Of a stretch of 64,000 nt of DNA, positions 1 through 64,000 are shown one piece after another. The position numbers were made by a program, and so were the translations under genes. Location: NCBI GenBank assembly GCA_964001175.1, contig CAXFAS010000004.1, positions 7,497 to 71,496 of the forward strand. Reading direction: 5' to 3'. This stretch comes from an uncultured euryarchaeote (GTDB taxonomy: Archaea > Thermoplasmatota > Poseidoniia > Poseidoniales > Poseidoniaceae). The notes under the pieces are model-generated. The model did no database searches, was not told the origin of the DNA, and was given only the letters and a program-made list of their open reading frames with translations. Numbering within the stretch: position 1 is the stretch's first letter; each line of letters opens with the position of its first letter.

Positions 1-8
1 TAGACAAA

Positions 9-2318
9 TTATTTTGCAAGCATTTTAACTTCACATTCATCGAGTCGAGTTTTTGCTACAACGTGCTCTGCATCTATTGCTAGAACAGATCTCCAGCCTA
101 AGCTAGCTTGTTGATATCTTTCTGCCTCATGATGTAATGCAGCAATATGTAAGTGAGCATCGATATGGTTACCATCGCACTTAACGGCTGCTTCAAAATC
201 ACTTAGTGCATTATCGTCCTTGCCCCATTCCAAATACAACAGTCCTCTTTGATGCCAAGCAGGAGCATAGTCCGGTGCAATTCTTAGTGCGTCATTAAGC
301 GGCCCCTCTGCTCTTTCAGGTCTATTTAGAGCAACAAAACAAGCGGCTAATTGTGTTAATGCTTGGTGGTGGTGAGGTGCTTTCTCAAGAACCATTTCTA
401 AATCAGATCGGGCACTAGACCACTCCCCCAAACTCATTTCAGCCTCAGCCTTTTTGAATCTAGCAAGAGTAAAATTAGGCGCTAAATCTAATAGGATTTC
501 AGCATCGTCTAGCGCCTTCTTTCCTTCATCTAAAGCCATGAAAATACTACATCTGTTTAATCTTGCACGCATATGCCCAGGGTCTTTGTCTAGCGTTTTC
601 CCATAGTAATCCAATGCTCTGTCTAAATGACCAGTTCGAGCCTCGATATTTCCTCTTACATAGGTGATAATCGGACTTTGGCCATGTATATCGGCAATGT
701 CAATTTGTTGAGCTGCTGCTGTGATATCGTCTTTATCTAAGAATAGAAGCGCAGCCTCTGCAGCAACTGATGGGTCGTCCTCTGGCAATAATCGCCCTGC
801 TCTTGCCAATGCCTCTTCTGCCGAATCAATATTTTTCAAAAGCCTATTCGTTCTTGCCATTCCAAGCCAAGCAACTCCTAATTCTCGGTTAAGTTTTAGG
901 GCGTTTTCAAATGCTGATATAGCCACAGATAGTAATGTAACATCAGTTTCTCCAGTACCATCTCTAGTTCGGTCTGCATTTGCTAAGTGTAGCCGTCCTT
1001 CAACGACATGAAGTAGTGCATGATCAATTCCAACTGGAGTTCCATCGAGTAATTTTTGAGCATCATTAATTCTACCATCAAGTAAATTCCTTGTCGCTAT
1101 ACGGGCTCTTAATTCACCATTCATTTTATCCTTTTCAAGCGCTTTAGCCAATGATTCTTCAGCTGCAGATGCTGAACCTTCAGTTAGTAATAAATCGGCT
1201 TTGAGAAGTATTAGATCAACACCACCAGCATCTAATGCAACTGCATGTATTGCAGATTTTAGTGCATCCTTCAATCGATTTGTTTTCGGAGCTAATAATT
1301 TAGCCTTCAAGGCCCATGCATCTCCAGATTGTCGATCAATTTCTAGACATTTATCAGCCGCTTCTAGTGCCTTTGAGGTTTCATCTTCCTCGAATAGTAA
1401 ATTCGCATAACTTAACCAGTCACCAGCTTGGCTTGGATCTTCACTCAATGCATTTTCAATTGCTTCTAAAGCCTCGGAACGCGAACCTGCTCTGGCACGT
1501 AATCCTGATAGAAGTGATCTATCTGCAGGAGTATCTAACCCTAAAGCTTCTAGTCTTCTTACATCTCTTTCTGCTTCCATATCTCCCATCTTTGCTAATA
1601 GGTGTGCGTGGGCGCGAAGTAATTCTGGGTCATCAGGATGGACAGTCATTCGCGCTTCTAACCAATGTCTTCTAACGTCTCCGTCTCCCTTTTCTATAGC
1701 AATATGTTCCAATGCTTCCAAAATATTACTATTTCCTGGAGAAGAAGAGTATGCGATGCCAAAACATGTTTCAGCCCAATCATAACGTCTCAGTGAAAGA
1801 CTAGCATGGCCAAGTTTGTGTGCGGTTACAGGCTTTAAACCCATATTATCAGCAGTCATATTATGAGAATCAAAGGTTTCTAAAAGCCGTAAAACTAAAT
1901 TTGAAGTGATCTCATTTAGAATATTAGAATCGCCGACATTACTTTCGATAGAAACAGAAGAAACCAGCATTTCAAGAGCGTTTAATGCTTCAACAAAAAG
2001 ACCGTGCTCATCTAAAGAATTACCAATTTCTCCAACTTGCTCTAAATGCGTTATAGTATTGTGAGCTAACAGTGCACCATCAAGTTCAGGATTTGTTGCA
2101 CGCAATGCTTCAACCATGCCATTCAAGCTAGCCAATCTAGAATTCATTCTAGAGACTTCACTGTTGAGATGGCTGAAATGTGCACCCTGACTTTGTTGTA
2201 AAACTAGATTATTTTCAGTTACTTCAACTAACTTGTCATGAGTCTTTTTTAGCCAATATCCAGTTCCTCCTCCGGCGCCTATGACAGCGATTCCAAATAA
2301 AGCAGTTAGTGGTTCCAT
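9..2318 (-). CDS. Membrane-anchored tetratricopeptide (TPR) repeat protein
   Basis: 769-aa ORF. It has an N-terminal hydrophobic helix (LTALFGIAVIGAGGGTGYWL) followed by a long array of ~34-aa helical repeats with the TPR A/L/Y/G pattern (e.g. AWHQRGLLYLEWGKDDNALSDFEAAVKCDGNHIDAHLHIAALH). The plus-strand ORFs inside it are antisense shadows. Confidence 0.75.
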   Translation of the reverse strand: MEPLTALFGIAVIGAGGGTGYWLKKTHDKLVEVTENNLVLQQSQGAHFSHLNSEVSRMNSRLASLNGMVEALRATNPELDGALLAHNTITHLEQVGEIGNSLDEHGLFVEALNALEMLVSSVSIESNVGDSNILNEITSNLVLRLLETFDSHNMTADNMGLKPVTAHKLGHASLSLRRYDWAETCFGIAYSSSPGNSNILEALEHIAIEKGDGDVRRHWLEARMTVHPDDPELLRAHAHLLAKMGDMEAERDVRRLEALGLDTPADRSLLSGLRARAGSRSEALEAIENALSEDPSQAGDWLSYANLLFEEDETSKALEAADKCLEIDRQSGDAWALKAKLLAPKTNRLKDALKSAIHAVALDAGGVDLILLKADLLLTEGSASAAEESLAKALEKDKMNGELRARIATRNLLDGRINDAQKLLDGTPVGIDHALLHVVEGRLHLANADRTRDGTGETDVTLLSVAISAFENALKLNRELGVAWLGMARTNRLLKNIDSAEEALARAGRLLPEDDPSVAAEAALLFLDKDDITAAAQQIDIADIHGQSPIITYVRGNIEARTGHLDRALDYYGKTLDKDPGHMRARLNRCSIFMALDEGKKALDDAEILLDLAPNFTLARFKKAEAEMSLGEWSSARSDLEMVLEKAPHHHQALTQLAACFVALNRPERAEGPLNDALRIAPDYAPAWHQRGLLYLEWGKDDNALSDFEAAVKCDGNHIDAHLHIAALHHEAERYQQASLGWRSVLAIDAEHVVAKTRLDECEVKMLAK

Positions 2319-2498
2319 AGTGCACGAGTTTTCTTTGCCCCTTTATGCTCATCGGCTAAACTTAGGATGAACAAGCCTATTTCACGACCTTTTATTTTAT
2401 ACCGAAGGAGATAAAATTAATGAAAAACCTTCTTTTTTTCTTCAGTTCTTTGCTCACATTCAAAGGCTTTCGCTATTCATCAGTGTTGAGGTCGTCAT

Positions 2499-5228
2499 AT
2501 GGAAGGTCATGCTAATGGCGAATCAAACCCGTCATGGTTTAATGATAATATTGAAACTTGGGCGAATATGGGTTGGGATATTGATGAGATTGAAAAGTAT
2601 CTTGATGAAAACTCAAGTACTGCAACAGAGGCCTTGTTAAGGGTTGAATATCTAGTTAATTTATCTAATAATTTAAGAGATAGATTAGATTTTGAATGGT
2701 TGGAAAAAAGCGACTTATTCAATGAATTATTCTCTAATTGGTTAGAAAAATTACACAATCCAATGAATGGAGAAATAATTCAACAAGAATATGAAGAATG
2801 GGCAAAAAACAACCGGCCTTGGGAATTAATTTTCCATCAATATAAACCTGAGTGGGATGCAGTTAGAAAAGGAGATGATATGCTGTTATTGCTAGCCCGT
2901 TGCGACTCATTAGACCCTTCATCACATCCACAACTATTTGTCCTTTTACCGATGTTCAAGTCGCCAGAAATGTTGAATAAAATTGATCAAGAATTATCTC
3001 TCCTAGAGCAAAATGAAGCTAGACAAAAAAGAACCATATTTAGTTCTGTAGAAGTTTTGAATGAGCAGGGATATGAAGTAGAATATATTATTGATTTACC
3101 AATGATCAAAGGATTAGAAGAAATCGCTGAAAAGCAAAGATTGCATACAGAATACGAAATTCTAAGATTGCAGATTATCGATAAATTATCACCTTTTGAT
3201 GATAAGATTGCAGAAGAATATGAGGGGCATAGACTTGCCCTCATAGGGCGCTCAACCGAAATAGACTTGATTGATTTTAAATCAAAAATTTCATCGATTA
3301 GCGACGATTTGCACCAGCGTCTATCCGATGTCAACGATCAAATTTTTGAATGGAGGGAGAAAGGGATAATTTTTTCTCATGATGAAATAATTCGTCCTGA
3401 TGAACTAATGCAATGGGAAACGAATTTACCGGAACTTCAACAGAGTGTTACTAAACATCTGCATTGGCTTGAACAATACCAAAACCTAGTAAAAATTTGG
3501 CCTGATGAAAATGAAGGACAAAATTATGCTGGGTATCTTGAAAATACGGAAGATTTGATCGATGTGGTAGAGAATCTTTTGCAAAAATCTAGAGAATTAG
3601 AATTAGAATCATTATCTATAATTGAAAGTTATCAAACTTTAGGTTTAGTTTTAGATGGTTATGAATCGCTAATAGAACAAGACCCGAGAAGTGCTCTAAA
3701 TATGATTAAAGAATCGAAGAATCTATGGCAACAAAGAGTAGAATGTATTGAGAAACTATTAGACATAGATGTTTCATTTGAAGGCGAAGAATCGTTAAAC
3801 AAACGTATCGCACTACTACGAGAAATCGAAGCCGGGCAAGATATTATTGAAGATACAATCTTGATGATTGAGAACCTTTCCAGGCGAAGAGTCAGACATC
3901 GCAGGATGTTAGAATCGGAATTATTAGATTTGATAAAGCAAGGTAAGGCGTCTGAAGATACCATTTCTTCAAGATTAAATCTATTGGAATTTGAAGATTT
4001 TATAGCCCATTCTAGGAAATTTGGAATGAGTAAAAATGTTACATTAACCGGAAATTCTGTAATCACATCGTCGATTAGTGAAAGGTTGGAATCTAAATTA
4101 AGAAATGAGTTATTACAATATGATAATGCTGGTTGGTATACAGGACATTTGAAGACTCAACTAGAACAAAGCCCTATTGAAGTTGCGAAGATTATGGGAG
4201 CAATTAGGCCATTAATTTCAAATCATGAATCTTTGAGAAGACGACTTTCAGCATTGCCTTGGAATCGAGATGTAAATCTAGCAATCCAAGTACAAGAGCA
4301 ATTACAAGATCCTCTCAAATTATCACAACTTAGTGATAATATTCCCTCTTTTATGAAGCATCTATCTAAAAAAGATATAGAGGATTCTGAATTTATTTTT
4401 GTTGCTTGGAAACCTGAACCGATAAGAAAAACATTGTTACCTATTCCAGAAACGATTCAACATCCTAAAGATACCCTAGAAGATGCCCATGAGGCAATGT
4501 TAGATGCAATGGACGAACAAAATAAACCTGAACCAGTAGAAATTAAGCGAGAAAAAGAATCAATTGGTGTAGAAAAAGAGTCAACTGCGAAACATAAAGA
4601 ATCTGAATTAGAAATAAACACTAACGTGAATATTGAATCTACGCTGGAGTCTCGCGAACCGAAAACAGAGCTAAAACCAGTTGATAAGGTAGTAAATAAA
4701 TCCTCAATCACATCAATTGAAAACGAATCTTTAGAGACTTATCTTGGCTTTTTAGTTGCTTTAGGTTTGGATGAAGATGCAAGTAATATTACAGTTCAAG
4801 GTTCTAATTCAATCGACTATATTAGAAAATCAATAGCGCCCCATGTAGGGATTGAGCCAAGGGATATGAGGATTGATAGAATGTTGAGAATCGTGTTGAG
4901 GTTGATGCCTAAAGGCGAGCCAAAAGATAAACGAAGAATTACAATGTTAGATCAAATAACCTCTGTATTGCCTAAGTACAAAAAATGGATGAAGGCAAGA
5001 CTCGAAGCGCGTCATTCTAGCGCCAAAGGAAATTTCTTAGAGGATGCTAAAAGGCTTGGAATTGCTTTGAATAGAATCCCAGGTCCAGGCTTCCCAGTAC
5101 CATTAACTAACGATGATAAATCATTACCAAATTCTGCAGATTTGGACGGTTTATCCGATGAAGTAAATATTCTAGTAAACAGTATGAGCATCCCATCTGC
5201 TAGTGGAATTGTAGTTGAAGCAGTTTGA
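2499..5228 (+). CDS. Large acidic, predominantly alpha-helical hypothetical protein (orphan)
   Basis: Uninterrupted 909-aa ORF, E/D/L/K-rich and coiled-coil-like. A short motif recurs (WANMGWDIDEIEKYL, LNEQGYEVEYIIDL, YDNAGWYTGHLKTQL). I recognise no catalytic motif. It is transcribed divergently from the TPR gene. Confidence 0.6.
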   Translation: MEGHANGESNPSWFNDNIETWANMGWDIDEIEKYLDENSSTATEALLRVEYLVNLSNNLRDRLDFEWLEKSDLFNELFSNWLEKLHNPMNGEIIQQEYEEWAKNNRPWELIFHQYKPEWDAVRKGDDMLLLLARCDSLDPSSHPQLFVLLPMFKSPEMLNKIDQELSLLEQNEARQKRTIFSSVEVLNEQGYEVEYIIDLPMIKGLEEIAEKQRLHTEYEILRLQIIDKLSPFDDKIAEEYEGHRLALIGRSTEIDLIDFKSKISSISDDLHQRLSDVNDQIFEWREKGIIFSHDEIIRPDELMQWETNLPELQQSVTKHLHWLEQYQNLVKIWPDENEGQNYAGYLENTEDLIDVVENLLQKSRELELESLSIIESYQTLGLVLDGYESLIEQDPRSALNMIKESKNLWQQRVECIEKLLDIDVSFEGEESLNKRIALLREIEAGQDIIEDTILMIENLSRRRVRHRRMLESELLDLIKQGKASEDTISSRLNLLEFEDFIAHSRKFGMSKNVTLTGNSVITSSISERLESKLRNELLQYDNAGWYTGHLKTQLEQSPIEVAKIMGAIRPLISNHESLRRRLSALPWNRDVNLAIQVQEQLQDPLKLSQLSDNIPSFMKHLSKKDIEDSEFIFVAWKPEPIRKTLLPIPETIQHPKDTLEDAHEAMLDAMDEQNKPEPVEIKREKESIGVEKESTAKHKESELEINTNVNIESTLESREPKTELKPVDKVVNKSSITSIENESLETYLGFLVALGLDEDASNITVQGSNSIDYIRKSIAPHVGIEPRDMRIDRMLRIVLRLMPKGEPKDKRRITMLDQITSVLPKYKKWMKARLEARHSSAKGNFLEDAKRLGIALNRIPGPGFPVPLTNDDKSLPNSADLDGLSDEVNILVNSMSIPSASGIVVEAV

Positions 5229-5229
5229 T

Positions 5230-6573
5230 TCACTTTAATTCTTCTAGTAATTCATTTTGTTCATCAGCACTCAATGACTCTTCGACAGGAGAGGCTTTCA
5301 CTGCAATTTCTGGGGCTTCTGGTAGAGGTGCATTTAATGGTACTTCACCAGCATCAATCGGTCCCAAACCTAATCCAATTGGAGGAGGTAATGGCGGAGG
5401 TAGAGTGGCTGGCGGTAGAGGTGATGTTGCTAGAGCGGGCGGAGCAGGAGGGCCTGTAGGTGTTGGTGGAGCAGGCGGGGGTAGTGCAGCTGGTGGCGGT
5501 GGAGCATGTATTTGTGGTGACGTGGAGGTTGGAGGTCCAGTAGGTGGCGCTGGAGCAAGATTTTCCTGGGGCACTGAATCAGAAGATTCGTTTTGAATCA
5601 TTTCTTGAGGTGGCGGTGGAGGTGGTAAGTTGTTGGTTTCATTAGGCGTACCAACTACTTCGGATAAAGGTGGAGGAGGCGGTAATGAATTTGTTTCTTG
5701 GCTTTCCATTGGCTGATTTAAATCAACTGGAGGGCTAGGTGGGGGTAATTGGTTGATTTGTGGATCAAATGATTGCATTGGGGAATTTGGCCCAGTTGTT
5801 GGTTGATTTATCTGTGGTAATTCTTGTGGTTTCGATAAAGATTTATGAAGATCATCAATAGATTCTGTATCAAAATCCCCAGTCTCCATATATTTAGCTA
5901 AGGTAGGGCCAACTAAAGCCATACTAGCTCTAAATCGTGGCCTATTTGAACCATATCCAGTGAATGTAATTTTATGCTTTGAACCATTTGCTGAAAATTC
6001 TAGACTATGGACTTCTAGGTGCATGTATAGCCATCCAAATAATCCGATGCCGATTAATAACTGTCCTAAAAGCGAAACCGCCGGAACAACAATCGAGGCT
6101 AATAATCCAATAAAGAATGAGCTAACCCACAGCCACTGGTGTTTGTGCATCAATTCATTGTGATTGTGCGAAAATCCTGTTAGTTCGTGTTTCATAGCTG
6201 ATTTAATATTTAGACGTCTCTGACCATCTGCTCCATACTTCGATTCAACAATTCTAATCAAATTATCATTGATTACTAACGATGTAGAATTTAACCCGTC
6301 GGGGCTTTCAATCAAGGGGAATTCTTCAACCTCGTCGCCGGATAGCGCCATTATTGGCGCAGCTCTAATCGGAAGATTCCATTGTAAATTTTCCTTATTT
6401 TCCTCTGGGGTTACGGATTCTTGCATTTCGCTACTTTCTTCGTTGCTATCCTCGGATAGCCCCTCTTTTTCATCGACTACGGGCTCTTCGATATTCTCTT
6501 TTGATGAATCCTCATCAATTGATGAAAATGGGTCTTCATCATCCGGCCAACTTGGCGCATCGCTATCGCTCAT
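5230..6573 (-). CDS. Membrane protein with acidic N-terminus, TM hairpin and long proline-rich C-terminal region
   Basis: 447-aa ORF with three parts: an acidic N-terminus (SDSDAPSWPDDEDPF...), two adjacent hydrophobic helices (WLWVSSFFIGLLASIVVPAVSLLGQLLIGIGLFGWLYM), then P-rich tracts. Its stop lies 1 nt from the stop of the convergent 2499..5228 gene. Confidence 0.6.
   Translation of the reverse strand: MSDSDAPSWPDDEDPFSSIDEDSSKENIEEPVVDEKEGLSEDSNEESSEMQESVTPEENKENLQWNLPIRAAPIMALSGDEVEEFPLIESPDGLNSTSLVINDNLIRIVESKYGADGQRRLNIKSAMKHELTGFSHNHNELMHKHQWLWVSSFFIGLLASIVVPAVSLLGQLLIGIGLFGWLYMHLEVHSLEFSANGSKHKITFTGYGSNRPRFRASMALVGPTLAKYMETGDFDTESIDDLHKSLSKPQELPQINQPTTGPNSPMQSFDPQINQLPPPSPPVDLNQPMESQETNSLPPPPPLSEVVGTPNETNNLPPPPPPQEMIQNESSDSVPQENLAPAPPTGPPTSTSPQIHAPPPPAALPPPAPPTPTGPPAPPALATSPLPPATLPPPLPPPIGLGLGPIDAGEVPLNAPLPEAPEIAVKASPVEESLSADEQNELLEELK
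5311..5832 (-). other. Proline-rich low-complexity tract (polyproline runs) within the 5230..6573 CDS
   Basis: Residues ~248-421 contain LPPPSPP, LPPPPPLSE, LPPPPPPQE, HAPPPPAALPPPAPPTPTGPPAPPA and LPPPLPPP. This makes a locally GC-rich island and produces the Gly-rich antisense shadow ORF 5225..5596. Confidence 0.85.
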
Positions 6574-6632
6574 AAACTAGGCACGGCTAAGACGCTTCTT
6601 AATATGCCCGAATTTTGCTGATAGCATTTTAC

Positions 6633-7874
6633 TTAACTATGGAGTTCAACTAACCATGATTTAACATCATCACGTTCTTCGTAACCTTTCCCAGCTTTTG
6701 TACCTACAACTGTCTCAATAGCAGCACTAGAAGCGATCTCAAGTGTTCTATCACTTAATGGCCCATTGAAGACAATAGCAATTGCTCCATCTGCCTCTTC
6801 AGCAGCTTTTGCTAATTTAGATGGTCCGATAGGTTCAGAAACCGAACCATCGACCATAACGAATAATGCTTTATTCTTGTCTAATTCACCTAAATGATCG
6901 AAGAATTCATGCACTTCGGCAGGAACTTCTTTTTGAGCAAAGGTCTCATCCATATCGTCAGCCCAATTTTTGTCTTCAACTCCCGCTTTCTTATCGTCAC
7001 TTTTCTGCTTTTTACTAATTTGATGAGCGAATTTACTTGCTTCAACTTTCATCGATAGGCACTTAGTGACGGTCTTTTGGGGAAGAAGTTCCCATTCTTG
7101 ACCAACTGGAGCTTGTGCGACAAAGTCAACCTTCATCATTTCCATTAACTGGCTGAACAGCATCTCTCCACCGCGGTCTCCATCTATTGCTAGAATTACG
7201 GTTTCTTTACCATTTGCTAAATCGATTAGTTCTTGTTTCATTTCTCCAGCACCGTCTGCGCTGATTGAATTTTTAACACCACAATTTAGTAAATTCTTAA
7301 CATCATTTCTTCCTTCTACGACAATCAACGATGAAGAAGATTCGATGTTTGGGCCACATGTTAGTCCATGAAACGAGGTAGCTGTTCCAACAGTTAATAC
7401 CGAACGAACTTCTTCGATAACAGTCTTAGAAGCAGCTTCTCCAGAATTAACCATCTTTAACAGTAATTCCTTTGCTCTATCAACAACAGTAGTTCTCTTG
7501 TTTGCTCTGATGTCAAGAATTTCCTTAACTACAATTTTTGCAGTACAGGGGCCAATTCTATCAATTGTTTCTAAAGATGATGCAATAATTGCAGTTTCTA
7601 CATTGTCTAGACTACTAGGGATAATTATCATTCCATGGACTTTTCCGCCCTTGGTTTCCATTTCTACATCTACGTGGCCTATTCTAGCCGTTCGTTGTAA
7701 TTTTCTTAATTCTAGTTCATCACCGAGCAAACCCTCGGTTTGACCCATTATAGCACCTATAATGTCTTTTCTTTGAACAGTTCCGTTTACCTTAATATCA
7801 GCGCGAATTTGGTATTTCATCGCCTTGCTTTGTTTTGAGTTATGCCCTCCACGAGGGTGTGATTTCTTAGCCAT
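6633..7874 (-). CDS. dnaG: Archaeal DnaG-type Toprim protein (primase-like / exosome-associated)
   Basis: The N-terminal signature KYQIRADIKVNGTVQRKDIIGAIMGQTEGLLGDELELRKLQ is typical of archaeal DnaG. The Toprim core is present (VVEGRNDVKNL...ILAIDGDRGGEMLF). The ORF track begins at 7898; I prefer the ATG at 7874, which follows AAAGGAG at good spacing. An ATG at 7820 is also possible. Confidence 0.85.
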   Translation of the reverse strand: MAKKSHPRGGHNSKQSKAMKYQIRADIKVNGTVQRKDIIGAIMGQTEGLLGDELELRKLQRTARIGHVDVEMETKGGKVHGMIIIPSSLDNVETAIIASSLETIDRIGPCTAKIVVKEILDIRANKRTTVVDRAKELLLKMVNSGEAASKTVIEEVRSVLTVGTATSFHGLTCGPNIESSSSLIVVEGRNDVKNLLNCGVKNSISADGAGEMKQELIDLANGKETVILAIDGDRGGEMLFSQLMEMMKVDFVAQAPVGQEWELLPQKTVTKCLSMKVEASKFAHQISKKQKSDDKKAGVEDKNWADDMDETFAQKEVPAEVHEFFDHLGELDKNKALFVMVDGSVSEPIGPSKLAKAAEEADGAIAIVFNGPLSDRTLEIASSAAIETVVGTKAGKGYEERDDVKSWLVELHS

Positions 7875-8073
7875 TTGAATATCTCCTTTAATATCCACAT
7901 CTTGAACCGAAATTTAAGAGGAAACCCTCTCAATTTTCCAAAGCCGCAAGACGAATCATGAGGCGTGAACAGGATGTGAACAAATCTCCGACAATCCAAT
8001 ACTTATTGAATGCTCTTGTTGAAAAATCATATTTTTATCGATTTTTAATGAGCAACTAATTCAAGAACAGTAA

Positions 8074-8577
8074 GTGCATCGGCTAATTGTGTCCGACATT
8101 CTGTGCCATAGTTTGGAAGCTTTCCAAAGCACGATAGAAGTCATGCTCGTAGACGGTATTTTGACTAGAGAGGAGAAGCGTCTTGTCATCAAATTAGCTA
8201 GTGCGTTAAATCTTGATGAAGACGAACCTTCTAAAATCTATGAAGCCATTAGGAATGGCAAATCTGTAAAAGGTGGAAATCCAATCACGCTCTTAGAAGC
8301 GAAGGAAATTTACACCAAGGTATTCGAAATTGCTATTGTCAATGCTTCGTTATCTCGTGATGAGTTTAGGGTTTTAGCACATTTGAGGGATTTATTCGAA
8401 ATAGATGATGAAGAACACGAGAAGATCGAAGCAGAACTTCGTGAAATTGTTAAAGAAAAATTCGAAGACCCTAATGTTATTGACAAGATGTTAGGAACTC
8501 TTAGAGATTCGGTTAATTTAGTCGGCGACTTATTTGATGTCGTTCGAAAGAAATCAACTGATGGTGCCAAGAAATGA
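8074..8577 (+). CDS. Hypothetical helical protein (TerB-like domain?)
   Basis: 167-aa ORF with a GTG start. The segment MLVDGILTREEKRLVIKLASALNLDEDE resembles the TerB-type helical motif. It is the first gene of a four-gene plus-strand unit with overlapping junctions. Confidence 0.45.
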   Translation: MHRLIVSDILCHSLEAFQSTIEVMLVDGILTREEKRLVIKLASALNLDEDEPSKIYEAIRNGKSVKGGNPITLLEAKEIYTKVFEIAIVNASLSRDEFRVLAHLRDLFEIDDEEHEKIEAELREIVKEKFEDPNVIDKMLGTLRDSVNLVGDLFDVVRKKSTDGAKK

Positions 8578-9197
8578 ATCTACAACTGGATCAATTATTG
8601 GCAGACACATCGCCAAATATTCTCAAGTCTAAGCGCAAGACATTGAAATTCTTACTTCAAGCATATCAAGCAGGAACTCCTGGTATGAATACCAAACCAA
8701 AGACAGATATTTTGGTCAAACAAGGGGCCTTTACTTTTCATTATGGCTGTACAGACCCGGAAATGCGAACTTTGACATCATGGTTGCTAACCAACTCGCC
8801 TAGTAGGAAAAAATTGGCGAAAATTATTCCTAAACTTTGGAAGAGGCATGGAAAAGAAGATCTAAAATTAGTAGGGTTATTACTGGCTAATTTAAACAAA
8901 GAAGATTTGAAAGAAGACCCATGGATCGTATTTATCCATTTATTTAACAAAAGCGAACCACTGGAAACAATTTTGGAAATCGCCGAAGAGATGAACCGTT
9001 CAGAAAATAAGATTCCAGATGATGAATGGCTTATCGCAATGGCCCAACAAAGTGATTTATGGCATCAAGTAGCCATGCTCTTTATTTCTGTAAGGAGCCA
9101 AGGTATTGGGGAATTAAAGCAATTAGTAATCTCCGCACCTACGGGTGGTGAATTATTTGAAAAGATAAGAAATAGCCTATTGAAATCAAATACTTGA
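8574..9197 (+). CDS. Hypothetical alpha-helical protein (HEAT/AlkD-like repeats possible)
   Basis: 207-aa ORF whose ATG overlaps the upstream stop (ATGA at 8574-8577). It looks helical with W/L-rich repeats. I cannot assign a firm family. Confidence 0.45.
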   Translation: MNLQLDQLLADTSPNILKSKRKTLKFLLQAYQAGTPGMNTKPKTDILVKQGAFTFHYGCTDPEMRTLTSWLLTNSPSRKKLAKIIPKLWKRHGKEDLKLVGLLLANLNKEDLKEDPWIVFIHLFNKSEPLETILEIAEEMNRSENKIPDDEWLIAMAQQSDLWHQVAMLFISVRSQGIGELKQLVISAPTGGELFEKIRNSLLKSNT

Positions 9198-9222
9198 AAC
9201 ACCGGTTATTCTTAGCATTGTT

Positions 9223-9432
9223 ATGAGTGAGAGGTTTCTTCCAACTGAAGACCCGGTAATGGAATCAGTCCTCCAGTGGACGGTCAATAGGGATGCTCAA
9301 GATGTTAGACGGCTGTTGGAATGGCTACCTGAGGCACGTTCTTCAAGAGAGAGAAAGGCGCTTTTGGAACGCGTTAGAAGTTTATTATTAGAGTTAGAAG
9401 GCGCCATGAATAGACTTGACGAACTTCATTGA
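9223..9432 (+). CDS. Small hypothetical protein (69 aa, R/E/L-rich helical)
   Basis: Its stop overlaps the start of the next gene (ATGA at 9429-9432), which suggests it is a genuine member of the operon. I recognise no family. Confidence 0.4.
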   Translation: MSERFLPTEDPVMESVLQWTVNRDAQDVRRLLEWLPEARSSRERKALLERVRSLLLELEGAMNRLDELH

Positions 9433-9947
9433 TGATGCCCATGACTACTTTTGTTATTTTAGCCGGCGGACAAAGTTCACGTATGGGCCAAGATAAATCA
9501 TTGATGGAAAGAGGTACTAATCGGATTTATCATTTGTGTAATGAGATAATAGATTCTAGAATAATAACTCTTTGCGGCGACGAATCTAGAATAGATTTGT
9601 TCGAAGGAGAAGTTTGGCCTGATCCAAGTAATTTATCAGGGGCTTTAGAGATCATCAAGTGGTGTTTGAATAATATAGAGGGTAAAATTCAGTTAATCCC
9701 ATGTGATGCATTCAATTTAGAAAAAGAAGGCATTAATTGGCTTCATAATTATGAGAATGCAACACCTGTAGATGGTTTTGGTAATCGTCAACCGCTATTG
9801 TCATTGATTTCAAATAAACAGTTACTCAATTTTTCAAGCAGGAATATTAGAGATCTTTTTGCAGGGATTCCTTCAGTAGTAAATGAAGAATTTTCAAAAC
9901 AGTTCAACAATTTCAATACCAAAGATGATGTATTAAAATTAGATTAG
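9429..9947 (+). CDS. MobA-like nucleotidyltransferase (NTP_transf_3 family)
   Basis: The N-terminal motif FVILAGGQSSRMGQDKSLM is the LAGGxSxRMG signature of MobA/CTP:molybdopterin-type nucleotidyltransferases. At 172 aa it is short. No other Moco genes are in the window. Confidence 0.6.
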   Translation: MMMPMTTFVILAGGQSSRMGQDKSLMERGTNRIYHLCNEIIDSRIITLCGDESRIDLFEGEVWPDPSNLSGALEIIKWCLNNIEGKIQLIPCDAFNLEKEGINWLHNYENATPVDGFGNRQPLLSLISNKQLLNFSSRNIRDLFAGIPSVVNEEFSKQFNNFNTKDDVLKLD

Positions 9948-11065
9948 TAATGGGAGAATTCTACACCATCAATGGCATGAGTCACTTTATGTCCATTTTC
10001 CAATACGGTTCCAATAATTTCAACACCAGTCATTTTTTCCTGTAACCAATTACAGATTGTTTTTGCTTTATCAGCATTCACTGCAATAATTATGCCAATA
10101 CCCATATTGAAAGTACGGTACATTTCACGAGTTTCAACTCCACCTATTTCTTGGAGCCAAGAAAATTCGGGATGTACTGGTAACGGGTCACTGATGTGCC
10201 AGCCCAAGCTATCATGCAGTCGTAGCAGGTTGGATAATCCTCCACCGGTTACATGACAAATTGCACGTAGGTCGCTGATTGAAAAATCATCATTTTTCTG
10301 GGCGTGATGAATTAAATCAACTACTGGATCACAGTAGATGCGCGTTGGGTTTAGGAAAATCTCTCCTAAAGTTATTTTTTGATTTTCATTTCCAGCGAAT
10401 CTCAAGACATCTCTTCCAAGACTATCCGCATCAAAAGGGGCCTCACTGGAATAGTCATAATTTGAATGTTCAATTATTCTTCGAACCAAAGAATATCCAT
10501 TAGAATGAATTCCAGATGACGGTAAACCGATTAACACGTCCCCCTCTTGCAGATTCTCACCAGTTATCGCTTCACCTTTTTTGAGATATCCTAAAGCAGT
10601 TCCTGACAGGTCTAACTCCGTAACTATGCCTGGTAATGATGCGGTTTCCCCGCCCGCCAAAGTAACTCTAGCAATACGGCAAGCCTCAGCAAGAGATGCT
10701 CCAAGGGCGGCATGGGTTTCTGGGTCTGGTTTAGGTACAGCAACATAGTCGACAAATGCAATAGGTTCTGCACCAACGCATAGTAAATCGTTGACATTCA
10801 TGGCCATACAATCTATTCCAACTCCGCCCCATTGATTTAGTAACGAAGCGATTTGAAGTTTACTTCCTACGCCATCGGTGGCTAGTGCTAGAAGATTATC
10901 TCCAAATTCAATTAGCCCGCCAAAGCCGCCAGGTAGGTCAACTGGCGCCCCAGGTGTTCCAGCAGGTCGAACAGAACGTCCTAAAGAAGCGATTAAAGAA
11001 GCAACAGCAGACCCTTCCAAGTCGATGTCGACCCCAGCACTTGCATAGTCCATTGGCTTGGCCAT
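9944..11065 (-). CDS. purM: Phosphoribosylformylglycinamidine cyclo-ligase (AIR synthetase)
   Basis: Motifs seen: YASAGVDIDLEG, GGFGGLIEF, LALATDGVGSKLQIA, GIDCMAMNVNDLLCVGAEPIAFVDY and CHVTGGG. The ORF-track start at 11107 is a TTG overlapping the upstream stop. The ATG at 11065 (MAKPMDYASAGVDI) or at 11053 is more plausible. Confidence 0.9.
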   Translation of the reverse strand: MAKPMDYASAGVDIDLEGSAVASLIASLGRSVRPAGTPGAPVDLPGGFGGLIEFGDNLLALATDGVGSKLQIASLLNQWGGVGIDCMAMNVNDLLCVGAEPIAFVDYVAVPKPDPETHAALGASLAEACRIARVTLAGGETASLPGIVTELDLSGTALGYLKKGEAITGENLQEGDVLIGLPSSGIHSNGYSLVRRIIEHSNYDYSSEAPFDADSLGRDVLRFAGNENQKITLGEIFLNPTRIYCDPVVDLIHHAQKNDDFSISDLRAICHVTGGGLSNLLRLHDSLGWHISDPLPVHPEFSWLQEIGGVETREMYRTFNMGIGIIIAVNADKAKTICNWLQEKMTGVEIIGTVLENGHKVTHAIDGVEFSHY

Positions 11066-11103
11066 GTCTATTCCATCCAAAGGCAACTCATGAATAAACC
11101 GGC

Positions 11104-12135
11104 TCAACTCATAAGGGATTTAGATAGCAGTGGTAGACTGATATCTAGTCGATAATCAATACCAGAGTGTGTGCCATCAAACTCTTGCCATGTATGCTCA
11201 ATCCCCAATTCCGATAGTCTAGCAGTTAACTTACGACTTCCGTACTGTATACCATATTGGTCTTGATTTCCACAGTCGATAAATAATAATTTTAACGAAT
11301 CAAGGTTACTTGAATTTGATTCAATCAAGCGTAGAGTATCGAAATTAAGCCAGTTTGACCAACGTTGCTCGTCAAGTTCACAATATTTCATATCCACAGG
11401 TAACTGAATTCCAAAAGGATTTGTTGCCTCGGATTCACCTGGATCATATGAAGCAGCCATAGCACAAATCATCAATGTATGAAAATCGCTAGAACTCATC
11501 TTACCGGCTTTCATCACCGAATCAACATATTGAGCTGGTGTACCGTAATTCGAAATATGAGTAATAGTTTCAGCAAATGTAGGCATGAACATTGTTTCAA
11601 ATCCGACATCACCTGAATGACTTGCTATTGCGTCCCATTGATTTGGTTTAGTAAGTGCATTATACAATGCTCCATATCCTCCAGATGATTTACCAATCAA
11701 ACCAAAATTACCATTACAAGAATAACGTTGCATAATTGATTTTTTTAGTTCACTTGATAACCATGAACTCCAATTTCCCATTACCGGCGAATCAACAAAT
11801 TGATTTCCCCCTAGAGAAGTAAAAGTATCAGGTAATACCAACAAGCAAGGTTTCATTTCTCCGAGTCTAACCAACCTTTCATGTCGTTGTAAAATACTCT
11901 CTGAAAATGCCTTCCAACCCGCTCTGGCAGGTCCAGAAGAAGTAAATGGTGCTAAGTAAATTATCGCCGGTAATTGTCCGCCCTTCTCAATTAAATCAAT
12001 CCCTTCGGGCGTATTATGAACTATGATTTCTCTCGAAGTAGGATCTCCAAGGCGATTGTTTAAAAGATTGGAATCTATAACAAATCTATCAATTCGGCCA
12101 AGAATCGGTGCGAAAGAATGCTTGGGCATAAACAC
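11104..12135 (-). CDS. Alpha/beta hydrolase, 'putative esterase' family (enterochelin-esterase / S-formylglutathione-hydrolase-like)
   Basis: 343 aa. It has the nucleophile elbow GLIGKSSGGYGAL and a family-typical N-terminus (DSNLLNNRLGDPTSREIIVHNTP). The substrate is unknown. Confidence 0.6.
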   Translation of the reverse strand: MFMPKHSFAPILGRIDRFVIDSNLLNNRLGDPTSREIIVHNTPEGIDLIEKGGQLPAIIYLAPFTSSGPARAGWKAFSESILQRHERLVRLGEMKPCLLVLPDTFTSLGGNQFVDSPVMGNWSSWLSSELKKSIMQRYSCNGNFGLIGKSSGGYGALYNALTKPNQWDAIASHSGDVGFETMFMPTFAETITHISNYGTPAQYVDSVMKAGKMSSSDFHTLMICAMAASYDPGESEATNPFGIQLPVDMKYCELDEQRWSNWLNFDTLRLIESNSSNLDSLKLLFIDCGNQDQYGIQYGSRKLTARLSELGIEHTWQEFDGTHSGIDYRLDISLPLLSKSLMS

Positions 12136-12282
12136 TCTAGAAGTTCTTTATTCATTGGTTCTGCGGTCATGGCGAATGGGCAATGGACATGGGCGGTAAT
12201 GATAAAAAAAGGATACAGAGCCACCGTTTTTCCAGTGGAAATATAGGGGTGAGGGTTTACCTAGAAAAGAGTACATAAACGG

Positions 12283-14457
12283 TTGACGTTTTGCCAAACT
12301 GTTCGCGACATTGAATTAGGGGGGAATGAGTTGTTACAAGAGTTTGATTTACCAGCGCGTTGGACCTCAATGATTCAAGATCTATATGCTGAAGCAGTTC
12401 ATAATCTCGCACAAAATTGGCCCGATGAACAGTCTTTAGAAGTTTCATACCGAATTATTGAGGGCTTTGATGACGAGTTTGCTCAAGATATCATTGAACA
12501 CCCGGAATTACATTTCCATGCAGCAAATCATGCACTTAGACAATTTTTACGAGATGCAGGTCACCCTACCATGTTTCCTTTTGTCCGTATAGTCCATCTG
12601 CCAAGTGACCAAGTTAGAATAGTGTCTCAGTTACGCTCAGATGACATTGGCCAAATGCTTGCTATAGACGCTGTTACGACCAAAATTTCAGGCGTCCGAC
12701 CTAGAATTTATTCAGCGTCTTTTGAATGCGCATCTTGTGGACATGTAACTATTGTAAATCAACCCAATGAGCAAGAATTAGTTGAGCCCATTGAGTGTTC
12801 ACAAATAGATGGAGGGTGCGGAAAGCCAAAGCGGCAAACAAGATTTGTTTTACAACAGGAGGAATCGATATTAATCAACTCCCAGTTCATTGAACTGCAA
12901 GAACTTCCCGAACAGATGAAAGGAGGTATTCAGCCTGAAAGGATTATTTGTATCGGTGAGCATGATTTAGCTGGTAAACTAAATCCAGGTGACAGAGTTA
13001 AGGCGAATGGTGTGCTATTCATACGCTCCCAAAGGAAAGGCGGAAAAGATACACCTGTTTTCGACATTTTCCTCAGAATTCATTCGCTTGAACGTCAAAA
13101 TGTACCATTAGAAGAAATCAAGATTTCCGAAGACGAAGAATTGGAAATTAAAGAATTGGCTAGTAGAAGTGATATTTACGACTTATTCACTAAGAGTATT
13201 GCGCCATCTATTTTTGGAATGGATCGAGTAAAGGAATCCTTGATGCTACAACTCTTTGGTGGAGTGGCCCGGTTAAATCCAGATGGGACAAGGAATAGGG
13301 GAGATATTCATATTCTCCTTATGGGGGACCCAGGTGTTGCTAAATCACAATTATTGAATTATATGTCAAGAATTTCTCCGCGTGGAAGATTTACATCGGG
13401 TCAATCGGCATCTGCAGCAGGTCTTACAGCAGCAGCGGTTCAGGATTCTGCGGCAGAAGGGCGCTGGACTTTGGAGGCTGGTGCCTTGGTTCTAGCTGAC
13501 TTGGGATTAGCAGCTATTGACGAATTCGACAAGATGAATGAAGGAGATAGATCTAGTATGCATGAAGCAATGGAGCAACAAACAATTTCTATTTCTAAGG
13601 CCGGAATCAATGCTAGTCTAAGGACTAGATGTGCCGTACTTGCTGCTGCAAACCCAAAGAATGGACGGTTTGAACCAGTTTCTGAAACTCCATTCACCGG
13701 TCAGATAAATTTGGCGCCACCGCTAATTTCTAGATTTGATATTATTTGGTTGCTTACCGATGATGCAGATGAATCTAAAGACTCAAAAATCGCTCATCAT
13801 ATCATAAAAAATCGTTTGATAGGAACTAGTGAATTACTCGTCACCGAAGGTAGTGCCCCCGATCCAGTCAAGGGCTCGATTGTTGGTTTACAAAAATCGC
13901 AAGATGGAGATGAAATTTTAGCCCGAGATTTAATTCGAAAATATATCGCTTATGCCAAGAGGTCTATACATCCAAAATTAGAGGATGAGGCACAAAATAA
14001 AATTGTTGAGTTTTATGTTGAAACCAGAAAGAAAGGTGGAGAATCATCCGATAGTGTTTCAATCACTGCTCGTTCATTAGAGGCAGTAGCTAGAATGGCA
14101 GAAGCGAGTGCTAGAATTAGGCTTTCTAATGTCTCAACAGTTGAAGATGTTGAAAGAGCGATAAGACTGACTAAGACTTGGAGAAATGAATTGATGGGTG
14201 AAAATTTCGATATGACTACCATTGAAACCGGTAAGAAAACATCTGTTAGAAATCAAGAAAGAGCAATTTTAGAAATAATTTCAACTCTACAAAACCAATC
14301 TACTAACAAGGTAAAAGCTGCTAATGTACTCGACGTATACAATGAAGCAGAGAAGTATAAGATTTCTAGAACAAAAACAGAAGATATTATCGAAAAGTTA
14401 GTTTCTCAAGGAAGTATAATGCGCCCTTCAGGATATGAAACTCTTCAGATTGTCTGA
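12283..14457 (+). CDS. mcm: MCM replicative helicase
   Basis: Zn-ribbon CASCGH...CSQIDGGCGK, Walker A ILLMGDPGVAKSQLL, Walker B AAIDEFDKM, sensor/arginine finger SRFDIIW, and a C-terminal winged-helix-like tail. No intein is present. The ORF-track start is a TTG; the first in-frame ATG is at 12370, so the exact start is uncertain. Confidence 0.93.
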   Translation: MTFCQTVRDIELGGNELLQEFDLPARWTSMIQDLYAEAVHNLAQNWPDEQSLEVSYRIIEGFDDEFAQDIIEHPELHFHAANHALRQFLRDAGHPTMFPFVRIVHLPSDQVRIVSQLRSDDIGQMLAIDAVTTKISGVRPRIYSASFECASCGHVTIVNQPNEQELVEPIECSQIDGGCGKPKRQTRFVLQQEESILINSQFIELQELPEQMKGGIQPERIICIGEHDLAGKLNPGDRVKANGVLFIRSQRKGGKDTPVFDIFLRIHSLERQNVPLEEIKISEDEELEIKELASRSDIYDLFTKSIAPSIFGMDRVKESLMLQLFGGVARLNPDGTRNRGDIHILLMGDPGVAKSQLLNYMSRISPRGRFTSGQSASAAGLTAAAVQDSAAEGRWTLEAGALVLADLGLAAIDEFDKMNEGDRSSMHEAMEQQTISISKAGINASLRTRCAVLAAANPKNGRFEPVSETPFTGQINLAPPLISRFDIIWLLTDDADESKDSKIAHHIIKNRLIGTSELLVTEGSAPDPVKGSIVGLQKSQDGDEILARDLIRKYIAYAKRSIHPKLEDEAQNKIVEFYVETRKKGGESSDSVSITARSLEAVARMAEASARIRLSNVSTVEDVERAIRLTKTWRNELMGENFDMTTIETGKKTSVRNQERAILEIISTLQNQSTNKVKAANVLDVYNEAEKYKISRTKTEDIIEKLVSQGSIMRPSGYETLQIV

Positions 14458-14500
14458 CATCATCCGCTGCTATCTTGAAGGATGAACTATTGGGATTGTC

Positions 14501-16534
14501 ATGGCCGAAGCACATGTTACTGAACCAGAAGGTGACGTAAGCGATGCAGATTCTCTGGACCCGGAGAAAATAGGCTTCATGTGTGGCTTAGAAGTTCACC
14601 AACAACTTTCTACAGGGAAATTACACTCTAGGCAATCAGGTGAATTATACGATGTAAGTATTGATACAGTTCCAGATAATTGGCCACGGTTTTCAAGAAA
14701 ACTTCGCGCTTCAAGGGGGGAAGGCGGAAAGGTTGACGTTGCTGCGAGATTCGAATCTAGGAGAAATCGCTCATTCGTTTATGTTCAGTCTCCAAATTCA
14801 GGTCTAATAGAACTTGATGAACAACCACCACTTAGCCATGATAAGGATGCCCTTGATATTGCATTAACTGTCTCTGCTTTAGTTGAAGCCAAACCAGTTT
14901 CGTTATTTCAAACAATGAGGAAAACAGTGGTTGACGGGTCAAATACAAGCGGTTTTCAACGCACAACATTGATCTCTACTGATGGAAAATTATCTACTGA
15001 AGGAGGCTCAGTTGGAATCGATGTTTTATGTCTTGAAGAAGACAGTGCAAGAAAATTGGATACAATCTCGACAGGAAAAGGAGAACAAGTCATCTATAAT
15101 TTAGATCGCTTAGGTTTGCCATTAATTGAAATCGCAACCGCCCCGGATGTGAAAACTCCTGAGCATGCAAAACAAACTGCTATCGCCTTAGGGCGCGCTT
15201 TAAGACAAACTAGAAGGGTTAGAAGAGGACTTGGTAGCATTCGCCAAGATCTGAATGTATCAATCGCTTGTGGCGATAGAATCGAGATAAAAGGTTGTCA
15301 GGATTTGTCCTGGATTCCTCGAATCATTAGACTAGAAATGGCCCGCCAACTACATTTTTACCGATTGTCCAATAAATTAAGGTCAGATTTACAATTGCCG
15401 CCACTGCCCCCAGACAGGCGTTCAACTGATGAGAAAGTAGAGCTTGAAGTTGCCAAAAAAGTCGAGCAAATATTACCACTTAGATTAGTTGATGTTTCAA
15501 AAATTTTCTTAGATTGTGAATCTAAAATGGTCAAATCAGGCCTTGATAAAAAATATGTTATGCTTGCATTACCATTGCCGGGGCTTAATGGCTCAATAGG
15601 TACTAAACAAATGTGCAAAGGCGACTCACAATTACCTAGACTTGGACGTGAACTTGCCGGTGCTGCAAAGTTGGCTGGTGTAAAAGGAGTATTCCATTCT
15701 GATGAATTACCAGCATATGGTATAGAAAAAACTCATGTTTCTTTAGTGAATAAGGAATTAGGACTTGGCGATACCGATGCATTTGTTCTTTGTCTAGCGC
15801 CACTTTGGCAAGGTGAACTTGCTCTAGAAAGCGTTCTTGCAAGGGCTCGAATGGCTTGGCATAGAATACCGCAAGAAGTACGAAATGTCGTAATTAAAAA
15901 AGGCGCTCCAGAAGACGGAACAACTTCTCCAATGAGGCCATTACCGGGTGGGGCTAGAATGTATCCGGAGACGGATATTCCCACTTCACCACTAACAGAT
16001 AATCACTGGTCAAATATAATTTCAAATTTACCTATGACGGATATTGAGCGACAGGATAGAATTTCGGAATATGATATATCCGAAGATCAGTCTAATCAAC
16101 TCTTAGCAAGAGAATTAGATGATATTTTTGTTGATTTATGCGGAGACTTACCTCACAAAGGTTGGGCTGCTGTTTTACTGGAAAATGAAGATGAAAATCC
16201 ACAATTATGTAAAGCAGTCCTTACTGCTAAAGAAAACGGCGATTTGACTAGAGAGGCAGTCAATTCTGTTATTCAAGCATTTTCAGAGCAACCCTTACCA
16301 TCTGTTGAAATTATTGCAAAATACGCTTCAGATAATGGTTTCAAGCCAGCAGACTTAGGGGATTTAGAATCTATTGTTGATGATATAGTCAATCAAAGAA
16401 TAGATTTTGTCAAAGAACGTGGGATGGGTGCAATGGGTCCTTTGATGGGCATAGTTATGCAAGCTGCCGGAGCAGCGGACGGTAAAGCAGTTAGTGCTTT
16501 ACTTAGAGCTGCAATTCAAAGGATAACGGAGTGA
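14501..16534 (+). CDS. gatE: Glutamyl-tRNA(Gln) amidotransferase subunit E
   Basis: The N-terminal GFMCGLEVHQQLSTGKLH is the GatE-type (HQQL) signature. There is an internal AspRS-like insertion and a C-terminal GatB/YqeY-like helical domain. It is an archaea-specific enzyme. gatD is not adjacent. Confidence 0.85.
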   Translation: MAEAHVTEPEGDVSDADSLDPEKIGFMCGLEVHQQLSTGKLHSRQSGELYDVSIDTVPDNWPRFSRKLRASRGEGGKVDVAARFESRRNRSFVYVQSPNSGLIELDEQPPLSHDKDALDIALTVSALVEAKPVSLFQTMRKTVVDGSNTSGFQRTTLISTDGKLSTEGGSVGIDVLCLEEDSARKLDTISTGKGEQVIYNLDRLGLPLIEIATAPDVKTPEHAKQTAIALGRALRQTRRVRRGLGSIRQDLNVSIACGDRIEIKGCQDLSWIPRIIRLEMARQLHFYRLSNKLRSDLQLPPLPPDRRSTDEKVELEVAKKVEQILPLRLVDVSKIFLDCESKMVKSGLDKKYVMLALPLPGLNGSIGTKQMCKGDSQLPRLGRELAGAAKLAGVKGVFHSDELPAYGIEKTHVSLVNKELGLGDTDAFVLCLAPLWQGELALESVLARARMAWHRIPQEVRNVVIKKGAPEDGTTSPMRPLPGGARMYPETDIPTSPLTDNHWSNIISNLPMTDIERQDRISEYDISEDQSNQLLARELDDIFVDLCGDLPHKGWAAVLLENEDENPQLCKAVLTAKENGDLTREAVNSVIQAFSEQPLPSVEIIAKYASDNGFKPADLGDLESIVDDIVNQRIDFVKERGMGAMGPLMGIVMQAAGAADGKAVSALLRAAIQRITE

Positions 16535-16538
16535 TACT

Positions 16539-18242
16539 ATGCGCCATGGAGTCGCAATATTTTGTATCGCCATCATATTACTCACTATTCCAAATTCTAC
16601 CGCCCAGGAATTAGACAATAGCTCATTAGATTTAGAATTCGAATGGAGTTATGAATTAGGCGACGGGTATGTATCAACAAAGCCATTGATAGAAATGAAT
16701 ACTATTTTTGTTAGGACTTCCACCTCGAATCCTAATTCCGATTCTGCTGGAGTTTTCGCTTTTGATTATGAAGGGGAAAAGATTTGGAATATTGAAAATT
16801 CAAATTCTACTTTTCATGATATGTCTCCTTTATTATTTGTTCACGATGGCGAGGGGGAATGTGGTTCATGGAATGACATGTTACTCATCGGATGGTCCGA
16901 TGGAACTGTTGAGGCTTTGAATCCTAATACAGGCGAAACTCTTTGGCAACAAAAAACCGAGAAGATTACATGGGGCATTACAGGTTCAATGTTGATTGAT
17001 GAAGATAACCTAGTAGTTCCAACAAGAAATGGTCTAGCGAGTTTTTGTCTTGCAAATGGCAATAATATATTCGATTATGAAACTGGCTTGGGTTGGAGAA
17101 ATGGAGTATCTAAGGTAGGTGACAGGTATTTCTTAGGTGATGAAAACGGCAACCTTTGGAGTGTATCAAAAAACGGGGCAATAGAATCTAGCAATTTGGA
17201 TATAGGGAAAATAAGGCACGCACCTCTAGTTTTTGGCGATAAATTATTGATTCATGGTCAAGGAATCTCTAGCAGTAAAATCGTACTTGTAAATACCAGC
17301 GACTTTTCTTTTGAACTGATTTCAACATCCGGCCCCTCCCCCGGAATCCCTCTTTCAATAGGCCAAACCGTGATTACAACTGATTTAGATAATTTAGGTT
17401 TATTTCAATGCACACAATCCTGCATAAAATTAGATCAACACCCATTCATTTCCAATGGAGAGTCATCCATCATTCAGGATAACAAAATAATGTTGCCAAA
17501 GAATACAGCAGATGGCGGATGGGGTATATTTTCAATCAATAATAATTCGACTGTAGAATTTGAAGGGTTATTTTCTACAATAAATGACTGGTATGGGACA
17601 TCTGCACCAGAATATATGTCTAACGAAGAAATAGAGATTTTGGCATTAGCAAATGATAATGGAATTTTAGAAGTTTATACTAATCATCACGAAATAGTAA
17701 TCGAACAGGAAGCTGAATCAAATATAGATTATTTCTCTCAAATCTTAACATTGATTTTAATGATATTTACAGCAATTATCGGGATTCAGTACCTTCGTGA
17801 AAAATACTCATCAGCATTTAGGTTTTTCATAATGGTCATGCTTTTAATTTTCTTATTCTCTTTCAGCGACATAGTTTCATCATGGTCCGAATATATTGAT
17901 AATTCTAGAAACCAATCAAGTGATCAAGAATCACTTTGGCAGGACGAATGGCCCGAAGATTGGCTAGGAACCCAAATAATTGTATTTGAATTTGACAATC
18001 AGACCATAACCTATGGGGGAATTATAGGGGAAGAGACGGTATTATCTTTGACACTCAAAGCGGTTGATGAAAATCAAATAACCATTGAAATATCGGATAC
18101 ATCGATGGGCAAATATATTGAAAGCTTCAATCAACAAAAAGGAGAAGGATGGATATACTTTGTAGATGGTTCAGAGGCTATTATATCTGCAGAATTCGCA
18201 AAAATATCATCAGATAGTATTGTACATTGGAAGATAGTTTAG
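16539..18242 (+). CDS. Secreted/membrane-anchored PQQ-like beta-propeller repeat protein with C-terminal DUF4430 (transcobalamin-like) domain
   Basis: Signal/anchor sequence (VAIFCIAIILLTIPNSTAQE). PQQ-type propeller motifs are present (GTVEALNPNTGETLWQQK, GNLWSV). Two TM helices sit near residues 400-450. The last 90 aa match the DUF4430 pattern. Confidence 0.6.
   Translation: MRHGVAIFCIAIILLTIPNSTAQELDNSSLDLEFEWSYELGDGYVSTKPLIEMNTIFVRTSTSNPNSDSAGVFAFDYEGEKIWNIENSNSTFHDMSPLLFVHDGEGECGSWNDMLLIGWSDGTVEALNPNTGETLWQQKTEKITWGITGSMLIDEDNLVVPTRNGLASFCLANGNNIFDYETGLGWRNGVSKVGDRYFLGDENGNLWSVSKNGAIESSNLDIGKIRHAPLVFGDKLLIHGQGISSSKIVLVNTSDFSFELISTSGPSPGIPLSIGQTVITTDLDNLGLFQCTQSCIKLDQHPFISNGESSIIQDNKIMLPKNTADGGWGIFSINNNSTVEFEGLFSTINDWYGTSAPEYMSNEEIEILALANDNGILEVYTNHHEIVIEQEAESNIDYFSQILTLILMIFTAIIGIQYLREKYSSAFRFFIMVMLLIFLFSFSDIVSSWSEYIDNSRNQSSDQESLWQDEWPEDWLGTQIIVFEFDNQTITYGGIIGEETVLSLTLKAVDENQITIEISDTSMGKYIESFNQQKGEGWIYFVDGSEAIISAEFAKISSDSIVHWKIV
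17970..18239 (+). other. DUF4430-like (transcobalamin C-terminal-like) domain
   Basis: TQIIVFEFDN...ETVLSLTLKAV...MGKYIESFNQQKGEGWIYFVDGSEAIISAEFAKISSDSIVHWKIV fits my memory of the family consensus (tvldlL...G.yi.sI.g....GW.Y.vNg....ga..y.l.dGD.i.w.Y). This has not been verified by HMM. Confidence 0.5.
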
Positions 18243-18280
18243 ATGGTAATGCTCAAGACATTTCACTTGTTGGCTAGTTC

Positions 18281-18940
18281 ATGTTCCAAGCCACTGGCAT
18301 ACACGGCCCAGTACTAGGTCCATTTGGTAGTTTGATTTTGGATGTTGTTTTACTTGGAATTGCATTTTGGATGTTGTTAAGCACTACTAAGAAGACAGTT
18401 CCTGATATTATATTATTCGCTTCGATAGTCGCTGGAGTCTCACTACTAAGGGTTCTAATGGTACCTTTGCCTAACGTTCAACCGGTAACAGTAGCGGCAT
18501 TATTGGTGGGTGCACAACTTGGCGCAAAAAGAGGAGTTGCTTTCGCAATTTTGGTGACAATGATTACCAATTTCATCATTGGTAATGGTATTTGGACTCT
18601 CTATCAAGCTTTAGGATGGTCTTTAGTTGCGATTATCGGTTCAAATTACAACTTAGTTTTAAACGGGAAAATAAATTATAAAAGAGTGTTCTATGCATCG
18701 ATATTTACTGCTTTCTTGTTCGATATTATCGTATCACTTTCTATTATCGATGGCTCAACTACGTTTAGTCAATTCATGATTTATCTAGCAAATGGAATTC
18801 CCTATGATTTGATGCATGCATTAGGAAATCTGACTTTCGCAGCATGGTTGACAACTTGGTTTGTAAAATTATTACAATATCAGCCCACACTTGAAGAAAT
18901 TGAATTATCGGTGGTAGAAGGGCATGTTATCGAATCATAA
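18281..18940 (+). CDS. Six-TM membrane protein, ECF-transporter S-component-like
   Basis: 219 aa and highly hydrophobic. The segment LPNVQPVTVAALLVGAQLGAKRGVAFAILVTMITNFIIGNG resembles S-component/DUF6580-type proteins. It lies immediately downstream of the DUF4430-domain gene. No ECF A or T components are in the window. Confidence 0.4.
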   Translation: MFQATGIHGPVLGPFGSLILDVVLLGIAFWMLLSTTKKTVPDIILFASIVAGVSLLRVLMVPLPNVQPVTVAALLVGAQLGAKRGVAFAILVTMITNFIIGNGIWTLYQALGWSLVAIIGSNYNLVLNGKINYKRVFYASIFTAFLFDIIVSLSIIDGSTTFSQFMIYLANGIPYDLMHALGNLTFAAWLTTWFVKLLQYQPTLEEIELSVVEGHVIES

Positions 18941-19292
18941 TGAACCTACAATGGTCTTAGTGGCTCGTAAAGACTTGAAACTTTCAACAGGTAAATTAGC
19001 AGTCCAATGTGCACATGCAGCAACAAGTTGTACTATAATTGCAATCAAAAAGGAGAAGCGATTATTTGAACGTTGGAAGAATAACGGTGCAAGAAAAATT
19101 TGTCTCCAAGTAGATGACTTAAATTCTTTACAGATGATAGCAGGTCAAGCACAGTCCTCGAATTTAATCACTCATATCGTAAAGGATGCAGGTCACACTG
19201 AGATACCTCCAGGAACGGTAACAGTTCTTGGAATTGGACCTGGGCCAAGAAGAAGCATCGATGCTATAGTTCAAGACTTGAAGCCTTATTGA
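18924..19292 (+). CDS. pth2: Peptidyl-tRNA hydrolase, archaeal/eukaryotic type (Pth2), copy 1
   Basis: Motifs GKLAVQCAHAA, KICLQV and KDAGHTEIPPGTVTVLGIGP. The conserved core begins at the internal Met at 18951 (MVLVARKDLKLSTGK), which would give 113 aa with no overlap onto the upstream gene. Confidence 0.85.
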   Translation: MLSNHNEPTMVLVARKDLKLSTGKLAVQCAHAATSCTIIAIKKEKRLFERWKNNGARKICLQVDDLNSLQMIAGQAQSSNLITHIVKDAGHTEIPPGTVTVLGIGPGPRRSIDAIVQDLKPY

Positions 19293-19320
19293 GTATGAAG
19301 TAGTGCTTTAACCGAGCGCA

Positions 19321-19740
19321 ATGGGTATACGTTCTTTCATCCATAGGTTAACCGCTCCTAGTCCAAAGAGAAGTATTTTGATCGATGAAGAAGTAAAAAT
19401 GGTCTTTATCATAAATTCTGAATTGAAGATGGGTAAAGGTAAAATTGCTGCACAGGTAGGTCATGCCGCTGTATCATCTACCTTGAAATCTGGAGATAAA
19501 ACACCTGAACTACTCGAAGCATGGCTGGCATCAGGGCAGAAGAAAATATGTGTCAAAGGTAATGATGCTGAACATTTACTTCAGTTAGAAAAACAATCTA
19601 GAGAAAGAGATATTACTACCGTGAAAATTAACGATGCAGGACATACTCAGATACCTTCAGGCTCTCTAACAGTATTATCATTAGGCCCTGATTTGGAGAC
19701 AAATTTGAATAAGATTACTGGAGATTTGAAACTTCTATAA
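19321..19740 (+). CDS. pth2: Peptidyl-tRNA hydrolase Pth2, copy 2 (divergent paralogue)
   Basis: Motifs GKIAAQVGHAA, KICVKG and NDAGHTQIPSGSLTVLSLGP. The conserved core begins at the internal Met at 19399 (MVFIINSELKMGKGK), also giving 113 aa. The longer ORF adds a 26-aa basic N-terminal extension. Confidence 0.8.
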   Translation: MGIRSFIHRLTAPSPKRSILIDEEVKMVFIINSELKMGKGKIAAQVGHAAVSSTLKSGDKTPELLEAWLASGQKKICVKGNDAEHLLQLEKQSRERDITTVKINDAGHTQIPSGSLTVLSLGPDLETNLNKITGDLKLL

Positions 19741-19781
19741 TCAATCGCCGCATTGATGAGTAATGGGTCATTCGATAGTTC

Positions 19782-20822
19782 ATGCGCGAATACCCTAGTG
19801 ACCGAGTAGACTTGCGTAGTGATACTGTTACTCAGCCAACTGCTGCAATGAGAGAAGCAATGATGAATGCACCCGTTGGCGACGACGTTCTAGGTGATGA
19901 TCAAACCGTTATTCAGTTGCAGGACATGCTCGCAGAAATGTTGGGTAAAGAAGCAGCACTATTTGTTCCAAGTGGGACAATGTCTAATGCTATAGCAATT
20001 AGAGCACATACAGTCCCAGGCGATGAAATTATTACAGAAACAGTCAGCCATATTTACGTTTACGAAGGCGGAGGATATGCAGCCCTTTCTGGGTGCTCAG
20101 TAGCCCTTGTTCCGGGTAATTCCGGAATCATGGAGCCTAAAGATGTAGAAAAAGCAATTCGTAAACAAGAAGGCAGCCTTGGACATTATCCAAATGGAAC
20201 TCTAGTATGTGTTGAAAATACAGCAAATCGCGGTGGAGGGACATGTTACCCCCAAGATACTCTTGATGAAATAGCGAAAATAGCTCACCAAAATGGATGT
20301 GCAGCACACATCGACGGCGCTAGATTATTCAACGCTTCAATCGCAACTGGAATATCCCCTTCTAGAATGGTTAAGGAATACGATTCAATTTCAATTTGTC
20401 TTTCAAAAGGCCTTGGCACACCTGTTGGAAGTGTTTTAGTTGGCTCGAGCGAGTTTATTTCAAAAGCCCATAGATGGAGAAAGATGTTCGGTGGCGGAAT
20501 GAGGCAAGCAGGGGTACTAGCAGCATGTGGAATTTATGCTCTAGAAAATCATATAGAAAGATTACAAGAAGATCATCAAAGAGCGAAACATCTAGCTAAA
20601 GTTGTTAATTCTATAGATGGATTTAATGTCGATCTAGATAGTGTGGAAACCAATATGGTTTACATTGAAGGCGATATTGGGGCTAAACAAATTCTCGAAA
20701 ACCTAGCAAAACATGGTATTGATGTTTTGGAAGTTGGGCCTACAGCAGTAAGGGCAGTTGTCCACTTACATATCACAGATGAAGACATTGAAAGGACAAT
20801 TCAAGCTTTCCAGAGTATCTAA
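19782..20822 (+). CDS. ltaE: Low-specificity L-threonine aldolase (PLP-dependent)
   Basis: [35 protein letters not shown] is the classic threonine-aldolase N-terminus. The fold-type I PLP core includes the lysine region SICLSKGLG. Confidence 0.85.
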
Positions 20823-20870
20823 TTGTGCCTTTTATTGAAATACTCTCGATATTTTAAAATCCGAGAGATT

Positions 20871-23192
20871 ATGTCTAACAAGGGCCAAAAATGTCAAATT
20901 TGTAAATCAAAAGCATCTGTTAAAGGGCTATGTCACTTATGTAATTCATTGGTAAAGAATGTTAGAAAGAAATCTTGGAATAAAGAGATTCCTGAGGACA
21001 TAAACCTAAGAGCGATCGAAATGGTCGGAGGCGGTGAACAAACTACTCCTAAACGTTGGAAATCTTTTGAGAAATCGGTCGGCGAAACAGAATTAACCAA
21101 CTGGGCCAAATTAGAAAATAACACAGACCCAGTTCTAGAATTTCCTTGTGATAAAGAAAAAGGCTTAGAAATTTGTTCGGAACTGGAAGGAGGGGCTAGA
21201 CTTAACGCGAAGGATAGATCAATTCTTCATCAGGGGTTTCAAATGATCAATGATACACGAATTTCATTTCTGGCATCTAAGGTAATAATTAATGGTAGAG
21301 TTTTACCCAATGATGTCCCTGTAGCGTCGATTGTAAGAATAATTTATGATCAAAAAGCGAGGATAGGCTGGGATATTTCGCAATTAGTTATTGCATTAGG
21401 TTCAATCAATTTCCCCACTGGAGGCAATATAAATGAGCGATATAATTTCCGAGTAAGACAGCGAAGAAGACATGTTGACAGAGACTCGGTATTAGCAACA
21501 CTATCCTGGATTGAATGGATGGCTGAAGAAAATATCGCACCTCCTGAAAACTATCGGCTACATCCATTATCAGTCTGGGCTAGAGACTTAAGATTGAGAT
21601 TACTAGAACAAAGTGGAAGAGGATTTCAAGAAACAGTAAATATTGCATTTCATAACCATCCAGGTGGAATGGAACAAATTAGCCGTTTTCCATGGATAGA
21701 TGAATGGAAAAATTATCATTCGCCAACAATTCACAATACTCCAGGTTCATGGCCGTTAAACATTTTTTCAATGAACTTAAAATTCAAAGTTAGAAATAAA
21801 CAAAATTCTACCCGTCTTGCAAGCGTACCAAATAGGCCATGTATTTGGGCAGCACTAATCGCTCTTGCATTCTCTCCCGCGTCATCTAAAAATGGACATC
21901 TCTTGTATTCAGTACAGTATAACTGGACACATCAACAAGAAGCAATAGTTGACATCCCCGCTCCATTGCAAAGATCAATTCAGTTATTGAACGAAGTAAT
22001 TGATGGAAATTCATCTGAAGTTTTTGTCGAACAAGACACTTTACTTGTGGTAGGACGGCTTGGCCATTTTTATGAGGTTAAGGTAGGGGAAGGAGCTCAT
22101 GGCGCTCCATATATAATTAGACATGTATCTTCATTGAAACCAAGAAAGTCTCAGCCTATATGTATACACAGCGGAAGGTTTCATTCAAATTTACCTTTAG
22201 GTGACACGATTGCTTCCGTGGTCTTGTCGCTACTAGATGATATTTCAATTTCTCAACGTGTTGATAGTTTGAGGCAAGAACTTAGTAATAAACAACCGAT
22301 TGGATTTCCTTCACTACTCTCAAAACAGCATATACAATTACTTGATAGTGATGCACTGAAAGAGTTCACAAAAAGTCTCAGAGAACAAACGCCAAGATGG
22401 TTATCAAGAGAACAGTTGGAATGGGACGTAATTGAAGAAGAAGGCTTCGGCCCTGCAGAAAGAGTTAGGCAGCAATTCAATTACATAATGCGTAGAAATA
22501 GATATTACATCGAGCTTAGAGAAGGTAAGTCGGATGAGGAAGACGAGGCAAGCAAGGTGATCATTGATGACTTGGAAAAGAGTAATTCCAAGGCGTCCAT
22601 TTCCAAACTTGTTAAAATATGGAGGAAGGAATTCAAACCGATAATGGATTCCGATAACCCCGTAGTGTTCGATCGCTTTTGGAATCATTTCCATGGGCGC
22701 AGAGACTGGATTTATTTGCGTAACAATGGACGGCCAGAAAATGAACATCCAATTGGAGATATTAGAGATGGTGAAAGAAGATATTGCGAGGTAATTCCTC
22801 GGGTATGGGAGGCGTTAATTCTACAACCTGTGGGCGCTCAAGTAACTCTTTCAACAGTCAATGATGGTGAAATTTCTTTTCAATATTGTCAGTTAAGAGT
22901 AACTGTAAGAAATCAAGCTGAGCGAAATTTACTCAAACGACTATTGAATATGTTAGGCTATCAAGAAGATGAGGGGGACCAACAAGAACGTCTTCAAGTA
23001 TATTATCGAAGAGACCATCCGCGCCCTAGAAATCGTAGGATGCTTACCAACGTATTAACGAGATTCCAATCCCGAATGGGTGCAAGAGGCGCGCCACCAT
23101 GGTGGTGGCATTATGCTGATGTTACTCCACCACCACAAGAAATACCCGAGTTTCGTTGGCAATTACAAGAAGATCTCACAGATAATAGATGA
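20871..23192 (+). CDS. Large hypothetical protein with N-terminal CxxC...CxxC zinc ribbon (orphan)
   Basis: CQICKSKASVKGLCHLCNS lies at the N-terminus. There are basic patches (RVRQRRRHVDRD, RRDHPRPRNRR) and a C-terminal APPWWWHY...PPPQEIPEF. The ORF track starts at a TTG (20823) directly abutting the ltaE stop; I prefer the ATG at 20871 (MSNKGQKCQIC), which gives 773 aa. No catalytic motif is recognised. Confidence 0.6.
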   Translation: MSNKGQKCQICKSKASVKGLCHLCNSLVKNVRKKSWNKEIPEDINLRAIEMVGGGEQTTPKRWKSFEKSVGETELTNWAKLENNTDPVLEFPCDKEKGLEICSELEGGARLNAKDRSILHQGFQMINDTRISFLASKVIINGRVLPNDVPVASIVRIIYDQKARIGWDISQLVIALGSINFPTGGNINERYNFRVRQRRRHVDRDSVLATLSWIEWMAEENIAPPENYRLHPLSVWARDLRLRLLEQSGRGFQETVNIAFHNHPGGMEQISRFPWIDEWKNYHSPTIHNTPGSWPLNIFSMNLKFKVRNKQNSTRLASVPNRPCIWAALIALAFSPASSKNGHLLYSVQYNWTHQQEAIVDIPAPLQRSIQLLNEVIDGNSSEVFVEQDTLLVVGRLGHFYEVKVGEGAHGAPYIIRHVSSLKPRKSQPICIHSGRFHSNLPLGDTIASVVLSLLDDISISQRVDSLRQELSNKQPIGFPSLLSKQHIQLLDSDALKEFTKSLREQTPRWLSREQLEWDVIEEEGFGPAERVRQQFNYIMRRNRYYIELREGKSDEEDEASKVIIDDLEKSNSKASISKLVKIWRKEFKPIMDSDNPVVFDRFWNHFHGRRDWIYLRNNGRPENEHPIGDIRDGERRYCEVIPRVWEALILQPVGAQVTLSTVNDGEISFQYCQLRVTVRNQAERNLLKRLLNMLGYQEDEGDQQERLQVYYRRDHPRPRNRRMLTNVLTRFQSRMGARGAPPWWWHYADVTPPPQEIPEFRWQLQEDLTDNR

Positions 23193-23200
23193 TCAATCAA

Positions 23201-24088
23201 TCAAGATTTTCTTGCCATCGCCGCAAATAATACAACCATAATGCTTGTTATGGCTGAAATACTTGGCAAAGAATCGTCTTTGTCATCTTGTTCAGAATTA
23301 TCGGTTGGCTCATCGACTGAATTATCTATCAACGTAAAGTGATACATTAGATGAATTTGAAGGTCATCACCATCAAAAGCCTCAGGAATTTCTACACTAC
23401 TTGTCCCCATACTTTCGGAGCCGAGATTGATTATTTTCTTAACAATATTAGGATAAATCTCTTTTCCATTAGAGCCTTCTTTGAATTCTGCTGAATCTTC
23501 AACAATCCAAGCATTTACGCTCATCACATAATCATCGAATCTAGTTAAATCGGTTTCTATAGCCCAAGAAATTATACCTGAATTATTGCCTTGTGGATTC
23601 CAAGTAAAGGTTGAATTTCCATCAATACCTAATGATTGATTGACTATTTCACGATAATCAGTTTCTAGAGAATCACTATTTGGTAGGGACCCGATTTGTT
23701 TAACGGTCCCATTGAATACTACTATTGGAGGTGCTCCTGAACCGTATCTTTGTTTGTAATGATCTTCAGTATTGTCTGAACCAAAAGGGTCTTCATGGTC
23801 ATTATTTCTGTGAAAATGGTACTTCTGTACTATCCCTTCATCATCCAAATCCTGTAAAACATCTTCAACTTTAACACAATTTGTACACCATGTAGCAGTA
23901 TAATCTTCCGCTATTGCTGGAAGCGAATCCAAATCAGATGATTGAAAACTTGAATTATTTACCCACGTCCACTGGCCTCCAAATAATGGCCCTGAGCCAC
24001 TATCTTCAGCTTGCTTAGCTGAAACACTACTAGGCCCAGTAAAGCCGATTAGAATAAGCAAACAACAAACCAACAACGCTCTGCGCAT
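23201..24088 (-). CDS. Secreted thioredoxin-like protein with C-terminal membrane anchor
   Basis: The signal peptide MRRALLVCCLLILIGFTGPSSVSA|KQ begins at the ATG at 24088; the ORF-track start at 24130 is a GTG abutting the tfb stop. A Trx-type motif is present (YTATWCTNCVKVEDVL). The C-terminus has an acidic linker, a hydrophobic helix and a basic tail (DDKDDSLPSISAITSIMVVLFAAMARKS). Confidence 0.6.
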   Translation of the reverse strand: MRRALLVCCLLILIGFTGPSSVSAKQAEDSGSGPLFGGQWTWVNNSSFQSSDLDSLPAIAEDYTATWCTNCVKVEDVLQDLDDEGIVQKYHFHRNNDHEDPFGSDNTEDHYKQRYGSGAPPIVVFNGTVKQIGSLPNSDSLETDYREIVNQSLGIDGNSTFTWNPQGNNSGIISWAIETDLTRFDDYVMSVNAWIVEDSAEFKEGSNGKEIYPNIVKKIINLGSESMGTSSVEIPEAFDGDDLQIHLMYHFTLIDNSVDEPTDNSEQDDKDDSLPSISAITSIMVVLFAAMARKS

Positions 24089-24130
24089 ACCTATTGCTAC
24101 AGATGGCACATTTTTAATGAATCGATTCAC

Positions 24131-25243
24131 TCACTCGTCTTCATACCAGTGCTGGGCAGTGTCAAAAGCCCCGTTATCAACAATGCTCCCTTCCTTTACT
24201 TTCTGCTGGAATCTCTCTAAACTAGCACTAACTCCGCTACCTGTTCTGTATAAACATTCAGCGATTTTGGCTAGTAAACCCTTCTCGAGCCCCATCATAG
24301 ATAGGCTTGCATATGTTAGGGTAGCAATAATCATCCTAGCTTCAGTATTGATTGTTGTGGCATTCTCTTGGCCTTCGCCCAATGCTTGGACTCTAGCGCT
24401 GACATCTTCTAGTATCTTGTCAACCATCTGCTCAGGTAAGAAATCGAGTAGCATTTGGTCGGTATGCAACATCGCTTGAGTGATGTCATCATACCTCTTT
24501 TCACCAGGCGCCTTTCTAGGTATGTCATTACCCCAACCCATTCTCGACCTAGCTTTCCAGTGATTCAGGATAATTATTCTAGCCTTTACAATCTGTTTAG
24601 AAGTAACTCCATCATTATTCAATGAACGCCTTCTGTCGAATTTGGGTAAGATCCCCAATTCGCCAGCCAACTCAACAATCGCATCAGCAATTATTACTGC
24701 ATTCTGATGCTCGGACTCACCCTTTAGCCCCTTCTTTTGTCTACAGATACTCTGTTTAGGCATCGACAATGATTTAGATAATGATTTATCTTTTAGTTCA
24801 GAGCGTTTTTTCTCTTGTTCAGGAGTAAGAGGCGTACAAGCCATTTCAGTGATTTCGTAAACAACATCTCTAACATTCTTGCCATATCTCGATTCAATAA
24901 GGTTGTGCACCTTCTTACAAAATGGGTGCTTCTGTCTAAAAGAGTCATACTTTCTCTTACTGAATCTCCAGAAAACCTTGTTTTTGACGCCCTTTAGGTC
25001 ACCAGGCATTAATCTAGCACCGCTAGTCCCTGGGCTACTGCCTCTTCCAACAATCTCCATTTGCCTCTCAGCGCCTTGAGAAATACTATCTGCAACACTA
25101 TCAATTGGCGAGTAATTAACATCAACCAATCCACAATCAGTACAGGTTTTCTCGCCAAGTTTCGAATCATATGTGGCGTTTTTACTGCCGCAATCATCGC
25201 ATCTATCTTCTTCTAATCTTGTTTCTTTCTTGTCGTGTACCAT
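24131..25243 (-). CDS. tfb: Transcription initiation factor TFB (TFIIB)-like, divergent long paralogue
   Basis: The N-terminal TFIIB-type zinc ribbon CDDCGSKNATYDSKLGEKTCTDCGLV has the characteristic GE.xC.xCG.V ending. The C-terminal two-thirds is helical and compatible with cyclin-like folds, but the B-reader/linker is not recognisably canonical. AAGGAGG sits 9 nt upstream of the ATG. Confidence 0.65.
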   Translation of the reverse strand: MVHDKKETRLEEDRCDDCGSKNATYDSKLGEKTCTDCGLVDVNYSPIDSVADSISQGAERQMEIVGRGSSPGTSGARLMPGDLKGVKNKVFWRFSKRKYDSFRQKHPFCKKVHNLIESRYGKNVRDVVYEITEMACTPLTPEQEKKRSELKDKSLSKSLSMPKQSICRQKKGLKGESEHQNAVIIADAIVELAGELGILPKFDRRRSLNNDGVTSKQIVKARIIILNHWKARSRMGWGNDIPRKAPGEKRYDDITQAMLHTDQMLLDFLPEQMVDKILEDVSARVQALGEGQENATTINTEARMIIATLTYASLSMMGLEKGLLAKIAECLYRTGSGVSASLERFQQKVKEGSIVDNGAFDTAQHWYEDE

Positions 25244-25545
25244 ATTTTTATGCCTCCTTCTTGTTATGCGTCATTAAGCCCCCAATTCCAAATCTAGCGA
25301 TGTAGTGATTTTGTGAAAATAGGCCATTGAACGGGTAATTAACTACGCAGGGATATAGATGTGTACGAACAGGTAGATGAATGTTTCGATAAAAACCCCA
25401 TAATATCCCGTAACATGAATGCTTCATATTGCGAATCATATACAACATATTCTTCGACAGTATTTAAAGAATAAGAACTACAACCAAAACACACTCCAGA
25501 ATTAGGAAAGCCTTCAATAAGTGTCGTACAATGTGACAATAGTTG

Positions 25546-25554
25546 AGAGGAGGC
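25546..25554 (+). promoter_or_regulatory. Shine-Dalgarno-like site (GAGAGGAGG) for the AddB-like gene
   Basis: GAGAGGAGG ends 6 nt before the ATG at 25561. This supports 25561 rather than the TTG at 25543 as the start. Confidence 0.5.
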
Positions 25555-25560
25555 TTGTCG

Positions 25561-28500
25561 ATGTTAGATGGAAAACAGAAAGCAAACATCTCGATTGAAG
25601 CGACTCCTAGTGGAAAAAGTCTTCCCGATTGGCTGTTTGAATCATTAGCATCTAATCAATCCCGTGAAGTTATTATCATTTACCCTAATGAAAGTTCAAG
25701 AAAGTCAGCATTGAATAAATTGGCCGATGTGACTTCATACATCGATTCGTCAAAGCACATGACCATACAACGCTTATTTGATACACTTCATCTCGATTTT
25801 AGGTTACCAAGTAAAATGCAAGACGATGCATTACTCTTCTCAATTGTCCATCAAAGAACCCAACAACATGCTCACAATGGGCAGCTCCCACTAATGTTTT
25901 CTCCGATAAAAGGTAGAATATGGAGTGAGTACAAGACTGAAAGGTTACAGTCATTACATAGAGAGTTAAGCGAATTAAAAAGTCCTTGGAGATGGGAAAA
26001 CGATCCTGGCGTAAAAGAATTTCACAATATACTAAAAAAAATTGAACAACAAACGAATAGCACATATCCGGATTTAATGAAAAGTAATTTATTAGAAAGG
26101 TTGAATTTTGCAGTTCAAGAAAAAGAGGTTCCTTTCAGTTTATCAGGAGTTGAAGGCATCATTATTCTTGACCATGCGCCAGATTTTAGCGAAATAAATC
26201 GATTGCTATTACAAAAGATATCCCGTATAACTCCAATCCATCAATTATGCAATCCAGGATCTTTCCGTCTAGGATTTCATGGTGCTTTTGTAGAAGATAT
26301 CGAATGGTGCGACGAAACCACAATACCCAAATGGATACCTAAGCATGAAGTGTGGCGATACCCCAAACAAGCCAATTGGATTTCACCAGTTGGAAAGTTA
26401 AGAAGTACACAAATTCATCGAATTTCCCTGGAAAGAAAACATCATAATATTGATACAACGTTTCAATTAATTAAGAACTATCTTTCGTCGAATGACGGTA
26501 AAGTAATTGTTATAGATGCTGGATTAAAGCATAATAGCAGAGCATGGAAAAGTCGATTAAATGATATGGGAATAATCTGTGATTCCAAAGCCAAAACTCT
26601 CATTGAGCAACCATCCATTGCAGGACTGATCACTCTCTTACAAATTGGAGATGGCCTCGAGGCATGGTCATTTGAGAAATTTAGAAGGCTAATAGAAAAC
26701 AACGGCCTTCCAATAGAATTTTCTTCATTCAATGAATTGATACATGCTACCGAAAAAGGTTGGAAGCCGAAACCACACCTAGATATTTTAGAAAAAATCT
26801 CACGAAGTTTTCATGTTTTAGGAGGCCCAGGGGCATTAAGAAGATGGTTGAAAACCTTGGAAAACGCGAAACCAATTATCGGAGATGACATTGAATTAGT
26901 AAGACAGAAATTAGAGGAGACCCAGTGGTGGCTTGCAAATATCTGTCGGTTATGGGCACCATTATATGAAGAAGCAAAAGATTACAGTAATGAATCATTT
27001 ATTGGATGCTCAACAGGCAGTAAACTTCCTCTTATTGAAGAATTAAGTCATGGAAATAATTGGATTAATGAAATTTACAGATCAATTAACTGGAAACGCC
27101 TTACTCTATTAGATGCAGAGTATTCCAACTCCATTACCGGATTACAAAAATTGATTGAAGAACACCATCGCCTAATGTTTTCATTGAATGAAATTGGATT
27201 AAAAACCCCCAACTCTGGTGAAGATTTCATAAGACACTTGATGAAAATTATTCGTAAAACTAAATTGTCAAATTCAAGACTTGAATCTGCCAATGTGAAG
27301 GTTTTGACACCGTTAGAAGCATTTGGTTTGGAAGCGGATTTGATAATTTTATCTGGATTGGATGTAGATTCATGGTCGATGAAAGCCCCTAAAATCCCAT
27401 GGTTAGATTCGGAGTCAAGATTACAGTTGGGATTACTTAATTCAGATATTGAGATTAGAAAAGGACGACATCATTTGAAACATTTTCTTAATGCTTCTGA
27501 AACCGTTGTGATTCTTGATACTAGTGAAGATGAATCGGTAGGTCCCGCAGCACCATTGGTTGAATTTTTAGAAGATGCGAAGCGGAGTAAGCAATTCCAA
27601 CAACTTAGTATTATACCATCATTTATCTCTGAAAATGAATATGATGAAAGTAATCTTGATAGATCTTGGGACCTCAAATCTCAAGCAGAAGAAGAACCAA
27701 ACATTTGGTTGACTCCTAGGCCTTATTCGATGTCCATGGGGGACAGTGGTGCAATAGGCCATAGGTCTGGATTTAGAGGCAGAGACGCCCGTCAACGTAC
27801 AGGCTTAAATTTAGCCAGTGGTAGAAAGGTTACTACTCGCCCGATTTCGATTAATAATTTAGCATCAGCCCATGAATTTTCAATTTATAATGACCGACTT
27901 ATCCGTCAACCAAGTCATAAAAATATCAACAAGGAAGAGTATCTTCCTTGGGAATCAAGAGAATTAATGGTTTCAGTTGATGATTTAACTATGCGGCCTA
28001 CTAAGTCTCAGGTTATTATTGGTTCAAAAGATGCAAAGGAGTGGCCACATCTTGGCATGAAAGGTTCTCGAAGTAAAGGTCCAGCAATCGATCCAAGACC
28101 TCTACCTATGTTTGATTCTGGAAGCGAATCAATACAATCTATTACTGGATTTATTTCTCAACCAATTATTCGTAAAAAATGGTCTGCTAGTAGGATTCAA
28201 TCATGGTTAAAATGTCCCCGTCAGGCATGGCTTGAGAAACACCTAGGTGCTAGAGAATTAGAACAACCGACAGAGGATATAGACGACAGGGTGAGAGGAC
28301 TATTAGTTCATGATATAGAAGGCGCAATATTGGAAGAGCATGGAATTAAAATCGCCGGTGAGCCTAGTAAAATTACCCTTCCATTATCCAAAGGACCGTT
28401 GGATACTATAGAGAAGGTTTGGAAAGTGGCATTAAATTATCTTGAACTTAATGCAGAATGGCTTACCAGATCTAATGCTGTTGCTCATCACAGATGTAGA

Positions 28501-29286
28501 GATATGATTGGGTTTACTTCAGAAGAGTGGAACTTGTATCTGCAAGGAGAAAAAGACTTACCTCCTAGGGGCAGAATTGGGAGGCTTCTAGAAGCCGATT
28601 TTTCTCTAGAAAATTCAGCCCCTATAGCCTGTGAATGGGTATTATCCATGGATAGTAAAAATAGTGTATCGCTACAATCTAAATCAGATAATGGTTCATT
28701 AGTATCTTTTGAATTAACAGGTAGAATAGATCGAGTTGATTGTATAGTATTAACTAAAGAAATGCGAGAAAAAGCCATCTTAGACGGTATATTATCTGAA
28801 GATGAAACAAAACAACAAAGATGGATTATAATTAGAGACATGAAGAACATAAATGGTCCAAAGAAAGAGGATAGAGGAGACCGCCATCGAAGAGCTATAT
28901 TTGATGAAGTGCAATTAGGGTTATACGCTAAAGCATGGGAAATCGCTTATCCAACAGATAGAGTTGTAGGTGTTGGTATTAGCGAGATAGGTGAAACAAC
29001 GACTCATTATGTTGAACTTGATTCAAGCGTTAAGAAATATATTCAAGACTTATCAATAGGGGAAATCACAGATTATACTTCTCTCCATCATCGTCCACTA
29101 TTCGATAAAGAATTTATATCGAGTAACGGATTTAGGTCCTGGATGGATGAACGTTTAAGGACATCTGCAAGGGTGATTGAACACTCTAACTCCGGTTTTG
29201 CTCAACCAGTTCCAGGAAAACATTGTTCATATTGCTCATCACGAAGAATGTGTCCTTCTGCATTATTGGGAGGTGATGAGAATTGA
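25561..29286 (+). CDS. addB: AddB/RexB-like helicase-nuclease subunit (inactive helicase-like scaffold plus C-terminal Cys4 PD-(D/E)XK nuclease)
   Basis: There is no Walker A in the N-terminal region. The C-terminal RecB-family nuclease motifs are TGRIDRVD, IIRDMK (D-x-K) and QLGLYAKAW (QxxxY). One upstream Cys (WLKCPRQAW) and CSYCSSRRMC (Cx2Cx5C) bracket them, as in AddB/Cas4 Fe-S nucleases. The gene is translationally coupled to the UvrD/AddA-like gene. Confidence 0.75.
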   Translation: MLDGKQKANISIEATPSGKSLPDWLFESLASNQSREVIIIYPNESSRKSALNKLADVTSYIDSSKHMTIQRLFDTLHLDFRLPSKMQDDALLFSIVHQRTQQHAHNGQLPLMFSPIKGRIWSEYKTERLQSLHRELSELKSPWRWENDPGVKEFHNILKKIEQQTNSTYPDLMKSNLLERLNFAVQEKEVPFSLSGVEGIIILDHAPDFSEINRLLLQKISRITPIHQLCNPGSFRLGFHGAFVEDIEWCDETTIPKWIPKHEVWRYPKQANWISPVGKLRSTQIHRISLERKHHNIDTTFQLIKNYLSSNDGKVIVIDAGLKHNSRAWKSRLNDMGIICDSKAKTLIEQPSIAGLITLLQIGDGLEAWSFEKFRRLIENNGLPIEFSSFNELIHATEKGWKPKPHLDILEKISRSFHVLGGPGALRRWLKTLENAKPIIGDDIELVRQKLEETQWWLANICRLWAPLYEEAKDYSNESFIGCSTGSKLPLIEELSHGNNWINEIYRSINWKRLTLLDAEYSNSITGLQKLIEEHHRLMFSLNEIGLKTPNSGEDFIRHLMKIIRKTKLSNSRLESANVKVLTPLEAFGLEADLIILSGLDVDSWSMKAPKIPWLDSESRLQLGLLNSDIEIRKGRHHLKHFLNASETVVILDTSEDESVGPAAPLVEFLEDAKRSKQFQQLSIIPSFISENEYDESNLDRSWDLKSQAEEEPNIWLTPRPYSMSMGDSGAIGHRSGFRGRDARQRTGLNLASGRKVTTRPISINNLASAHEFSIYNDRLIRQPSHKNINKEEYLPWESRELMVSVDDLTMRPTKSQVIIGSKDAKEWPHLGMKGSRSKGPAIDPRPLPMFDSGSESIQSITGFISQPIIRKKWSASRIQSWLKCPRQAWLEKHLGARELEQPTEDIDDRVRGLLVHDIEGAILEEHGIKIAGEPSKITLPLSKGPLDTIEKVWKVALNYLELNAEWLTRSNAVAHHRCRDMIGFTSEEWNLYLQGEKDLPPRGRIGRLLEADFSLENSAPIACEWVLSMDSKNSVSLQSKSDNGSLVSFELTGRIDRVDCIVLTKEMREKAILDGILSEDETKQQRWIIIRDMKNINGPKKEDRGDRHRRAIFDEVQLGLYAKAWEIAYPTDRVVGVGISEIGETTTHYVELDSSVKKYIQDLSIGEITDYTSLHHRPLFDKEFISSNGFRSWMDERLRTSARVIEHSNSGFAQPVPGKHCSYCSSRRMCPSALLGGDEN
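29269..29286 (+). promoter_or_regulatory. Translational-coupling junction: GGAGG, then a TTG start overlapping the TGA stop (aaTTGA)
   Basis: GGAGG lies at 29269-29273. The TTG at 29283-29285 overlaps the TGA at 29284-29286. The Walker A motif begins at codon 23 of the downstream ORF and no in-frame ATG precedes it, so the TTG start is required. Confidence 0.6.
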
Positions 29287-32200
29287 TTCCATTCAATAAT
29301 AGTCAAAAATTAGGATTAGATTTGGATAAGCATATTGCTTTAGATGCAGGTGCAGGTACCGGAAAAACCGCAGTTATGGCAGAAAGATATGTTCAACATT
29401 TAATCACTCCAGAACAACGCGCAACAATTCTATTACCGAAAGGGCCTAGAAAACCATTAGAGGGCCATGGTGCTCTAAGGGCCCCTGCTAGAGAAAGAAC
29501 TGAACTAGGCGACTGGTCCGGTCTATTGCCGAATGAAGTCGTAGCGATTACATTTACTAAGAAAGCAGCATCTGAGTTGAAATCTAGAATCCGAAAAAGA
29601 CTAGCACTCACTCGAACCTTGGCAGATTCTAATAAGGAAGAGGGTATTTACGACCCTAGGATTCGTCGTTCAGGAGATTTAGAAATGTTACTTTCGGGGC
29701 TAGATGAAGCGCCCATTTCCACCATTGATGCTTTTCTCTCTCAATTACTTGCACCACACTTAGATTTAGTGGCTGTAAATCCTACTAGAGAACAAATTTC
29801 CGAAGTAAGGTCGCCGTTGTTGGTAAAGGAAACCATACACTCTGCATGGCGAATTAGGACAATCAATGATGCTAGAGAAGCCGGGATTAAAGGAGACATT
29901 GGAGGATTCATTGCTGCAAGGAATAGACTCGCAATTTTAGTTGGTGGGCAATCGAGGGCAGAAGTAATTCTGACTGGATTATTGAATACATCTTTATTTG
30001 TCGATGAATCTAAACGTTCCTTGAAGAAGAGAAGTAAACTAAAGGGAATTAATTGGGACGGGGTCTCTGCAATTGATTCAGAAATTATTCTTGAGATGTT
30101 CCTTGAGCCAGCCGCTGATATTATCGATAGTTTTGCTGATAAATTACATTTTGAATTGAATAATTGGGTTGACCAAATTCTACTTCATCCTAATGAATTA
30201 GTTTTAGCTTGTGAAACAGAACAGGGGACTAGAAGCACCCGATTTAATCAATTAGTTAATCTGGCTAGACATTCTTATCCATCTTCAAAGACAGATAGGT
30301 TACAATGGGTATGGATGGTTTCTTTAGCCGCTGCATCATATTCCTCGTTGATAAAAGATGGAATGACATTCTTCCCTAAAGGAGGTTTACCCCAGCCCAA
30401 TCATTGTAATGAATGGATGCCAGGATTGTTTCCCAAGTCTAAGGTTAGAGGAATTACGGGCAAGGTAAAGGATTCAATTTATGAAAATTTGAAAAATATA
30501 GCAGCAAAAATGCATGAACATTTGGCAAGTAAAAATGGACGTCTAGTAAGATTACTTGGGCGTAGTTCATATTTATTCAACCCAATATTTAATTTACAAT
30601 TTATGGATTCAGATTGCCCACTGATAGCGCATCCTTTATCCAATGAATTTAGCGACATTGCTCCACAAGGTAAATTACGAATCACAGATGATCTGCAGAC
30701 AAATGTATTAGCAGATTTGTTGTTGGTTCACAACGGGTGTAAGGAGATACTAAACTTAAAGAAAATAAATGAAGGAGTTCATGATTTTGATGATACTCAA
30801 AGGCTGGCTGCGGATTTACTCCTTGCTCGGTGTCCTGACTCGGTTCGTTATGAATATCCGCAAAGTGTAGTTGAGGCATTGGATAGTTTAGATGATGAAC
30901 CTTGGTTAGATCTACATATTTCAGCGGCATTAACAATAGCCCAAGAACACCCAAGTTGCTTTGAAGACTTACAGAAAAGATTTCAGGTACTTCAAATGTT
31001 AAGAAGAAACTTTAGTGCATTCATTATTGACGAATATCAAGATACTAATCCCGCACATTTTAGACTATTGTCACGTCTATGGGGGCGAAGAAGTCGTTTA
31101 GCAGACGACCCGTCTTCCCCTATGGGGCCGTGGGACCCTACAGTATGTATTGTGGGCGATATGAAACAGAGTATCTATCGATTTAGACAGGCAGAAGTAA
31201 CCGTCATGCTAAGAACAGTCGAGGCAATAAAAAATATCAATTATACAGAACAAAGTGAATCAAGATTAAGCCATTTGAAGAAAGCCAACCATGGTAGAGA
31301 CCCAAGACCAGTTGGGGCGGGAGGAGAAATAGGATCTTTCTCCAATCAACATCCTCCATCTGGAACAAAATTAGAATCAAAGCCTTGGGAACATGTACCT
31401 GTTGAGTTTGAAGATTCAAGTGGCGACACTAAAAAATATGTTCAAATATCTCCCGAGCGAGTAAAAAGAAGATTACTCGGCCATATCGATTTAACTTCTA
31501 ATCATCGTACTTTGCATAATTTGATGCTAACCATGAATGGAATTTTTGAAGATGTTTTTGCTAGTCGGCATTATGTTCTTCCAGGAGATTGGCATGCAAA
31601 ATCTCAAAATTTAAAACCGGCTCGCAAAGATGAAAATAAAGGGGTTTTGGAATGGTTATTACCTTTACAAACAAATGTAACTATACCGACAGCTGATTTG
31701 AATAATCCAAATAATGTTTTTTCAGATCCGAATGCTAAAAATATCCATCTTGAACATGAATTAATTGCGCTAAGACTTCACAGTCTTCTGACAGAAAATA
31801 ATCCAAAGGTTTGGGATAGTGAAACAGCCTCATTCAAAGAGATTGAAAGTGGCACAAAAAATATCTTGCCAAAGGATATTATGATTCTCGTTCACTCTCG
31901 AAAACATATTCCTGATTTACTACAGAGGCTCGGCAATAAAGGGATACCTGTCATCTCGGATAGACAAGGAGAATTACTAAAGCGACCAGTCATTAATGCC
32001 TTAATGTCGGTTTTACATTTAGTCGCGTACCCCAAATCAAAATTTGCAGCGATTTCTTTTGCTCGCTCACCGATACTTGGATTTACTGATAAACAAGTAA
32101 ATACAATGTTTTCTGAAATTAAAAACTCAGATAACTGGTGGGATGTAATTACAAAATATGCACCATGTAGTAGAAGTAAAAATCTTATCGAACATCTGAA

Positions 32201-34283
32201 AAATCTTGTAATTAAGGGCGGAGTTCACGAAATATTAGATGCTGTTTTAGACCATTCAGATTTACTAATTGCATTCCCAGACGATACCTCTAGGCAGAAT
32301 GCAGAATTATGGTGTGGCTTAGTGTACAATATTGGGCGTGAGTATGGACATGACCCAACTGAGATATATTCTCACCTTAATTCACTTCAAAGCCTAGGTA
32401 ACAAAGGTCCGCAAGCAATTACCATTCCATCCGGTGGAGCAGTTAGAATTATGACAATTCATGGTGCTAAAGGTTTACAATCAAAAGTAGTTGTTGTAGC
32501 AGGGATGTTCCATGCAGGAAAATCAGACTCATCACTAGCGTCTAGAAATAATGTTCTAGTAACACCAGAAATAGTTGCAGGTCGCATTAATCCATGGTCT
32601 TCAAGAGATAGGCCTTATGATGGGCTTTGGGAATTTGCCAAAAATATGGACTCAGCCCAAAGACAGGCAGAACGTAGAAGAGAATTTTATGTTGCATTGA
32701 CTAGAGTTAGAGACCATCTAATTGTGGTCGGAACTCCAGATAAGAATTGTCAAATAGATTCTAAATCGAATAATTTGAAATTTAAAAGCAAACCATCTCT
32801 AAAGACCATGGGTTCGATGTGGATGGATGGACTTAGAAGTCTATCTCATTCCAATCAAGTAAAAGATTCTCCATGGCTTTTACCAAACGATCGATTCGGC
32901 GAAGAATTAGACACATATAGTGAAACCCAGGTAGAAATTAATCCGTTTGCAATATCTAATGATTCAATGCTTGGAGCAGATTCAATCAAATCACTTCGTG
33001 TATTTCATTCACCAGAATGTTTTGATAAGAATAACCTAATCTCTCCTCTAACCAAATGGCAGAATATAGAATCTAGATTGGATAAATTATCTGCTGAAGA
33101 TAAATCTAACACAGATTCAGAGGATGATAATATTGCAGTAGGGCATACTATTAGGATGAGTGCCCATAGTCTTGATACTAGTTTCCAGTGTAAGCGCAGG
33201 CATTGGTTAGAACAGGTTAAAGGATGGAGTTCTGAACCCATCTATTTGATTAAAAATGAACATAATTCAATTGAACAAGAGTCAGTTTTTGTTAGCCCCA
33301 CACTATTTGGAACAATTGTGCATCGTTTGCTAGAAATCGGTTTAAAAAATCCTAGTAAAGTCAACGGCCCTCCAGTGATTCCTTTACCTTCTAGTTGGCA
33401 AAACGAGAATGATAATTTACTAAAAGATAAAAATTTAGTCGAGGAAGTACTTCGCGAAGAAGGTATTACTCAGAAGTCAACAGGCATAGAGAAGAAACGA
33501 GCGCTTGCAATGGAAGAAAGAATCTCTCAGATTTCTAACTTAGTAGATAATGGCCTTATTGGCAGATATGCAGAAGGAGAGGTCCATCACGACAGGATAC
33601 CGGAGGGGCTTAGAACCGAGTTACCATTTTTCTATCAACATGCGATTGAAATGAAAGATGTTTATAGATTGGGCTTTTCTATTGAAGGGATAAGAAGATT
33701 ATCAAAAGTTGAGAATACCAAATTCACATTTGATGGCAGAGCAGATTTGGTTCTTGCTTTTAGAGATAAAGATGGAATAGGATACTTACAAGTTGTAGAT
33801 CTAAAAACCACAGGGTGCCGGAATGATTTCAATTCAGAAGATCCAAAATCTGGGTCTCCACTACAGGTTGTTGAAGGTGACCTTTTGAGTAGATTCCCTC
33901 AAACTGCTGCTGAAAGACAAATCCTTCATGAGCATAGACTACAATTAGCTCTTTATTCAATGGCATTAGAGGCAATAGAACTAGATAAGTCTGAAGAATT
34001 GAGAAGAATAATTCTACCTCCAGCAATTTTGGTGGGGGCATCTGGAAGAAGTATTGAATTAACTCTAGACGAGTACAAACAAGCTAAAACTGATTTAGAG
34101 AATCATTTACTTTGGATGGCTGAATTATCCGCAGAAGCAAACTCTTTACAAGAACCAGACCGATTGGAAGGGCTTGATAATGCTACTTGTAAACAATGTC
34201 CATTTTATAGAGGAGACATCAAATTGTGTGGGCCCAAGCACTTATCGATTCCTTTAATCAAGAGTTCCTCTGACCAGCAATGA
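29283..34283 (+). CDS. addA: AddA/UvrD-family SF1 helicase with C-terminal Cys4 PD-(D/E)XK nuclease
   Basis: SF1 motifs: I GAGTGKT, Ia ITFTKKAASELKSRI, II IIDEYQDTN, III VGDMKQSIYRFRQA, V TIHGAKGLQSKVVVV, VI FYVALTRVRDHL. The nuclease module has GRADLVLAF, VVDLKT and QLALYSMAL. Its Cys residues are FQCKRRHW and CKQCPFYRGDIKLC. At 1666 aa it is very long for the family. Confidence 0.85.
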   Translation: MIPFNNSQKLGLDLDKHIALDAGAGTGKTAVMAERYVQHLITPEQRATILLPKGPRKPLEGHGALRAPARERTELGDWSGLLPNEVVAITFTKKAASELKSRIRKRLALTRTLADSNKEEGIYDPRIRRSGDLEMLLSGLDEAPISTIDAFLSQLLAPHLDLVAVNPTREQISEVRSPLLVKETIHSAWRIRTINDAREAGIKGDIGGFIAARNRLAILVGGQSRAEVILTGLLNTSLFVDESKRSLKKRSKLKGINWDGVSAIDSEIILEMFLEPAADIIDSFADKLHFELNNWVDQILLHPNELVLACETEQGTRSTRFNQLVNLARHSYPSSKTDRLQWVWMVSLAAASYSSLIKDGMTFFPKGGLPQPNHCNEWMPGLFPKSKVRGITGKVKDSIYENLKNIAAKMHEHLASKNGRLVRLLGRSSYLFNPIFNLQFMDSDCPLIAHPLSNEFSDIAPQGKLRITDDLQTNVLADLLLVHNGCKEILNLKKINEGVHDFDDTQRLAADLLLARCPDSVRYEYPQSVVEALDSLDDEPWLDLHISAALTIAQEHPSCFEDLQKRFQVLQMLRRNFSAFIIDEYQDTNPAHFRLLSRLWGRRSRLADDPSSPMGPWDPTVCIVGDMKQSIYRFRQAEVTVMLRTVEAIKNINYTEQSESRLSHLKKANHGRDPRPVGAGGEIGSFSNQHPPSGTKLESKPWEHVPVEFEDSSGDTKKYVQISPERVKRRLLGHIDLTSNHRTLHNLMLTMNGIFEDVFASRHYVLPGDWHAKSQNLKPARKDENKGVLEWLLPLQTNVTIPTADLNNPNNVFSDPNAKNIHLEHELIALRLHSLLTENNPKVWDSETASFKEIESGTKNILPKDIMILVHSRKHIPDLLQRLGNKGIPVISDRQGELLKRPVINALMSVLHLVAYPKSKFAAISFARSPILGFTDKQVNTMFSEIKNSDNWWDVITKYAPCSRSKNLIEHLKNLVIKGGVHEILDAVLDHSDLLIAFPDDTSRQNAELWCGLVYNIGREYGHDPTEIYSHLNSLQSLGNKGPQAITIPSGGAVRIMTIHGAKGLQSKVVVVAGMFHAGKSDSSLASRNNVLVTPEIVAGRINPWSSRDRPYDGLWEFAKNMDSAQRQAERRREFYVALTRVRDHLIVVGTPDKNCQIDSKSNNLKFKSKPSLKTMGSMWMDGLRSLSHSNQVKDSPWLLPNDRFGEELDTYSETQVEINPFAISNDSMLGADSIKSLRVFHSPECFDKNNLISPLTKWQNIESRLDKLSAEDKSNTDSEDDNIAVGHTIRMSAHSLDTSFQCKRRHWLEQVKGWSSEPIYLIKNEHNSIEQESVFVSPTLFGTIVHRLLEIGLKNPSKVNGPPVIPLPSSWQNENDNLLKDKNLVEEVLREEGITQKSTGIEKKRALAMEERISQISNLVDNGLIGRYAEGEVHHDRIPEGLRTELPFFYQHAIEMKDVYRLGFSIEGIRRLSKVENTKFTFDGRADLVLAFRDKDGIGYLQVVDLKTTGCRNDFNSEDPKSGSPLQVVEGDLLSRFPQTAAERQILHEHRLQLALYSMALEAIELDKSEELRRIILPPAILVGASGRSIELTLDEYKQAKTDLENHLLWMAELSAEANSLQEPDRLEGLDNATCKQCPFYRGDIKLCGPKHLSIPLIKSSSDQQ

Positions 34284-34881
34284 CTAGGGTCCCAGGTGAT
34301 TTTTTCCCCGCTTGCCAGTGAGTAATATTTGAAAAGCCAGCTTTTTTCCAAGCCTCAAGCCACTGTTCAGTACTCAAAGTGGCCATTCTAACACCAACAT
34401 GCTCAGGCCATCCAAGACTTTCTTCATGTTCGAGATAATGGTCAATTCCAATTACTGCCCAACCCCCCTCATTAACCCATTTCTCAAAAAACAATTTTAG
34501 CATTTCTTGAGGGTCTTCGAGGTAGTAAAGGAATTCCATTGAATGTAAAAAATCATACTTTCTCGTCGGGGTGAATTCAGGCAATTTACAAACAGAATAA
34601 TTTCCATTTACATCAATTTGTTTTGCCTTGTCAATCATTGCTTCTGCTCCATCGATACCTTCTGCATAATCACATAATTCATGCTCATTAAGTAAACGAA
34701 CTACCCAACCATTGCCACAACCAACATCGATTGCAGAGAAATTCTGCTCCAATTTTTTACCTTCTTTGAAAATAAAGTTTAACATTTCACTTACTGCAAA
34801 AGAGTGTCCTTTTTCCATTCCTGAATCCTTGCCCGCAAGGGCCCAATCATGGAATACATCAGTGGCTTTTCTTATCTCCAT
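34258..34881 (-). CDS. Class I SAM-dependent methyltransferase
   Basis: Motif I is AIDVGCGNGWVVRLL and a post-I acidic residue is present. It is 207 aa. Its 3' end overlaps the 3' end of the AddA-like gene by 26 nt. The substrate is unknown. Confidence 0.7.
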   Translation of the reverse strand: MEIRKATDVFHDWALAGKDSGMEKGHSFAVSEMLNFIFKEGKKLEQNFSAIDVGCGNGWVVRLLNEHELCDYAEGIDGAEAMIDKAKQIDVNGNYSVCKLPEFTPTRKYDFLHSMEFLYYLEDPQEMLKLFFEKWVNEGGWAVIGIDHYLEHEESLGWPEHVGVRMATLSTEQWLEAWKKAGFSNITHWQAGKKSPGTLVIAGQRNS

Positions 34882-34967
34882 GCCACAATCGAAAAGACTC
34901 TATTCAATAAAGCGTGTGATAAATAATCCATCGAAACAAAAAAAGTACTGCTTTGTATCCGATAAGT

Positions 34968-35927
34968 ATGTCCAGTGAATCTCCTTCTCTTAGCGACGTA
35001 TTATATCCGTCAATCGAACCACACACCACAGGTAACTTATCAGTTTCAGATTTACATACAATTTTTTGGGAAAGAACCGGAAATAAAGATGGAGAGCCGG
35101 TTATAGTAATTCATGGTGGCCCAGGTGGTGGAAGTCAACCAGCGTATCGTCAATATTTTGACCCAGAAAAATTCGACATTATTCAATTCGATCAAAGAGG
35201 ATGTGGAAAGTCGGTTCCATATGCAGAGCTGGAAGAAAATAATACTCATTCCTCAGTAAACGATATCGAGGCATTAAGAGAACATCTTGGCATTGAATCA
35301 TGGCATGTATTTGGAGGTTCATGGGGTTCAACATTATCATTAATTTATGCACAAAATTATCCACAAAGAGCTAGAAGTCTGATTTTAAGAGGTATTTTCA
35401 TGTGTAGAAAAAGTGAACTGCATTGGTTTTACCAAGAAGGAGCCAGCCATATATTCCCCGATGCATTTGATTCTTATCGTGACCACATTCCAATCGAGGA
35501 ACAGAGCGATTTAATCAAGGCATATTACAAGCGATTGACTAGTTCTGACATTGAAGTTAGGAGGGCTGCTGCAAAACAATGGACAAGATGGGAAATGGCT
35601 ACTAGTCGATTAATTCCTGATGTAGAATATTTGGAAAAGGCAGAAGATTTAGATTTTGCAGTAGCATTTGCTAGGATAGAGTGCCACTATTTTATCAACG
35701 CCATTTTTGTAGAAGAAGCACATATTCTCAATAATATTGATAAAATTCAGAAAATTCCTACATTTATTGTACAAGGGAGGTATGATGTTGTATGTCCAAC
35801 AAGAAGTGCATGGGATTTACACAAAGCAATGCCAAATAGCATTTTGAAAATAATTGCAGACTCTGGACATTCGATGGGAGAAGTAGGTATTGCTAAACAA
35901 CTAGTATCATTTACAGATAATGTATAA
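34968..35927 (+). CDS. pip: Proline iminopeptidase (prolyl aminopeptidase, alpha/beta hydrolase)
   Basis: Motifs PVIVIHGGPGGG, FDQRGCGKS, nucleophile GGSWGSTLSL and C-terminal DSGHS. The ORF track starts at a TTG (34953); the ATG at 34968 (MSSESPSL) is preferred. Confidence 0.85.
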   Translation: MSSESPSLSDVLYPSIEPHTTGNLSVSDLHTIFWERTGNKDGEPVIVIHGGPGGGSQPAYRQYFDPEKFDIIQFDQRGCGKSVPYAELEENNTHSSVNDIEALREHLGIESWHVFGGSWGSTLSLIYAQNYPQRARSLILRGIFMCRKSELHWFYQEGASHIFPDAFDSYRDHIPIEEQSDLIKAYYKRLTSSDIEVRRAAAKQWTRWEMATSRLIPDVEYLEKAEDLDFAVAFARIECHYFINAIFVEEAHILNNIDKIQKIPTFIVQGRYDVVCPTRSAWDLHKAMPNSILKIIADSGHSMGEVGIAKQLVSFTDNV

Positions 35928-36024
35928 TCGTCTTAGTTTGTTAATTTCCTGACCTATTGAAGCGTCGGCTTGATATGCTCAAGGCTAGTGGACTAGTATT
36001 GGAGGCAAGCCTCCGGGTGAGAAA

Positions 36025-36858
36025 ATGGCCGAAGAAGGGACAATTACTCCTGAAGTTAGAATTCAAGCACTAGAAGAAGCATTGGCAACAGAAACTGAGC
36101 GAGTTCAGAAATTATTCGCTGCATACGAAGGCCAAGAAAAAGACTTGATGGATGCACGTGCTGAGATTGAAGTACTTGAAAAAGAAATCATTGAAAGAGA
36201 AATCGAGAAAGAGACTCAAGAAGCTCTTTTGTCTGAAAAGGAAGTTAGAATAAGAGAACTTGAATTGCGTGCAGTAAAAGCCTCAAAGAAGGTTGAACAC
36301 CTTGAACCTGAACTAGAAAAGATGGAAGAGAAGTATTCTCGTGAAAAAGATCGTCTAGGTAAAATATTCAATATCGCAACTGAACTTGATGATGATTTGA
36401 AGTTGGCAGTATCTGAAATGAAAGCTAGAGACGATTGGTATGTCGCTCACATGTCATTATTCGAAGATCTAAATAAAGCAATAAAGGAAAGATATGAAAT
36501 GATTGAAAGAGCGGTTGAATCCGAAAGAAAATCACAACATATGGCTCGTGCATTTGATGAGAGAATGGAAGAAATGGTTAGCGCCAGAGCTGCAGAGATG
36601 ACGCTGGAAGAAGCTGAAGCAACTGTTAATACCAAAGAATCTGTTAAGGCTGATGAAGATAAAGATTACAATGAAAAAGAAGTCGATCAAGCAATTGAAG
36701 CGGCTACTGAGGAAGCGACAGAAGAAGCAGAAGTAGCAACTGAAGAAGCGACTGAAGAAGCGGCTGAAGAAGCGGCTGAAGAAACTCCAGAAAAAGAAGC
36801 AGAGCCAGCACCTGCGCCTACTTGGGGAGATGACGAAGATCCTTGGGCCGATAATTAG
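36025..36858 (+). CDS. Acidic coiled-coil protein with TEEA/AEEA repeat tail
   Basis: 277 aa with heptad-like E/K/L-rich sequence throughout. The C-terminus has (A/T)EEA repeats and ends in WGDDEDPWADN. GGGTGAG lies 4 nt upstream of the ATG. The function is unknown. Confidence 0.55.
   Translation: MAEEGTITPEVRIQALEEALATETERVQKLFAAYEGQEKDLMDARAEIEVLEKEIIEREIEKETQEALLSEKEVRIRELELRAVKASKKVEHLEPELEKMEEKYSREKDRLGKIFNIATELDDDLKLAVSEMKARDDWYVAHMSLFEDLNKAIKERYEMIERAVESERKSQHMARAFDERMEEMVSARAAEMTLEEAEATVNTKESVKADEDKDYNEKEVDQAIEAATEEATEEAEVATEEATEEAAEEAAEETPEKEAEPAPAPTWGDDEDPWADN
36697..36783 (+). repeat. Imperfect 12-nt tandem repeat (GAAGAAGCGRCT-like) encoding the (A/T)EEA low-complexity tract
   Basis: The sequence gaagcgacagaagaagcagaagtagcaactgaagaagcgactgaagaagcggctgaagaagcggctgaagaa can be read directly from the window. 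Confidence 0.7.
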
Positions 36859-36866
36859 GTGATCTA

Positions 36867-37718
36867 ATGGGGGGATTGGCCCGCGGGGGACATGCCCCAG
36901 TTCTAATCACTTTTATGATGGGAACTAGTGCAATTATTATTGGAATAATGATTGATTCACTGAATGGTTTAGTGCATTTATTCGGTATTTTATGTTGGAT
37001 GTTATCAGCCTTTTTTGTTAACTTCTGGAGAGACCCAGACAGAATAATTCCAAAAGGTGAAGGAATTCTAGTTTCTCCAGCAGATGGACATGTAATGTTT
37101 GCTAGAAGAGAAAAAGCAACTGGTAGAAGACCGTCATCAAAGGAATTAGAAAACACCAATATCGAGGAAGACCCAATGACTGGGACGTGGTTCCCTTCGC
37201 CTTTGGAAAACCCATTAGAATTTTCAACTGAGCAACGATTTGAATCAGTAAAAGAGGGGGAAGAGTCCGACGATGATATATGGAGAATTGCTATTTTTAT
37301 GTCTCCGCTTGATGTTCATGTAAATCGCTCACCTTGTAAAGCGACAATTGAGAGGATGGAACATAGGATTGGAAAAGGCCGTCGTAGAGGTCCGTTTTTA
37401 CCTGCCATGAAGAAAGAAAGCGAAAATAATGAGAGAGTTAGAACAGTATTTCTAACCGAGAAAGGAATTCGTATAGAAGTATGTCAGATTTCAGGTGCTC
37501 TAGCGCGAACCATAGTACCATGGCTTTCTATCGATGCTAAAGTTCGTCGAGGTCAAAGGTTTGGAATGATTAGATTAGGTTCTAGAGTTGATATTAGAGC
37601 TCCTGCTAAACTGTTCAAACCAGTTGTAATTTCTGCTGAGTCAGGAAATTCTCAATTCCCTAAGGGGCAATTTGTTCAGGCAGGATCATCTATTCTATTC
37701 GAAAGTATCAGTGATTAA
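36867..37718 (+). CDS. psd: Phosphatidylserine (archaetidylserine) decarboxylase proenzyme
   Basis: Motifs FWRDPDRIIP, VSPADGHV, IFMSPLDVHVNRSP and the self-cleavage region GMIRLGSRVDI (LGS motif). There is an N-terminal TM segment. Confidence 0.8.
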   Translation: MGGLARGGHAPVLITFMMGTSAIIIGIMIDSLNGLVHLFGILCWMLSAFFVNFWRDPDRIIPKGEGILVSPADGHVMFARREKATGRRPSSKELENTNIEEDPMTGTWFPSPLENPLEFSTEQRFESVKEGEESDDDIWRIAIFMSPLDVHVNRSPCKATIERMEHRIGKGRRRGPFLPAMKKESENNERVRTVFLTEKGIRIEVCQISGALARTIVPWLSIDAKVRRGQRFGMIRLGSRVDIRAPAKLFKPVVISAESGNSQFPKGQFVQAGSSILFESISD

Positions 37719-37772
37719 TGAAATCGGTGGTTTGAAACACAAGACCGTATCGGAGACACGAGGAGGAATTCT

Positions 37773-38939
37773 ATGGCAGCCCCAAAATCATTAACTTTAG
37801 TTGGAGATGGTGGTAAAAGCGCTAGAATTCATGACTTGATTAAAGCACCAGCCAATACTCCTTGGGCTAAAGCCAAGCAACAATCTTGGGATGGAAATGA
37901 ACCTGCAACAGTATATTACACTCCAGAAACTTTGGCAGATGGTACGCAGTGTACGGCTATAACCGTTATTTTACGTACTAAAGGTTGCCATTGGTGGTGG
38001 TCAAGTGGGTGTACTTTTTGCGGATATTTTAACGATACTAGAGATGATGTTACCAGTGAAAATTTACATGCTCAATGGAATAAGGCAAAACTTGATTTTA
38101 ATAATTTTGAAAAACACAAGATGGTGAAGGTGTATACCTCGGGTTCTTTGTTAGAAGACAGAGAAATTCCAGTTGATTTTCAAGAAACCGTCCTTCGCGA
38201 ATGTCATGAAATGGGAAAGGAACTGATTGTCGAGAGTCGTTGTGAGCAACTTACTGAAGAAAAATTACAATGGGCAACTTCGATAAATCCAAATTTTTCA
38301 GTAGCAATTGGATTAGAAGCATATGACGACGAAGTTCTTCGTTTCCATGTGAACAAAGGATTTACTACTAAATCATGGGATAGAGCAGTTGCTAACTTGC
38401 AAAAATTCAATCTTAGAATTAAAACATATTTGATGTTTAAGCCACCGTTCATGAGTGAAAATGATGCACTTGAACATGGAGTGAAATGGATTTCTGCCGT
38501 AGCAGAAAAGAGTGACGAAATATCAGTAAATCCAATGAATATACAACGAGGAACGATAATTGATAGATTACATCGAAACAATGAGTATAGGCCACCTTGG
38601 CTATGGTCTTTGGTTGAAATGATTCGTCGAGCACATCCGATTATTCACCCCAAAGGAGGAACCAATGGTGATGAAGATCAGATATCCAGGTTGATTATTC
38701 ACCCCACAGCAGGTGGTAAAATCAGGGGCGCGCATAATTGTGGTACTTGCGACAGCATGGTGGTTTCAGCAATCGAAAATTATGCTGTATCAGGTGATTT
38801 GGCTGAATTTGATGGCTTAGATTGTGAATGTAAATCTATTTGGGAAGAGGAATTATCTTTGGAGTCAGATTTACCTATACCACTAGGTGTTTCTAAGCCT
38901 CGTAGAGGAAATTTGATTAATCGATTACGTTCTTTTTAG
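37773..38939 (+). CDS. Radical SAM protein, TIGR01210 / RaSEA-like (archaeosine biosynthesis-associated family)
   Basis: VILRTKGCHWWWSSGCTFCGYF matches my memory of the family's unusual cluster motif (ilrT.GC.w...gGC.mCGy). The length is compatible with the family. The assignment is from memory only. Confidence 0.55.
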   Translation: MAAPKSLTLVGDGGKSARIHDLIKAPANTPWAKAKQQSWDGNEPATVYYTPETLADGTQCTAITVILRTKGCHWWWSSGCTFCGYFNDTRDDVTSENLHAQWNKAKLDFNNFEKHKMVKVYTSGSLLEDREIPVDFQETVLRECHEMGKELIVESRCEQLTEEKLQWATSINPNFSVAIGLEAYDDEVLRFHVNKGFTTKSWDRAVANLQKFNLRIKTYLMFKPPFMSENDALEHGVKWISAVAEKSDEISVNPMNIQRGTIIDRLHRNNEYRPPWLWSLVEMIRRAHPIIHPKGGTNGDEDQISRLIIHPTAGGKIRGAHNCGTCDSMVVSAIENYAVSGDLAEFDGLDCECKSIWEEELSLESDLPIPLGVSKPRRGNLINRLRSF

Positions 38940-39015
38940 GGCTAAAAACTAGTCAATCTTTATCACTACTCTCCAAGTGGACAGATTGACCCCTACGGGG
39001 TCAACGGGTGAACAT

Positions 39016-39288
39016 ATGTCGAATAACACAATTCTGCCAGATACAACAGTTGGAACCGGGCAGCCTACATTTGGAAGAGTATTACTAACTTTGATTTTAG
39101 TTGGAATTATTGGATTATTTGCATTATTTACTAATGTTTTCGGCTGGGACTCAATGCCAATAATCGGTGACATTGTTCCTTTGGTTGGTAATCTCGGAGG
39201 TAGTGGAATTTGGTACTATCTGATTGGATTTTTTATAGGAATTGGCATTATTGTAGCTACCTTCATTGGTGAGGTAGTAGTAGAATAG
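39016..39288 (+). CDS. Small two-TM membrane protein
   Basis: Two hydrophobic helices (LLTLILVGIIGLFALF; IWYYLIGFFIGIGIIVATFI). The ATG at 39016 is preceded by GGGTGA; the ORF-track GTG start is at 38977. It lies directly upstream of the EF-hand membrane protein. Confidence 0.5.
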   Translation: MSNNTILPDTTVGTGQPTFGRVLLTLILVGIIGLFALFTNVFGWDSMPIIGDIVPLVGNLGGSGIWYYLIGFFIGIGIIVATFIGEVVVE

Positions 39289-39300
39289 GGGGTATGATTT

Positions 39301-41502
39301 ATGGAACCAGTATTTATTTCAGCAGCTCTTGTACTTGCCTCATTGATTGCAACATCTTATTTCATTACAAATGGATTAGGGACAATGGGAGAACCACTTC
39401 GACAATTTTCTTTGTTTTTGATGAATAAAGCGCCGGTTGGGTTAGTTGATTTATTCAGTGATAAGCCTGGAAGCGGTAGTCGTACTTGGATAAAATTTGG
39501 TTCCGGTTGGTTTCTTTTAGCCTCAATTTCCGGTTTTCTCGCTATTTGGCATAAATACGATCCAACTGCACTTGATTCTCTAGCTAGTATTGGTTGGTCT
39601 TATGATGATGGTTCTGCTTTACAGGACTTCACCATGGCTTCATTGAAGATGGCTTTCATCTATCTAATGGTTGGAGGAGGAATGGTTGCAGTTTCCCGTT
39701 CAGCTAATAATCGAATGGCTAGTGAAGCAAACGCTTCTATGGTGGCAGTAGTTTATACAGCATTGACTATTTTGAGTTTGATTTTACTACCAATAGTATT
39801 CTCATTCATCACAGTTTCAGATGAAGCTGGAAAGTTAGATCTAGTTTCGATGGTGATTAACTACGGTATTGCTTCGATGTTATTTACAGCAGTTTTGATT
39901 AATGTATTATCCACTTACTCAATGCGTAGAGATGGAACATCATCAGTTTCTGCTTGGTTCTTCATAATGGCATTGATGACAAAATTAGTAGCATCTACAT
40001 TCTATCTCTTTGGTGAATTTGCAGGCTCAACACAGACCGTATGGATGGCTGAACAAATGCTCAATGGCTGGGTCCCTCTAGCATTGATGTTTTCTGTAGC
40101 ATACCATCTCATACCCTTTACTACACAGAAACCAATTTGGTCTCATTCATTATTGAATGCTGGAATGGTATTGCTATTTGTTACAGTTCCGCCATTCTTT
40201 ATTGGAGAGGTTGATGCTGGTGAATTATTACAGAATGTAGGAGCGCTTCTTCTAACGTTTTCACTAATTCCAATACTTGCAAACTGTTTCAATTTACTTG
40301 CAACTGCATCTTCTAATTCTTCTGCCATTTTGAGAAATCCTGGGGCATTAGCAGCAACCCTTGCAATGTTTATATTACCATTATTCGCAGTTGGAGGCTA
40401 TTTCACTAGTATGGATACATTCACAGGCACCGATAAATTAGCAGACTTGGCTACTATGGTTGATAGTAGTTTCATGTTCACCGTTGGTGGTTTAATGATG
40501 GTATCGACTATTTTCGCATCCTATCCTCTTGCATCAGGAAATCAATTAGAAGATTCTTCGAGAGCAAATCTTGCAGTTTGGTTCATCTTATTTGGCGGTT
40601 TAGCCTCAGTTATTACAATGCTTATTGGCGGATTTACTGAAATCGCAGTTAGTGATTCTGGCGTTGAAGATGCCGTCGCCTCATCGTTAGGATTTTACTT
40701 AACCGCTTCAGCACTATTCTATCTAGTTCCTATCGCTTCAATAATGGCAATATTGGTGTTGATTAGAACTGGTAATTCCTCTAATAAGATTGAAGAAATA
40801 GGACAAGAGATTACAGATATCGATGTTTATGTGTTGGGCCAAGGAACAACAACAATCCAACAATTATTAGGTAGAGGAGTAGGAGTTACAACTCAAATTG
40901 TCGTTGGAGAATCTGAAGAAACAGATGGCGGTTCAACAGTCATTGGCGTTAATGCAGAATTACATAATGACGAAATTACAGAATTCCCAGAAGAAGAAAT
41001 TGTAGAGGAAGAAGAGGCAGAAGAAGATAAAGGTCCTGCTAAAGAATTAGTTATGCTTCTAGACTATCTTAAATCATCCGACAAGACAGTATTCGATTTC
41101 TTCCGTTCTATCGATTTAGATTCATCCGGAGAAATCGATAGTTTTGAATTCCAACAAGCACTAAAGAATAGTAATGTTGGTGACTTCCCTCCTTGGGAAA
41201 TCGATGGACTTGTCTCTGCTATTGACATCGATGGTGACGGAAGAATTAACCTTCCAGAATTAGATATTTCACTTGCTAGAATCGCTGCTCAAATTTATCC
41301 TTCTGATGAAGAAGAAGCTTCTGAAGAAGTTTCAGAAGAGGGTGAAGAAGAGGCTGAAGAACAATCAGAAGAATCTTCAAAGCCTTCTGAAGCAGATTTA
41401 AACAAGATGAAGAAAAATGAACTTATTGAGGTAGCAAAGTCTCTTGGAGTTTCAACATCTGGAACTAAGAAAGACTTGATTGAAGCGATCTTAGCTGCTT
41501 GA
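39301..41502 (+). CDS. Polytopic membrane protein (about 12 or more TM helices) with C-terminal EF-hand pair and HeH/SAP-like motif
   Basis: 733 aa. Roughly the first 500 aa are hydrophobic helices. The soluble acidic tail carries two canonical EF-hand loops and ends in a Rho_N/SAP-like helix-extended-helix motif. Confidence 0.7.
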   Translation: MEPVFISAALVLASLIATSYFITNGLGTMGEPLRQFSLFLMNKAPVGLVDLFSDKPGSGSRTWIKFGSGWFLLASISGFLAIWHKYDPTALDSLASIGWSYDDGSALQDFTMASLKMAFIYLMVGGGMVAVSRSANNRMASEANASMVAVVYTALTILSLILLPIVFSFITVSDEAGKLDLVSMVINYGIASMLFTAVLINVLSTYSMRRDGTSSVSAWFFIMALMTKLVASTFYLFGEFAGSTQTVWMAEQMLNGWVPLALMFSVAYHLIPFTTQKPIWSHSLLNAGMVLLFVTVPPFFIGEVDAGELLQNVGALLLTFSLIPILANCFNLLATASSNSSAILRNPGALAATLAMFILPLFAVGGYFTSMDTFTGTDKLADLATMVDSSFMFTVGGLMMVSTIFASYPLASGNQLEDSSRANLAVWFILFGGLASVITMLIGGFTEIAVSDSGVEDAVASSLGFYLTASALFYLVPIASIMAILVLIRTGNSSNKIEEIGQEITDIDVYVLGQGTTTIQQLLGRGVGVTTQIVVGESEETDGGSTVIGVNAELHNDEITEFPEEEIVEEEEAEEDKGPAKELVMLLDYLKSSDKTVFDFFRSIDLDSSGEIDSFEFQQALKNSNVGDFPPWEIDGLVSAIDIDGDGRINLPELDISLARIAAQIYPSDEEEASEEVSEEGEEEAEEQSEESSKPSEADLNKMKKNELIEVAKSLGVSTSGTKKDLIEAILAA
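41113..41148 (+). other. EF-hand Ca2+-binding loop 1 (DLDSSGEIDSFE)
   Basis: It fits the canonical 12-residue loop: D1, D3, S5, G6, I8, D9, E12. Confidence 0.75.
41224..41259 (+). other. EF-hand Ca2+-binding loop 2 (DIDGDGRINLPE)
   Basis: It fits the canonical loop: D1, D3, D5, G6, I8, N9, E12. It starts 111 nt after the start of loop 1, which is normal spacing for a paired EF-hand. Confidence 0.8.
41392..41499 (+). other. HeH / SAP / Rho_N-like motif at the extreme C-terminus
   Basis: ADLNKMKKNELIEVAKSLGVSTSGTKKDLIEAILAA follows the pattern L..m...EL.e.Ak.lGv...g.KkdLIeaIl. Confidence 0.55.
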
Positions 41503-41515
41503 GGAGACTCTGTCT

Positions 41516-42799
41516 ATGCGCATCGGGCTGGTTGGAAAACCAAACGTGGGTAAATCTACTTTCTTCAGTGCCGCAACTTTAGCTAAAGTTGATATCGCTA
41601 ATTACCCATTTTGTACAATAGATCCTAATGTAGGTGTTGCTTTTATTGCTGCCAGAAAACCTTGTCCATGTAAAGATCTTAGGAAAAAACTCGAATCAGA
41701 AGGTAGATTAGAACCCGTTTCTGAAGATGATGAAAGAAAAGGCAGCATTTGCCAACCAAGAACAGGGTCTTGTATAGGCTATAGAAGATTAGTTCCCTGT
41801 TTTTTGGTAGATGTGGCGGGACTTGTACCAGGGGCCAGTGAGGGTAGAGGTAGAGGAAATGCGTTCTTAGCAGATTTAGCTAATTGCGATGCATTGATTC
41901 AAGTTGTAGATGCTTCCGCTTCAACAGATATTGAAGGTAATCCAATAGAACCTGCAAAGAATTCAGATACTGCCCATTCTAGTATTCAACAAGAAATATC
42001 TTTTCTAGGTGATGAATTAGATGCTTGGATTTATGGGATTTTGAATGATGGTTGGTCTAGAGGTGTTAGAAGAGTTCAAGCTGAAGGCGAGAAGGGGATG
42101 ACCTCTTTTTTACATGAAAGGTTTACTGGTCTAGGCTCATCTGTACAGACTATAAATCAAGCATTTGAACGCTTTAAACTAGTTAATCAGGATGATTCTC
42201 CACCTTGGGACTGGTCAGATAAAACCCTTAAGAAACTATCAATAGAGATTAGAAAATCGTTATTTCCAATTCATATCGCTGCAAATAAAGCAGATATTGC
42301 GCCTAAAGATTTGGTTTTTAATTTCGATATTAATGGTAGAATAGTTTCTTGTATGGCAGATATGGAACTGGCACTTAGAAGAGCAGAATCATCGGGATTG
42401 ATTAGTTATATTTCCGGCGAACAAAGTTTCCAAATTGTTAATCCAGGGCAACTTTCAGATGCACAAATTGAGGCTTTAGAACATATGCAAGAGAGATTGA
42501 GTGTAAATAAAAATACGGGAGTTTCAACCATTCTGGATATTGTTTTATTCGAAGAATTAGATCATATTGTCGTGTATCCAGTTCAAGATGAAAACCAATG
42601 GATTGACGGTGAAGATAGAATACTCCCGGATGCCTTTGTAGTTCCAAATAAAATTCAAGCTAAGAATCTAGCGTACAAGGTTCATTCCGATTTAGGCGAT
42701 GGGTTCATCAGAGGTACAGACGGGCGAAGCCGAAGAACAGTAGGGGCAGATCACGAATTAAGCGATGGCGATGTATTGAAGATACATGCTAAGAATTAG
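41516..42799 (+). CDS. Obg-family P-loop GTPase (YchF/OLA1-like) with C-terminal TGS domain
   Basis: G1 is GLVGKPNVGKST, followed by NYPFCTIDPNVG. G3 is VDVAGLVPGASEGRGRGNAFL. G4 is NKAD, the canonical GTP-type motif. The TGS-like end is DGDVLKIH. Confidence 0.8.
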   Translation: MRIGLVGKPNVGKSTFFSAATLAKVDIANYPFCTIDPNVGVAFIAARKPCPCKDLRKKLESEGRLEPVSEDDERKGSICQPRTGSCIGYRRLVPCFLVDVAGLVPGASEGRGRGNAFLADLANCDALIQVVDASASTDIEGNPIEPAKNSDTAHSSIQQEISFLGDELDAWIYGILNDGWSRGVRRVQAEGEKGMTSFLHERFTGLGSSVQTINQAFERFKLVNQDDSPPWDWSDKTLKKLSIEIRKSLFPIHIAANKADIAPKDLVFNFDINGRIVSCMADMELALRRAESSGLISYISGEQSFQIVNPGQLSDAQIEALEHMQERLSVNKNTGVSTILDIVLFEELDHIVVYPVQDENQWIDGEDRILPDAFVVPNKIQAKNLAYKVHSDLGDGFIRGTDGRSRRTVGADHELSDGDVLKIHAKN

Positions 42800-43182
42800 T
42801 GACCCTTTGGTCTATCATAAGCAGGTGTTAATCTAGCCATATCGCCAGCAAATTGGGTACTTCTAATGAAGAACCAAACCGGAGCAAATAACGTCAATAC
42901 GATTAGGATTAGTAGAAAATAAATACCCCAAGGTTTGACAGAACTAAGATACATTATCCATAATGTCCAAAGTACTGGAATATAGAGAAACATACTGTAT
43001 CTTCTTGCGACTACGGAAAGCCTAGCATTACGGAGTTTATCATCATACAAATTGACTGCTTCTTCTTTGGAAATTAGCTTTTGTTCAACAGCGCACCTAA
43101 CACAAACTTGAGCGCGAGGGCCATTTCCATGGATGAAATATTCTCTCGGATATGTAGCAGAACAAATCCTACAGGTTGGCAT
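42796..43182 (-). CDS. Small zinc-ribbon membrane protein
   Basis: The N-terminus has CRIC...CVRC (CxxC-x~25-CxxC), followed by two or three TM helices. It is 128 aa. Its stop overlaps the GTPase stop (TTAG). Confidence 0.5.
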   Translation of the reverse strand: MPTCRICSATYPREYFIHGNGPRAQVCVRCAVEQKLISKEEAVNLYDDKLRNARLSVVARRYSMFLYIPVLWTLWIMYLSSVKPWGIYFLLILIVLTLFAPVWFFIRSTQFAGDMARLTPAYDRPKGH

Positions 43183-43215
43183 TTAGTTCCCTCAAACCAA
43201 CGCAATCGGTCTTAA

Positions 43216-45471
43216 TTATTCAAGCATCCGATTAATGGACAGAAAATTTTCTAATAATTTCAATCCATTAGGTGAGCCAATCGATTCAGGATGGAATTGT
43301 ACAGACATTATAGGTAATTGCTTATGTCTTAATGCCATTATTTCGCCATTCTCATCTTTTGCAGTGATTAACATTTTAGATTTAGATGAATCAATTTCAA
43401 TTGTCAAGGAATTATATCGAGTAAATAGTTGCGGACTTTCTAAATCTGCAAAAATCCCCTCTCCATCATGATGACATATTATCGGGGTTCCATGTATTGC
43501 CCCATTTGGAGATTTCTTCACAATTCCTTGTTCTGCAGCAGCCAAAGATTGGTGACCCAAGCAAATTCCTAAAACTGGGCAATCAATTTGACCGGCTAAA
43601 CAGTGTAAGGAAACTGCCTTTGAAAGTAATGAGTCACTTGGAGTTCCAGGGCCAGGGCCAATTATTATATGACTAGGATTCAATTTTTGTAATAGATTGA
43701 ATAAAGAACTAGGAGTGGACATTTCATCAGCAATTTTCCCTCTCCCACTAATCACTGTAACGTTATGACTTAGTCCCGCAATCGCATGAGCAATATTTAG
43801 AGTGAATGAATCAAGATTATCGATAAGTAAAACACCACATGAATCATTGTTATTATTCTCTTTCCATTGTTCGAATGTTTGTACTAAACCATTATTTTTT
43901 ATTGAATTAGTAAATTCTATCTCTAGCGGATGAATAGATAGTTGATTATTTTCCACTTGTTTTTGATCACTGTCAGTCCACCCACATGCAATTCTTAATG
44001 CATCAGCCTTCCAATATGTTTCCATTACCTCAGAATTAGAATCTGATTTGATTGTAATTCCACCACCAGAACCAACTTTTCCAAACCACTTGTTATTCTT
44101 TCTTTCAGCCTGAATAGTTCTGATTAAAATATTCCACGAACCATCTCCTGAATGAACATCAAACCAACCTGCTGAGCCAGTCCAGAAAGATCGTGATTGA
44201 TTTTCAATTTGATCTATTACTGCACAAACCATAGTTCTAGGACAACCTGTAATACTACCGCCAGGGAATATTGAATTGAATGCAGTCATACCATTTTCTG
44301 AATCTAGTAACCGACCTTTTAGATGAGAAACCAAATGTTGAACATTTGAGAAAGTTTCGATATCGAATCTTTCAATATTAACACTTCCAACTTCACAAAC
44401 GGCAGATAAATCGTTTCGCATTAGGTCAACAAGCATTCTATGTTCTGATCTTTCTTTGACATCTTTCGACATCATTTCTCGCAACCTTTCTGCTTCGATA
44501 GGGTCACTAGAACTCTTATATGTGCCCTTTATTGGAGAGGTGTAGATTTCACCATTCTGACTTTTAAGAAGACTTTCAGGAGATGAAGAGATTAGTGAAA
44601 AACCCAAATCATCGGCATATATCAAAGTTGAAAACGGGGCAGGATTTGAATCAAGTAATCGATTGAAAATCGTTTGTGGCGACTCAACGAGCCGACCAGA
44701 CCAAAATCTTCCAAAGTTAACTTGATACACCTGACCTTCTGAAATTCCTAATTTTATTTTTTCAATCATTTCTTCATGTTGTTGGTCGGTAAGAGAACTA
44801 ACCTCGTTAAATTCATTAGCAGGTTGAATAGGTAAGTCAATCTTTTGAGGATTATTTTCTATTACTAGTTCTACATGTTCTTTCCAGTCAGCATTTTTAG
44901 AAAATACTTGGAAATCATCAGTATTTTTTGATTGAGAAATATATTTGTCAACCAACCACAGTACCGCTAATAATTCACCTTCTTTTGGTAAATTTTGTAG
45001 TGATATTGGCTGGGTCCATTGAACCATATCATATGCAAAACTACCAGCCCAAAATGGTTTATTTGGATTAAATTCTTTAGGTTCATTTTCAAATTCCTGA
45101 TTTGGAGTTAAAACTTTTAATTGCTCAAATAAATCAGATAAATCATTAGCAGTAATTGAATTGGAGTGATACCAACACCCATGCCGCCATTCTTCTAATT
45201 CAGCAGTGAACGGCAACTTTTGATAATTTAATTTTAATTCTCCTTCAATAGGACTGTGCTTGTTTGAGGGTGGCATAACGGTTCTTGTTGGTTGACGAAT
45301 TAAAACTCGTAAATTACTTGGCCCACAAATCATTGACGAGTTTGACAGATGCGATTTTGGGCCACCGGAAATGAATAAAATTTCATCGGGAGAGCCGAAT
45401 TTAAACGCAGAAATTCCAATCAATTCATTATCTATCAAAGACTGTCTTAAAGAAACAATCTTGTCAACCAT
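43216..45471 (-). CDS. pabB: Aminodeoxychorismate synthase, fused component I (PabB, N-terminal) and glutamine amidotransferase (PabA, C-terminal)
   Basis: The chorismate-binding domain has SPIKGTYK (the PIKGT lysine typical of PabB rather than the TrpE PIAGT), MLVDLMRNDL, GGSITGCP and GSGGGIT. The C-terminal class-I GATase has LLIDNLDSFT, GPGPGTP, GICLGHQ and VQFHPES. Confidence 0.8.
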   Translation of the reverse strand: MVDKIVSLRQSLIDNELIGISAFKFGSPDEILFISGGPKSHLSNSSMICGPSNLRVLIRQPTRTVMPPSNKHSPIEGELKLNYQKLPFTAELEEWRHGCWYHSNSITANDLSDLFEQLKVLTPNQEFENEPKEFNPNKPFWAGSFAYDMVQWTQPISLQNLPKEGELLAVLWLVDKYISQSKNTDDFQVFSKNADWKEHVELVIENNPQKIDLPIQPANEFNEVSSLTDQQHEEMIEKIKLGISEGQVYQVNFGRFWSGRLVESPQTIFNRLLDSNPAPFSTLIYADDLGFSLISSSPESLLKSQNGEIYTSPIKGTYKSSSDPIEAERLREMMSKDVKERSEHRMLVDLMRNDLSAVCEVGSVNIERFDIETFSNVQHLVSHLKGRLLDSENGMTAFNSIFPGGSITGCPRTMVCAVIDQIENQSRSFWTGSAGWFDVHSGDGSWNILIRTIQAERKNNKWFGKVGSGGGITIKSDSNSEVMETYWKADALRIACGWTDSDQKQVENNQLSIHPLEIEFTNSIKNNGLVQTFEQWKENNNNDSCGVLLIDNLDSFTLNIAHAIAGLSHNVTVISGRGKIADEMSTPSSLFNLLQKLNPSHIIIGPGPGTPSDSLLSKAVSLHCLAGQIDCPVLGICLGHQSLAAAEQGIVKKSPNGAIHGTPIICHHDGEGIFADLESPQLFTRYNSLTIEIDSSKSKMLITAKDENGEIMALRHKQLPIMSVQFHPESIGSPNGLKLLENFLSINRMLE

Positions 45472-45522
45472 AATACTCGCTCAAGTCAACCCATGAGTCG
45501 GGCTTTCAATAAGGTTGAGAGT

Positions 45523-46206
45523 CTAATACCAATTTTCTCCTAGAGCAGAAATACAAACCTGTTGCAGATTATCACTTCCATCCCCGATATCAACATCATC
45601 TAAAACTGTTAATCTTGCAGCACCCATTCCAGTGCCAAGTAGAACAATTTCTTTCGCTCTAGCTACCATTCTTTCGTTCAATCTACCTGAACTTATTACA
45701 AACCCAGCCTCCTTTATGGCATTTTTACAGACATCAAAAGTTACTGAAGAAACCCCACCTAATTTACTATCGCTAACCCAAACAACTCCATCATCATCTA
45801 GAACTAGAGGCATGACTCTGTCGCCGTCTATTATACAATAATCATGAACTAGTAAACCAACATCCGCACCTTTTGCAAACACTTTTTGAGTAATTTCCCG
45901 ATATGGCTGCCAATCTCCATGCTTGGTACCAGTCACTTTTCGAGTCCAGCGCGGAGCAGGCACTGTAATCCCTTCAGCCTCCATATGTATTTCTTGATAG
46001 AATGGTTTTACGTCAAATGAAACTCGATCAGAATGAATTTCGATACGCACTAACCCTTCTAGTTCGCTAGGTATGATTACTTCTGGAACTTCGATTCCAA
46101 GTATTTTAGCATGTTTTGCAAGTCTTTCGAGATGTAAATCTAAGTGAAATAATTCACCGTTCCTCGCTCTCACGGTTGTGAAAACAGCACTCTTTGGACC
46201 GACCAT
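45523..46206 (-). CDS. pabC: Aminodeoxychorismate lyase-like (class IV aminotransferase fold), short
   Basis: 227 aa from the ATG at 46206, which shares one base with the upstream TGA (TGATG on the coding strand). The VTGTKHGDW...GADVGLLV...IIDGDRVM...LLGTGMGAARLTVLD pattern resembles the fold-type IV PLP family. The context next to pabBA supports the call. Confidence 0.5.
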   Translation of the reverse strand: MVGPKSAVFTTVRARNGELFHLDLHLERLAKHAKILGIEVPEVIIPSELEGLVRIEIHSDRVSFDVKPFYQEIHMEAEGITVPAPRWTRKVTGTKHGDWQPYREITQKVFAKGADVGLLVHDYCIIDGDRVMPLVLDDDGVVWVSDSKLGGVSSVTFDVCKNAIKEAGFVISSGRLNERMVARAKEIVLLGTGMGAARLTVLDDVDIGDGSDNLQQVCISALGENWY

Positions 46207-49200
46207 CAAAGCAAGTCATCCAAAAATGAAGTATCAATCTTTGGTTTGACAGGTGCACTAGCCTCGCCACCAGTCAAGTCATTCAAAATATTCTGATTTT
46301 GAGGTTGTAAGACTGGTTGTTGAGGTTGATATGTTTCACGTCCATATGGATTCGAATCAATACGCTGGGCAGCACTGTAAATATCATTGGATTGTGTTTG
46401 AGATACACTTGGCGGAGGCGCCTGAGGAGTAGAAGGCATCATTGGGTCAATATCGTCCCAAGAGCCAAAGTCATCTTGAATGCCCCAAGTTGCTTCTTGT
46501 AATTCCCATGACTTATTCCTAGATCTTTGATTTCCTCTTGTTCTTACTATTGCAATGACTAGGAATAGTGCTAGAAGAACTAATCCAGCAGCGATTAAAT
46601 TAGGTGGAGTAAGTAGTGATGAAAAATCATTTGAATCATCTGCAGGTTGATTAATTTCTTCTCCTGTTGCAGTTACTGGGTCGATCTTTACAGCTTCTAC
46701 CATATTTCTATTTGTAATTTCATCGAAAGGAGAAACGGCAATATACCAGCTAGTATCATTCGTTAAGTCTTCAAAATTATCAATAGAAATCAAGAAGGTA
46801 TTCGAGGCTTGCACAAAGTCAATCAAAGTAGCATCATCAGTCGAAGAGAAATCTTCAGTGGAGATATAAATTTGATATCCTCTAACATCGCCATCATTCG
46901 AATGCTCCCAAGAGGTTAGAATTTTATTCTCATCTATCCAATTTAATGAAACATCTTCAACAGGTTCTAAATAATCACCACTGCTATCGAATCCATCATC
47001 TATTGACTGATTAGAAACCACATTCAAATTTTGTTCGAATGCGTTTCCAGCTGAATCTCTTACTACGACAGCAACCCATATTTTTTGGCCAGTAACTACA
47101 GGTTGGTCTCCAGCGACTAAATCGATAACTAGTGGTAATTCAGGATTTCTAGAAAGCACGGCAATAGGAGATGTAGGACCATCACTTCCTGCAGTGATTC
47201 CTTGGAAAGACCACGTGGCAGCATAAATTTCGTATGAAGCAACATCGCTAACTTCGCTCAAATCAAAGTCAAGAAGTAATGCTGAACCATTATCCTTAGG
47301 CCTATCTGTCAATCTGAGATTATCCATTCTTTCAGGAGGAGTGGTGTCTTGGATATTATTGATAGGTGTGGTCGAGGCTTGAACCAAGTCTGTAAGATGG
47401 ACATTTCCTTTTATGTCGTGAACTGTAACTGTTGTGAATAACTCAATATCCGGTTTTATTAATTGAGGAGTTGTTTGAGTTAAATCCATCATGCCACCTT
47501 GATTTCCATATAATGCAGTGGATATTGTCAATTGAATAGGATTTTTATCTTCATCAATCCATTGTTTATCAATCTTCAAACAGCCACACTTTGATTCATC
47601 ATCGCCAAATTCTATCCAAGCCTCAGTTAAATCTTCAACAGGTTGGTCTGCAACCCAAACAATGTAGTAAGCAAAATCATCAGCAGTAGAAATTGTCCAA
47701 ATCACATCAATTGCAGTTCCATCATCATTAGGATGGTCAAATGCAGTGATAGTTCCTATTCTATCTGGAATACTTCCAAGACCCACTGTATTTCTAAATG
47801 GAGTAACTTCAACAATCTCAACATCAACTAGATCGACATTCAACCAATCATCATATGCTACAACTGCCACAAGATATGATTGCCCATCTTGTAGAGAAGT
47901 GCCATCATACCCGTCAACGATTGTGGAATTAGTTGAGCAATCATCAATAATTTCAGCTTGTGAGAATCCGGTATCGTCTAAAGGCAAACCTACAACAGTT
48001 ATGCTGGGTGTGTTCTCTCTAATCCATACGGCATAGAATGTACAATCATCTGCAGTACTTATGTCCCAAGATATGGTAACTCGGCCTCCATCATCATTTG
48101 GTGTATCTATTGCTTCAACATTTTCTAATCTTGGCGGTGGTGTGAGATCGTTCAATCCACCTGTTGGAACAACTGGCCCAATAATTGTGGCATTAAGCAG
48201 GTCTTCTTGTCCCGCTTGGTCAACACAAGTTAGACCAATCCAATAAGGGCGGCCAGGATTTAGGTTTAATATGGTAGAATTACCTTCACTTGGAGGTAAT
48301 GATTCCTCATATGTGAGTCCTAGTACATCATTTATTTCTATAGTGGAAGTGTAAATATTTGTATAAGCCAAATCAAGTGCAGTACATCTCTTCCATTCTA
48401 AATCTAGATCTCCATCATCACCGCCTTCATGTGGACCCGCTTGCGCCCACTCAGGTGGGCTTGGAATCTCATCACTTGGTGAAGCAGGACCTATCGGTAG
48501 AGATGGTATACCAAGACGCCCATCGTTGTATTCAACTACTACTAGTGCGTAATATTCCACTCCATTTTCAAGAGTTTGACCGTTTGCTGTGGTTACTTCG
48601 CTTTGCAATCTACTGTGAAGAGAAACGGCCTTGTCAATTTGCCTTCCTGCCAAGTCTGCTTCTGTTATAGAAGCACCAGTGGTGAATGGCCCCTCATTGA
48701 CATAGATGAGATAGCGGGAGAAATCATCATCATGAACTAAAGTCCAAGAAGCAGTGAGTGTTTCACCACCATCATCAGGTCTGTCAATTAAGTCAACCAT
48801 ATTTACAGGTGTTTCTAATTTTATGTAGTCGTATGTTAGTCTAATTTGTAATGAGCCGTTAGTAATTGAGCGTAGGTTCAGTTGAACGAATTTAGTTCCG
48901 TTAATTTGAACTGCATTATTTATTGCAGATTGTAAATTCTGCTGAATACTTTGGTCATCAGATAGATTGAGAGTAACATTATATTTCAGACTATTTGATT
49001 GTGCCCAAGTTGCAGCACCGCTAACAGGCGATGTGAAGGCTAATGGGATTCCTTGGAATAGTAATCCATGGACACCAGATGTGCCGATATCACTGTCTAG
49101 AGTGATAGAATTGGTTAGGTTTGCAAGTTCAATAACCATTCCCGGATGAGCCATGTCAGTAATATCTTTAGTCACTAAATTGAATCCCATATTCAGTGGA

Positions 49201-52200
49201 TCAGCTCTGCGAAGTTCAAATCTTTCTACTTCAGTCCATTGTGGATTATTCATCCAACCGTATAATCCCGAGGTTTCGGTTGTAATCCAGACATTTTCTG
49301 ATGTAATTGCCCCTCCACTTATCTGGTCATCTGGTAGTATGAATGTTTTAATCGAAGAGTGCGATGCAGTTCTTGCTTCAATAATAGTTGCAATATTATT
49401 TCCAATTGCCATTATTTCATCACCATTACTTACCATTCTTTCAATTGGCCAGCTAGGTATTTGCCAAGAAGCTCTTCCATCTTCAAATTGAGAACTCAAA
49501 CCATTCCAATGAGTCAATGGTCCAACATCAGTCGCTATATGTAAGCCCCACCAATCACTAGCAACAGCCGTAACGGTATTAGATGGTAATTGGTCAAAGC
49601 GATGAGTTTGACTTACAAGTCCAGTAAGACCATCAACACTAGTTACACCTGGTCTTTCACTACCTGCTCCATCATGGCTGACATGAATTTGTACGTTGCC
49701 CAAATTATCAGTTGTTTTGATCAGGCCCCAAGATGAGGTGCCAAGCATACCATTGGCACTGGTTAGAACATTTGTAGAACCATTGACAGTATCCATTTGT
49801 GCAAGGCCAGACGGAGTCGCTACCCACAGATAAGGGTCATCAAATAGCATATCTTCAACTAAATTTGAAGGTAAACCGTCTGTAGTTGTAAGCGGATTTA
49901 ACCAGTCGTTGGTTTGTAATGACCATCTTCCAATTCCTCCATTGGTTGCTATGTAAACAACATCAGTTGAAACTTCTATTCCATTTACAATATTGGACGG
50001 TAGTCCAGCAAGAAGTCTGCCATTACCGAAAGTATCGGTGGTAGTATCAAAAATTTGCACCCCTGCTGATGAACCGAAATTACCCTGTAGTCCAATGATT
50101 AAGTCGGTTCCAACCAACTTTAATCCATCCATATTATTGTGTAAAGCTCCTCGCATTGGCAATAAATCACCAGTTAGAGTGTCTAGTTTCATCAATCCAC
50201 TAGGGTAAGTCGATATGTATAGGTCGGTGCCCACTAATTGAGTATCAGCAGCTCTTGAATTGGCAGGTAATGTCCAGCCATACTGCCATTCAATCTCTCC
50301 AGTTGATATTTTTTCACCTTGTAAAACACCAGCACCAGTTGATTGTCCAAAGCCTACATTTTCTCCGATCGTAGTCACCCATACATGGGTATTATTCCCA
50401 GTCATTGTTGTAATTTGACCACTGACTAGGCCTGGTAAATTGTACATCACAGTTTGTCCGTTAGGGCCCAACAAGTCAACATGGCTGTAACCTGAAGAAC
50501 CGCCAGCCTGGCCTATTAGCCATTCATTTCCTAACCATTGGAAAGATGTTACTGAAGAACCTTGGCCGTTGAAATTAACCTGGCTGGTACTCGCTCCCGA
50601 GGTGGTTATTATCGAATATCCTCCTCCGATTACATTAGATCCTTCTTGACCTAAACCATGTCCAACAACTAACTTACCTGAATCATATCCAATTGCATCC
50701 CACCAAATTCTATCGCTGGGTAGGTTGTGAGTCTGAGTAGTAATGTCTGGGAGCCATTGTCCTGACGTGTAACTGTATTTTTTAATCGGTTCTTCATCAG
50801 AATAGAATGCGACATATAGAGTATCTGTAGAAGTATCACATGCAACACCAGATACTCTTCCTTCACCAAGAGTGGCACGAGTGAACGTACCTGTTATGGT
50901 TGATGAAGCCAAATCCAATTGTTCAATTCCGCCATCAGAATCGTATATTCCAACATTCAATACTCCGCCACATTCTGCCATAGTTATAGGATATCCACGT
51001 TGAATTCCACCTTGACCTTGAGAGCCAAATACATTCCAAGAAGTTCCATTCCAATGGGATATAGCGCCACCTTGGAACCCTTGCCAACTTGAACCATCGC
51101 CGCCTCCAACTACTAAGTCGACACCATTGGTCCAGATTTCATAAATCTCTTCACCTGCGTTGTTAGGTAAGCCATTTCCTTCTTCCCAAGTAGATAGCCA
51201 AGAACTAGAACTCGGGTCAAATCTTGCGATTCCATCTTCTGTTGCAAATAATACTTCACCGTTATACTCGACAATTTCTCTAATAGGGAAATTAAGTCCA
51301 TCATCACTATCCCAAGAGCCGATTAAAGAGTTATTTTGAGCATAAAGATCTAATTTATTCTCGCCCCAAGAAATCCACATTTGACCATTACTTGTTTCAT
51401 GAGCAGTTACTCTATCAACTTGTCCAGATGGTAGAATATCTGCCCCCCAGTCATCATTTAGAATATCCCACTGTGCTATTCCGCCTCTACCATCATAATA
51501 GTCAGGGAATCCACCATTAGATGCAACACTAACCATCAAGGTATCTCCAACAAGACCCATGCCCCAAGCATCACCTGAATTATCATCCAGTTGAATTCCA
51601 GCATCAATATTTGAGAGTCCTGTAAAGTTAGCAACATCGATACGATATACGCTATTACTGCTACTACCTTGATGATAATACATGATATTATTGTGTATTG
51701 TCATTTGGAATGGGTCTCCATTTCCAAGATATAATTGGTCATTCTTTTCTATGTCGTAAATTTCAGTTTGGTTGATTACATCGATAAGTTGGAAACCATC
51801 ATCGCCACCAATCCAAATATGGTTTGGTCTTAGATCTGCTACAAGTCCAGTAACATCACCATTGCCAGGGTCGAGGATTTCATTTCCGGACGGTCCCCCG
51901 CTGTATTCTGTCCATGTCGGTAACCATGAATTAGTAGGTATGTCATAGCGAGCAATCCCGATTCCATCTAGTCCGATATAGGCTATATCGCCAATAACTT
52001 CAACCGGCGCATTATCTGTATCTTCTCCAGCCTCCCAGGTATCGATGACATCGAATGGACTGATTGTTAATATTCCAACTCCTTGCGTAGTTCCACCATA
52101 GACTCTTGAACCATCGGTTCCAACTGAGTATGTTGCCCAATTAGGCATACCATCATACACATTCATACAATCATCAATGTCAACAGTCGAAGTAGGATAT

Positions 52201-54557
52201 CTGCATACTCCAATATTTGTTCCAACATATATCTCAGAGCCGAGTAATGTGAAATCAAAGAATTGACTGGGTTGACGAGTCCAACTACTTCCATCACCTT
52301 GGAAGTTCAATGGCTGGTTACCATCCCACTTTACTGCACCACTATCAGTCCCGATGTAAATATTTGAACCATCAGAAATTAAGGCGAAAATGTTGTCACT
52401 AGGTAGGAAATCAAAGCCATTGCCTCCTCCGCCTATTGATTCAGTAAGCGGGATTAAAATTTCACCAGTTGAAAGGTCTTTTCTTACGACACCGTATCCA
52501 GGTAAACCAAGGTGTAGAATATCACCTTGCACGGCAAGAGGTACATTATCAGCATTATTTACTCCAGTTGAACCCCAAGGAGTCAAGAAGGAATCATTGG
52601 TCAAGTCGAATCGAGCCAAACCAATATCGTCAGTAGCAATATATGCAATGTCACCATATATTGCTAAATCGTTAAGACCAATACTAGGTATATCGAATAC
52701 TTCTATAGGAGAAATGCCGCTCAAATCTATCTTTGAAATAGCATCAGAACTAAGCGTAACTAAGTTATTAGAACTTACAGCAATCGAAATTACTTCATCT
52801 TCATCCAACCCAATACTGGTATCCCAAGTTTGTAGTAGTGAGCCATTACTATGCATTTTGTGTGCTCCAGAATTTTGCCCGGCGATGTAAACAAATGAAC
52901 CATCAGAGGTTAATTGGTTAACATTATCTCCGATAAAAGTCGGATTTAACCATCTAGATTGAGTAGTATCGTATCTATTGATGAAACCATCAGCTGCGAT
53001 AAAGACCACATCATCGAGCTCTACGGCATCTTGCATATTGGCAGAAGTCGGACCGCTTGCAATTAGCATATTTCCAGTTTGTAGCGGAGTATTTCCAGGA
53101 GTTAATTCTGCTAATAGACCGAATCCATCGCTGACTAGAACCATATCATTAGTAGGTGATCGAGGCCCTATATTTGGCCATAAGATCAAATCATCCCCGG
53201 CATCACCATTTAATCCAAAGTCTGAAAGTTGGTATGTTTGTTGGAATATTCCATTAGCAGTATTGTATGAATGTAGAGCATCACCACTAAGGATATACAG
53301 GATATTATTTGAAAGAACCAAGTCTCCAATATAGTTACTATTTAGCCAGTTTGAGGAAGACCATGTGGAAAGCCAAAATCCTGAACTCCAGTCATATCTA
53401 GCAAGGCCATTATCTTTAGATGCCATCAATAATTGGTTGCCAGAAATTAAAAACTCAGAAATAGAATCGCTGTGTAGATTGTTTGCAGTTGTCCATGTAC
53501 TCAAGGCTGAATTAGTATTCATGTCCCATCTTATTACACCTTCATCTTCGAAAGAAAAGTATAGTACATTACCTGCTTCAATTATGTCTAATGCACTTCC
53601 AGCAGTTGTTTTTGCATAGGCATCTGACCATGTAGCGCCATTAAAAACAGATATTCTATCTTGGTTTGAAGCGTAAACATTACCGTCACTAGCGATGAAA
53701 AATTGCTCATATTGAACACTTTCAGCAACAGGGTCACTAGAAGATGAAATGGTATCTGGCAAAGGTGTTAATTCCGAAGTATCAACAAGTGATATTGCAT
53801 GGAAAAAATCACCACTAGTCAGTATATGAAGCGCTAAATTAGCGGCATCAATTTCGATATCTACAATGTCTCCAGAATCTTGAAATTCGATTATATCAAT
53901 GATTTTTGGATTGTTATTATAATCGATTATAAGCAGTGAATTAGCAACAGCTAGATACAATCGCCCATCAACAAAATGGATTGCATAGTCGGTAATTTCT
54001 AGATTTACAGGCTCAAAGGATACAGCAGGATCAACAGGTGCTAGAGCTTCAACAATCAATTCAGTTATTTCCGCTCCAGCAGGTAAAGTCCAAGATGCAC
54101 CTGCTTCGCTGTTGGGAGATAATCTCCCTGAATGCGGGTTTAAGCCATCAAATGAATCACTAGAGCCTAACATGCCTAGCCCGGACCAATCAAACAGATT
54201 GATACCAATGTCGGATGCTGTTATTACCGGTTCTTCAATCAATAAATTGTCACTACCATCCACCCTAATTTCCATAGTTAGATTAGAAATTTCAGCACCA
54301 GGGGCAAATTCTAGTGCCCAATTTGTACTTGCTTGTAAGCCGATGGACGGATTGGCCCCAACAGTATCTAGTTGAACCCATCCAGTGTCGTTACTACCCT
54401 GTTTTTCCCAGATCACATCATTCTCAGTTTGGTGCGCTGAAACCGGAGAAACAATTAGCATTGGAGACATTAAAGAAATAAGCATTAAATTGACCAAAAA
54501 AAGAGATTTTTTTCTCTTCAAACCCGACAATTTGGGACTAATCTCAGTTTTCATCAA
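46206..54557 (-). CDS. Giant (2783 aa) cell-surface protein: signal peptide, beta-propeller-type repeats, Fn3-like modules, TM anchor, P/Q-rich cytoplasmic tail
   Basis: Signal sequence LFLVNLMLISLMSPMLIVSPVSA|HQ. Many Reg_prop-like repeats are present (GLARYDWSSGFW, GLARFDLTNDSF, GIARYDIPTNSW, GIARFDPSSSSW, GIGRWSLQTNDW). Repeated modules start with D.P.DDGG..t.sW. The TM helix is LIAAGLVLLALFLVIAIV followed by RTRGNQRSR. All internal antisense ORFs are shadows. Confidence 0.85.
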   Translation of the reverse strand: MMKTEISPKLSGLKRKKSLFLVNLMLISLMSPMLIVSPVSAHQTENDVIWEKQGSNDTGWVQLDTVGANPSIGLQASTNWALEFAPGAEISNLTMEIRVDGSDNLLIEEPVITASDIGINLFDWSGLGMLGSSDSFDGLNPHSGRLSPNSEAGASWTLPAGAEITELIVEALAPVDPAVSFEPVNLEITDYAIHFVDGRLYLAVANSLLIIDYNNNPKIIDIIEFQDSGDIVDIEIDAANLALHILTSGDFFHAISLVDTSELTPLPDTISSSSDPVAESVQYEQFFIASDGNVYASNQDRISVFNGATWSDAYAKTTAGSALDIIEAGNVLYFSFEDEGVIRWDMNTNSALSTWTTANNLHSDSISEFLISGNQLLMASKDNGLARYDWSSGFWLSTWSSSNWLNSNYIGDLVLSNNILYILSGDALHSYNTANGIFQQTYQLSDFGLNGDAGDDLILWPNIGPRSPTNDMVLVSDGFGLLAELTPGNTPLQTGNMLIASGPTSANMQDAVELDDVVFIAADGFINRYDTTQSRWLNPTFIGDNVNQLTSDGSFVYIAGQNSGAHKMHSNGSLLQTWDTSIGLDEDEVISIAVSSNNLVTLSSDAISKIDLSGISPIEVFDIPSIGLNDLAIYGDIAYIATDDIGLARFDLTNDSFLTPWGSTGVNNADNVPLAVQGDILHLGLPGYGVVRKDLSTGEILIPLTESIGGGGNGFDFLPSDNIFALISDGSNIYIGTDSGAVKWDGNQPLNFQGDGSSWTRQPSQFFDFTLLGSEIYVGTNIGVCRYPTSTVDIDDCMNVYDGMPNWATYSVGTDGSRVYGGTTQGVGILTISPFDVIDTWEAGEDTDNAPVEVIGDIAYIGLDGIGIARYDIPTNSWLPTWTEYSGGPSGNEILDPGNGDVTGLVADLRPNHIWIGGDDGFQLIDVINQTEIYDIEKNDQLYLGNGDPFQMTIHNNIMYYHQGSSSNSVYRIDVANFTGLSNIDAGIQLDDNSGDAWGMGLVGDTLMVSVASNGGFPDYYDGRGGIAQWDILNDDWGADILPSGQVDRVTAHETSNGQMWISWGENKLDLYAQNNSLIGSWDSDDGLNFPIREIVEYNGEVLFATEDGIARFDPSSSSWLSTWEEGNGLPNNAGEEIYEIWTNGVDLVVGGGDGSSWQGFQGGAISHWNGTSWNVFGSQGQGGIQRGYPITMAECGGVLNVGIYDSDGGIEQLDLASSTITGTFTRATLGEGRVSGVACDTSTDTLYVAFYSDEEPIKKYSYTSGQWLPDITTQTHNLPSDRIWWDAIGYDSGKLVVGHGLGQEGSNVIGGGYSIITTSGASTSQVNFNGQGSSVTSFQWLGNEWLIGQAGGSSGYSHVDLLGPNGQTVMYNLPGLVSGQITTMTGNNTHVWVTTIGENVGFGQSTGAGVLQGEKISTGEIEWQYGWTLPANSRAADTQLVGTDLYISTYPSGLMKLDTLTGDLLPMRGALHNNMDGLKLVGTDLIIGLQGNFGSSAGVQIFDTTTDTFGNGRLLAGLPSNIVNGIEVSTDVVYIATNGGIGRWSLQTNDWLNPLTTTDGLPSNLVEDMLFDDPYLWVATPSGLAQMDTVNGSTNVLTSANGMLGTSSWGLIKTTDNLGNVQIHVSHDGAGSERPGVTSVDGLTGLVSQTHRFDQLPSNTVTAVASDWWGLHIATDVGPLTHWNGLSSQFEDGRASWQIPSWPIERMVSNGDEIMAIGNNIATIIEARTASHSSIKTFILPDDQISGGAITSENVWITTETSGLYGWMNNPQWTEVERFELRRADPLNMGFNLVTKDITDMAHPGMVIELANLTNSITLDSDIGTSGVHGLLFQGIPLAFTSPVSGAATWAQSNSLKYNVTLNLSDDQSIQQNLQSAINNAVQINGTKFVQLNLRSITNGSLQIRLTYDYIKLETPVNMVDLIDRPDDGGETLTASWTLVHDDDFSRYLIYVNEGPFTTGASITEADLAGRQIDKAVSLHSRLQSEVTTANGQTLENGVEYYALVVVEYNDGRLGIPSLPIGPASPSDEIPSPPEWAQAGPHEGGDDGDLDLEWKRCTALDLAYTNIYTSTIEINDVLGLTYEESLPPSEGNSTILNLNPGRPYWIGLTCVDQAGQEDLLNATIIGPVVPTGGLNDLTPPPRLENVEAIDTPNDDGGRVTISWDISTADDCTFYAVWIRENTPSITVVGLPLDDTGFSQAEIIDDCSTNSTIVDGYDGTSLQDGQSYLVAVVAYDDWLNVDLVDVEIVEVTPFRNTVGLGSIPDRIGTITAFDHPNDDGTAIDVIWTISTADDFAYYIVWVADQPVEDLTEAWIEFGDDESKCGCLKIDKQWIDEDKNPIQLTISTALYGNQGGMMDLTQTTPQLIKPDIELFTTVTVHDIKGNVHLTDLVQASTTPINNIQDTTPPERMDNLRLTDRPKDNGSALLLDFDLSEVSDVASYEIYAATWSFQGITAGSDGPTSPIAVLSRNPELPLVIDLVAGDQPVVTGQKIWVAVVVRDSAGNAFEQNLNVVSNQSIDDGFDSSGDYLEPVEDVSLNWIDENKILTSWEHSNDGDVRGYQIYISTEDFSSTDDATLIDFVQASNTFLISIDNFEDLTNDTSWYIAVSPFDEITNRNMVEAVKIDPVTATGEEINQPADDSNDFSSLLTPPNLIAAGLVLLALFLVIAIVRTRGNQRSRNKSWELQEATWGIQDDFGSWDDIDPMMPSTPQAPPPSVSQTQSNDIYSAAQRIDSNPYGRETYQPQQPVLQPQNQNILNDLTGGEASAPVKPKIDTSFLDDLL
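46640..48810 (-). other. Array of at least five Fn3-like modules (approximate bounds)
   Basis: Module starts: DRPDDGGETLTASWTL..FSRYLIYV, GDDGDLDLEWKRC, DTPNDDGGRVTISWDIS..CTFYAVWI, DHPNDDGTAIDVIWTIS..FAYYIVWV, DRPKDNGSALLLDFDLS..ASYEIYA, ENKILTSWEHS..VRGYQIYI. Confidence 0.6.
48900..53900 (-). other. Beta-propeller (two-component-regulator-propeller-like) repeat region (approximate bounds)
   Basis: A degenerate ~45-60-aa periodicity recurs, with G(I/L)(A/G)R(F/Y/W)D...(S/N)W motifs and 'IAT..G' strands. Confidence 0.5.
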
Positions 54558-54677
54558 TATATTGGCGTTTCTTACACTATTTGAACGCGGCCCTAATTCG
54601 TGTGAATTTATCTCATTATACGATTAAGAAAAAAATGCTTGCCGAGTCTCTAATTGAAGTCTTGTAATGATTAAATT

Positions 54678-54689
54678 TCTATAAATATA
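54678..54689 (+). promoter_or_regulatory. Candidate archaeal TATA box (TCTATAAATATA) upstream of maeB
   Basis: This is the only strong TATA-like element in the 180-bp gap. It lies about 50 nt upstream of the GTG start at 54738. There is no experimental or comparative support. Confidence 0.25.
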
Positions 54690-54737
54690 CACCAAACACT
54701 CAAACATGATACGCGCTGCCAGTGAGATGGTGCTAGA

Positions 54738-57056
54738 GTGGTTGAGGAAAAACGTGAGAGGCTTTTGAAAAAAGAATCACTGGATTATCACGAATCTTTA
54801 CCTCATGGTAAGATAAAAGTTGTTCCAACAAAACCACATGCAACAGCACATGAACTTAGTTTGGCATATTCCCCAGGTGTGGCTTACCCCTGTTTAGAAA
54901 TCGCTGAGAAACCCGAAGCAGCATATCTCTATACTTCTAAAGCAAATTTGGTAGCAGTAATTTCTAATGGAACCGCAGTTCTCGGCCTTGGAAACATTGG
55001 GCCTCTAGCCAGTAAACCAGTTATGGAAGGTAAAGGGCTTTTATTGAAAACATTTGCAGATATTGATGTTTTTGATATCGAAGTAGATACTGAAGACCCA
55101 GAGGAATTCATTAGTACGGTGGTAAATATTTCGAAAACTTTTGGCGGTATTAATTTGGAAGATATCAAGGCACCAGAATGCTTTGAAATTGAAAAACGAA
55201 TAGCGGAGCAGACCGATATCCCAGTTATGCATGATGACCAGCATGGAACAGCAATAATCTCAGGCGCGGCATTATTGAACGCTGCCGAATTACAAGAAAA
55301 GAAACTGAATAAGATCAAGGTTGTAGTGATTGGTGCGGGCGCATCAGCAATTGCATGCGCAAATCACTATGTTGCATTAGGAGTAACTAGGACTAACATT
55401 TTGATGGTTGATAGCAAAGGTATTGTGACCAAGAAAAGACTTGAAGCAGGCGAGTTAAATGAATTCAAAGAAGCCTTTGCTCACGACATCAAAGATGGCA
55501 ATTTAGGCGATGCGTTAGTGGGGGCAGATGTCCTTCTTGGGCTTTCTAAAGGCGGCCTTGTCAGCAAAGAAATGATTGCTAGTATGGCCAAAAAACCAAT
55601 CATTTTCGCTTTAGCAAATCCTACACCAGAAATAATGCCAGAAGAGATTTTAGAAGTTAGAGATGACGCAATTATCGCAACAGGAAGGTCAGATTATCCT
55701 AATCAAGTAAACAATGTCTTAGGTTTTCCATATATCTTCAGAGGAGCACTTGATGTTAGAGCCAAAGATATCACTCAAAATATGAAAATGGCTGCAACAA
55801 TGTCTCTAGCAGAACTTGCCAAGGAACCAGTACCTGATTATATTTCAGCTGCTTATGACGGAGTTGTAATGCAATTTGGTCCCGAATATATTATTCCTAA
55901 ACCCTTTGACAGAAGGGTATTGATTTGGGAAGCTTCAGCAGTAGCGAAAGCCGCTGTTGATGAAGGCATTGCGCGGATAAAACCTGAAGATTTTTCAGTC
56001 GAAATGTACCGAGAAAAACTGGAAAGTCGTTTAGGCCAGTCTTACTCAATAATGCGCCATATAATCAACCAAGTTAGGCGAAGAGGAAAACGAATAGTTT
56101 TCCCAGAAGGAGATAATGAAAAGGTTTTGAGGGCTGCTGCACAATTAGATGATCAGAAAATCTGTACCCCAATTCTATTAGGTGCTAAAGAAAGAATCGA
56201 TGAATTAGTTGAGGAATTAGGCTTACATTTCGACTATCAAGTATTTGACCCTAGATATGATGAGAGAAGAAAATTAAGATATGCTCCGGCACTATTCAAA
56301 CGTCGCCAAAGAAAGGGGATGACATTAGAGGATGCTGAAAGGTTACTAAAAAGCCGTCCTTATTTTGCAAGCCAAATGGTGGCATCCGGTGATGCTGATG
56401 GATTTGTCGGAGGTGTAAGTCGTAATTATGCAGATGTACTTCGGCCCACTATTGAGGTAATAGGTTCTGACTCATCTGCTCATTGTGTTATTGGCTGTTA
56501 CATGGTCAATGTCAAAGGCAGGACTATTTTCTTAGCAGATGCTACTGTTAATGTTTATCCAGATAGCCCAACACTTGCAGAAATAGCAGTACAAACTTCG
56601 AAAATCGCCCGTAGATTTGGAATAAATCCTAAAGTAGCAATGTTATCATTTTCTAATTTTGGCAGTACTAGAGCGCAGCGTTCAGATAGAATCGAAGATG
56701 CAATATTAATCGCTAAAGAGATCGATCCGACTTTGAAAATTGATGGACCAATGCAGGCAGATACCGCATTAAATCCTGCAGTTCAAGGGGAATATCCATT
56801 CATGGACTTTGAGGGGCCAGCAAATGTACTAGTTTTACCTAATTTAGCAGCAGCCAATATTGCTTACAAACTTCTAGAAGAGTTAGGTGGTGCCGAGATG
56901 ACTGGACCTATTCTAGAAGGAATGGATAAACCAGTGCAACTAGTTGCAAGACAAGACGGAGTTAGACATATTGTCAATATGGCAGCAATATGTGCGGCAG
57001 ACGCAATTAGACAAGACTCATACTGGGAAACTTTGGCTACGGAAGAGTCTTTGTAA
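54738..57056 (+). CDS. maeB: NADP-dependent malic enzyme with C-terminal phosphotransacetylase-like domain (MaeB type)
   Basis: The N-terminus is LDYHESLPHGKIKVVPTKPHATAHELSLAYSPGVAYPC. The Rossmann motif is VVVIGAGASAIA. The C-terminal ~330 aa form a PTA_PTB-like domain (IVFPEGDNEKVLRAA...). The start is a GTG; nearby ATGs are out of frame. Confidence 0.9.
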   Translation: MVEEKRERLLKKESLDYHESLPHGKIKVVPTKPHATAHELSLAYSPGVAYPCLEIAEKPEAAYLYTSKANLVAVISNGTAVLGLGNIGPLASKPVMEGKGLLLKTFADIDVFDIEVDTEDPEEFISTVVNISKTFGGINLEDIKAPECFEIEKRIAEQTDIPVMHDDQHGTAIISGAALLNAAELQEKKLNKIKVVVIGAGASAIACANHYVALGVTRTNILMVDSKGIVTKKRLEAGELNEFKEAFAHDIKDGNLGDALVGADVLLGLSKGGLVSKEMIASMAKKPIIFALANPTPEIMPEEILEVRDDAIIATGRSDYPNQVNNVLGFPYIFRGALDVRAKDITQNMKMAATMSLAELAKEPVPDYISAAYDGVVMQFGPEYIIPKPFDRRVLIWEASAVAKAAVDEGIARIKPEDFSVEMYREKLESRLGQSYSIMRHIINQVRRRGKRIVFPEGDNEKVLRAAAQLDDQKICTPILLGAKERIDELVEELGLHFDYQVFDPRYDERRKLRYAPALFKRRQRKGMTLEDAERLLKSRPYFASQMVASGDADGFVGGVSRNYADVLRPTIEVIGSDSSAHCVIGCYMVNVKGRTIFLADATVNVYPDSPTLAEIAVQTSKIARRFGINPKVAMLSFSNFGSTRAQRSDRIEDAILIAKEIDPTLKIDGPMQADTALNPAVQGEYPFMDFEGPANVLVLPNLAAANIAYKLLEELGGAEMTGPILEGMDKPVQLVARQDGVRHIVNMAAICAADAIRQDSYWETLATEESL

Positions 57057-57891
57057 TCCTTTCACCTTGTTCAAATGATATTGTTGGTCTTTTAGGACGC
57101 CAAAAAGCCCCAGATACAAAGCCAACACATAGACCGCCGAAGAGTAGATTAGCCCAACCATCTGTGGCATATGATCCCATTCCACGAAAGATTGGTATGG
57201 CAAATGAAGGAATAATACCCAATACAAAAGTCCAGAAAATTTCCACTTTGATATTGGAAAAAAAGTCAGCATTTTGAGGTACTTTTACTATATCCCCTTG
57301 CCGGATAGGAGATATAACGAAACGTACAGAGATTCCGTTATTGATTCTGTCCATTGGTATGCTAGATAGTGCGGTAATGTCTAATTTAGAAGGATGTACC
57401 TCTATCGCTGCTTTATGATATTGCATTGGTCCGAAACCTTCGAATTTCCTAGGACGCCCATCCATCATAGCACCTCTGTGATTTGAAGATGTACCATCGC
57501 ATAGTAATTCTCGAGTTTTTGTTGAGATAACTATCTTTTTTTTCTCCAATGAAGCATACCATTCCCCTTGACTAGGGCATCTTATTTCCCATTCATTATT
57601 ATCTTCAATTAAGACTTCTTTTTTCTGAAGTTCAGATGTAAGATGTTCTAACAACACATCCAATTTTTTTTGATCCCATTTACTAGCGTCACCATCAATA
57701 TCAACTCGTTGTGATATCTCATCTAGTTCTTCATTGGTTAAACGCGACTCCATGATATAAAAATCAGGTAATTGAACTTCATGCCTTGGTCTTTGCCCAG
57801 CATATATCCATCCGCCCTTATCTTCTCCGATGAAAATAGAGCCGGAGTCTACTTTTTGGAAAGATAAACCTGCTAAATCCAGCGAGGGCAT
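57037..57891 (-). CDS. Membrane-anchored protein with degenerate FGE/SUMF1-like (sulfatase-modifying-factor fold) domain
   Basis: IFIGEDKGG...GQRPRHEVQLPDFYIMESRLTNEE parallels the FGE-sulfatase N-terminal pattern (F.MG...E.P.h.V.l..F.i....vTn.e). WEIRCPSQGEWYASL parallels RLPTEAEWEYA. Two C-terminal TM helices are present. The ATG at 57891 is preceded by GGAGTGAT; the ORF track starts at 57915. Confidence 0.4.
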   Translation of the reverse strand: MPSLDLAGLSFQKVDSGSIFIGEDKGGWIYAGQRPRHEVQLPDFYIMESRLTNEELDEISQRVDIDGDASKWDQKKLDVLLEHLTSELQKKEVLIEDNNEWEIRCPSQGEWYASLEKKKIVISTKTRELLCDGTSSNHRGAMMDGRPRKFEGFGPMQYHKAAIEVHPSKLDITALSSIPMDRINNGISVRFVISPIRQGDIVKVPQNADFFSNIKVEIFWTFVLGIIPSFAIPIFRGMGSYATDGWANLLFGGLCVGFVSGAFWRPKRPTISFEQGERITKTLP

Positions 57892-57895
57892 ATAA

Positions 57896-58633
57896 TCACT
57901 CCAAACATTTAGCATTCATCCGATTATACCAAGCCATTCCTACTTTGTGATCTTCTAATAGCGAGAATTGAGGGAATGGCGAAATAGATCGCATGTATCC
58001 ATAAACTGAAAAATCTACTAGATTTGGAGACTTTCCACCAAAAAATAAGTCTCCATTATGTTCATTTGTAAATTCGGTCAACAAATCATGCCACAGTTTT
58101 TTTGGAGTTCTTCCGTCTTTCTTGACTCTCTTTTTAGCAATAATGCCCCACATTACAGGAAATCCAGCCCACGCGTAGAGGCGCTTAGAAATAAAACCGA
58201 ACTTTTCAATTTTTGAAATACGTGTTGTAGTCTTAAACGCAGAGCCCAACGTTCCATACAAAATCGGTACAGTGGCCTTAGATACCTTAGTATCAGCCCA
58301 ATTTAACCATTCTTCATTTCTTTTTGGATCTGATATAGATGCTAACTTTCCATTGTTATATCTGTCATCAATTAGTTTCAAAAGGGGCGTGGAATCCACA
58401 TGAAAATCTCCCTTTTCATCGGTGAAAACGGGTACTTTGCCCCAGTCGCCAGCAAACGCGACAGATTTTTTAATCTTCAAACCATTAACTGGAATAAGGT
58501 CAACATCCATTTTCAAGTATTCAATTAGACCTCTAACCTTCCAGCAAAAAGGGCAAGAATAAAGAATATGTAAAGCAGGTTTTTGCCCCATGAATTTGCT
58601 AAAATAAACACCTTCTTCAAACCTTGTCTTCAT
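57896..58633 (-). CDS. Glutaredoxin/GST-fold protein (Grx2 / mPGES2-like)
   Basis: The N-terminal thioredoxin-fold motif is ALHILYSCPFCWKVRGLIEYLKMDVDLIPVN ... KVPVF ... DSTPLLKLI. A helical GST-C-like region follows. An alternative start is at 58591 (MGQKPALHILY). Confidence 0.6.
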   Translation of the reverse strand: MKTRFEEGVYFSKFMGQKPALHILYSCPFCWKVRGLIEYLKMDVDLIPVNGLKIKKSVAFAGDWGKVPVFTDEKGDFHVDSTPLLKLIDDRYNNGKLASISDPKRNEEWLNWADTKVSKATVPILYGTLGSAFKTTTRISKIEKFGFISKRLYAWAGFPVMWGIIAKKRVKKDGRTPKKLWHDLLTEFTNEHNGDLFFGGKSPNLVDFSVYGYMRSISPFPQFSLLEDHKVGMAWYNRMNAKCLE

Positions 58634-58952
58634 CAGATGATACAGGTCTCCATCCCATTTTCCAAAAATCTAAATCATCTAACCATGTTAACCATTCATT
58701 ATCATTACAAGTTAGAAGTCTGAAAGCACGCCCTTCCAAACCATCTTTATTTGCTTTAGAAATAGTTCCAACATTGAAACTATCATTCCACTCAACCTGC
58801 ATTTGCCTTATCTGTCTCTTTGCTTCTTCGGGATTATCGAAATTCATTTCACAAATATTTCTGAGTTCAGAAAGCCACATCCGGCCGTCTTTAAGCAGAG
58901 GGTCATCGAAGGTTCTTTTCTTGGGTTTTTCCCAGAACTTCCACCATGGCAT
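58617..58952 (-). CDS. Hypothetical W-rich 111-aa protein
   Basis: It is the first gene of a three-gene minus-strand unit with overlapping junctions. I recognise no family. Confidence 0.4.
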   Translation of the reverse strand: MPWWKFWEKPKKRTFDDPLLKDGRMWLSELRNICEMNFDNPEEAKRQIRQMQVEWNDSFNVGTISKANKDGLEGRAFRLLTCNDNEWLTWLDDLDFWKMGWRPVSSDEDKV

Positions 58953-59033
58953 AAGATTGCCTAAACTCTCTACTTTTTGAACTTGGCTAAATTTACACTA
59001 GTGTTTGAAATGGTATGACTCATAGCGATTATC

Positions 59034-59465
59034 ATGGGGCGAATAATTGTACATTTACACGGTAAGCCAAAGCAATCATCATTTTCCCAACTAATAGAAA
59101 AATACAGTGATAGACTAAGGGGCAGAAATATTAAGTTGGAAATCCATTCAGATAAATTGAATGCTAATGATTATCAGAATCGATTATTAGATTATAAATT
59201 CGTCTTTTTTTTAGATGAAAGAGGGATTGAATTTTCCTCGGTTGAACTATCAAAGAAGGTCGCAGATTGGTCATTAAATTCTGAGGATGTTCATTTGGCC
59301 ATTGGGCCTGTAGATGGCTGGCCTCAAAGAGAGAAAGTAACGGCTAAAAATTCTATTACTCTGTCAAAAATGACTCTGCCGCATGAATTAGCTGCAGTGG
59401 TATTACTCGAACAACTATATCGTTCAACAGAGATTATTAAAGGAACATTGTATCATAGGATTTGA
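59034..59465 (+). CDS. rlmH: SPOUT methyltransferase RlmH (YbeA) family, 23S rRNA m3-pseudouridine methyltransferase-like
   Basis: The C-terminal signature is AIGPVDGW...ITLSKMTLPHELAAVVLLEQLYRSTEIIKGTLYH (consensus IGG.dG...lSls.mT.pH...R..L.EQlYRa..i..g..YH). It is 143 aa. Confidence 0.75.
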   Translation: MGRIIVHLHGKPKQSSFSQLIEKYSDRLRGRNIKLEIHSDKLNANDYQNRLLDYKFVFFLDERGIEFSSVELSKKVADWSLNSEDVHLAIGPVDGWPQREKVTAKNSITLSKMTLPHELAAVVLLEQLYRSTEIIKGTLYHRI

Positions 59466-59511
59466 GCAAAAAATCAAAACTACATGATTATCCGGGTATT
59501 TAGGGAGCAAC

Positions 59512-60243
59512 ATGTTTTTTGAAGAATCTTCAACCCGGTGGCTTCTAATCATTTTTGAATTTATCATCGCTATAATTCTAATAATGGGGTCAAAAAGTCA
59601 ACCTTTCCCAGAACCATCAAAGAGACTTGGTAGTGTTTTGTTTCTAGTGGCCACCTTATTCCTTATCGGGCAATCGGCACCTAGGCCAGCATCAGTAAAT
59701 GGGCACATGGCATTCCTATCCCTCATAGGTGCCTTAGGACTGGTCTTTGGAGTTCACCACATGTTGAATACTAGGAGAGAAGTCTTGGTTGCGCCAATGT
59801 CTGGTTTTCTATTCTGTGTTGGGGTAGGAGGGTTGATGATTCAGACCTGGTCTTCATTGAGCACTGTTGAGCAGTGGTCAGGATTTTTGGCATTAATTGT
59901 ATTATCCGGGGGGCAGGTTTGGTTAGTTTTCAGGGGGCTATTAATTGGTAGACTGCCACTAGCATGGAGTCAAGCAGGAATGGTGGCACTAAGTAGAGGG
60001 CAAATTTCAGGAGACCATGGAGCGATTTCTTGTTTTGAAAAAGCTTGGGATGTCGATGAAGAACACCTCAATCCAATGGCTTATGTTGCACTACATAGGA
60101 TCTATCAATTCCTTGGAGATGAAGATTCTACAAAAGAATGGTATGATAATTTGGTAGATTCTGGCGGTGAAGAAGCCGTTGCAATCGAGTGGATTGAAGC
60201 TATAGAAAAAAGTCTTATGAATATCAATAAAGAGACGCAGTGA
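59512..60243 (+). CDS. Membrane protein (about 5 TM) with C-terminal soluble helical domain
   Basis: 243 aa. The N-terminal two-thirds are hydrophobic and the tail is acidic. I recognise no family. Confidence 0.45.
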   Translation: MFFEESSTRWLLIIFEFIIAIILIMGSKSQPFPEPSKRLGSVLFLVATLFLIGQSAPRPASVNGHMAFLSLIGALGLVFGVHHMLNTRREVLVAPMSGFLFCVGVGGLMIQTWSSLSTVEQWSGFLALIVLSGGQVWLVFRGLLIGRLPLAWSQAGMVALSRGQISGDHGAISCFEKAWDVDEEHLNPMAYVALHRIYQFLGDEDSTKEWYDNLVDSGGEEAVAIEWIEAIEKSLMNINKETQ

Positions 60244-60352
60244 TGTAATTTTACGTCTATAAGCGGAATTTATTTACCGTTATCCGGCAAAAGATATATT
60301 TTTTTGAACATCTAAACAAAGCAATTAATAAGATAGGAAACTAACTAATAAT

Positions 60353-60625
60353 ATGGGCGATGTAACTGATGGCGGAAAAATTAGTCAAATAACAAATCTA
60401 ACTTGGTTTATTTTTATTGTTTGGTTCTGTTCTAATTTGCTCTCACAATTGGCGTATATTATTGCCTATGGCTTACCATATGATGGTATTTCAATGCTTA
60501 AATCCTTAGGCCCTATTTATTATGTTGCAGTAATTTTTGAAGTTTTAATGTGGCTATTTATTGGCGGTATAATCGGTAAAAAAGCACTTGATAAAATTAG
60601 CAGCCCTGTGACAAATCCAATCTAG
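60353..60625 (+). CDS. Small three-TM membrane protein
   Basis: 90 aa with hydrophobic helices (LTWFIFIVWFCSNLLSQLAYIIAY; IYYVAVIFEVLMWLFIGGIIG). Confidence 0.4.
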   Translation: MGDVTDGGKISQITNLTWFIFIVWFCSNLLSQLAYIIAYGLPYDGISMLKSLGPIYYVAVIFEVLMWLFIGGIIGKKALDKISSPVTNPI

Positions 60626-60711
60626 TCCGTTTTACAACTTAGGGTAAAAGATTGACATATTTGACGAAAGATAAGCGATGAGTTCAAGACCTTCCTAAAT
60701 AAAAGCCACTT

Positions 60712-61197
60712 GTGGCAGAAGAAAGTCCTATACCAGTATTTACTGGAATACCTATGGAATTATCAATGCTTGAAAACGGCGAAGAAAAGTTACGTGAGTT
60801 GCCATATAATGCACAACTTGTGACTATTGAACAGGCAAGAGAAAGTCTTGTTGAAGCTGTTCAATATTTGATAGAATTGCAAGTAATGAATGATGAGGCT
60901 CATCATTTAACAGAAGAGATTGAAATCCTATTAGAGGATTTAGAACCAGAAGATGAACACGTTGTAGAGGTTGCAGATAGATTAGCATCAATAATTAGAG
61001 TGTGGCAAGCAACCGTCTCAAGTTTAGAATTAACAGGAGCTAGAATCGCATCACTAGATCCAGGTCGTTTAGAGTGGTACGGGGTTGTAGATGGCGATAT
61101 TGCACTCTACTCTTGGGTCTTTGGAGAAGAAGATATAGAATGGTATCATTACACTGATTCAACATATTTGACCCGTAAACCCCTCATAGAAGCATAA
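60712..61197 (+). CDS. DUF2203-like protein
   Basis: GTG start. An N-terminal helical region is followed by TGARIASLDPGRLEWYGVVDGDIALYSWVFGEEDIEWYHYTDSTYLTRKPL. From memory the family consensus is G..lKdl..GLvDFp...dG..v.LCWk.GE..i..WH....Gf.gRkpl. Confidence 0.45.
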   Translation: MAEESPIPVFTGIPMELSMLENGEEKLRELPYNAQLVTIEQARESLVEAVQYLIELQVMNDEAHHLTEEIEILLEDLEPEDEHVVEVADRLASIIRVWQATVSSLELTGARIASLDPGRLEWYGVVDGDIALYSWVFGEEDIEWYHYTDSTYLTRKPLIEA

Positions 61198-61225
61198 CTT
61201 GGCTTGTCTAATTGGGAGTGTAATT

Positions 61226-61924
61226 ATGGTTAGAATTACTCGAGTATATACTGGAACAGGTGATGACGGAACATCCTCCTTTGTTGATGGTTCTAGGCAC
61301 GAAAAATCACATTTAAGATTCGAGGTTGTCGGTACCTGCGATGAATTAAATTCTATAGTTGGCATGGCGATTATGGAAACAGATCGTTTACAATCTCATG
61401 AAGATGGAGGAAAAAGTAGTAGTATAAATCGAGTCAAAAACGTAGTCATCTCTGCTTTGAACAGAATTCAAAATGAATTATTTGACTTAGGTGCAGAACT
61501 CGCCTGTATACCAAGTAAAATTCCAGAGCAAATGGAATTGATAAGTAAAAAACAGTCGGAAATGTTACTCGAAGAGATGGATGCTTGGCTCGAACATCTT
61601 GAGCCTTTGAAAAGCTTCATTTTACCCTCGGGGCAAGGTCCCGAGGCTGTAATTCATTTTGCTCGAACCGTCACTAGAAGACTGGAGCGTAATATGGTTA
61701 GACTGGTAAACTCCGAAGGAGAAGAATCAGTTCGTAAATTAGCGCTTGTATATGTTAATCGATTATCTGATTGGCTTTTTGTCATGGGTCGCTGGGTTTG
61801 TGCTTGTTTGGGTCATTCGGAATCTCTATGGGAGCCTTTAGCAAGAAGAGATCAATCCGATGGAATTGCAGATTTAATCAATAAGATTAATTCTAATGAT
61901 AATGATTTTTCTATGATAGATTAG
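61226..61924 (+). CDS. pduO: ATP:cob(I)alamin adenosyltransferase, PduO type
   Basis: MVRITRVYTGTGDDGTSSFVDGSRHEKSHLRFEVVGTCDELNSIVG is the classic PduO/MMAB N-terminus. The ATG at 61226 is preceded by GGGAGTG; the ORF track starts at 61199. Confidence 0.85.
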   Translation: MVRITRVYTGTGDDGTSSFVDGSRHEKSHLRFEVVGTCDELNSIVGMAIMETDRLQSHEDGGKSSSINRVKNVVISALNRIQNELFDLGAELACIPSKIPEQMELISKKQSEMLLEEMDAWLEHLEPLKSFILPSGQGPEAVIHFARTVTRRLERNMVRLVNSEGEESVRKLALVYVNRLSDWLFVMGRWVCACLGHSESLWEPLARRDQSDGIADLINKINSNDNDFSMID

Positions 61925-62358
61925 TCTAATCCTGCAGTTTTCATAAATTCATGAGCGCTTCCAATTAATTCTTTGGTTTCTATATGGGTCACCTGCTCTA
62001 ATGCTTGTTCCCAATCAAGCCACATGTAATTTCGATGTTCCTTCGATAGACTTATTGAGATTTCTTCAGTTGTAGCAATATACCAGTAAACCTGTTTTGA
62101 TTTACGCTTGCCCTTATGCTTAAATTGATATTCAGTCCGATGCTCAAAGTTTTCAACAAATGATAATTCTGAAATTCCAGTTTCTTCTTTTAATTCTCTT
62201 CGGGCAGTTTCATAATAATCTGAGTCTTCTTGCTCTACGTGTCCTTTTGGTAAATCCCAATGACCTTGTGGATACTGTAACAGAAGTATTGAGCCTAGGT
62301 TAACAAGTACTACTCCGCAAGAAGTCTCCATAACTAACTCCAATCGGGCTGTACTCAT
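61921..62358 (-). CDS. NUDIX hydrolase (Ap4A-hydrolase/NUDT2-like)
   Basis: The Nudix box region is GHWDLPKGHVEQEDSDYYETARRELKEETGI. It is 145 aa. Confidence 0.8.
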   Translation of the reverse strand: MSTARLELVMETSCGVVLVNLGSILLLQYPQGHWDLPKGHVEQEDSDYYETARRELKEETGISELSFVENFEHRTEYQFKHKGKRKSKQVYWYIATTEEISISLSKEHRNYMWLDWEQALEQVTHIETKELIGSAHEFMKTAGLD

Positions 62359-62414
62359 GTGTCTTTTGTAGATTAATTAAGAAACTACTTGGTCTAACAA
62401 TTAAACGACCAATC

Positions 62415-63404
62415 ATGAGGGAGGTTGATGGTCAGTATGTGCAGTTGCCTACTTTTGATCGCATAGTTGCCGATTCAGACCTCGATGGACTTTGTGCTGC
62501 GGCAGTTTTGAAGTCATATAATCCGAAAGCCGAGGTAATTTTTTCTCATGCTGCTTTAGTTCGTTCAGGCAAAATAGACGAAATCATCACATCTACCACA
62601 GCAATGGTTGACCTTCCTTTTCATCCAAACTGTGGCTGGTATCTTGATCATCATCAAACCAATAAGCCAAATTTAGAGGAAGAAATAAATTTTACAAAGA
62701 AGGGCGGAGTATGTAATTGGGAAGCAACTCCGTCAGCAGCAAGATTAGCATATAATCTTCTTTCCCCAGTAATCGATTTATCTCATCTTGAAGAAATCAT
62801 GCCAATTGTTGATGCGTTGGATTCAGGACAAATCACTCTCGAGGAATTTTTAGAAGATGGCCCAGTTTTACAGTTATCGCGAACAATTTCACTAAAAAAT
62901 ATTGATTATACTCAACATTTACTAGAACTATTTTCTCGAGGAGAATCAATAAAAGATATACTTTCTAATGAATTTGTCCGAAAAGAAGTTTCTAGAGTGA
63001 GAGATGAGAGAAAGAAAATTCAGGATTATGTGTCAAAGAATACACGGATAATCAACAGGTTAGCAATATGTAGATTAGAAAATTCAGGTTTTCATTCAAA
63101 TGGTTATCTAGTTACGGCATGGGCAGGAGATAGGGCCGATGCTTGCTGTATTATCCATGGATTCGAAGATGGAGATGTTGATGATGCCAACAGGCCTGCA
63201 TTATCTGCAAGTTTTTACGCTAATTCATTCTTACCTGGGGGGCAAAATCGATACGATTTATCCAAACTTGCAACTGCACTAGATGATACTGGTGGAGGCC
63301 ATGTGAATGCTTGTGGTTGTAGAATACAACCGCCCGGTATCGAAGCAAATCTGGAGTTATGGTTAGAGATGTGGAATAATCGCAACCAAGTTTTGGCAAT
63401 CTAA
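62415..63404 (+). CDS. DHH/DHHA1-family phosphoesterase (NrnA/RecJ-like fold)
   Basis: Motifs ADSDLDGLCAAAVL (DxD), WYLDHHQT (DHH) and DDTGGGHVNACG (GGGH of DHHA1). Confidence 0.7.
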   Translation: MREVDGQYVQLPTFDRIVADSDLDGLCAAAVLKSYNPKAEVIFSHAALVRSGKIDEIITSTTAMVDLPFHPNCGWYLDHHQTNKPNLEEEINFTKKGGVCNWEATPSAARLAYNLLSPVIDLSHLEEIMPIVDALDSGQITLEEFLEDGPVLQLSRTISLKNIDYTQHLLELFSRGESIKDILSNEFVRKEVSRVRDERKKIQDYVSKNTRIINRLAICRLENSGFHSNGYLVTAWAGDRADACCIIHGFEDGDVDDANRPALSASFYANSFLPGGQNRYDLSKLATALDDTGGGHVNACGCRIQPPGIEANLELWLEMWNNRNQVLAI

Positions 63405-63889
63405 AGAACAGAAAAAATGTAAAGAAATCCTAAGAAGGCATGAATAATCGCAATTATTACAATGAAATCAGCAGCACGGCCATGTTTTAATTTCATATGA
63501 GTAAATTTTTTGCCACTAATTCGAGCATCCCTTGTTTGTTTACCCATTCTAGCTAATACCACCAGAAGAATGAATCCCAATGGCCCCATATATCCGTGAA
63601 GATTGGTTGGCCAGATTTCTGAAAAAACATCTCCATTACTTCGCCATCCTGCGATTGCTTTACCAATAAATGCAATCATTATAACAACGAAAGTAGCCCA
63701 AACCAATCTATTCCCCATTTTTTCATGATTTTCTAATGCTTCCTTTCTTTTTTCACCTTTCAGTACAGTATTCTTTTTTCGCCAAGAATACTGCCACCAA
63801 ATCCAATAAATCAAGCCACAGGCTAATATTGGGTGGGCAAGAAGTGCTGAAGTTCGAACTAAATCCAAAAGACCACTATTAGGGTCCAA
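63401..63889 (-). CDS. Four-TM membrane protein with intramembrane histidines (DUF4079/cytochrome-b561-like?)
   Basis: 162 aa. His residues lie in predicted helices (LLAHPILACGLIYWIW; NLHGYMGPLGFILLVV; IIAIIHAFLGFLYIF). The family assignment is tentative. Confidence 0.4.
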   Translation of the reverse strand: MDPNSGLLDLVRTSALLAHPILACGLIYWIWWQYSWRKKNTVLKGEKRKEALENHEKMGNRLVWATFVVIMIAFIGKAIAGWRSNGDVFSEIWPTNLHGYMGPLGFILLVVLARMGKQTRDARISGKKFTHMKLKHGRAADFIVIIAIIHAFLGFLYIFSVL

Positions 63890-64000
63890 GTAGTAGTCAT
63901 AAATTTATGTTGGCAGTTAACTAATTTTTTTTTCGTCGTTTATTTTTACTCTTTTTGCCGGTGGGTTGAAGTCCCATCGTCTACGCGTTGAAATTATCCG

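What the first reader, a model, noticed from the sequence alone, without database searches (positions are those of the whole stretch)
25561..34283. AddAB-type two-subunit helicase-nuclease in an archaeal genome, with Cys4 (Fe-S type) RecB nuclease modules on both subunits
Two coupled giant ORFs of 1241 and 1666 aa occupy 8.7 kb.

The downstream protein has every SF1/UvrD motif (GAGTGKT, TFTKKAASELKSRI, IIDEYQDTN, VGDMKQSIYRFRQA, TIHGAKGLQSKVVVV, YVALTRVRDHL). It also has a C-terminal PD-(D/E)XK module (GRADLV, VVDLKT, QLALYSMAL).

The upstream protein lacks a Walker A motif but ends in the same nuclease fold (GRIDRVD, IIRDMK, QLGLYAKAW). That is the AddB/RexB architecture.

Both nuclease modules are bracketed by a 1+3 cysteine arrangement: WLKC-PRQAW ... 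CSYCSSRRMC in one, and FQC-KRRHW ... CKQCPFYRGDIKLC in the other. This is the AddB/Cas4-type iron-sulfur staple. As far as I recall, only AddB carries it in the Bacillus paradigm.

Canonical archaeal end resection uses Mre11-Rad50-HerA-NurA. A bacterial-style AddAB embedded between MCM/GatE/Pth2 and other core archaeal genes is therefore unusual. It suggests either interdomain transfer or a non-canonical role, for example degradation of invading linear DNA. The AddA-like subunit is also several hundred residues longer than the bacterial AddA proteins I remember.
Basis: partly seen in the sequence, partly recalled or inferred. Interest (0 to 1): 0.72.

Follow-up and report, generated by a model that had tools for sequence, protein, structure and literature searches.

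The report
Archaeal AddAB-type DNA-end helicase-nuclease pair
Two overlapping giant genes in this Marine Group II archaeon encode a very divergent version of the bacterial AddAB DNA-break-processing machine; the pair is conserved across the whole archaeal order, but it is a variant of a known machine, not a new kind.

Summary
ORF1 (25561-29286, 1241 aa) and ORF2 (29283-34283, 1666 aa) overlap by TTGA.

ORF2 is a complete UvrD-type SF1A motor with a C-terminal PD-(D/E)XK nuclease. Its closest solved relative is B. subtilis AddA. ORF1 has only a nuclease domain by sequence. An AlphaFold model (pLDDT 86) matches AddB best (Foldseek E 6e-20, TM 0.52-0.54), then AdnA and RecC.

Catalytic residues are invariant in about 120 orthologue clusters of each subunit. 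The 1+3 cysteines are complete in 113/118 AddB-like and 100/119 AddA-like clusters.

The window is from Poseidoniales. The pair lies in one conserved housekeeping neighbourhood in every locus with enough flank, so it is an old core gene pair, not a mobile or defence island.

- Haloarchaeal megaplasmids carry AddAB-like pairs.
- Cyanobacterial AddAB-like pairs also carry Cys4 on both subunits.
- Transfer of AddAB into archaea was proposed in 2009.

What is particular here:
- Extreme divergence.
- About 430 extra residues in conserved inserts.
- CX2CX9C spacing.
- An invariant DPRP motif in both subunits.

Fe-S binding, complex formation and activity are inferred. Whether HerA-NurA is present could not be checked.

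The parts
25549..25553 (+). GGAGG Shine-Dalgarno-like element 7 nt upstream of the ORF1 ATG
   Evidence: read directly from the sequence
25561..29286 (+). ORF1, AddB-like subunit (1241 aa): inactivated SF1 helicase-like scaffold plus C-terminal nuclease
25561..27660 (+). ORF1 N-terminal helicase-like region (about aa 1-700). It has no Walker A and no sequence match to any family. Its predicted fold matches the AddB/AdnA/RecC/UvrD class.
   Evidence: the domain boundary is approximate
28090..28101 (+). Invariant DPRP tetrapeptide (aa 844-847) in the coil linker of ORF1
28177..29256 (+). ORF1 PD-(D/E)XK nuclease domain (aa 873-1232). Catalytic residues H917, D1057, D1093, K1095, Q1118 and Y1122 are invariant in 119/119 sequences.
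28213..28215 (+). ORF1 Cys885, first ligand of the putative iron staple (WLKCPRQAW)
   Evidence: present in 118/118 orthologue clusters
29224..29253 (+). ORF1 C-terminal Cys triad C1222-x2-C1225-x5-C1231, the same spacing as AddB
   Evidence: 113/118 clusters keep three Cys
29269..29273 (+). GGAGG 9 nt upstream of the ORF2 TTG start, inside the end of ORF1
29283..29286 (+). TTGA overlap of the ORF2 start and the ORF1 stop, indicating translational coupling
   Evidence: the adjacency is conserved in 76/80 loci
29283..34283 (+). ORF2, AddA-like subunit (1666 aa): SF1A motor plus C-terminal nuclease
29349..29369 (+). Helicase motif I / Walker A, GAGTGKT (aa 23-29), invariant
31023..31049 (+). Helicase motif II, IIDEYQDTN (aa 581-589)
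31152..31193 (+). Helicase motif III, VGDMKQSIYRFRQA (aa 624-637)
31299..31310 (+). Invariant DPRP tetrapeptide (aa 673-676) in the lineage-specific insert after motif III
32454..32720 (+). Helicase motifs V (TIHGAKGLQ, aa 1058) and VI (YVALTRVRD, aa 1136)
33153..34205 (+). ORF2 PD-(D/E)XK nuclease domain (aa 1291-1641). Catalytic residues H1347, D1488, D1506, K1508, Q1554 and Y1558 are invariant in 120/120 sequences.
33189..33191 (+). ORF2 Cys1303, first ligand of the putative second iron staple (FQCKRRHW)
   Evidence: 114/119 clusters; also kept in the deep members L081 and L083
34188..34229 (+). ORF2 C-terminal Cys triad C1636-x2-C1639-x9-C1649
   Evidence: 102/119 clusters keep three Cys; 94 of them have the x2/x9 spacing

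Best explanation
ORF1 and ORF2 encode the two subunits of an AddAB-type DNA-end-processing enzyme with one motor and two nucleases. It is a vertically inherited core function of Marine Group II archaea (Poseidoniales).

Shown here by sequence and predicted fold:
- ORF2 (AddA-like) carries an intact SF1A UvrD-like ATPase/translocase and an intact RecB-family nuclease.
- ORF1 (AddB-like) is a helicase-shaped scaffold without motor motifs, with a second intact RecB-family nuclease.
- Both nuclease domains are bracketed by one N-terminal and three C-terminal cysteines, as in AddB, AdnA, Cas4 and Dna2.

Inferred by analogy with B. subtilis AddAB (PMC3321194):
- The two proteins form a heterodimer that binds a duplex DNA end.
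- The ORF2 motor pulls the 3'-ended strand 3'->5' and unwinds the duplex.
- That strand passes over the dead helicase domain of ORF1 to the ORF2 nuclease. The 5'-ended strand is fed to the ORF1 nuclease.
- Each nuclease fold is stapled by a [4Fe-4S] cluster.
- The product is a 3' single-stranded tail for the archaeal recombinase RadA. A side effect is degradation of unprotected linear DNA.

The ancestor of the order most likely acquired the pair from bacteria. That event would be old, and the donor is no longer identifiable.
For: Domains and motifs:
- Pfam and NCBIfam hits are as expected. The best NCBIfam model for ORF2 is addA_Gpos (172 bits), ahead of recB (130), addA_alphas (117) and pcrA (91).
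- A profile of 62 orthologues against PDB sequences ranks B. subtilis AddA first (1.3e-33), then AdnB (4e-19), UvrD1, UvrD, PcrA and RecB (2e-14).
- All helicase motifs are invariant.

Structure predictions:
- The ORF1 model has pLDDT 86 and pTM 0.71. Foldseek ranks AddB chains at 1-5 (E 6e-20, TM 0.52/0.54 over about 1150 residues), then AdnA (3e-15). UvrD follows, and RecC scores TM 0.46-0.50.
- The ORF2 C-terminal model has pLDDT 90. It matches AdnA, AddA, Dna2, ACE1/Cas4 and Exo5 nucleases, most of which bind Fe-S.

Conservation:
- The catalytic H-D-D-K-Q-Y residues are invariant in both families.
- The full Cys4 set is present in 100/119 AddA-like and 113/118 AddB-like clusters. It is kept in the deepest members.

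Gene organisation:
- The addB-then-addA order with overlapping stop and start is also found in Bacillus, cyanobacteria and haloarchaea.
- The pair is adjacent in 76/80 loci.
- The same GatE-PQQ-lyase-...-TFB | addBA | MTase-PIP-...-PSD-rSAM neighbourhood occurs in 38-42 of 42 full-flank loci, depending on the gene, and in the most divergent members.
- GC content is no different from the surroundings.
- There is no copy on viral contigs.
- PADLOC gives only generic UvrD/GajB matches.
Against: - No biochemical property was tested.
- Both proteins score far below the NCBIfam AddA/AddB equivalog cut-offs (172 vs 708; 38.7 vs 486).
- ORF1 lacks the N-terminal Walker A site of B. subtilis AddB.
- The nuclease domains are not recognisable against PDB sequences by single-sequence search.
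- The heterodimer could not be modelled.
- The AddA-like Cys triad has been lost in some clades, so that cluster is not indispensable.
- A rough neighbour-joining tree does not place ORF2 with the other AddA proteins. It groups it weakly with E. coli RecB in 143/200 resamplings, probably through long-branch attraction.
- Archaea use RadA, and no AddAB-RadA cooperation has been described.
Confidence: 0.85

Rival explanations
1. The pair is primarily an anti-virus or anti-plasmid nuclease that destroys invading linear DNA. It would be comparable to the defence role of RecBCD/AddAB or to UvrD-Cas4 defence proteins, rather than a recombinational repair enzyme.
For: - AddAB/RecBCD-type enzymes degrade linear DNA by their nature.
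- UvrD-Cas4-like fusions in bacteria and mesophilic archaea are linked to restriction-modification and Dcm/Vsr loci (PMC5704561).
- ORF2 gives weak GajB (Gabija UvrD helicase) matches.
Against: - The pair is a strictly conserved core gene pair in one housekeeping neighbourhood across the order. Defence genes are typically patchy and sit in islands.
- No restriction-modification, Dcm/Vsr, WYL or other defence genes are adjacent.
- The GajB matches (66 bits or less) are much weaker than the AddA match (172 bits) and cover only generic helicase motifs.
- The two roles are not exclusive in bacteria.
Confidence: 0.12
2. The pair is an AdnAB-type or RecBC(D)-type enzyme rather than AddAB-type. In the first case both subunits would bind and hydrolyse ATP. 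In the second, ORF1 would be a nuclease-dead RecC-like Chi scanner.
For: - AdnA and RecC are the second and third best structural classes for ORF1.
- ORF2 groups with E. coli RecB in 143/200 resamplings of a rough neighbour-joining tree.
- NCBIfam recB is the second-best model (130 bits).
Against: - ORF1 has no Walker A or B motif, and the family consensus shows none. AdnA retains both.
- ORF1 has an invariant nuclease active site and a Cys bracket, which RecC lacks.
- No RecD-like SF1B gene is in the window neighbourhood.
- AddA outscores RecB and AdnB in both profile tests.
Confidence: 0.03

Closest known systems
Bacillus subtilis AddAB (PDB 3U44/3U4Q/4CEH-4CEJ)
   Same: - Gene order addB then addA.
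- One active SF1A motor, on AddA.
- A helicase-shaped but inactive AddB.
- A RecB-family nuclease on each subunit.
- A 1+3 Cys iron staple with CX2CX5C spacing on AddB.
- It is the best sequence match for ORF2 and the best fold match for ORF1.
   Different: - ORF2 is about 430 aa longer. It has conserved inserts after motif I, before motif II, between motifs II and III, after motif III and before the nuclease.
- ORF2 carries its own Cys4 bracket (CX2CX9C). Bacillus AddA has none (PMC3321194).
- ORF1 lacks the AddB Walker A site.
- Sequence similarity is far below the equivalog thresholds.
- The host is an archaeon that uses RadA.
Cyanobacterial AddAB-like pairs (e.g. Synechococcus sp. NIES-970 plasmid3, BAW97989/BAW97988)
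   Same: - Two overlapping genes, addB-like then addA-like.
- The AddB-like protein has no Walker A.
- Both subunits carry a Cas4-type 1+3 Cys bracket.
- 106 of 120 cyanobacterial AddA homologue clusters have the C-terminal triad.
   Different: - The proteins are much shorter (890 + 1078 aa).
- The spacing is CX2CX5C on both subunits.
- They lack the MGII inserts and the DPRP motif.
- They are not specifically related to the MGII family: MGII+cyanobacteria form a clade in 6/200 resamplings, and profile-profile alignment covers only the helicase part.
Haloarchaeal megaplasmid AddAB-like pairs (Halobacterium salinarum R1 pHS3 WP_012289693/WP_012289692; Halapricum desulfuricans pHSR-Est01)
   Same: - The host is archaeal.
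- Gene order is addB-like then addA-like, overlapping.
- The AddB-like protein has CX2CX5C and no Walker A.
   Different: - The pairs are plasmid-borne and patchy, not chromosomal core genes.
- The AddA-like subunit has no C-terminal Cys triad.
- They are much closer to bacterial AddA (300-340 bits to the NCBIfam addA models, against 172 here).
- They are not sister to the MGII family (1/200 resamplings).
Mycobacterial AdnAB (PDB 6PPJ/6PPR/7SJR)
   Same: - A heterodimer of two UvrD-like/RecB-nuclease polypeptides.
- An Fe-S cluster in the nuclease of the non-lead subunit, AdnA (PMC8789073).
- AdnA is the second-best fold match for ORF1 and the best for the ORF2 nuclease domain.
   Different: - AdnA keeps ATP-binding motifs; ORF1 does not.
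- The Fe-S cluster is reported on AdnA only.
Archaeal Mre11-Rad50 / HerA-NurA end-resection system
   Same: The presumed cellular task is the same: producing 3' single-stranded tails at double-strand breaks for RadA.
   Different: The proteins and architecture are unrelated (a hexameric HerA translocase plus a NurA dimer). Whether Marine Group II also encodes this system was not tested here.

Membership tests
AddAB helicase-nuclease | Two adjacent co-oriented genes, addB upstream of addA, co-expressed | tested here: met
   There is a TTGA start/stop overlap. The adjacency holds in 76/80 related loci. Bacillus, cyanobacterial and haloarchaeal pairs have the same order.
AddAB helicase-nuclease | AddA: complete SF1A (UvrD/PcrA-like) motor motifs | tested here: met
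   Pfam hits UvrD-helicase and UvrD_C. Motifs I, Ia, II, III, IV, V and VI are invariant in 62 orthologues. The best PDB relative is AddA.
AddAB helicase-nuclease | AddA: C-terminal RecB-family nuclease with catalytic D...D-x-K | tested here: met
   PDDEXK_1 scores 8e-11. H1347, D1488, D1506, K1508, Q1554 and Y1558 are invariant in 120/120 sequences. The predicted fold matches AdnA/AddA/Dna2/Cas4 nucleases.
AddAB helicase-nuclease | AddB: N-terminal helicase-like fold without motor motifs | tested here: met
   This rests on a predicted structure only. The model has pLDDT 86. Foldseek's top hits are AddB chains (E 6e-20, TM 0.52-0.54). No helicase family is detectable by sequence.
AddAB helicase-nuclease | AddB: C-terminal RecB-family nuclease bracketed by 1+3 Cys (iron staple) | tested here: met
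   PDDEXK_1 scores 5e-16. C885 is present in 118/118 clusters and the CX2CX5C triad in 113/118. Metal binding itself was not tested.
AddAB helicase-nuclease | AddB N-terminal Walker A ATP-binding site (B. subtilis type) | tested here: not met
   ORF1 has no G-x4-GK[ST] motif, and the family consensus has none. The cyanobacterial and haloarchaeal AddB-like proteins also lack it, so this feature is not universal.
AddAB helicase-nuclease | Scores above curated NCBIfam equivalog cut-offs (addA_Gpos/addA_alphas; addB_Gpos/addB_alphas) | tested here: not met
   ORF2 scores 172 bits against a cut-off of 708. ORF1 scores 38.7 bits against 486.
AddAB helicase-nuclease | Heterodimer with ATP-dependent dsDNA-end exonuclease/helicase activity, regulated by a Chi sequence | not testable with these tools
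   This needs protein biochemistry or a multimer model. Complete genomes would be needed for a Chi-like motif search.
AdnAB | Both subunits retain Walker A/B ATPase motifs | tested here: not met
   ORF1 lacks them.
RecBCD | RecC-like subunit without a nuclease active site, plus a RecD SF1B helicase | tested here: not met
   ORF1 has an invariant nuclease site. No RecD-like gene lies nearby.
Iron-staple nucleases (AddB / AdnA / Cas4 / Dna2 / Exo5) | One Cys N-terminal and three Cys C-terminal of the PD-(D/E)XK core, coordinating a [4Fe-4S] cluster | tested here: inconclusive
   The Cys pattern is present and mostly conserved on both subunits. The ORF2 domain fold matches Fe-S nucleases. The ORF2 spacing is atypical (x9), and the triad is lost in 17/119 clusters. 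Cluster binding was not measured.
Stand-alone UvrD-Cas4 fusion proteins (Hudaiberdiev et al. 2017) | Single fused protein, stand-alone or next to type III R-M or Dcm/Vsr genes | tested here: not met
   ORF2 always has an AddB-like partner and a housekeeping context. Its phylogenetic position relative to that clade was not tested.

The most novel reading that the evidence does not exclude
Poseidoniales may have made a bacterial-type AddAB their main, or only, long-range end-resection machine. The enzyme would have been remodelled to work with archaeal partners such as RadA and RPA.

Three lineage-specific features would mark this remodelling:
- About 430 residues of order-specific inserts.
- A second [4Fe-4S] staple on the motor subunit.
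- An invariant DPRP docking motif present once in each subunit.

Under this reading, the scattered losses of one or the other Cys triad in some surface-ocean clades would be iron-sparing adaptations.
Probability: 0.2. Interest if true: 0.7.

Novelty: new variant of a known kind. Interest (0 to 1): 0.42.

Why it matters
Marine Group II are the most abundant archaea of the sunlit ocean and have never been cultured.

Reviews of archaeal double-strand-break repair describe Mre11-Rad50-HerA-NurA and do not mention AddAB (for example PMC8708640). The main MGII genomics papers do not mention this gene pair.

A whole archaeal order keeps a bacterial-type AddAB as a core, syntenic gene pair. This suggests a different or additional route to recombinational repair in these UV-exposed cells. 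It also offers a natural case of AddAB working with RadA instead of RecA.

For annotation, the result gives a specific name to two proteins. NCBI now labels them 'PD-(D/E)XK nuclease family protein' and 'UvrD-helicase domain-containing protein'; JGI/IMG labels the first 'hypothetical protein'.

It is not a new kind of machine.

Tried and rejected
- Single-sequence and profile searches of ORF1 against PDB sequences found nothing useful. The same held for both isolated nuclease domains. Structure prediction was needed.
A profile of five MGIIb sequences worked.
- The idea that the pair is a defence system was rejected on context and conservation.
- The idea that the haloarchaeal plasmid pairs are the source or sister of the MGII pair was rejected. 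phmmer scores are equidistant, and the clade appears in 1/200 resamplings.
- The idea that a Cys4 bracket on the AddA subunit is unique to this lineage was rejected after it was found throughout cyanobacterial AddA homologues.
- Profile-profile alignment of MGII and cyanobacterial AddA families covered only the helicase part. Homology of the two Cys4 modules is therefore unresolved.
- The neighbour-joining tree does not resolve the deep position of the family, and I do not rely on it.
- Literature searches for AddAB in Marine Group II or Thermoplasmatota found no description.
- Cromie 2009 and Yeeles 2009 are not held in the library.
- I could not census Mre11, Rad50, HerA or NurA in MGII genomes with the tools and caps available.
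Full report
**Observation**

ORF1 runs from the ATG at 25561 to 29286 (1241 aa). ORF2 runs from a TTG at 29283 to 34283 (1666 aa). The ORF2 start overlaps the ORF1 stop as TTGA. Each start is preceded by GGAGG, at 25549-25553 and 29269-29273.

Pfam finds UvrD-helicase (1e-32), UvrD_C (4e-16) and PDDEXK_1 (8e-11, aa 1291-1641) in ORF2. In ORF1 it finds only PDDEXK_1 (5e-16, aa 873-1232).

**Organism and distribution**

Both proteins have well over a hundred full-length orthologue clusters in public data. Where these are named, the names are Candidatus Poseidoniaceae, Poseidoniales or Thalassarchaeaceae. The window therefore comes from a Marine Group II archaeon.

- A scan of one genome per GTDB species found 391 relatives of ORF1. 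The best 80 are all Poseidoniales-type contigs, including the MG-II chromosome CM001443.1.
- One contig labelled Verrucomicrobiales carries archaeal GatE and TFB neighbours and is evidently mis-binned.
- In 76 of the 80 loci the AddA-like gene follows immediately on the same strand. The other four loci end at the contig edge.
- All 42 loci with full flanks share essentially the same neighbours: GatE, a PQQ-repeat protein, a beta-eliminating lyase, a TFB-like gene, a methyltransferase, proline iminopeptidase, phosphatidylserine decarboxylase and a radical-SAM protein.
- An exhaustive HMMER profile search with the AddB-like family found only 227 hits among 1.84 billion representative proteins. 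The divergent full-length hits I looked up all sit in the same GatE-Pth2-lyase-addB-addA block. One of them lies on a 71% GC, 3.0 Mb contig.
- GC content across the pair equals that of the window.
- No copy occurs on viral contigs.

The pair is thus an old, vertically inherited core feature of the order. It is not a recent import or a defence island.

**What the proteins are**

ORF2 keeps every SF1A motif invariant across 62 orthologues.

- Its best NCBIfam model is addA_Gpos (172 bits), ahead of recB (130), addA_alphas (117) and pcrA (91). All are far below the equivalog cut-offs.
- A family profile against PDB sequences ranks B. subtilis AddA first (1.3e-33). AdnB follows (4e-19), then UvrD1, UvrD, PcrA and RecB.

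ORF1 is unrecognisable by sequence outside its nuclease domain.

- An AlphaFold2 model of residues 1-1200 is confident (pLDDT 86, pTM 0.71).
- Foldseek ranks the five B. subtilis AddB chains first (E 6e-20 to 1.5e-17, TM 0.47-0.54 over the whole chain). AdnA comes next, then UvrD-type helicases. RecC scores TM 0.46-0.50.

ORF1 is therefore an AddB/AdnA/RecC-class inactivated helicase scaffold carrying a nuclease.

In both families the nuclease residues H, D, D-x-K and Q-x3-Y are invariant (120/120 and 119/119). Both nucleases should be active.

**The cysteines**

In the AddB-like family the first Cys (C885) is present in 118/118 clusters. The C-terminal triad is present in 113/118, mostly as CX2CX5C as in AddB. 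Two sub-clades use CX2CX2C or CXCX5C, and one clade has lost all three.

In the AddA-like family:
- C1303 is present in 114/119 clusters.
- Three C-terminal Cys are present in 102/119, and all four Cys in 100/119.
- The usual spacing is CX2CX9C. One clade uses CX8CX2C.
- A clade of about 1610-aa proteins and a few others have lost the triad.
- The two deepest members examined keep Cys4 on both subunits. The double bracket is therefore ancestral, with secondary losses.

A model of ORF2 residues 1160-1666 (pLDDT 90) matches AdnA, AddA, Dna2, ACE1/Cas4, Cas4 and Exo5 nuclease domains. Most of these are iron-staple nucleases. Cluster binding remains an inference. I could not inspect model coordinates, and the x9 spacing is atypical.

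**Extra length**

Compared with B. subtilis AddA (1232 aa), ORF2 has about 176 extra residues before motif II, about 70 between motifs III and IV, and about 170 after the helicase core.

Alignment to the cyanobacterial AddA family localises conserved inserts in four places:
- right after motif I (aa 41-77);
- around aa 506-560;
- between motifs II and III (aa 601-616);
- after motif III (aa ~652-733).

None of these has a Pfam match.

An unexpected detail is an invariant DPRP tetrapeptide that occurs once in each subunit. In ORF2 it is at aa 673-676, in the post-motif-III insert. In ORF1 it is at aa 844-847, in a coil linker. It is present in 119/119 and 117/118 clusters. It is absent from the haloarchaeal pairs, from all 120 cyanobacterial AddA homologues and their one examined AddB-like partner, and from Bacillus AddAB. 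The chance expectation is about 0.03 per protein.

**Comparison with what is known**

In the two structurally characterised paradigms the Fe-S cluster sits only on the non-lead subunit. That subunit is AddB in AddAB (PMC3321194, PMC3378879) and AdnA in AdnAB (PMC8789073).

Three findings lower the novelty.

1. A paper on Bacteroides AddAB cites Cromie 2009 for the suggestion that addAB was transferred 'even into the archaea' (PMC2887965).
2. A tblastn search of plasmids with ORF2 hits haloarchaeal megaplasmids best. Halobacterium salinarum R1 pHS3 and a Halapricum plasmid carry overlapping addB-like/addA-like pairs. The Halapricum pair sits next to Rad50/Mre11-like genes. Their AddB-like proteins have CX2CX5C, and their AddA-like proteins have no triad.
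3. A cyanobacterial plasmid pair (Synechococcus NIES-970) has a Cas4-type Cys4 on both subunits (YARCPQRF...CSYCAYSQIC in AddA). 106 of 120 cyanobacterial AddA homologue clusters share the triad, many of them chromosomal.

The 'double staple' therefore exists widely in bacteria. A 2017 survey had also noted UvrD-Cas4-like fusions in bacteria and mesophilic archaea (PMC5704561).

The MGII family is nevertheless a long-branch outlier. ORF2 scores only 81-115 bits against Bacillus, cyanobacterial and haloarchaeal AddA, whereas those score 165-220 bits among themselves. A rough neighbour-joining tree gives MGII monophyly in 200/200 resamplings. It gives no link to haloarchaea (1/200) or cyanobacteria (6/200). 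It also gives an unreliable attraction to E. coli RecB (143/200). No donor can be named.

**Mechanism**

The best-supported reading is an AddAB-type enzyme with one motor and two nucleases. ORF2 translocates 3'->5' and cuts the 3' strand. ORF1 scaffolds the complex and cuts the 5' strand. Each nuclease is stabilised by a [4Fe-4S] staple. The enzyme yields 3' tails for RadA and, incidentally, destroys unprotected linear DNA.

The domain content, intact active sites, fold class, gene coupling and conservation are shown here. Heterodimer formation, polarity, Fe-S binding, any Chi-like regulation and the partnership with RadA are inferred from B. subtilis AddAB.

A dedicated defence role is less likely because of the core, syntenic, housekeeping context and the lack of specific PADLOC matches. 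AdnAB-type and RecBCD-type readings fail on ORF1's missing ATPase motifs and its intact nuclease site.

**Limits**

That question decides whether this is a replacement of the archaeal resection system or an addition to it. I also could not model the heterodimer. Papers held in the library on MGII genomics and on archaeal DSB repair do not mention this gene pair.

**Verdict**

It is a strongly diverged, order-wide archaeal variant of a known bacterial machine, not a new class. Interest is moderate.

Noticed in passing
window 31299-31310 (ORF2 aa 673-676) and 28090-28101 (ORF1 aa 844-847): An invariant DPRP tetrapeptide occurs once in each subunit, in predicted loop or insert regions. It is present in 119/119 and 117/118 orthologue clusters. 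It is absent from the haloarchaeal, cyanobacterial and Bacillus AddAB proteins examined. The chance expectation is about 0.03 per protein. It may be a shared docking motif.
   Followed up: partly
orthologues P0039, P0057, P0063-P0077 (loci L035, L036, L038, L041) and P0143-P0148 (loci L020-L024, L029): The cysteine triads are lost clade by clade. A clade of about 1610-aa AddA-like proteins lost its triad while the partner AddB-like protein keeps its own. Another clade lost the AddB-like triad but keeps the first Cys. Some clades use altered spacings (CX8CX2C, CX2CX2C, CXCX5C).
   Followed up: partly
L085 (Halapricum desulfuricans plasmid) 2851-9745; L086 (Halobacterium salinarum R1 pHS3) 2815-9499: Haloarchaeal megaplasmids carry overlapping addB-like/addA-like gene pairs annotated only generically. 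In Halapricum the pair lies next to Rad50-like ('AAA family ATPase', DSB repair) and Mre11-like ('DNA repair exonuclease') genes.
   Followed up: partly
L087 (Synechococcus sp. NIES-970 plasmid3) 2099-8007; proteins P0472-P0591: Cyanobacteria widely encode a short AddAB-like pair with Cas4-type Cys4 on both subunits. A 2025 paper states that most cyanobacteria lack conventional RecBCD and AddAB (PMC12094033). Some homologues are annotated as BREX-3 BrxF fusions.
   Followed up: partly
L081 (ENA ERZ26167216, 3.0 Mb contig): A 71% GC, 3.0 Mb contig carries the same MCM-GatE-Pth2-...-addB-addA-...-PSD-rSAM synteny as the 39% GC window. It is a very divergent relative whose taxonomy I did not determine.
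   Followed up: no
L049 (NZEQ01000040.1, labelled Verrucomicrobiales bacterium ARS100): This contig carries archaeal GatE, TFB-like and the other MGII neighbours of the pair. It is almost certainly an MGII contig mis-binned into a bacterial MAG.
   Followed up: yes
window 46206-54557 (-): A giant 2783-aa ORF has no Pfam match at E <= 1e-3.
   Followed up: no
window 20868-23192 (+): An ORF of about 775 aa has a Cys-rich N-terminus (CQICKSKASVKGLCHLC) and no Pfam or PADLOC match. It is conserved as a neighbour two genes upstream of addB-like in 48 of 80 related loci.
   Followed up: partly
window 18924-19292 and 19321-19740 (+): Two tandem Pth2 (peptidyl-tRNA hydrolase) paralogues lie side by side.
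   Followed up: no
window 39301-41502 (+): A 733-aa protein combines EF-hand calcium-binding motifs with a C-terminal SAP DNA-binding domain. This combination is unusual for an archaeon.
   Followed up: no

What the first reader, a model, noticed from the sequence alone, without database searches (positions are those of the whole stretch)
39016..41502. Polytopic membrane protein carrying a canonical EF-hand pair and a HeH/SAP-like tail; membrane core faintly resembles haem-copper-oxidase subunit I without its histidines
The tail contains two textbook 12-residue Ca2+ loops (DLDSSGEIDSFE and DIDGDGRINLPE) at paired-EF-hand spacing. Very acidic linkers follow, and the protein ends with ADLNKMKKNELIEVAKSLGVSTSGTKKDLIEAILAA. 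That is a Rho_N/SAP/HeH-type motif, which is usually a nucleic-acid or chromatin tether. A Ca2+ sensor plus a DNA/RNA-binding-type motif on a membrane protein with about 12 or more TM helices is an unusual architecture for an archaeon.

In the membrane core, QTVWMAEQMLNGWVPLALMFSVAYHLIPFTTQKPIWSHSLLNAGMVLLFV runs parallel to the CcoN/NorB helix VI-VII region as I remember it (…W.YGHNAVGF…YYFVPK…RPvYS.rLs..HFW…). The metal-ligand histidines are absent, however. If real, this would be a degenerate HCO-like scaffold recruited for another function. A small 2-TM gene (39016-39288) sits 12 nt upstream and may encode a partner subunit.
Basis: partly seen in the sequence, partly recalled or inferred. 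Interest (0 to 1): 0.62.

Follow-up and report, generated by a model that had tools for sequence, protein, structure and literature searches.

The report
Metal-less oxidase homologue with calcium/DNA-binding tail
A gene found across the abundant marine archaea Poseidoniales encodes a membrane protein clearly descended from the catalytic subunit of cbb3-type respiratory oxidases; it has lost every haem and copper ligand and gained a cytoplasmic calcium-binding EF-hand pair and a SAP (DNA-binding-type) motif, so an oxidase scaffold has been reused for an unknown non-respiratory job.

Summary
ORF 39301-41502 (733 aa) has 13 TM helices, a canonical EF-hand pair and a C-terminal SAP/HeH motif, all above Pfam gathering scores. 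A 90-aa, two-TM ORF ends 12 nt upstream.

- The family profile hits only cbb3 subunit CcoN in the PDB (E=2.4e-16).
- Two relatives pass Pfam COX1's own cut-off, one with EF-hand and SAP in the same chain.
- The AlphaFold model superposes on CcoN (TM 0.75-0.80).

All six metal-ligand histidines and the active-site tyrosine are replaced, and no histidine is conserved family-wide. Charge bias and CcoN topology place the tail in the cytoplasm.

The family is narrow (93 clusters among 1.84 billion proteins) but present in at least 269 Poseidoniales species genomes. The small ORF always sits just upstream. The tail is modular: EF+SAP, EF only, SAP only or none.

My best reading is a non-redox "pseudo-oxidase" membrane scaffold with a two-TM partner, whose tail adds Ca2+ sensing and nucleic-acid binding. 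The identity is solid; the function is inferred. It is a new variant of a known superfamily, undescribed in the literature I could search.

The parts
38954..38966 (+). TATA-like promoter element (CAATCTTTATCAC) after the stop of the upstream RaSEA gene
   Evidence: Read directly. The same GAAT[GC]TTTAT[CG]AC box is conserved in the sampled related loci. Its promoter function is inferred.
38986..39004 (+). Conserved leader hairpin TTGACCCC-TAC-GGGGTCAA (8-bp stem, 3-nt loop), followed by an SD-like GGGTGA (39006-39011)
   Evidence: 73 of 84 related loci have a perfect stem of at least 6 bp at this place. The distant clade (L084) has a hairpin of different sequence there. No Rfam family matches.
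39016..39288 (+). Small 90-aa protein with two TM helices; probable partner subunit of the large protein
   Evidence: Present 80/80 in Poseidoniaceae loci and in the distant clades L081-L086, always ending 4-15 nt before the large gene. Motifs LP[DE], PL..[NE]LG.S and W[YF][YF] are conserved. No Pfam or PDB match.
39301..39489 (+). Family-specific N-terminal module (res 1-63): an extra TM helix 1 plus a highly conserved cytoplasmic loop with an amphipathic helix
   Evidence: Lies outside the CcoN alignment. It is the most conserved segment of the family at 2.74 bits per column. Invariant residues include G25, F39 and W63.
39490..40776 (+). 12-TM core homologous to cbb3 oxidase subunit CcoN (res 64-492), with no metal ligands
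   Evidence: Profile vs PDB hits only CcoN, E=2.4e-16. Foldseek TM 0.75-0.80 to CcoN. Model pLDDT is mostly 80-96. Ligand columns are not His.
40825..40905 (+). Family-wide conserved cytoplasmic motif after the last TM (res 509-535; G-x-T-T-I-[RQ]-x-L-L-G-R-G-V-G-x-[DT]-T)
   Evidence: G515, G526 and T531 are invariant or nearly so in all clades, including the tail-less ones. Predicted as short strands at low pLDDT. Function unknown.
41074..41262 (+). EF-hand pair (res 592-654); Ca2+ loops at 41113-41148 and 41224-41259
   Evidence: Pfam EF-hand_7 30.8 bits (cut-off 30) and EF-hand_1 30.7 bits (cut-off 25.4). Calmodulin C-lobe E=2.4e-7. Loop positions conserved in 223 members. Helix-loop-helix pattern in the model.
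41395..41493 (+). C-terminal SAP / HeH (Rho_N-like) motif (res 699-731)
   Evidence: Pfam SAP 33.3 bits (cut-off 23.9), Rho_N 22.8 bits (cut-off 24.9). Two helices at pLDDT 84-89. Present in 169 of 305 unique members. It is the only such motif in the window.
41516..42799 (+). YchF-related GTPase (Ygr210-like G domain plus TGS), 13 nt downstream; probably co-transcribed, functional link unproven
   Evidence: NCBIfam NF007171 421.6 bits. SD-like GGAGA lies in the 13-nt gap. The adjacency is kept in all 80 MGIIa loci and in distant clades whose outer flanks differ.
36025..36858 (+). Acidic coiled-coil protein, a conserved neighbour that may be associated with the system
   Evidence: Homologue found in 72/80 loci and in distant clades. 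In L085, where the membrane protein has no tail, this protein carries the SAP motif instead. It is 53% identical to that homologue over 171 residues, E=9e-59. No family match.

Best explanation
What it is (shown). The 733-aa protein is a catalytically dead homologue, a 'pseudo-oxidase', of subunit I of haem-copper oxidoreductases, closest to the cbb3-type subunit CcoN. It keeps the 12-helix fold but has replaced both haem-ligand positions on helix X, the helix II haem ligand, the three CuB histidines and the active-site tyrosine. It therefore cannot hold the binuclear centre or reduce O2 or NO.

It has one extra N-terminal helix, so the topology is N-terminus out and C-terminus in. It is always encoded directly after a 90-aa two-helix protein, which is most likely its membrane partner.

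How it works (inferred). The complex acts as a non-redox membrane scaffold whose working surface faces the cytoplasm. The cytoplasmic loops, the N-terminal cytoplasmic loop and a conserved post-membrane motif are the most conserved parts.

In the lineage of this window, a flexible acidic tail adds a calmodulin-like EF-hand pair and a SAP/HeH motif. That would make the scaffold a Ca2+-responsive anchor that can hold DNA or RNA, or a nucleic-acid-bound partner, at the membrane. The EF lobe may dock on the conserved amphipathic helix 27-42; that docking is pure speculation.
For: Homology.
- The profile of 22 family cores hits only CcoN chains in the PDB: E=2.4e-16, profile positions 110-443 against CcoN 61-408.
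- P0150 scores 42 bits and P0133 43.2 bits on Pfam COX1, whose gathering score is 34.8. P0133 also carries EF-hand_7 and SAP.
- The Foldseek top 50 are all HCO subunit I, with CcoN first: E=1.4e-8, TM(target) 0.75-0.80 over about 480 columns.

Ligand loss.
- From the HMMER alignment: H207 to Q252, H257/H258 to F299/F300, H345 to V387, H347 to S389, H60 to about F110.
- No ligand column is conserved as His in 26 diverse members.
- The alignment has no invariant His.
- The window protein has only H84, H269 and H282 in residues 1-500, and a single Cys.

Topology. K+R are 12 inside against 3 outside.

Tail.

Partner. The small ORF is conserved 80/80 and in the four distant clades examined, 4-15 nt upstream.

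Selection. Intact ORFs in all loci examined, at least 269 species genomes. Cytoplasmic loops carry 2.38 bits per column, TM 2.15 and outer loops 1.95.

Not the respiratory oxidase. MGII use canonical low-affinity cytochrome c oxidases (PMC6336850). No cytochrome c or cupredoxin gene is adjacent.
Against: - No experiment or expression data were available, so the function of the core is entirely inferred.
- The EF pair and the SAP motif are missing from 64 of 305 unique members, and SAP from another 71. Ca2+ sensing and nucleic-acid binding therefore cannot be the essential function.
- SAP/HeH motifs do not always bind nucleic acid.
- The conservation bias towards the cytoplasmic face is modest.
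- I could not inspect model coordinates. Whether the former haem pockets are filled, or form a new cavity or ligand site, is unknown.
- Residue equivalences around helix VII differ between the local and global HMM alignments, although neither places a His there.
Confidence: 0.45

Rival explanations
1. The dead-oxidase core has become an ion or small-molecule conduit, for example for H+, Na+ or Ca2+. It would reuse cavities left by the lost cofactors or the old channels, and the cytoplasmic EF-hand pair would gate it in response to Ca2+.
For: Polytopic scaffolds with EF-hand regulators are common among channels and carriers (general knowledge). The core is universal while the tail is optional, which fits a core activity with optional regulation. 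A few polar intramembrane residues are conserved: N201, T205, N331, T335 and Y474.
Against: The residues I recall as forming the cbb3 proton pathway (T215, S240, H243, Y251, Y317, E323 in P. stutzeri numbering; own knowledge) align with L260, L285, G288, F293/P297, P360 and G366 (derived), so the ancestral pathway is not kept. Very few charged residues are conserved inside the membrane. There is no similarity to any transporter family.
Confidence: 0.17
2. It is a non-catalytic accessory, assembly or regulatory subunit that docks onto the genuine respiratory chain of Poseidoniales (cytochrome c oxidase or the unusual complex III). It would use the retained HCO surface for helix-helix packing, with Ca2+ modulating respiration.
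For: Dead paralogues often persist as partners of their active relatives (general knowledge). The hosts are aerobic respirers with canonical oxidases (PMC6336850; PMC6461757). The fold is retained precisely.
Against: The gene is never next to respiratory genes in any locus examined. Its conserved neighbours are RaSEA, a YchF-like GTPase and a coiled-coil protein. It is closest to the C family, whereas the host oxidases are described as low-affinity (A-type) enzymes. The SAP motif has no obvious role in respiration.
Confidence: 0.15
3. It is still a redox enzyme that binds haem or metal through non-histidine ligands, or through ligands supplied by the small subunit.
For: HCO active sites can vary. 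gNOR replaces one His by Asp (PMC11214002). A few members have a stray His at single ligand columns, for example P0149 at the H207 and H347 columns.
Against: No His, Met, Cys, Lys or Tyr is conserved at any ligand position. The small subunit has no Cys or His and no CXXCH. No electron-donor subunit is encoded nearby. All six ligands and the Tyr are lost at once.
Confidence: 0.03
4. The tail is extracellular, and the two Ca2+ loops form a dockerin-like cell-surface attachment module rather than a cytoplasmic sensor.
For: Five members give weak Pfam Dockerin_1 hits, best E=0.047.
Against: The dockerin hits are far below threshold, while the EF-hand models pass theirs. Thirteen TM helices with a 12:3 positive-inside bias, together with CcoN topology, put the C-terminus inside. 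A SAP motif is not expected outside the cell.
Confidence: 0.03

Closest known systems
CcoN, catalytic subunit of cbb3-type (C-family) cytochrome c oxidase (e.g. Pseudomonas stutzeri, PDB 3MK7 chain A)
   Same: - Homologous 12-TM fold: profile E=2.4e-16 and Foldseek TM 0.75-0.80.
- Shared structural motifs: W...W at helix VI, the loop [YH]-x-[IV]-P...P-[IV]-[WY]-S-x-x-L, P...N in helix VIII, and P-x-x-x-G-R.
- Same in/out orientation, with a cytoplasmic C-terminus.
   Different: - All six His ligands and the cross-linked Tyr are replaced.
- The proton-pathway residues I recall are not kept.
- There are no CcoO or CcoP cytochrome c partners.
- It has an extra N-terminal TM helix and a 240-residue cytoplasmic tail with an EF-hand pair and SAP.
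- It is archaeal (Poseidoniales), whereas the C family is mainly bacterial (own knowledge).
NorB of cNOR/qNOR and the newer NOR families (eNOR, bNOR, sNOR, nNOR, gNOR) of the HCO superfamily
   Same: Same superfamily fold: NorB TM 0.73-0.75. These are examples of HCO scaffolds diverted from O2 reduction and lacking the active-site Tyr (PMC11214002).
   Different: Those families keep the haem and metal histidines. gNOR is reported as the first to replace even one of them. The present family keeps none, so it cannot be a NOR.
Calmodulin C-lobe / EF-hand pair (Pfam EF-hand_7)
   Same: Two canonical 12-residue loops 37 residues apart. Helix-loop-helix pairs are predicted. E=2.4e-7 to calmodulin residues 81-141.
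   Different: There is a single pair, not four hands, and it is tethered by acidic disordered linkers to a polytopic membrane protein in an archaeon. Ca2+ binding is untested.
SAP / HeH / Rho_N helix-extended-helix motifs (e.g. SAF-A, PIAS, Ku70 C-terminus; Rho N-terminus; inner-nuclear-membrane HeH/LEM proteins Heh1/Heh2, MAN1)
   Same: A 35-residue motif, L-x-K-[ML]-K-K-x-E-L-x-x-x-A-x-x-x-G-[VL]-x-x-x-G-T-K-x-D-L-I, above Pfam's SAP cut-off. Like the HeH/LEM proteins, it sits on an integral membrane protein facing the compartment that holds the DNA.
   Different: There is no evidence of descent from the eukaryotic proteins. The motif is optional within the family, and in one clade it sits on the neighbouring coiled-coil protein instead. 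Nucleic-acid binding is untested.
Halobacterial family 'fam02696', reported as a distant homologue of HCO subunit I without Pfam/KEGG annotation (PMC9258230)
   Same: Another archaeal lineage-specific family with only remote similarity to HCO subunit I.
   Different: That family co-localises with cbb3/NorB-type genes in Halobacteria. This one does not sit next to respiratory genes, belongs to Poseidoniales and carries EF-hand/SAP tails. I did not compare the two families directly.

Membership tests
Haem-copper oxidoreductase superfamily, subunit I (Pfam COX1 PF00115; C-family CcoN) | Significant sequence similarity to subunit I profiles | tested here: met
   Family profile vs PDB hits only CcoN, E=2.4e-16. 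Relatives P0150 (42 bits) and P0133 (43.2 bits) exceed the COX1 gathering score of 34.8. The window protein on its own does not reach Pfam COX1; it is linked through P0150 (E=1.6e-33) and P0133 (E=3e-54).
Haem-copper oxidoreductase superfamily, subunit I (Pfam COX1 PF00115; C-family CcoN) | 12-TM helical core fold | tested here: met
   AlphaFold model with core pLDDT 80-96. The Foldseek top 50 are all subunit I; CcoN TM(target) 0.75-0.80, rmsd 4.1-4.4 A over about 480 columns.
Haem-copper oxidoreductase superfamily, subunit I (Pfam COX1 PF00115; C-family CcoN) | Six conserved histidines: low-spin haem (helices II and X), high-spin haem (helix X), CuB/FeB (one on helix VI, two on helix VII) | tested here: not met
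   Equivalents are about F110, Q252, F299/F300 (or a gap and E303 in the global alignment), V387 and S389. None of the columns is conserved as His in 26 members, and there is no invariant His in the family.
Haem-copper oxidoreductase superfamily, subunit I (Pfam COX1 PF00115; C-family CcoN) | Active-site cross-linked tyrosine (helix VII in the C family) | tested here: not met
   CcoN Y251 aligns with F293 (local alignment) or P297 (global alignment). The column is never Tyr in the family.
Haem-copper oxidoreductase superfamily, subunit I (Pfam COX1 PF00115; C-family CcoN) | Adjacent electron-entry subunit (CcoO/CcoP or NorC cytochrome c, or a cupredoxin subunit II) | tested here: not met
   The neighbours are a 90-aa two-TM protein without Cys or His, RaSEA, a YchF-like GTPase, archaetidylserine decarboxylase and a coiled-coil protein. 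The same holds in distant clades.
Haem-copper oxidoreductase superfamily, subunit I (Pfam COX1 PF00115; C-family CcoN) | Haem and copper/iron content; O2 or NO reduction | not testable with these tools
   Needs purified protein (spectroscopy, metal analysis, activity assay). The sequence predicts none.
EF-hand pair (Pfam EF-hand_7 / EF-hand_1) | Two helix-loop-helix units with 12-residue loops: D at 1, D/N/S at 3 and 5, G at 6, a hydrophobic residue at 8, E at 12 | tested here: met
   The loops are DLDSSGEIDSFE and DIDGDGRINLPE. Pfam scores are above gathering. Calmodulin C-lobe E=2.4e-7. Helices flank both loops in the model. The positions are conserved 98-100% in 223 members.
EF-hand pair (Pfam EF-hand_7 / EF-hand_1) | Ca2+ binding and a Ca2+-dependent conformational change | not testable with these tools
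   Requires ITC, 45Ca overlay or NMR on the isolated tail.
SAP / HeH motif (Pfam PF02037; related to Rho_N PF07498) | About 35-residue bipartite helix-linker-helix with conserved L, K/R and G positions | tested here: met
   SAP 33.3 bits against a cut-off of 23.9; Rho_N 22.8 bits against 24.9. Helices 705-715 and 723-732 have pLDDT 84-89. L700, K702, K704, K705, L708, G716, G721, T722 and K723 are nearly invariant among SAP-bearing relatives.
SAP / HeH motif (Pfam PF02037; related to Rho_N PF07498) | Binding of DNA or RNA | not testable with these tools
   Requires EMSA or ChIP-type experiments.

The most novel reading that the evidence does not exclude
Poseidoniales have converted a cbb3-type oxidase scaffold into a Ca2+-regulated membrane-nucleoid tether. 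The dead CcoN-like core and its two-helix partner form a fixed membrane platform, and the EF-hand/SAP tail reversibly anchors chromosomal DNA at the membrane in response to cytoplasmic Ca2+. In some clades the neighbouring coiled-coil protein, which can carry the SAP motif instead, would do the anchoring.

This would be an archaeal functional analogue of eukaryotic inner-nuclear-membrane HeH/LEM proteins. It would also be the first haem-copper-oxidase superfamily member with a purely non-redox role.
Probability: 0.12. Interest if true: 0.85.

Novelty: new variant of a known kind. Interest (0 to 1): 0.62.

Why it matters
The haem-copper oxidoreductase superfamily is one of the best-studied membrane enzyme families. 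A 2024 survey states that the active-site histidines are completely conserved in all families except gNOR, which changes one of them (PMC11214002). A family under purifying selection that keeps the fold but none of the seven catalytic residues shows that the scaffold can be reused for a non-redox purpose.

It also warns against automatic annotation. JGI already labels some members 'cbb3-type cytochrome oxidase subunit 1' or 'heme/copper-type oxidase subunit 1'. Read uncritically, those labels would wrongly credit Marine Group II archaea with high-affinity oxidases in ecological inference.

The hosts are among the most abundant planktonic archaea and remain uncultured. A conserved cytoplasmic EF-hand protein gives a concrete entry point to Ca2+ signalling in archaea, and the SAP motif gives one to membrane-nucleic-acid contacts.

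Tried and rejected
- Single-sequence searches of the window protein against Pfam, NCBIfam and the PDB gave nothing for the membrane core. Only family-level profiles and relatives revealed COX1/CcoN.
- The search for related loci with the most diverse alignment failed because it had no conserved 7-10-mer. A closer alignment worked.
- Synteny within Poseidoniaceae is uninformative, because the whole region is collinear in all 80 loci. Distant clades had to be fetched to separate real linkage from inherited gene order.
- The small subunit has no detectable relative in the PDB or Pfam. I considered it as a relic of the two-TM anchor of subunit II and could not test that.
- I tested the idea that the SAP motif is distributed in a complementary way between the membrane protein and the coiled-coil neighbour, and rejected it as a general rule: 24 loci have it on the large protein, 1 on the coiled coil and 50 on neither.
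- The coiled-coil neighbour matched only generic coiled-coil models such as SMC and Rad50, far below threshold.
- Rfam has nothing for the leader hairpin.
- A search with the distant-clade alignment returned only the P0150 clade, so contexts for other clades came from direct look-ups.
- The pseudogene reading was rejected: the ORF is intact in all loci, 46-86% identical across 80 species genomes.
- Literature searches found no description of this family.


Full report
**1.
ORF 39301-41502 (+) encodes 733 aa, and a 90-aa ORF (39016-39288) ends 12 nt upstream. Pfam recognises a SAP motif at residues 699-731 (33.3 bits, cut-off 23.9; Rho_N falls just below its cut-off). It recognises EF-hand models at 597-653 above their cut-offs. 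The best PDB matches to the whole protein are calmodulin C-lobes (E=2.4e-7, residues 592-654). Neither Pfam nor NCBIfam matches the first 500 residues. Hydropathy and the structure model give 13 TM helices. The neighbouring genes (archaetidylserine decarboxylase, archaeosine RaSEA, a YchF-related GTPase) mark the window as archaeal.

**2. The membrane core is a genuine relative of cbb3 oxidase subunit CcoN.**
- An exhaustive search of 1.84 billion representative proteins with residues 1-520 found only 93 clusters, so the family is narrow. It reaches down to about 21% identity.
- Scanning 26 diverse members against Pfam showed COX1 (PF00115) hits in three of them. P0150 scores 42 bits and P0133 43.2 bits, against a gathering score of 34.8. 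P0133 has COX1, an EF-hand pair and SAP in a single chain.
- A profile of 22 core sequences searched against all PDB sequences hits five chains, all CcoN. The best has E=2.4e-16 over profile positions 110-443 and CcoN residues 61-408.
- An AlphaFold2 model (mean pLDDT 77, core mostly 80-96) searched with Foldseek returns only HCO subunit I chains in the top 50. The seven best are CcoN (E 1.4e-8 to 3.6e-8, TM-score 0.75-0.80 normalised to CcoN), followed by ba3, NorB (0.73-0.75), qNOR and aa3 enzymes.

**3. Every catalytic ligand is gone.**
In P. stutzeri CcoN the ligands are H60 and H347 (haem b), H345 (haem b3), and H207, H257 and H258 (CuB), with Y251 cross-linked. This numbering is from my own knowledge, and I checked it against the sequence strings.

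| CcoN residue | Equivalent in the window protein (HMMER alignment) |
|---|---|
| H60 | about F110 |
| H207 | Q252 |
| Y251 | F293 |
| H257 / H258 | F299 / F300 |
| H345 | V387 |
| H347 | S389 |

- A global re-alignment shifts the helix VII positions (to P297, a gap and E303) but still finds no His.
- Across 26 members none of these columns is conserved. A few sequences have a stray His at one or two positions.
- The family alignment has no invariant His at all.
- The window protein has just three His in residues 1-500 (H84, H269, H282), none of them conserved, and one Cys.
- The residues I recall as forming the cbb3 proton pathway align with hydrophobic or Gly/Pro residues. This is derived, and the residue list is from memory.
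- Murali et al. 2024 state that the active-site histidines are completely conserved in all HCO families except gNOR, which replaces one (PMC11214002).

**4. Topology.**
CcoN helices 2-11 align with our helices 3-12. Our helix 2 therefore corresponds to CcoN helix 1, and our helix 1 is an addition. With 13 helices and an N-out, C-in orientation, K+R total 12 in the 'in' loops against 3 in the 'out' loops, and the out loops are acidic. This agrees with the cytoplasmic C-terminus of CcoN (structural knowledge). The EF-hand/SAP tail is therefore cytoplasmic.

**5. The tail is modular.**
Among 305 unique full-length members in hand (a biased sample):

| Tail type | Members |
|---|---|
| Two EF loops plus SAP | 152 |
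| Two EF loops, no SAP | 71 |
| SAP only | 17 |
| Neither | 64 |

- 92 of the 305 end in the tripeptide EEE.
- Where EF loops are present, positions 1 (D, 100%), 3 (D/N), 5, 6 (G, 98%), 8 and 12 (E, 100%) are conserved.
- A short motif just after the last TM helix (G-x-T-T-I-R-x-L-L-G-R-G-V-G-x-D-T, residues 515-531) is conserved in all clades, including the tail-less ones.
- Per-region conservation is highest in cytoplasmic loops (2.38 bits per column), then TM segments (2.15) and outer loops (1.95). The added N-terminal cytoplasmic loop is the most conserved segment at 2.74 bits.
- In catalytic oxidases the metal-binding helices dominate conservation (general knowledge). Here selection has moved to the cytoplasmic face.

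**6. Partner and operon.**
- The small two-TM ORF is present in 80 of 80 Poseidoniaceae loci.
- It is also present in the P0150, P0226, P0177 and P0164 clades, where the large protein is only 21-27% identical. It always ends 4-15 nt upstream and keeps its motifs.
- It matches no Pfam family or PDB chain.
- The order RaSEA, small, large is kept in those distant clades although the outer flanks differ. The YchF-like GTPase follows wherever the contig extends past the large gene; the L086 contig ends first.
- The 12-nt and 13-nt gaps carry Shine-Dalgarno-like GGGGT and GGAGA, so small, large and the GTPase gene are probably co-transcribed.
- A TATA-like box and a perfect 8-bp hairpin lie in the leader. 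The hairpin is conserved in 73 of 84 loci and is replaced by a different hairpin in a distant clade. It is not in Rfam.

**7. Distribution and current annotation.**
- At least 269 species-representative genomes encode a relative. The 80 loci kept are all MAGs of Poseidoniales or loosely labelled Thermoplasmatota or Euryarchaeota.
- Tail-less forms come from Thalassarchaeaceae (MGIIb), 'marine group II/III' and related MAGs.
- NCBI names them 'hypothetical protein'.
- JGI names one 'Ca2+-binding EF-hand superfamily protein'. It names some distant ones 'cbb3-type cytochrome oxidase subunit 1' or 'heme/copper-type cytochrome/quinol oxidase subunit 1'.
- The searchable literature does not describe the family. 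One study notes Poseidoniales-specific modules with calcium-binding domains (PMC9258230).
- MGII are reported to respire with canonical low-affinity cytochrome c oxidases (PMC6336850), so this gene is additional to the real oxidase.

**8. Mechanism.**
*Shown:* homology to CcoN, loss of all ligands, cytoplasmic tail, canonical and conserved EF loops, SAP motif, obligate pairing with the small ORF, and purifying selection.

*Inferred:* the complex is a non-redox membrane scaffold whose functional surface is cytoplasmic. In this lineage the tail adds Ca2+ sensing and nucleic-acid binding.

I put about 0.9 on the identity and only about 0.3-0.4 on the tether or sensor role, which gives 0.45 for the combined statement.

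| Rival | Confidence | Main argument against |
|---|---|---|
| EF-gated conduit | 0.17 | Ancestral channel residues lost; few conserved polar intramembrane residues |
| Accessory subunit of the real respiratory chain | 0.15 | Never linked to respiratory genes |
| Still redox-active through odd ligands | 0.03 | No conserved candidate ligand at any position |
| Extracellular dockerin-like tail | 0.03 | Topology places the tail inside |

**9. Side observation bearing on function.**
The acidic coiled-coil protein at 36025-36858 is also a conserved neighbour across the order. It is 53% identical to its homologue in the most divergent clade (E=9e-59). In that clade, where the membrane protein has no tail, it ends in a SAP motif. 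The SAP module has therefore moved between two neighbouring genes, which hints that they act together. The pattern is not complementary in general: SAP is on the large protein in 24 loci, on the coiled coil in 1 and on neither in 50.

**10. Verdict.**
It is a new variant of a known superfamily: a ligand-less HCO subunit I with EF-hand and SAP fusions and a dedicated small partner, conserved across a globally abundant archaeal order. Its function is unknown and was not testable here. Interest 0.62.

Noticed in passing
window 38954-39011: Conserved leader upstream of the small ORF. It holds a TATA-like box (CAATCTTTATCAC), a perfect 8-bp hairpin TTGACCCC-TAC-GGGGTCAA (38986-39004) and an SD-like GGGTGA. 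73 of 84 related loci have a perfect stem of at least 6 bp at this place, and a distant clade has a hairpin of different sequence there. It may be a 5'-terminal mRNA stem-loop or a regulatory site. No Rfam match.
   Followed up: partly
window 36025-36858 (+); L085 264-944; L081 790-1476: An acidic coiled-coil protein with no known family is a conserved neighbour of the system across Poseidoniales. It is better conserved than the membrane protein (53% identity where the latter is 21%). In the tail-less P0177 clade it carries a C-terminal SAP/HeH motif. In MGIIa it ends in W-x-D-x-x-D-P-W-A-[DS]-[NE].
   Followed up: partly
C-termini of family members (e.g. P0124, P0149, P0153, P0154, P0160, P0164; L022, L052, L065) and of the coiled-coil protein in L081/L083: 92 of 305 unique family members end in the tripeptide EEE, whatever the rest of the tail looks like. 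The coiled-coil neighbour also ends in EEE in one clade. This may be a recognition motif; it is unexplained.
   Followed up: no
window 40825-40905 (res 509-535 of the large protein): The post-membrane motif G-x-T-T-I-R-x-L-L-G-R-G-V-G-x-D-T is conserved in all clades, yet it is modelled at low confidence (pLDDT below 60) as short strands. It probably folds only against a partner or the cytoplasmic loops.
   Followed up: no
window 37773-42799 and loci L081-L086: The gene order RaSEA (archaeosine radical-SAM), small ORF, CcoN-like gene is kept even where the outer flanks differ, and the YchF/Ygr210-like GTPase with TGS domain follows wherever the contig extends that far (L086 ends too soon). The GTPase start is 13 nt after the large gene's stop. 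Functional coupling to a ribosome-associated GTPase is possible but untested.
   Followed up: partly
window 25543-29286 and 29283-34283 (+): Two overlapping giant ORFs (1247 and 1666 aa). The first has a PD-(D/E)XK nuclease domain, and the second has a UvrD-type helicase plus PD-(D/E)XK. Together they look like a bacterial AddAB-type helicase-nuclease pair in an archaeal genome.
   Followed up: no
window 43216-45471 (-): A 751-aa fusion of a chorismate-binding enzyme domain and a class-I glutamine amidotransferase (PabB/PabA- or TrpE/TrpG-type), with a long N-terminal extension of about 225 residues that matches no Pfam family.
   Followed up: no
window 42796-43182 (-): A 128-aa protein with an N-terminal CxxC...CxxC zinc-ribbon-like motif and two TM helices. 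It is conserved next to the GTPase gene in 79 of 80 Poseidoniaceae loci and matches no family.
   Followed up: no
P0149, P0176, P0124, P0126, P0139 (alignment columns of CcoN H207 and H347): A few divergent members carry a histidine at one or two of the former ligand columns; P0149 has one at both the H207 and H347 columns. These could be relics of the ancestral sites or chance. No member has more than two.
   Followed up: partly
P0158 (857 aa, cluster of 10 members): One clade inserts a coiled coil of about 200 residues between the EF-hand pair and the SAP motif of the membrane protein. This is a further sign that the tail is a flexible, modular spacer-plus-tip device.
   Followed up: no
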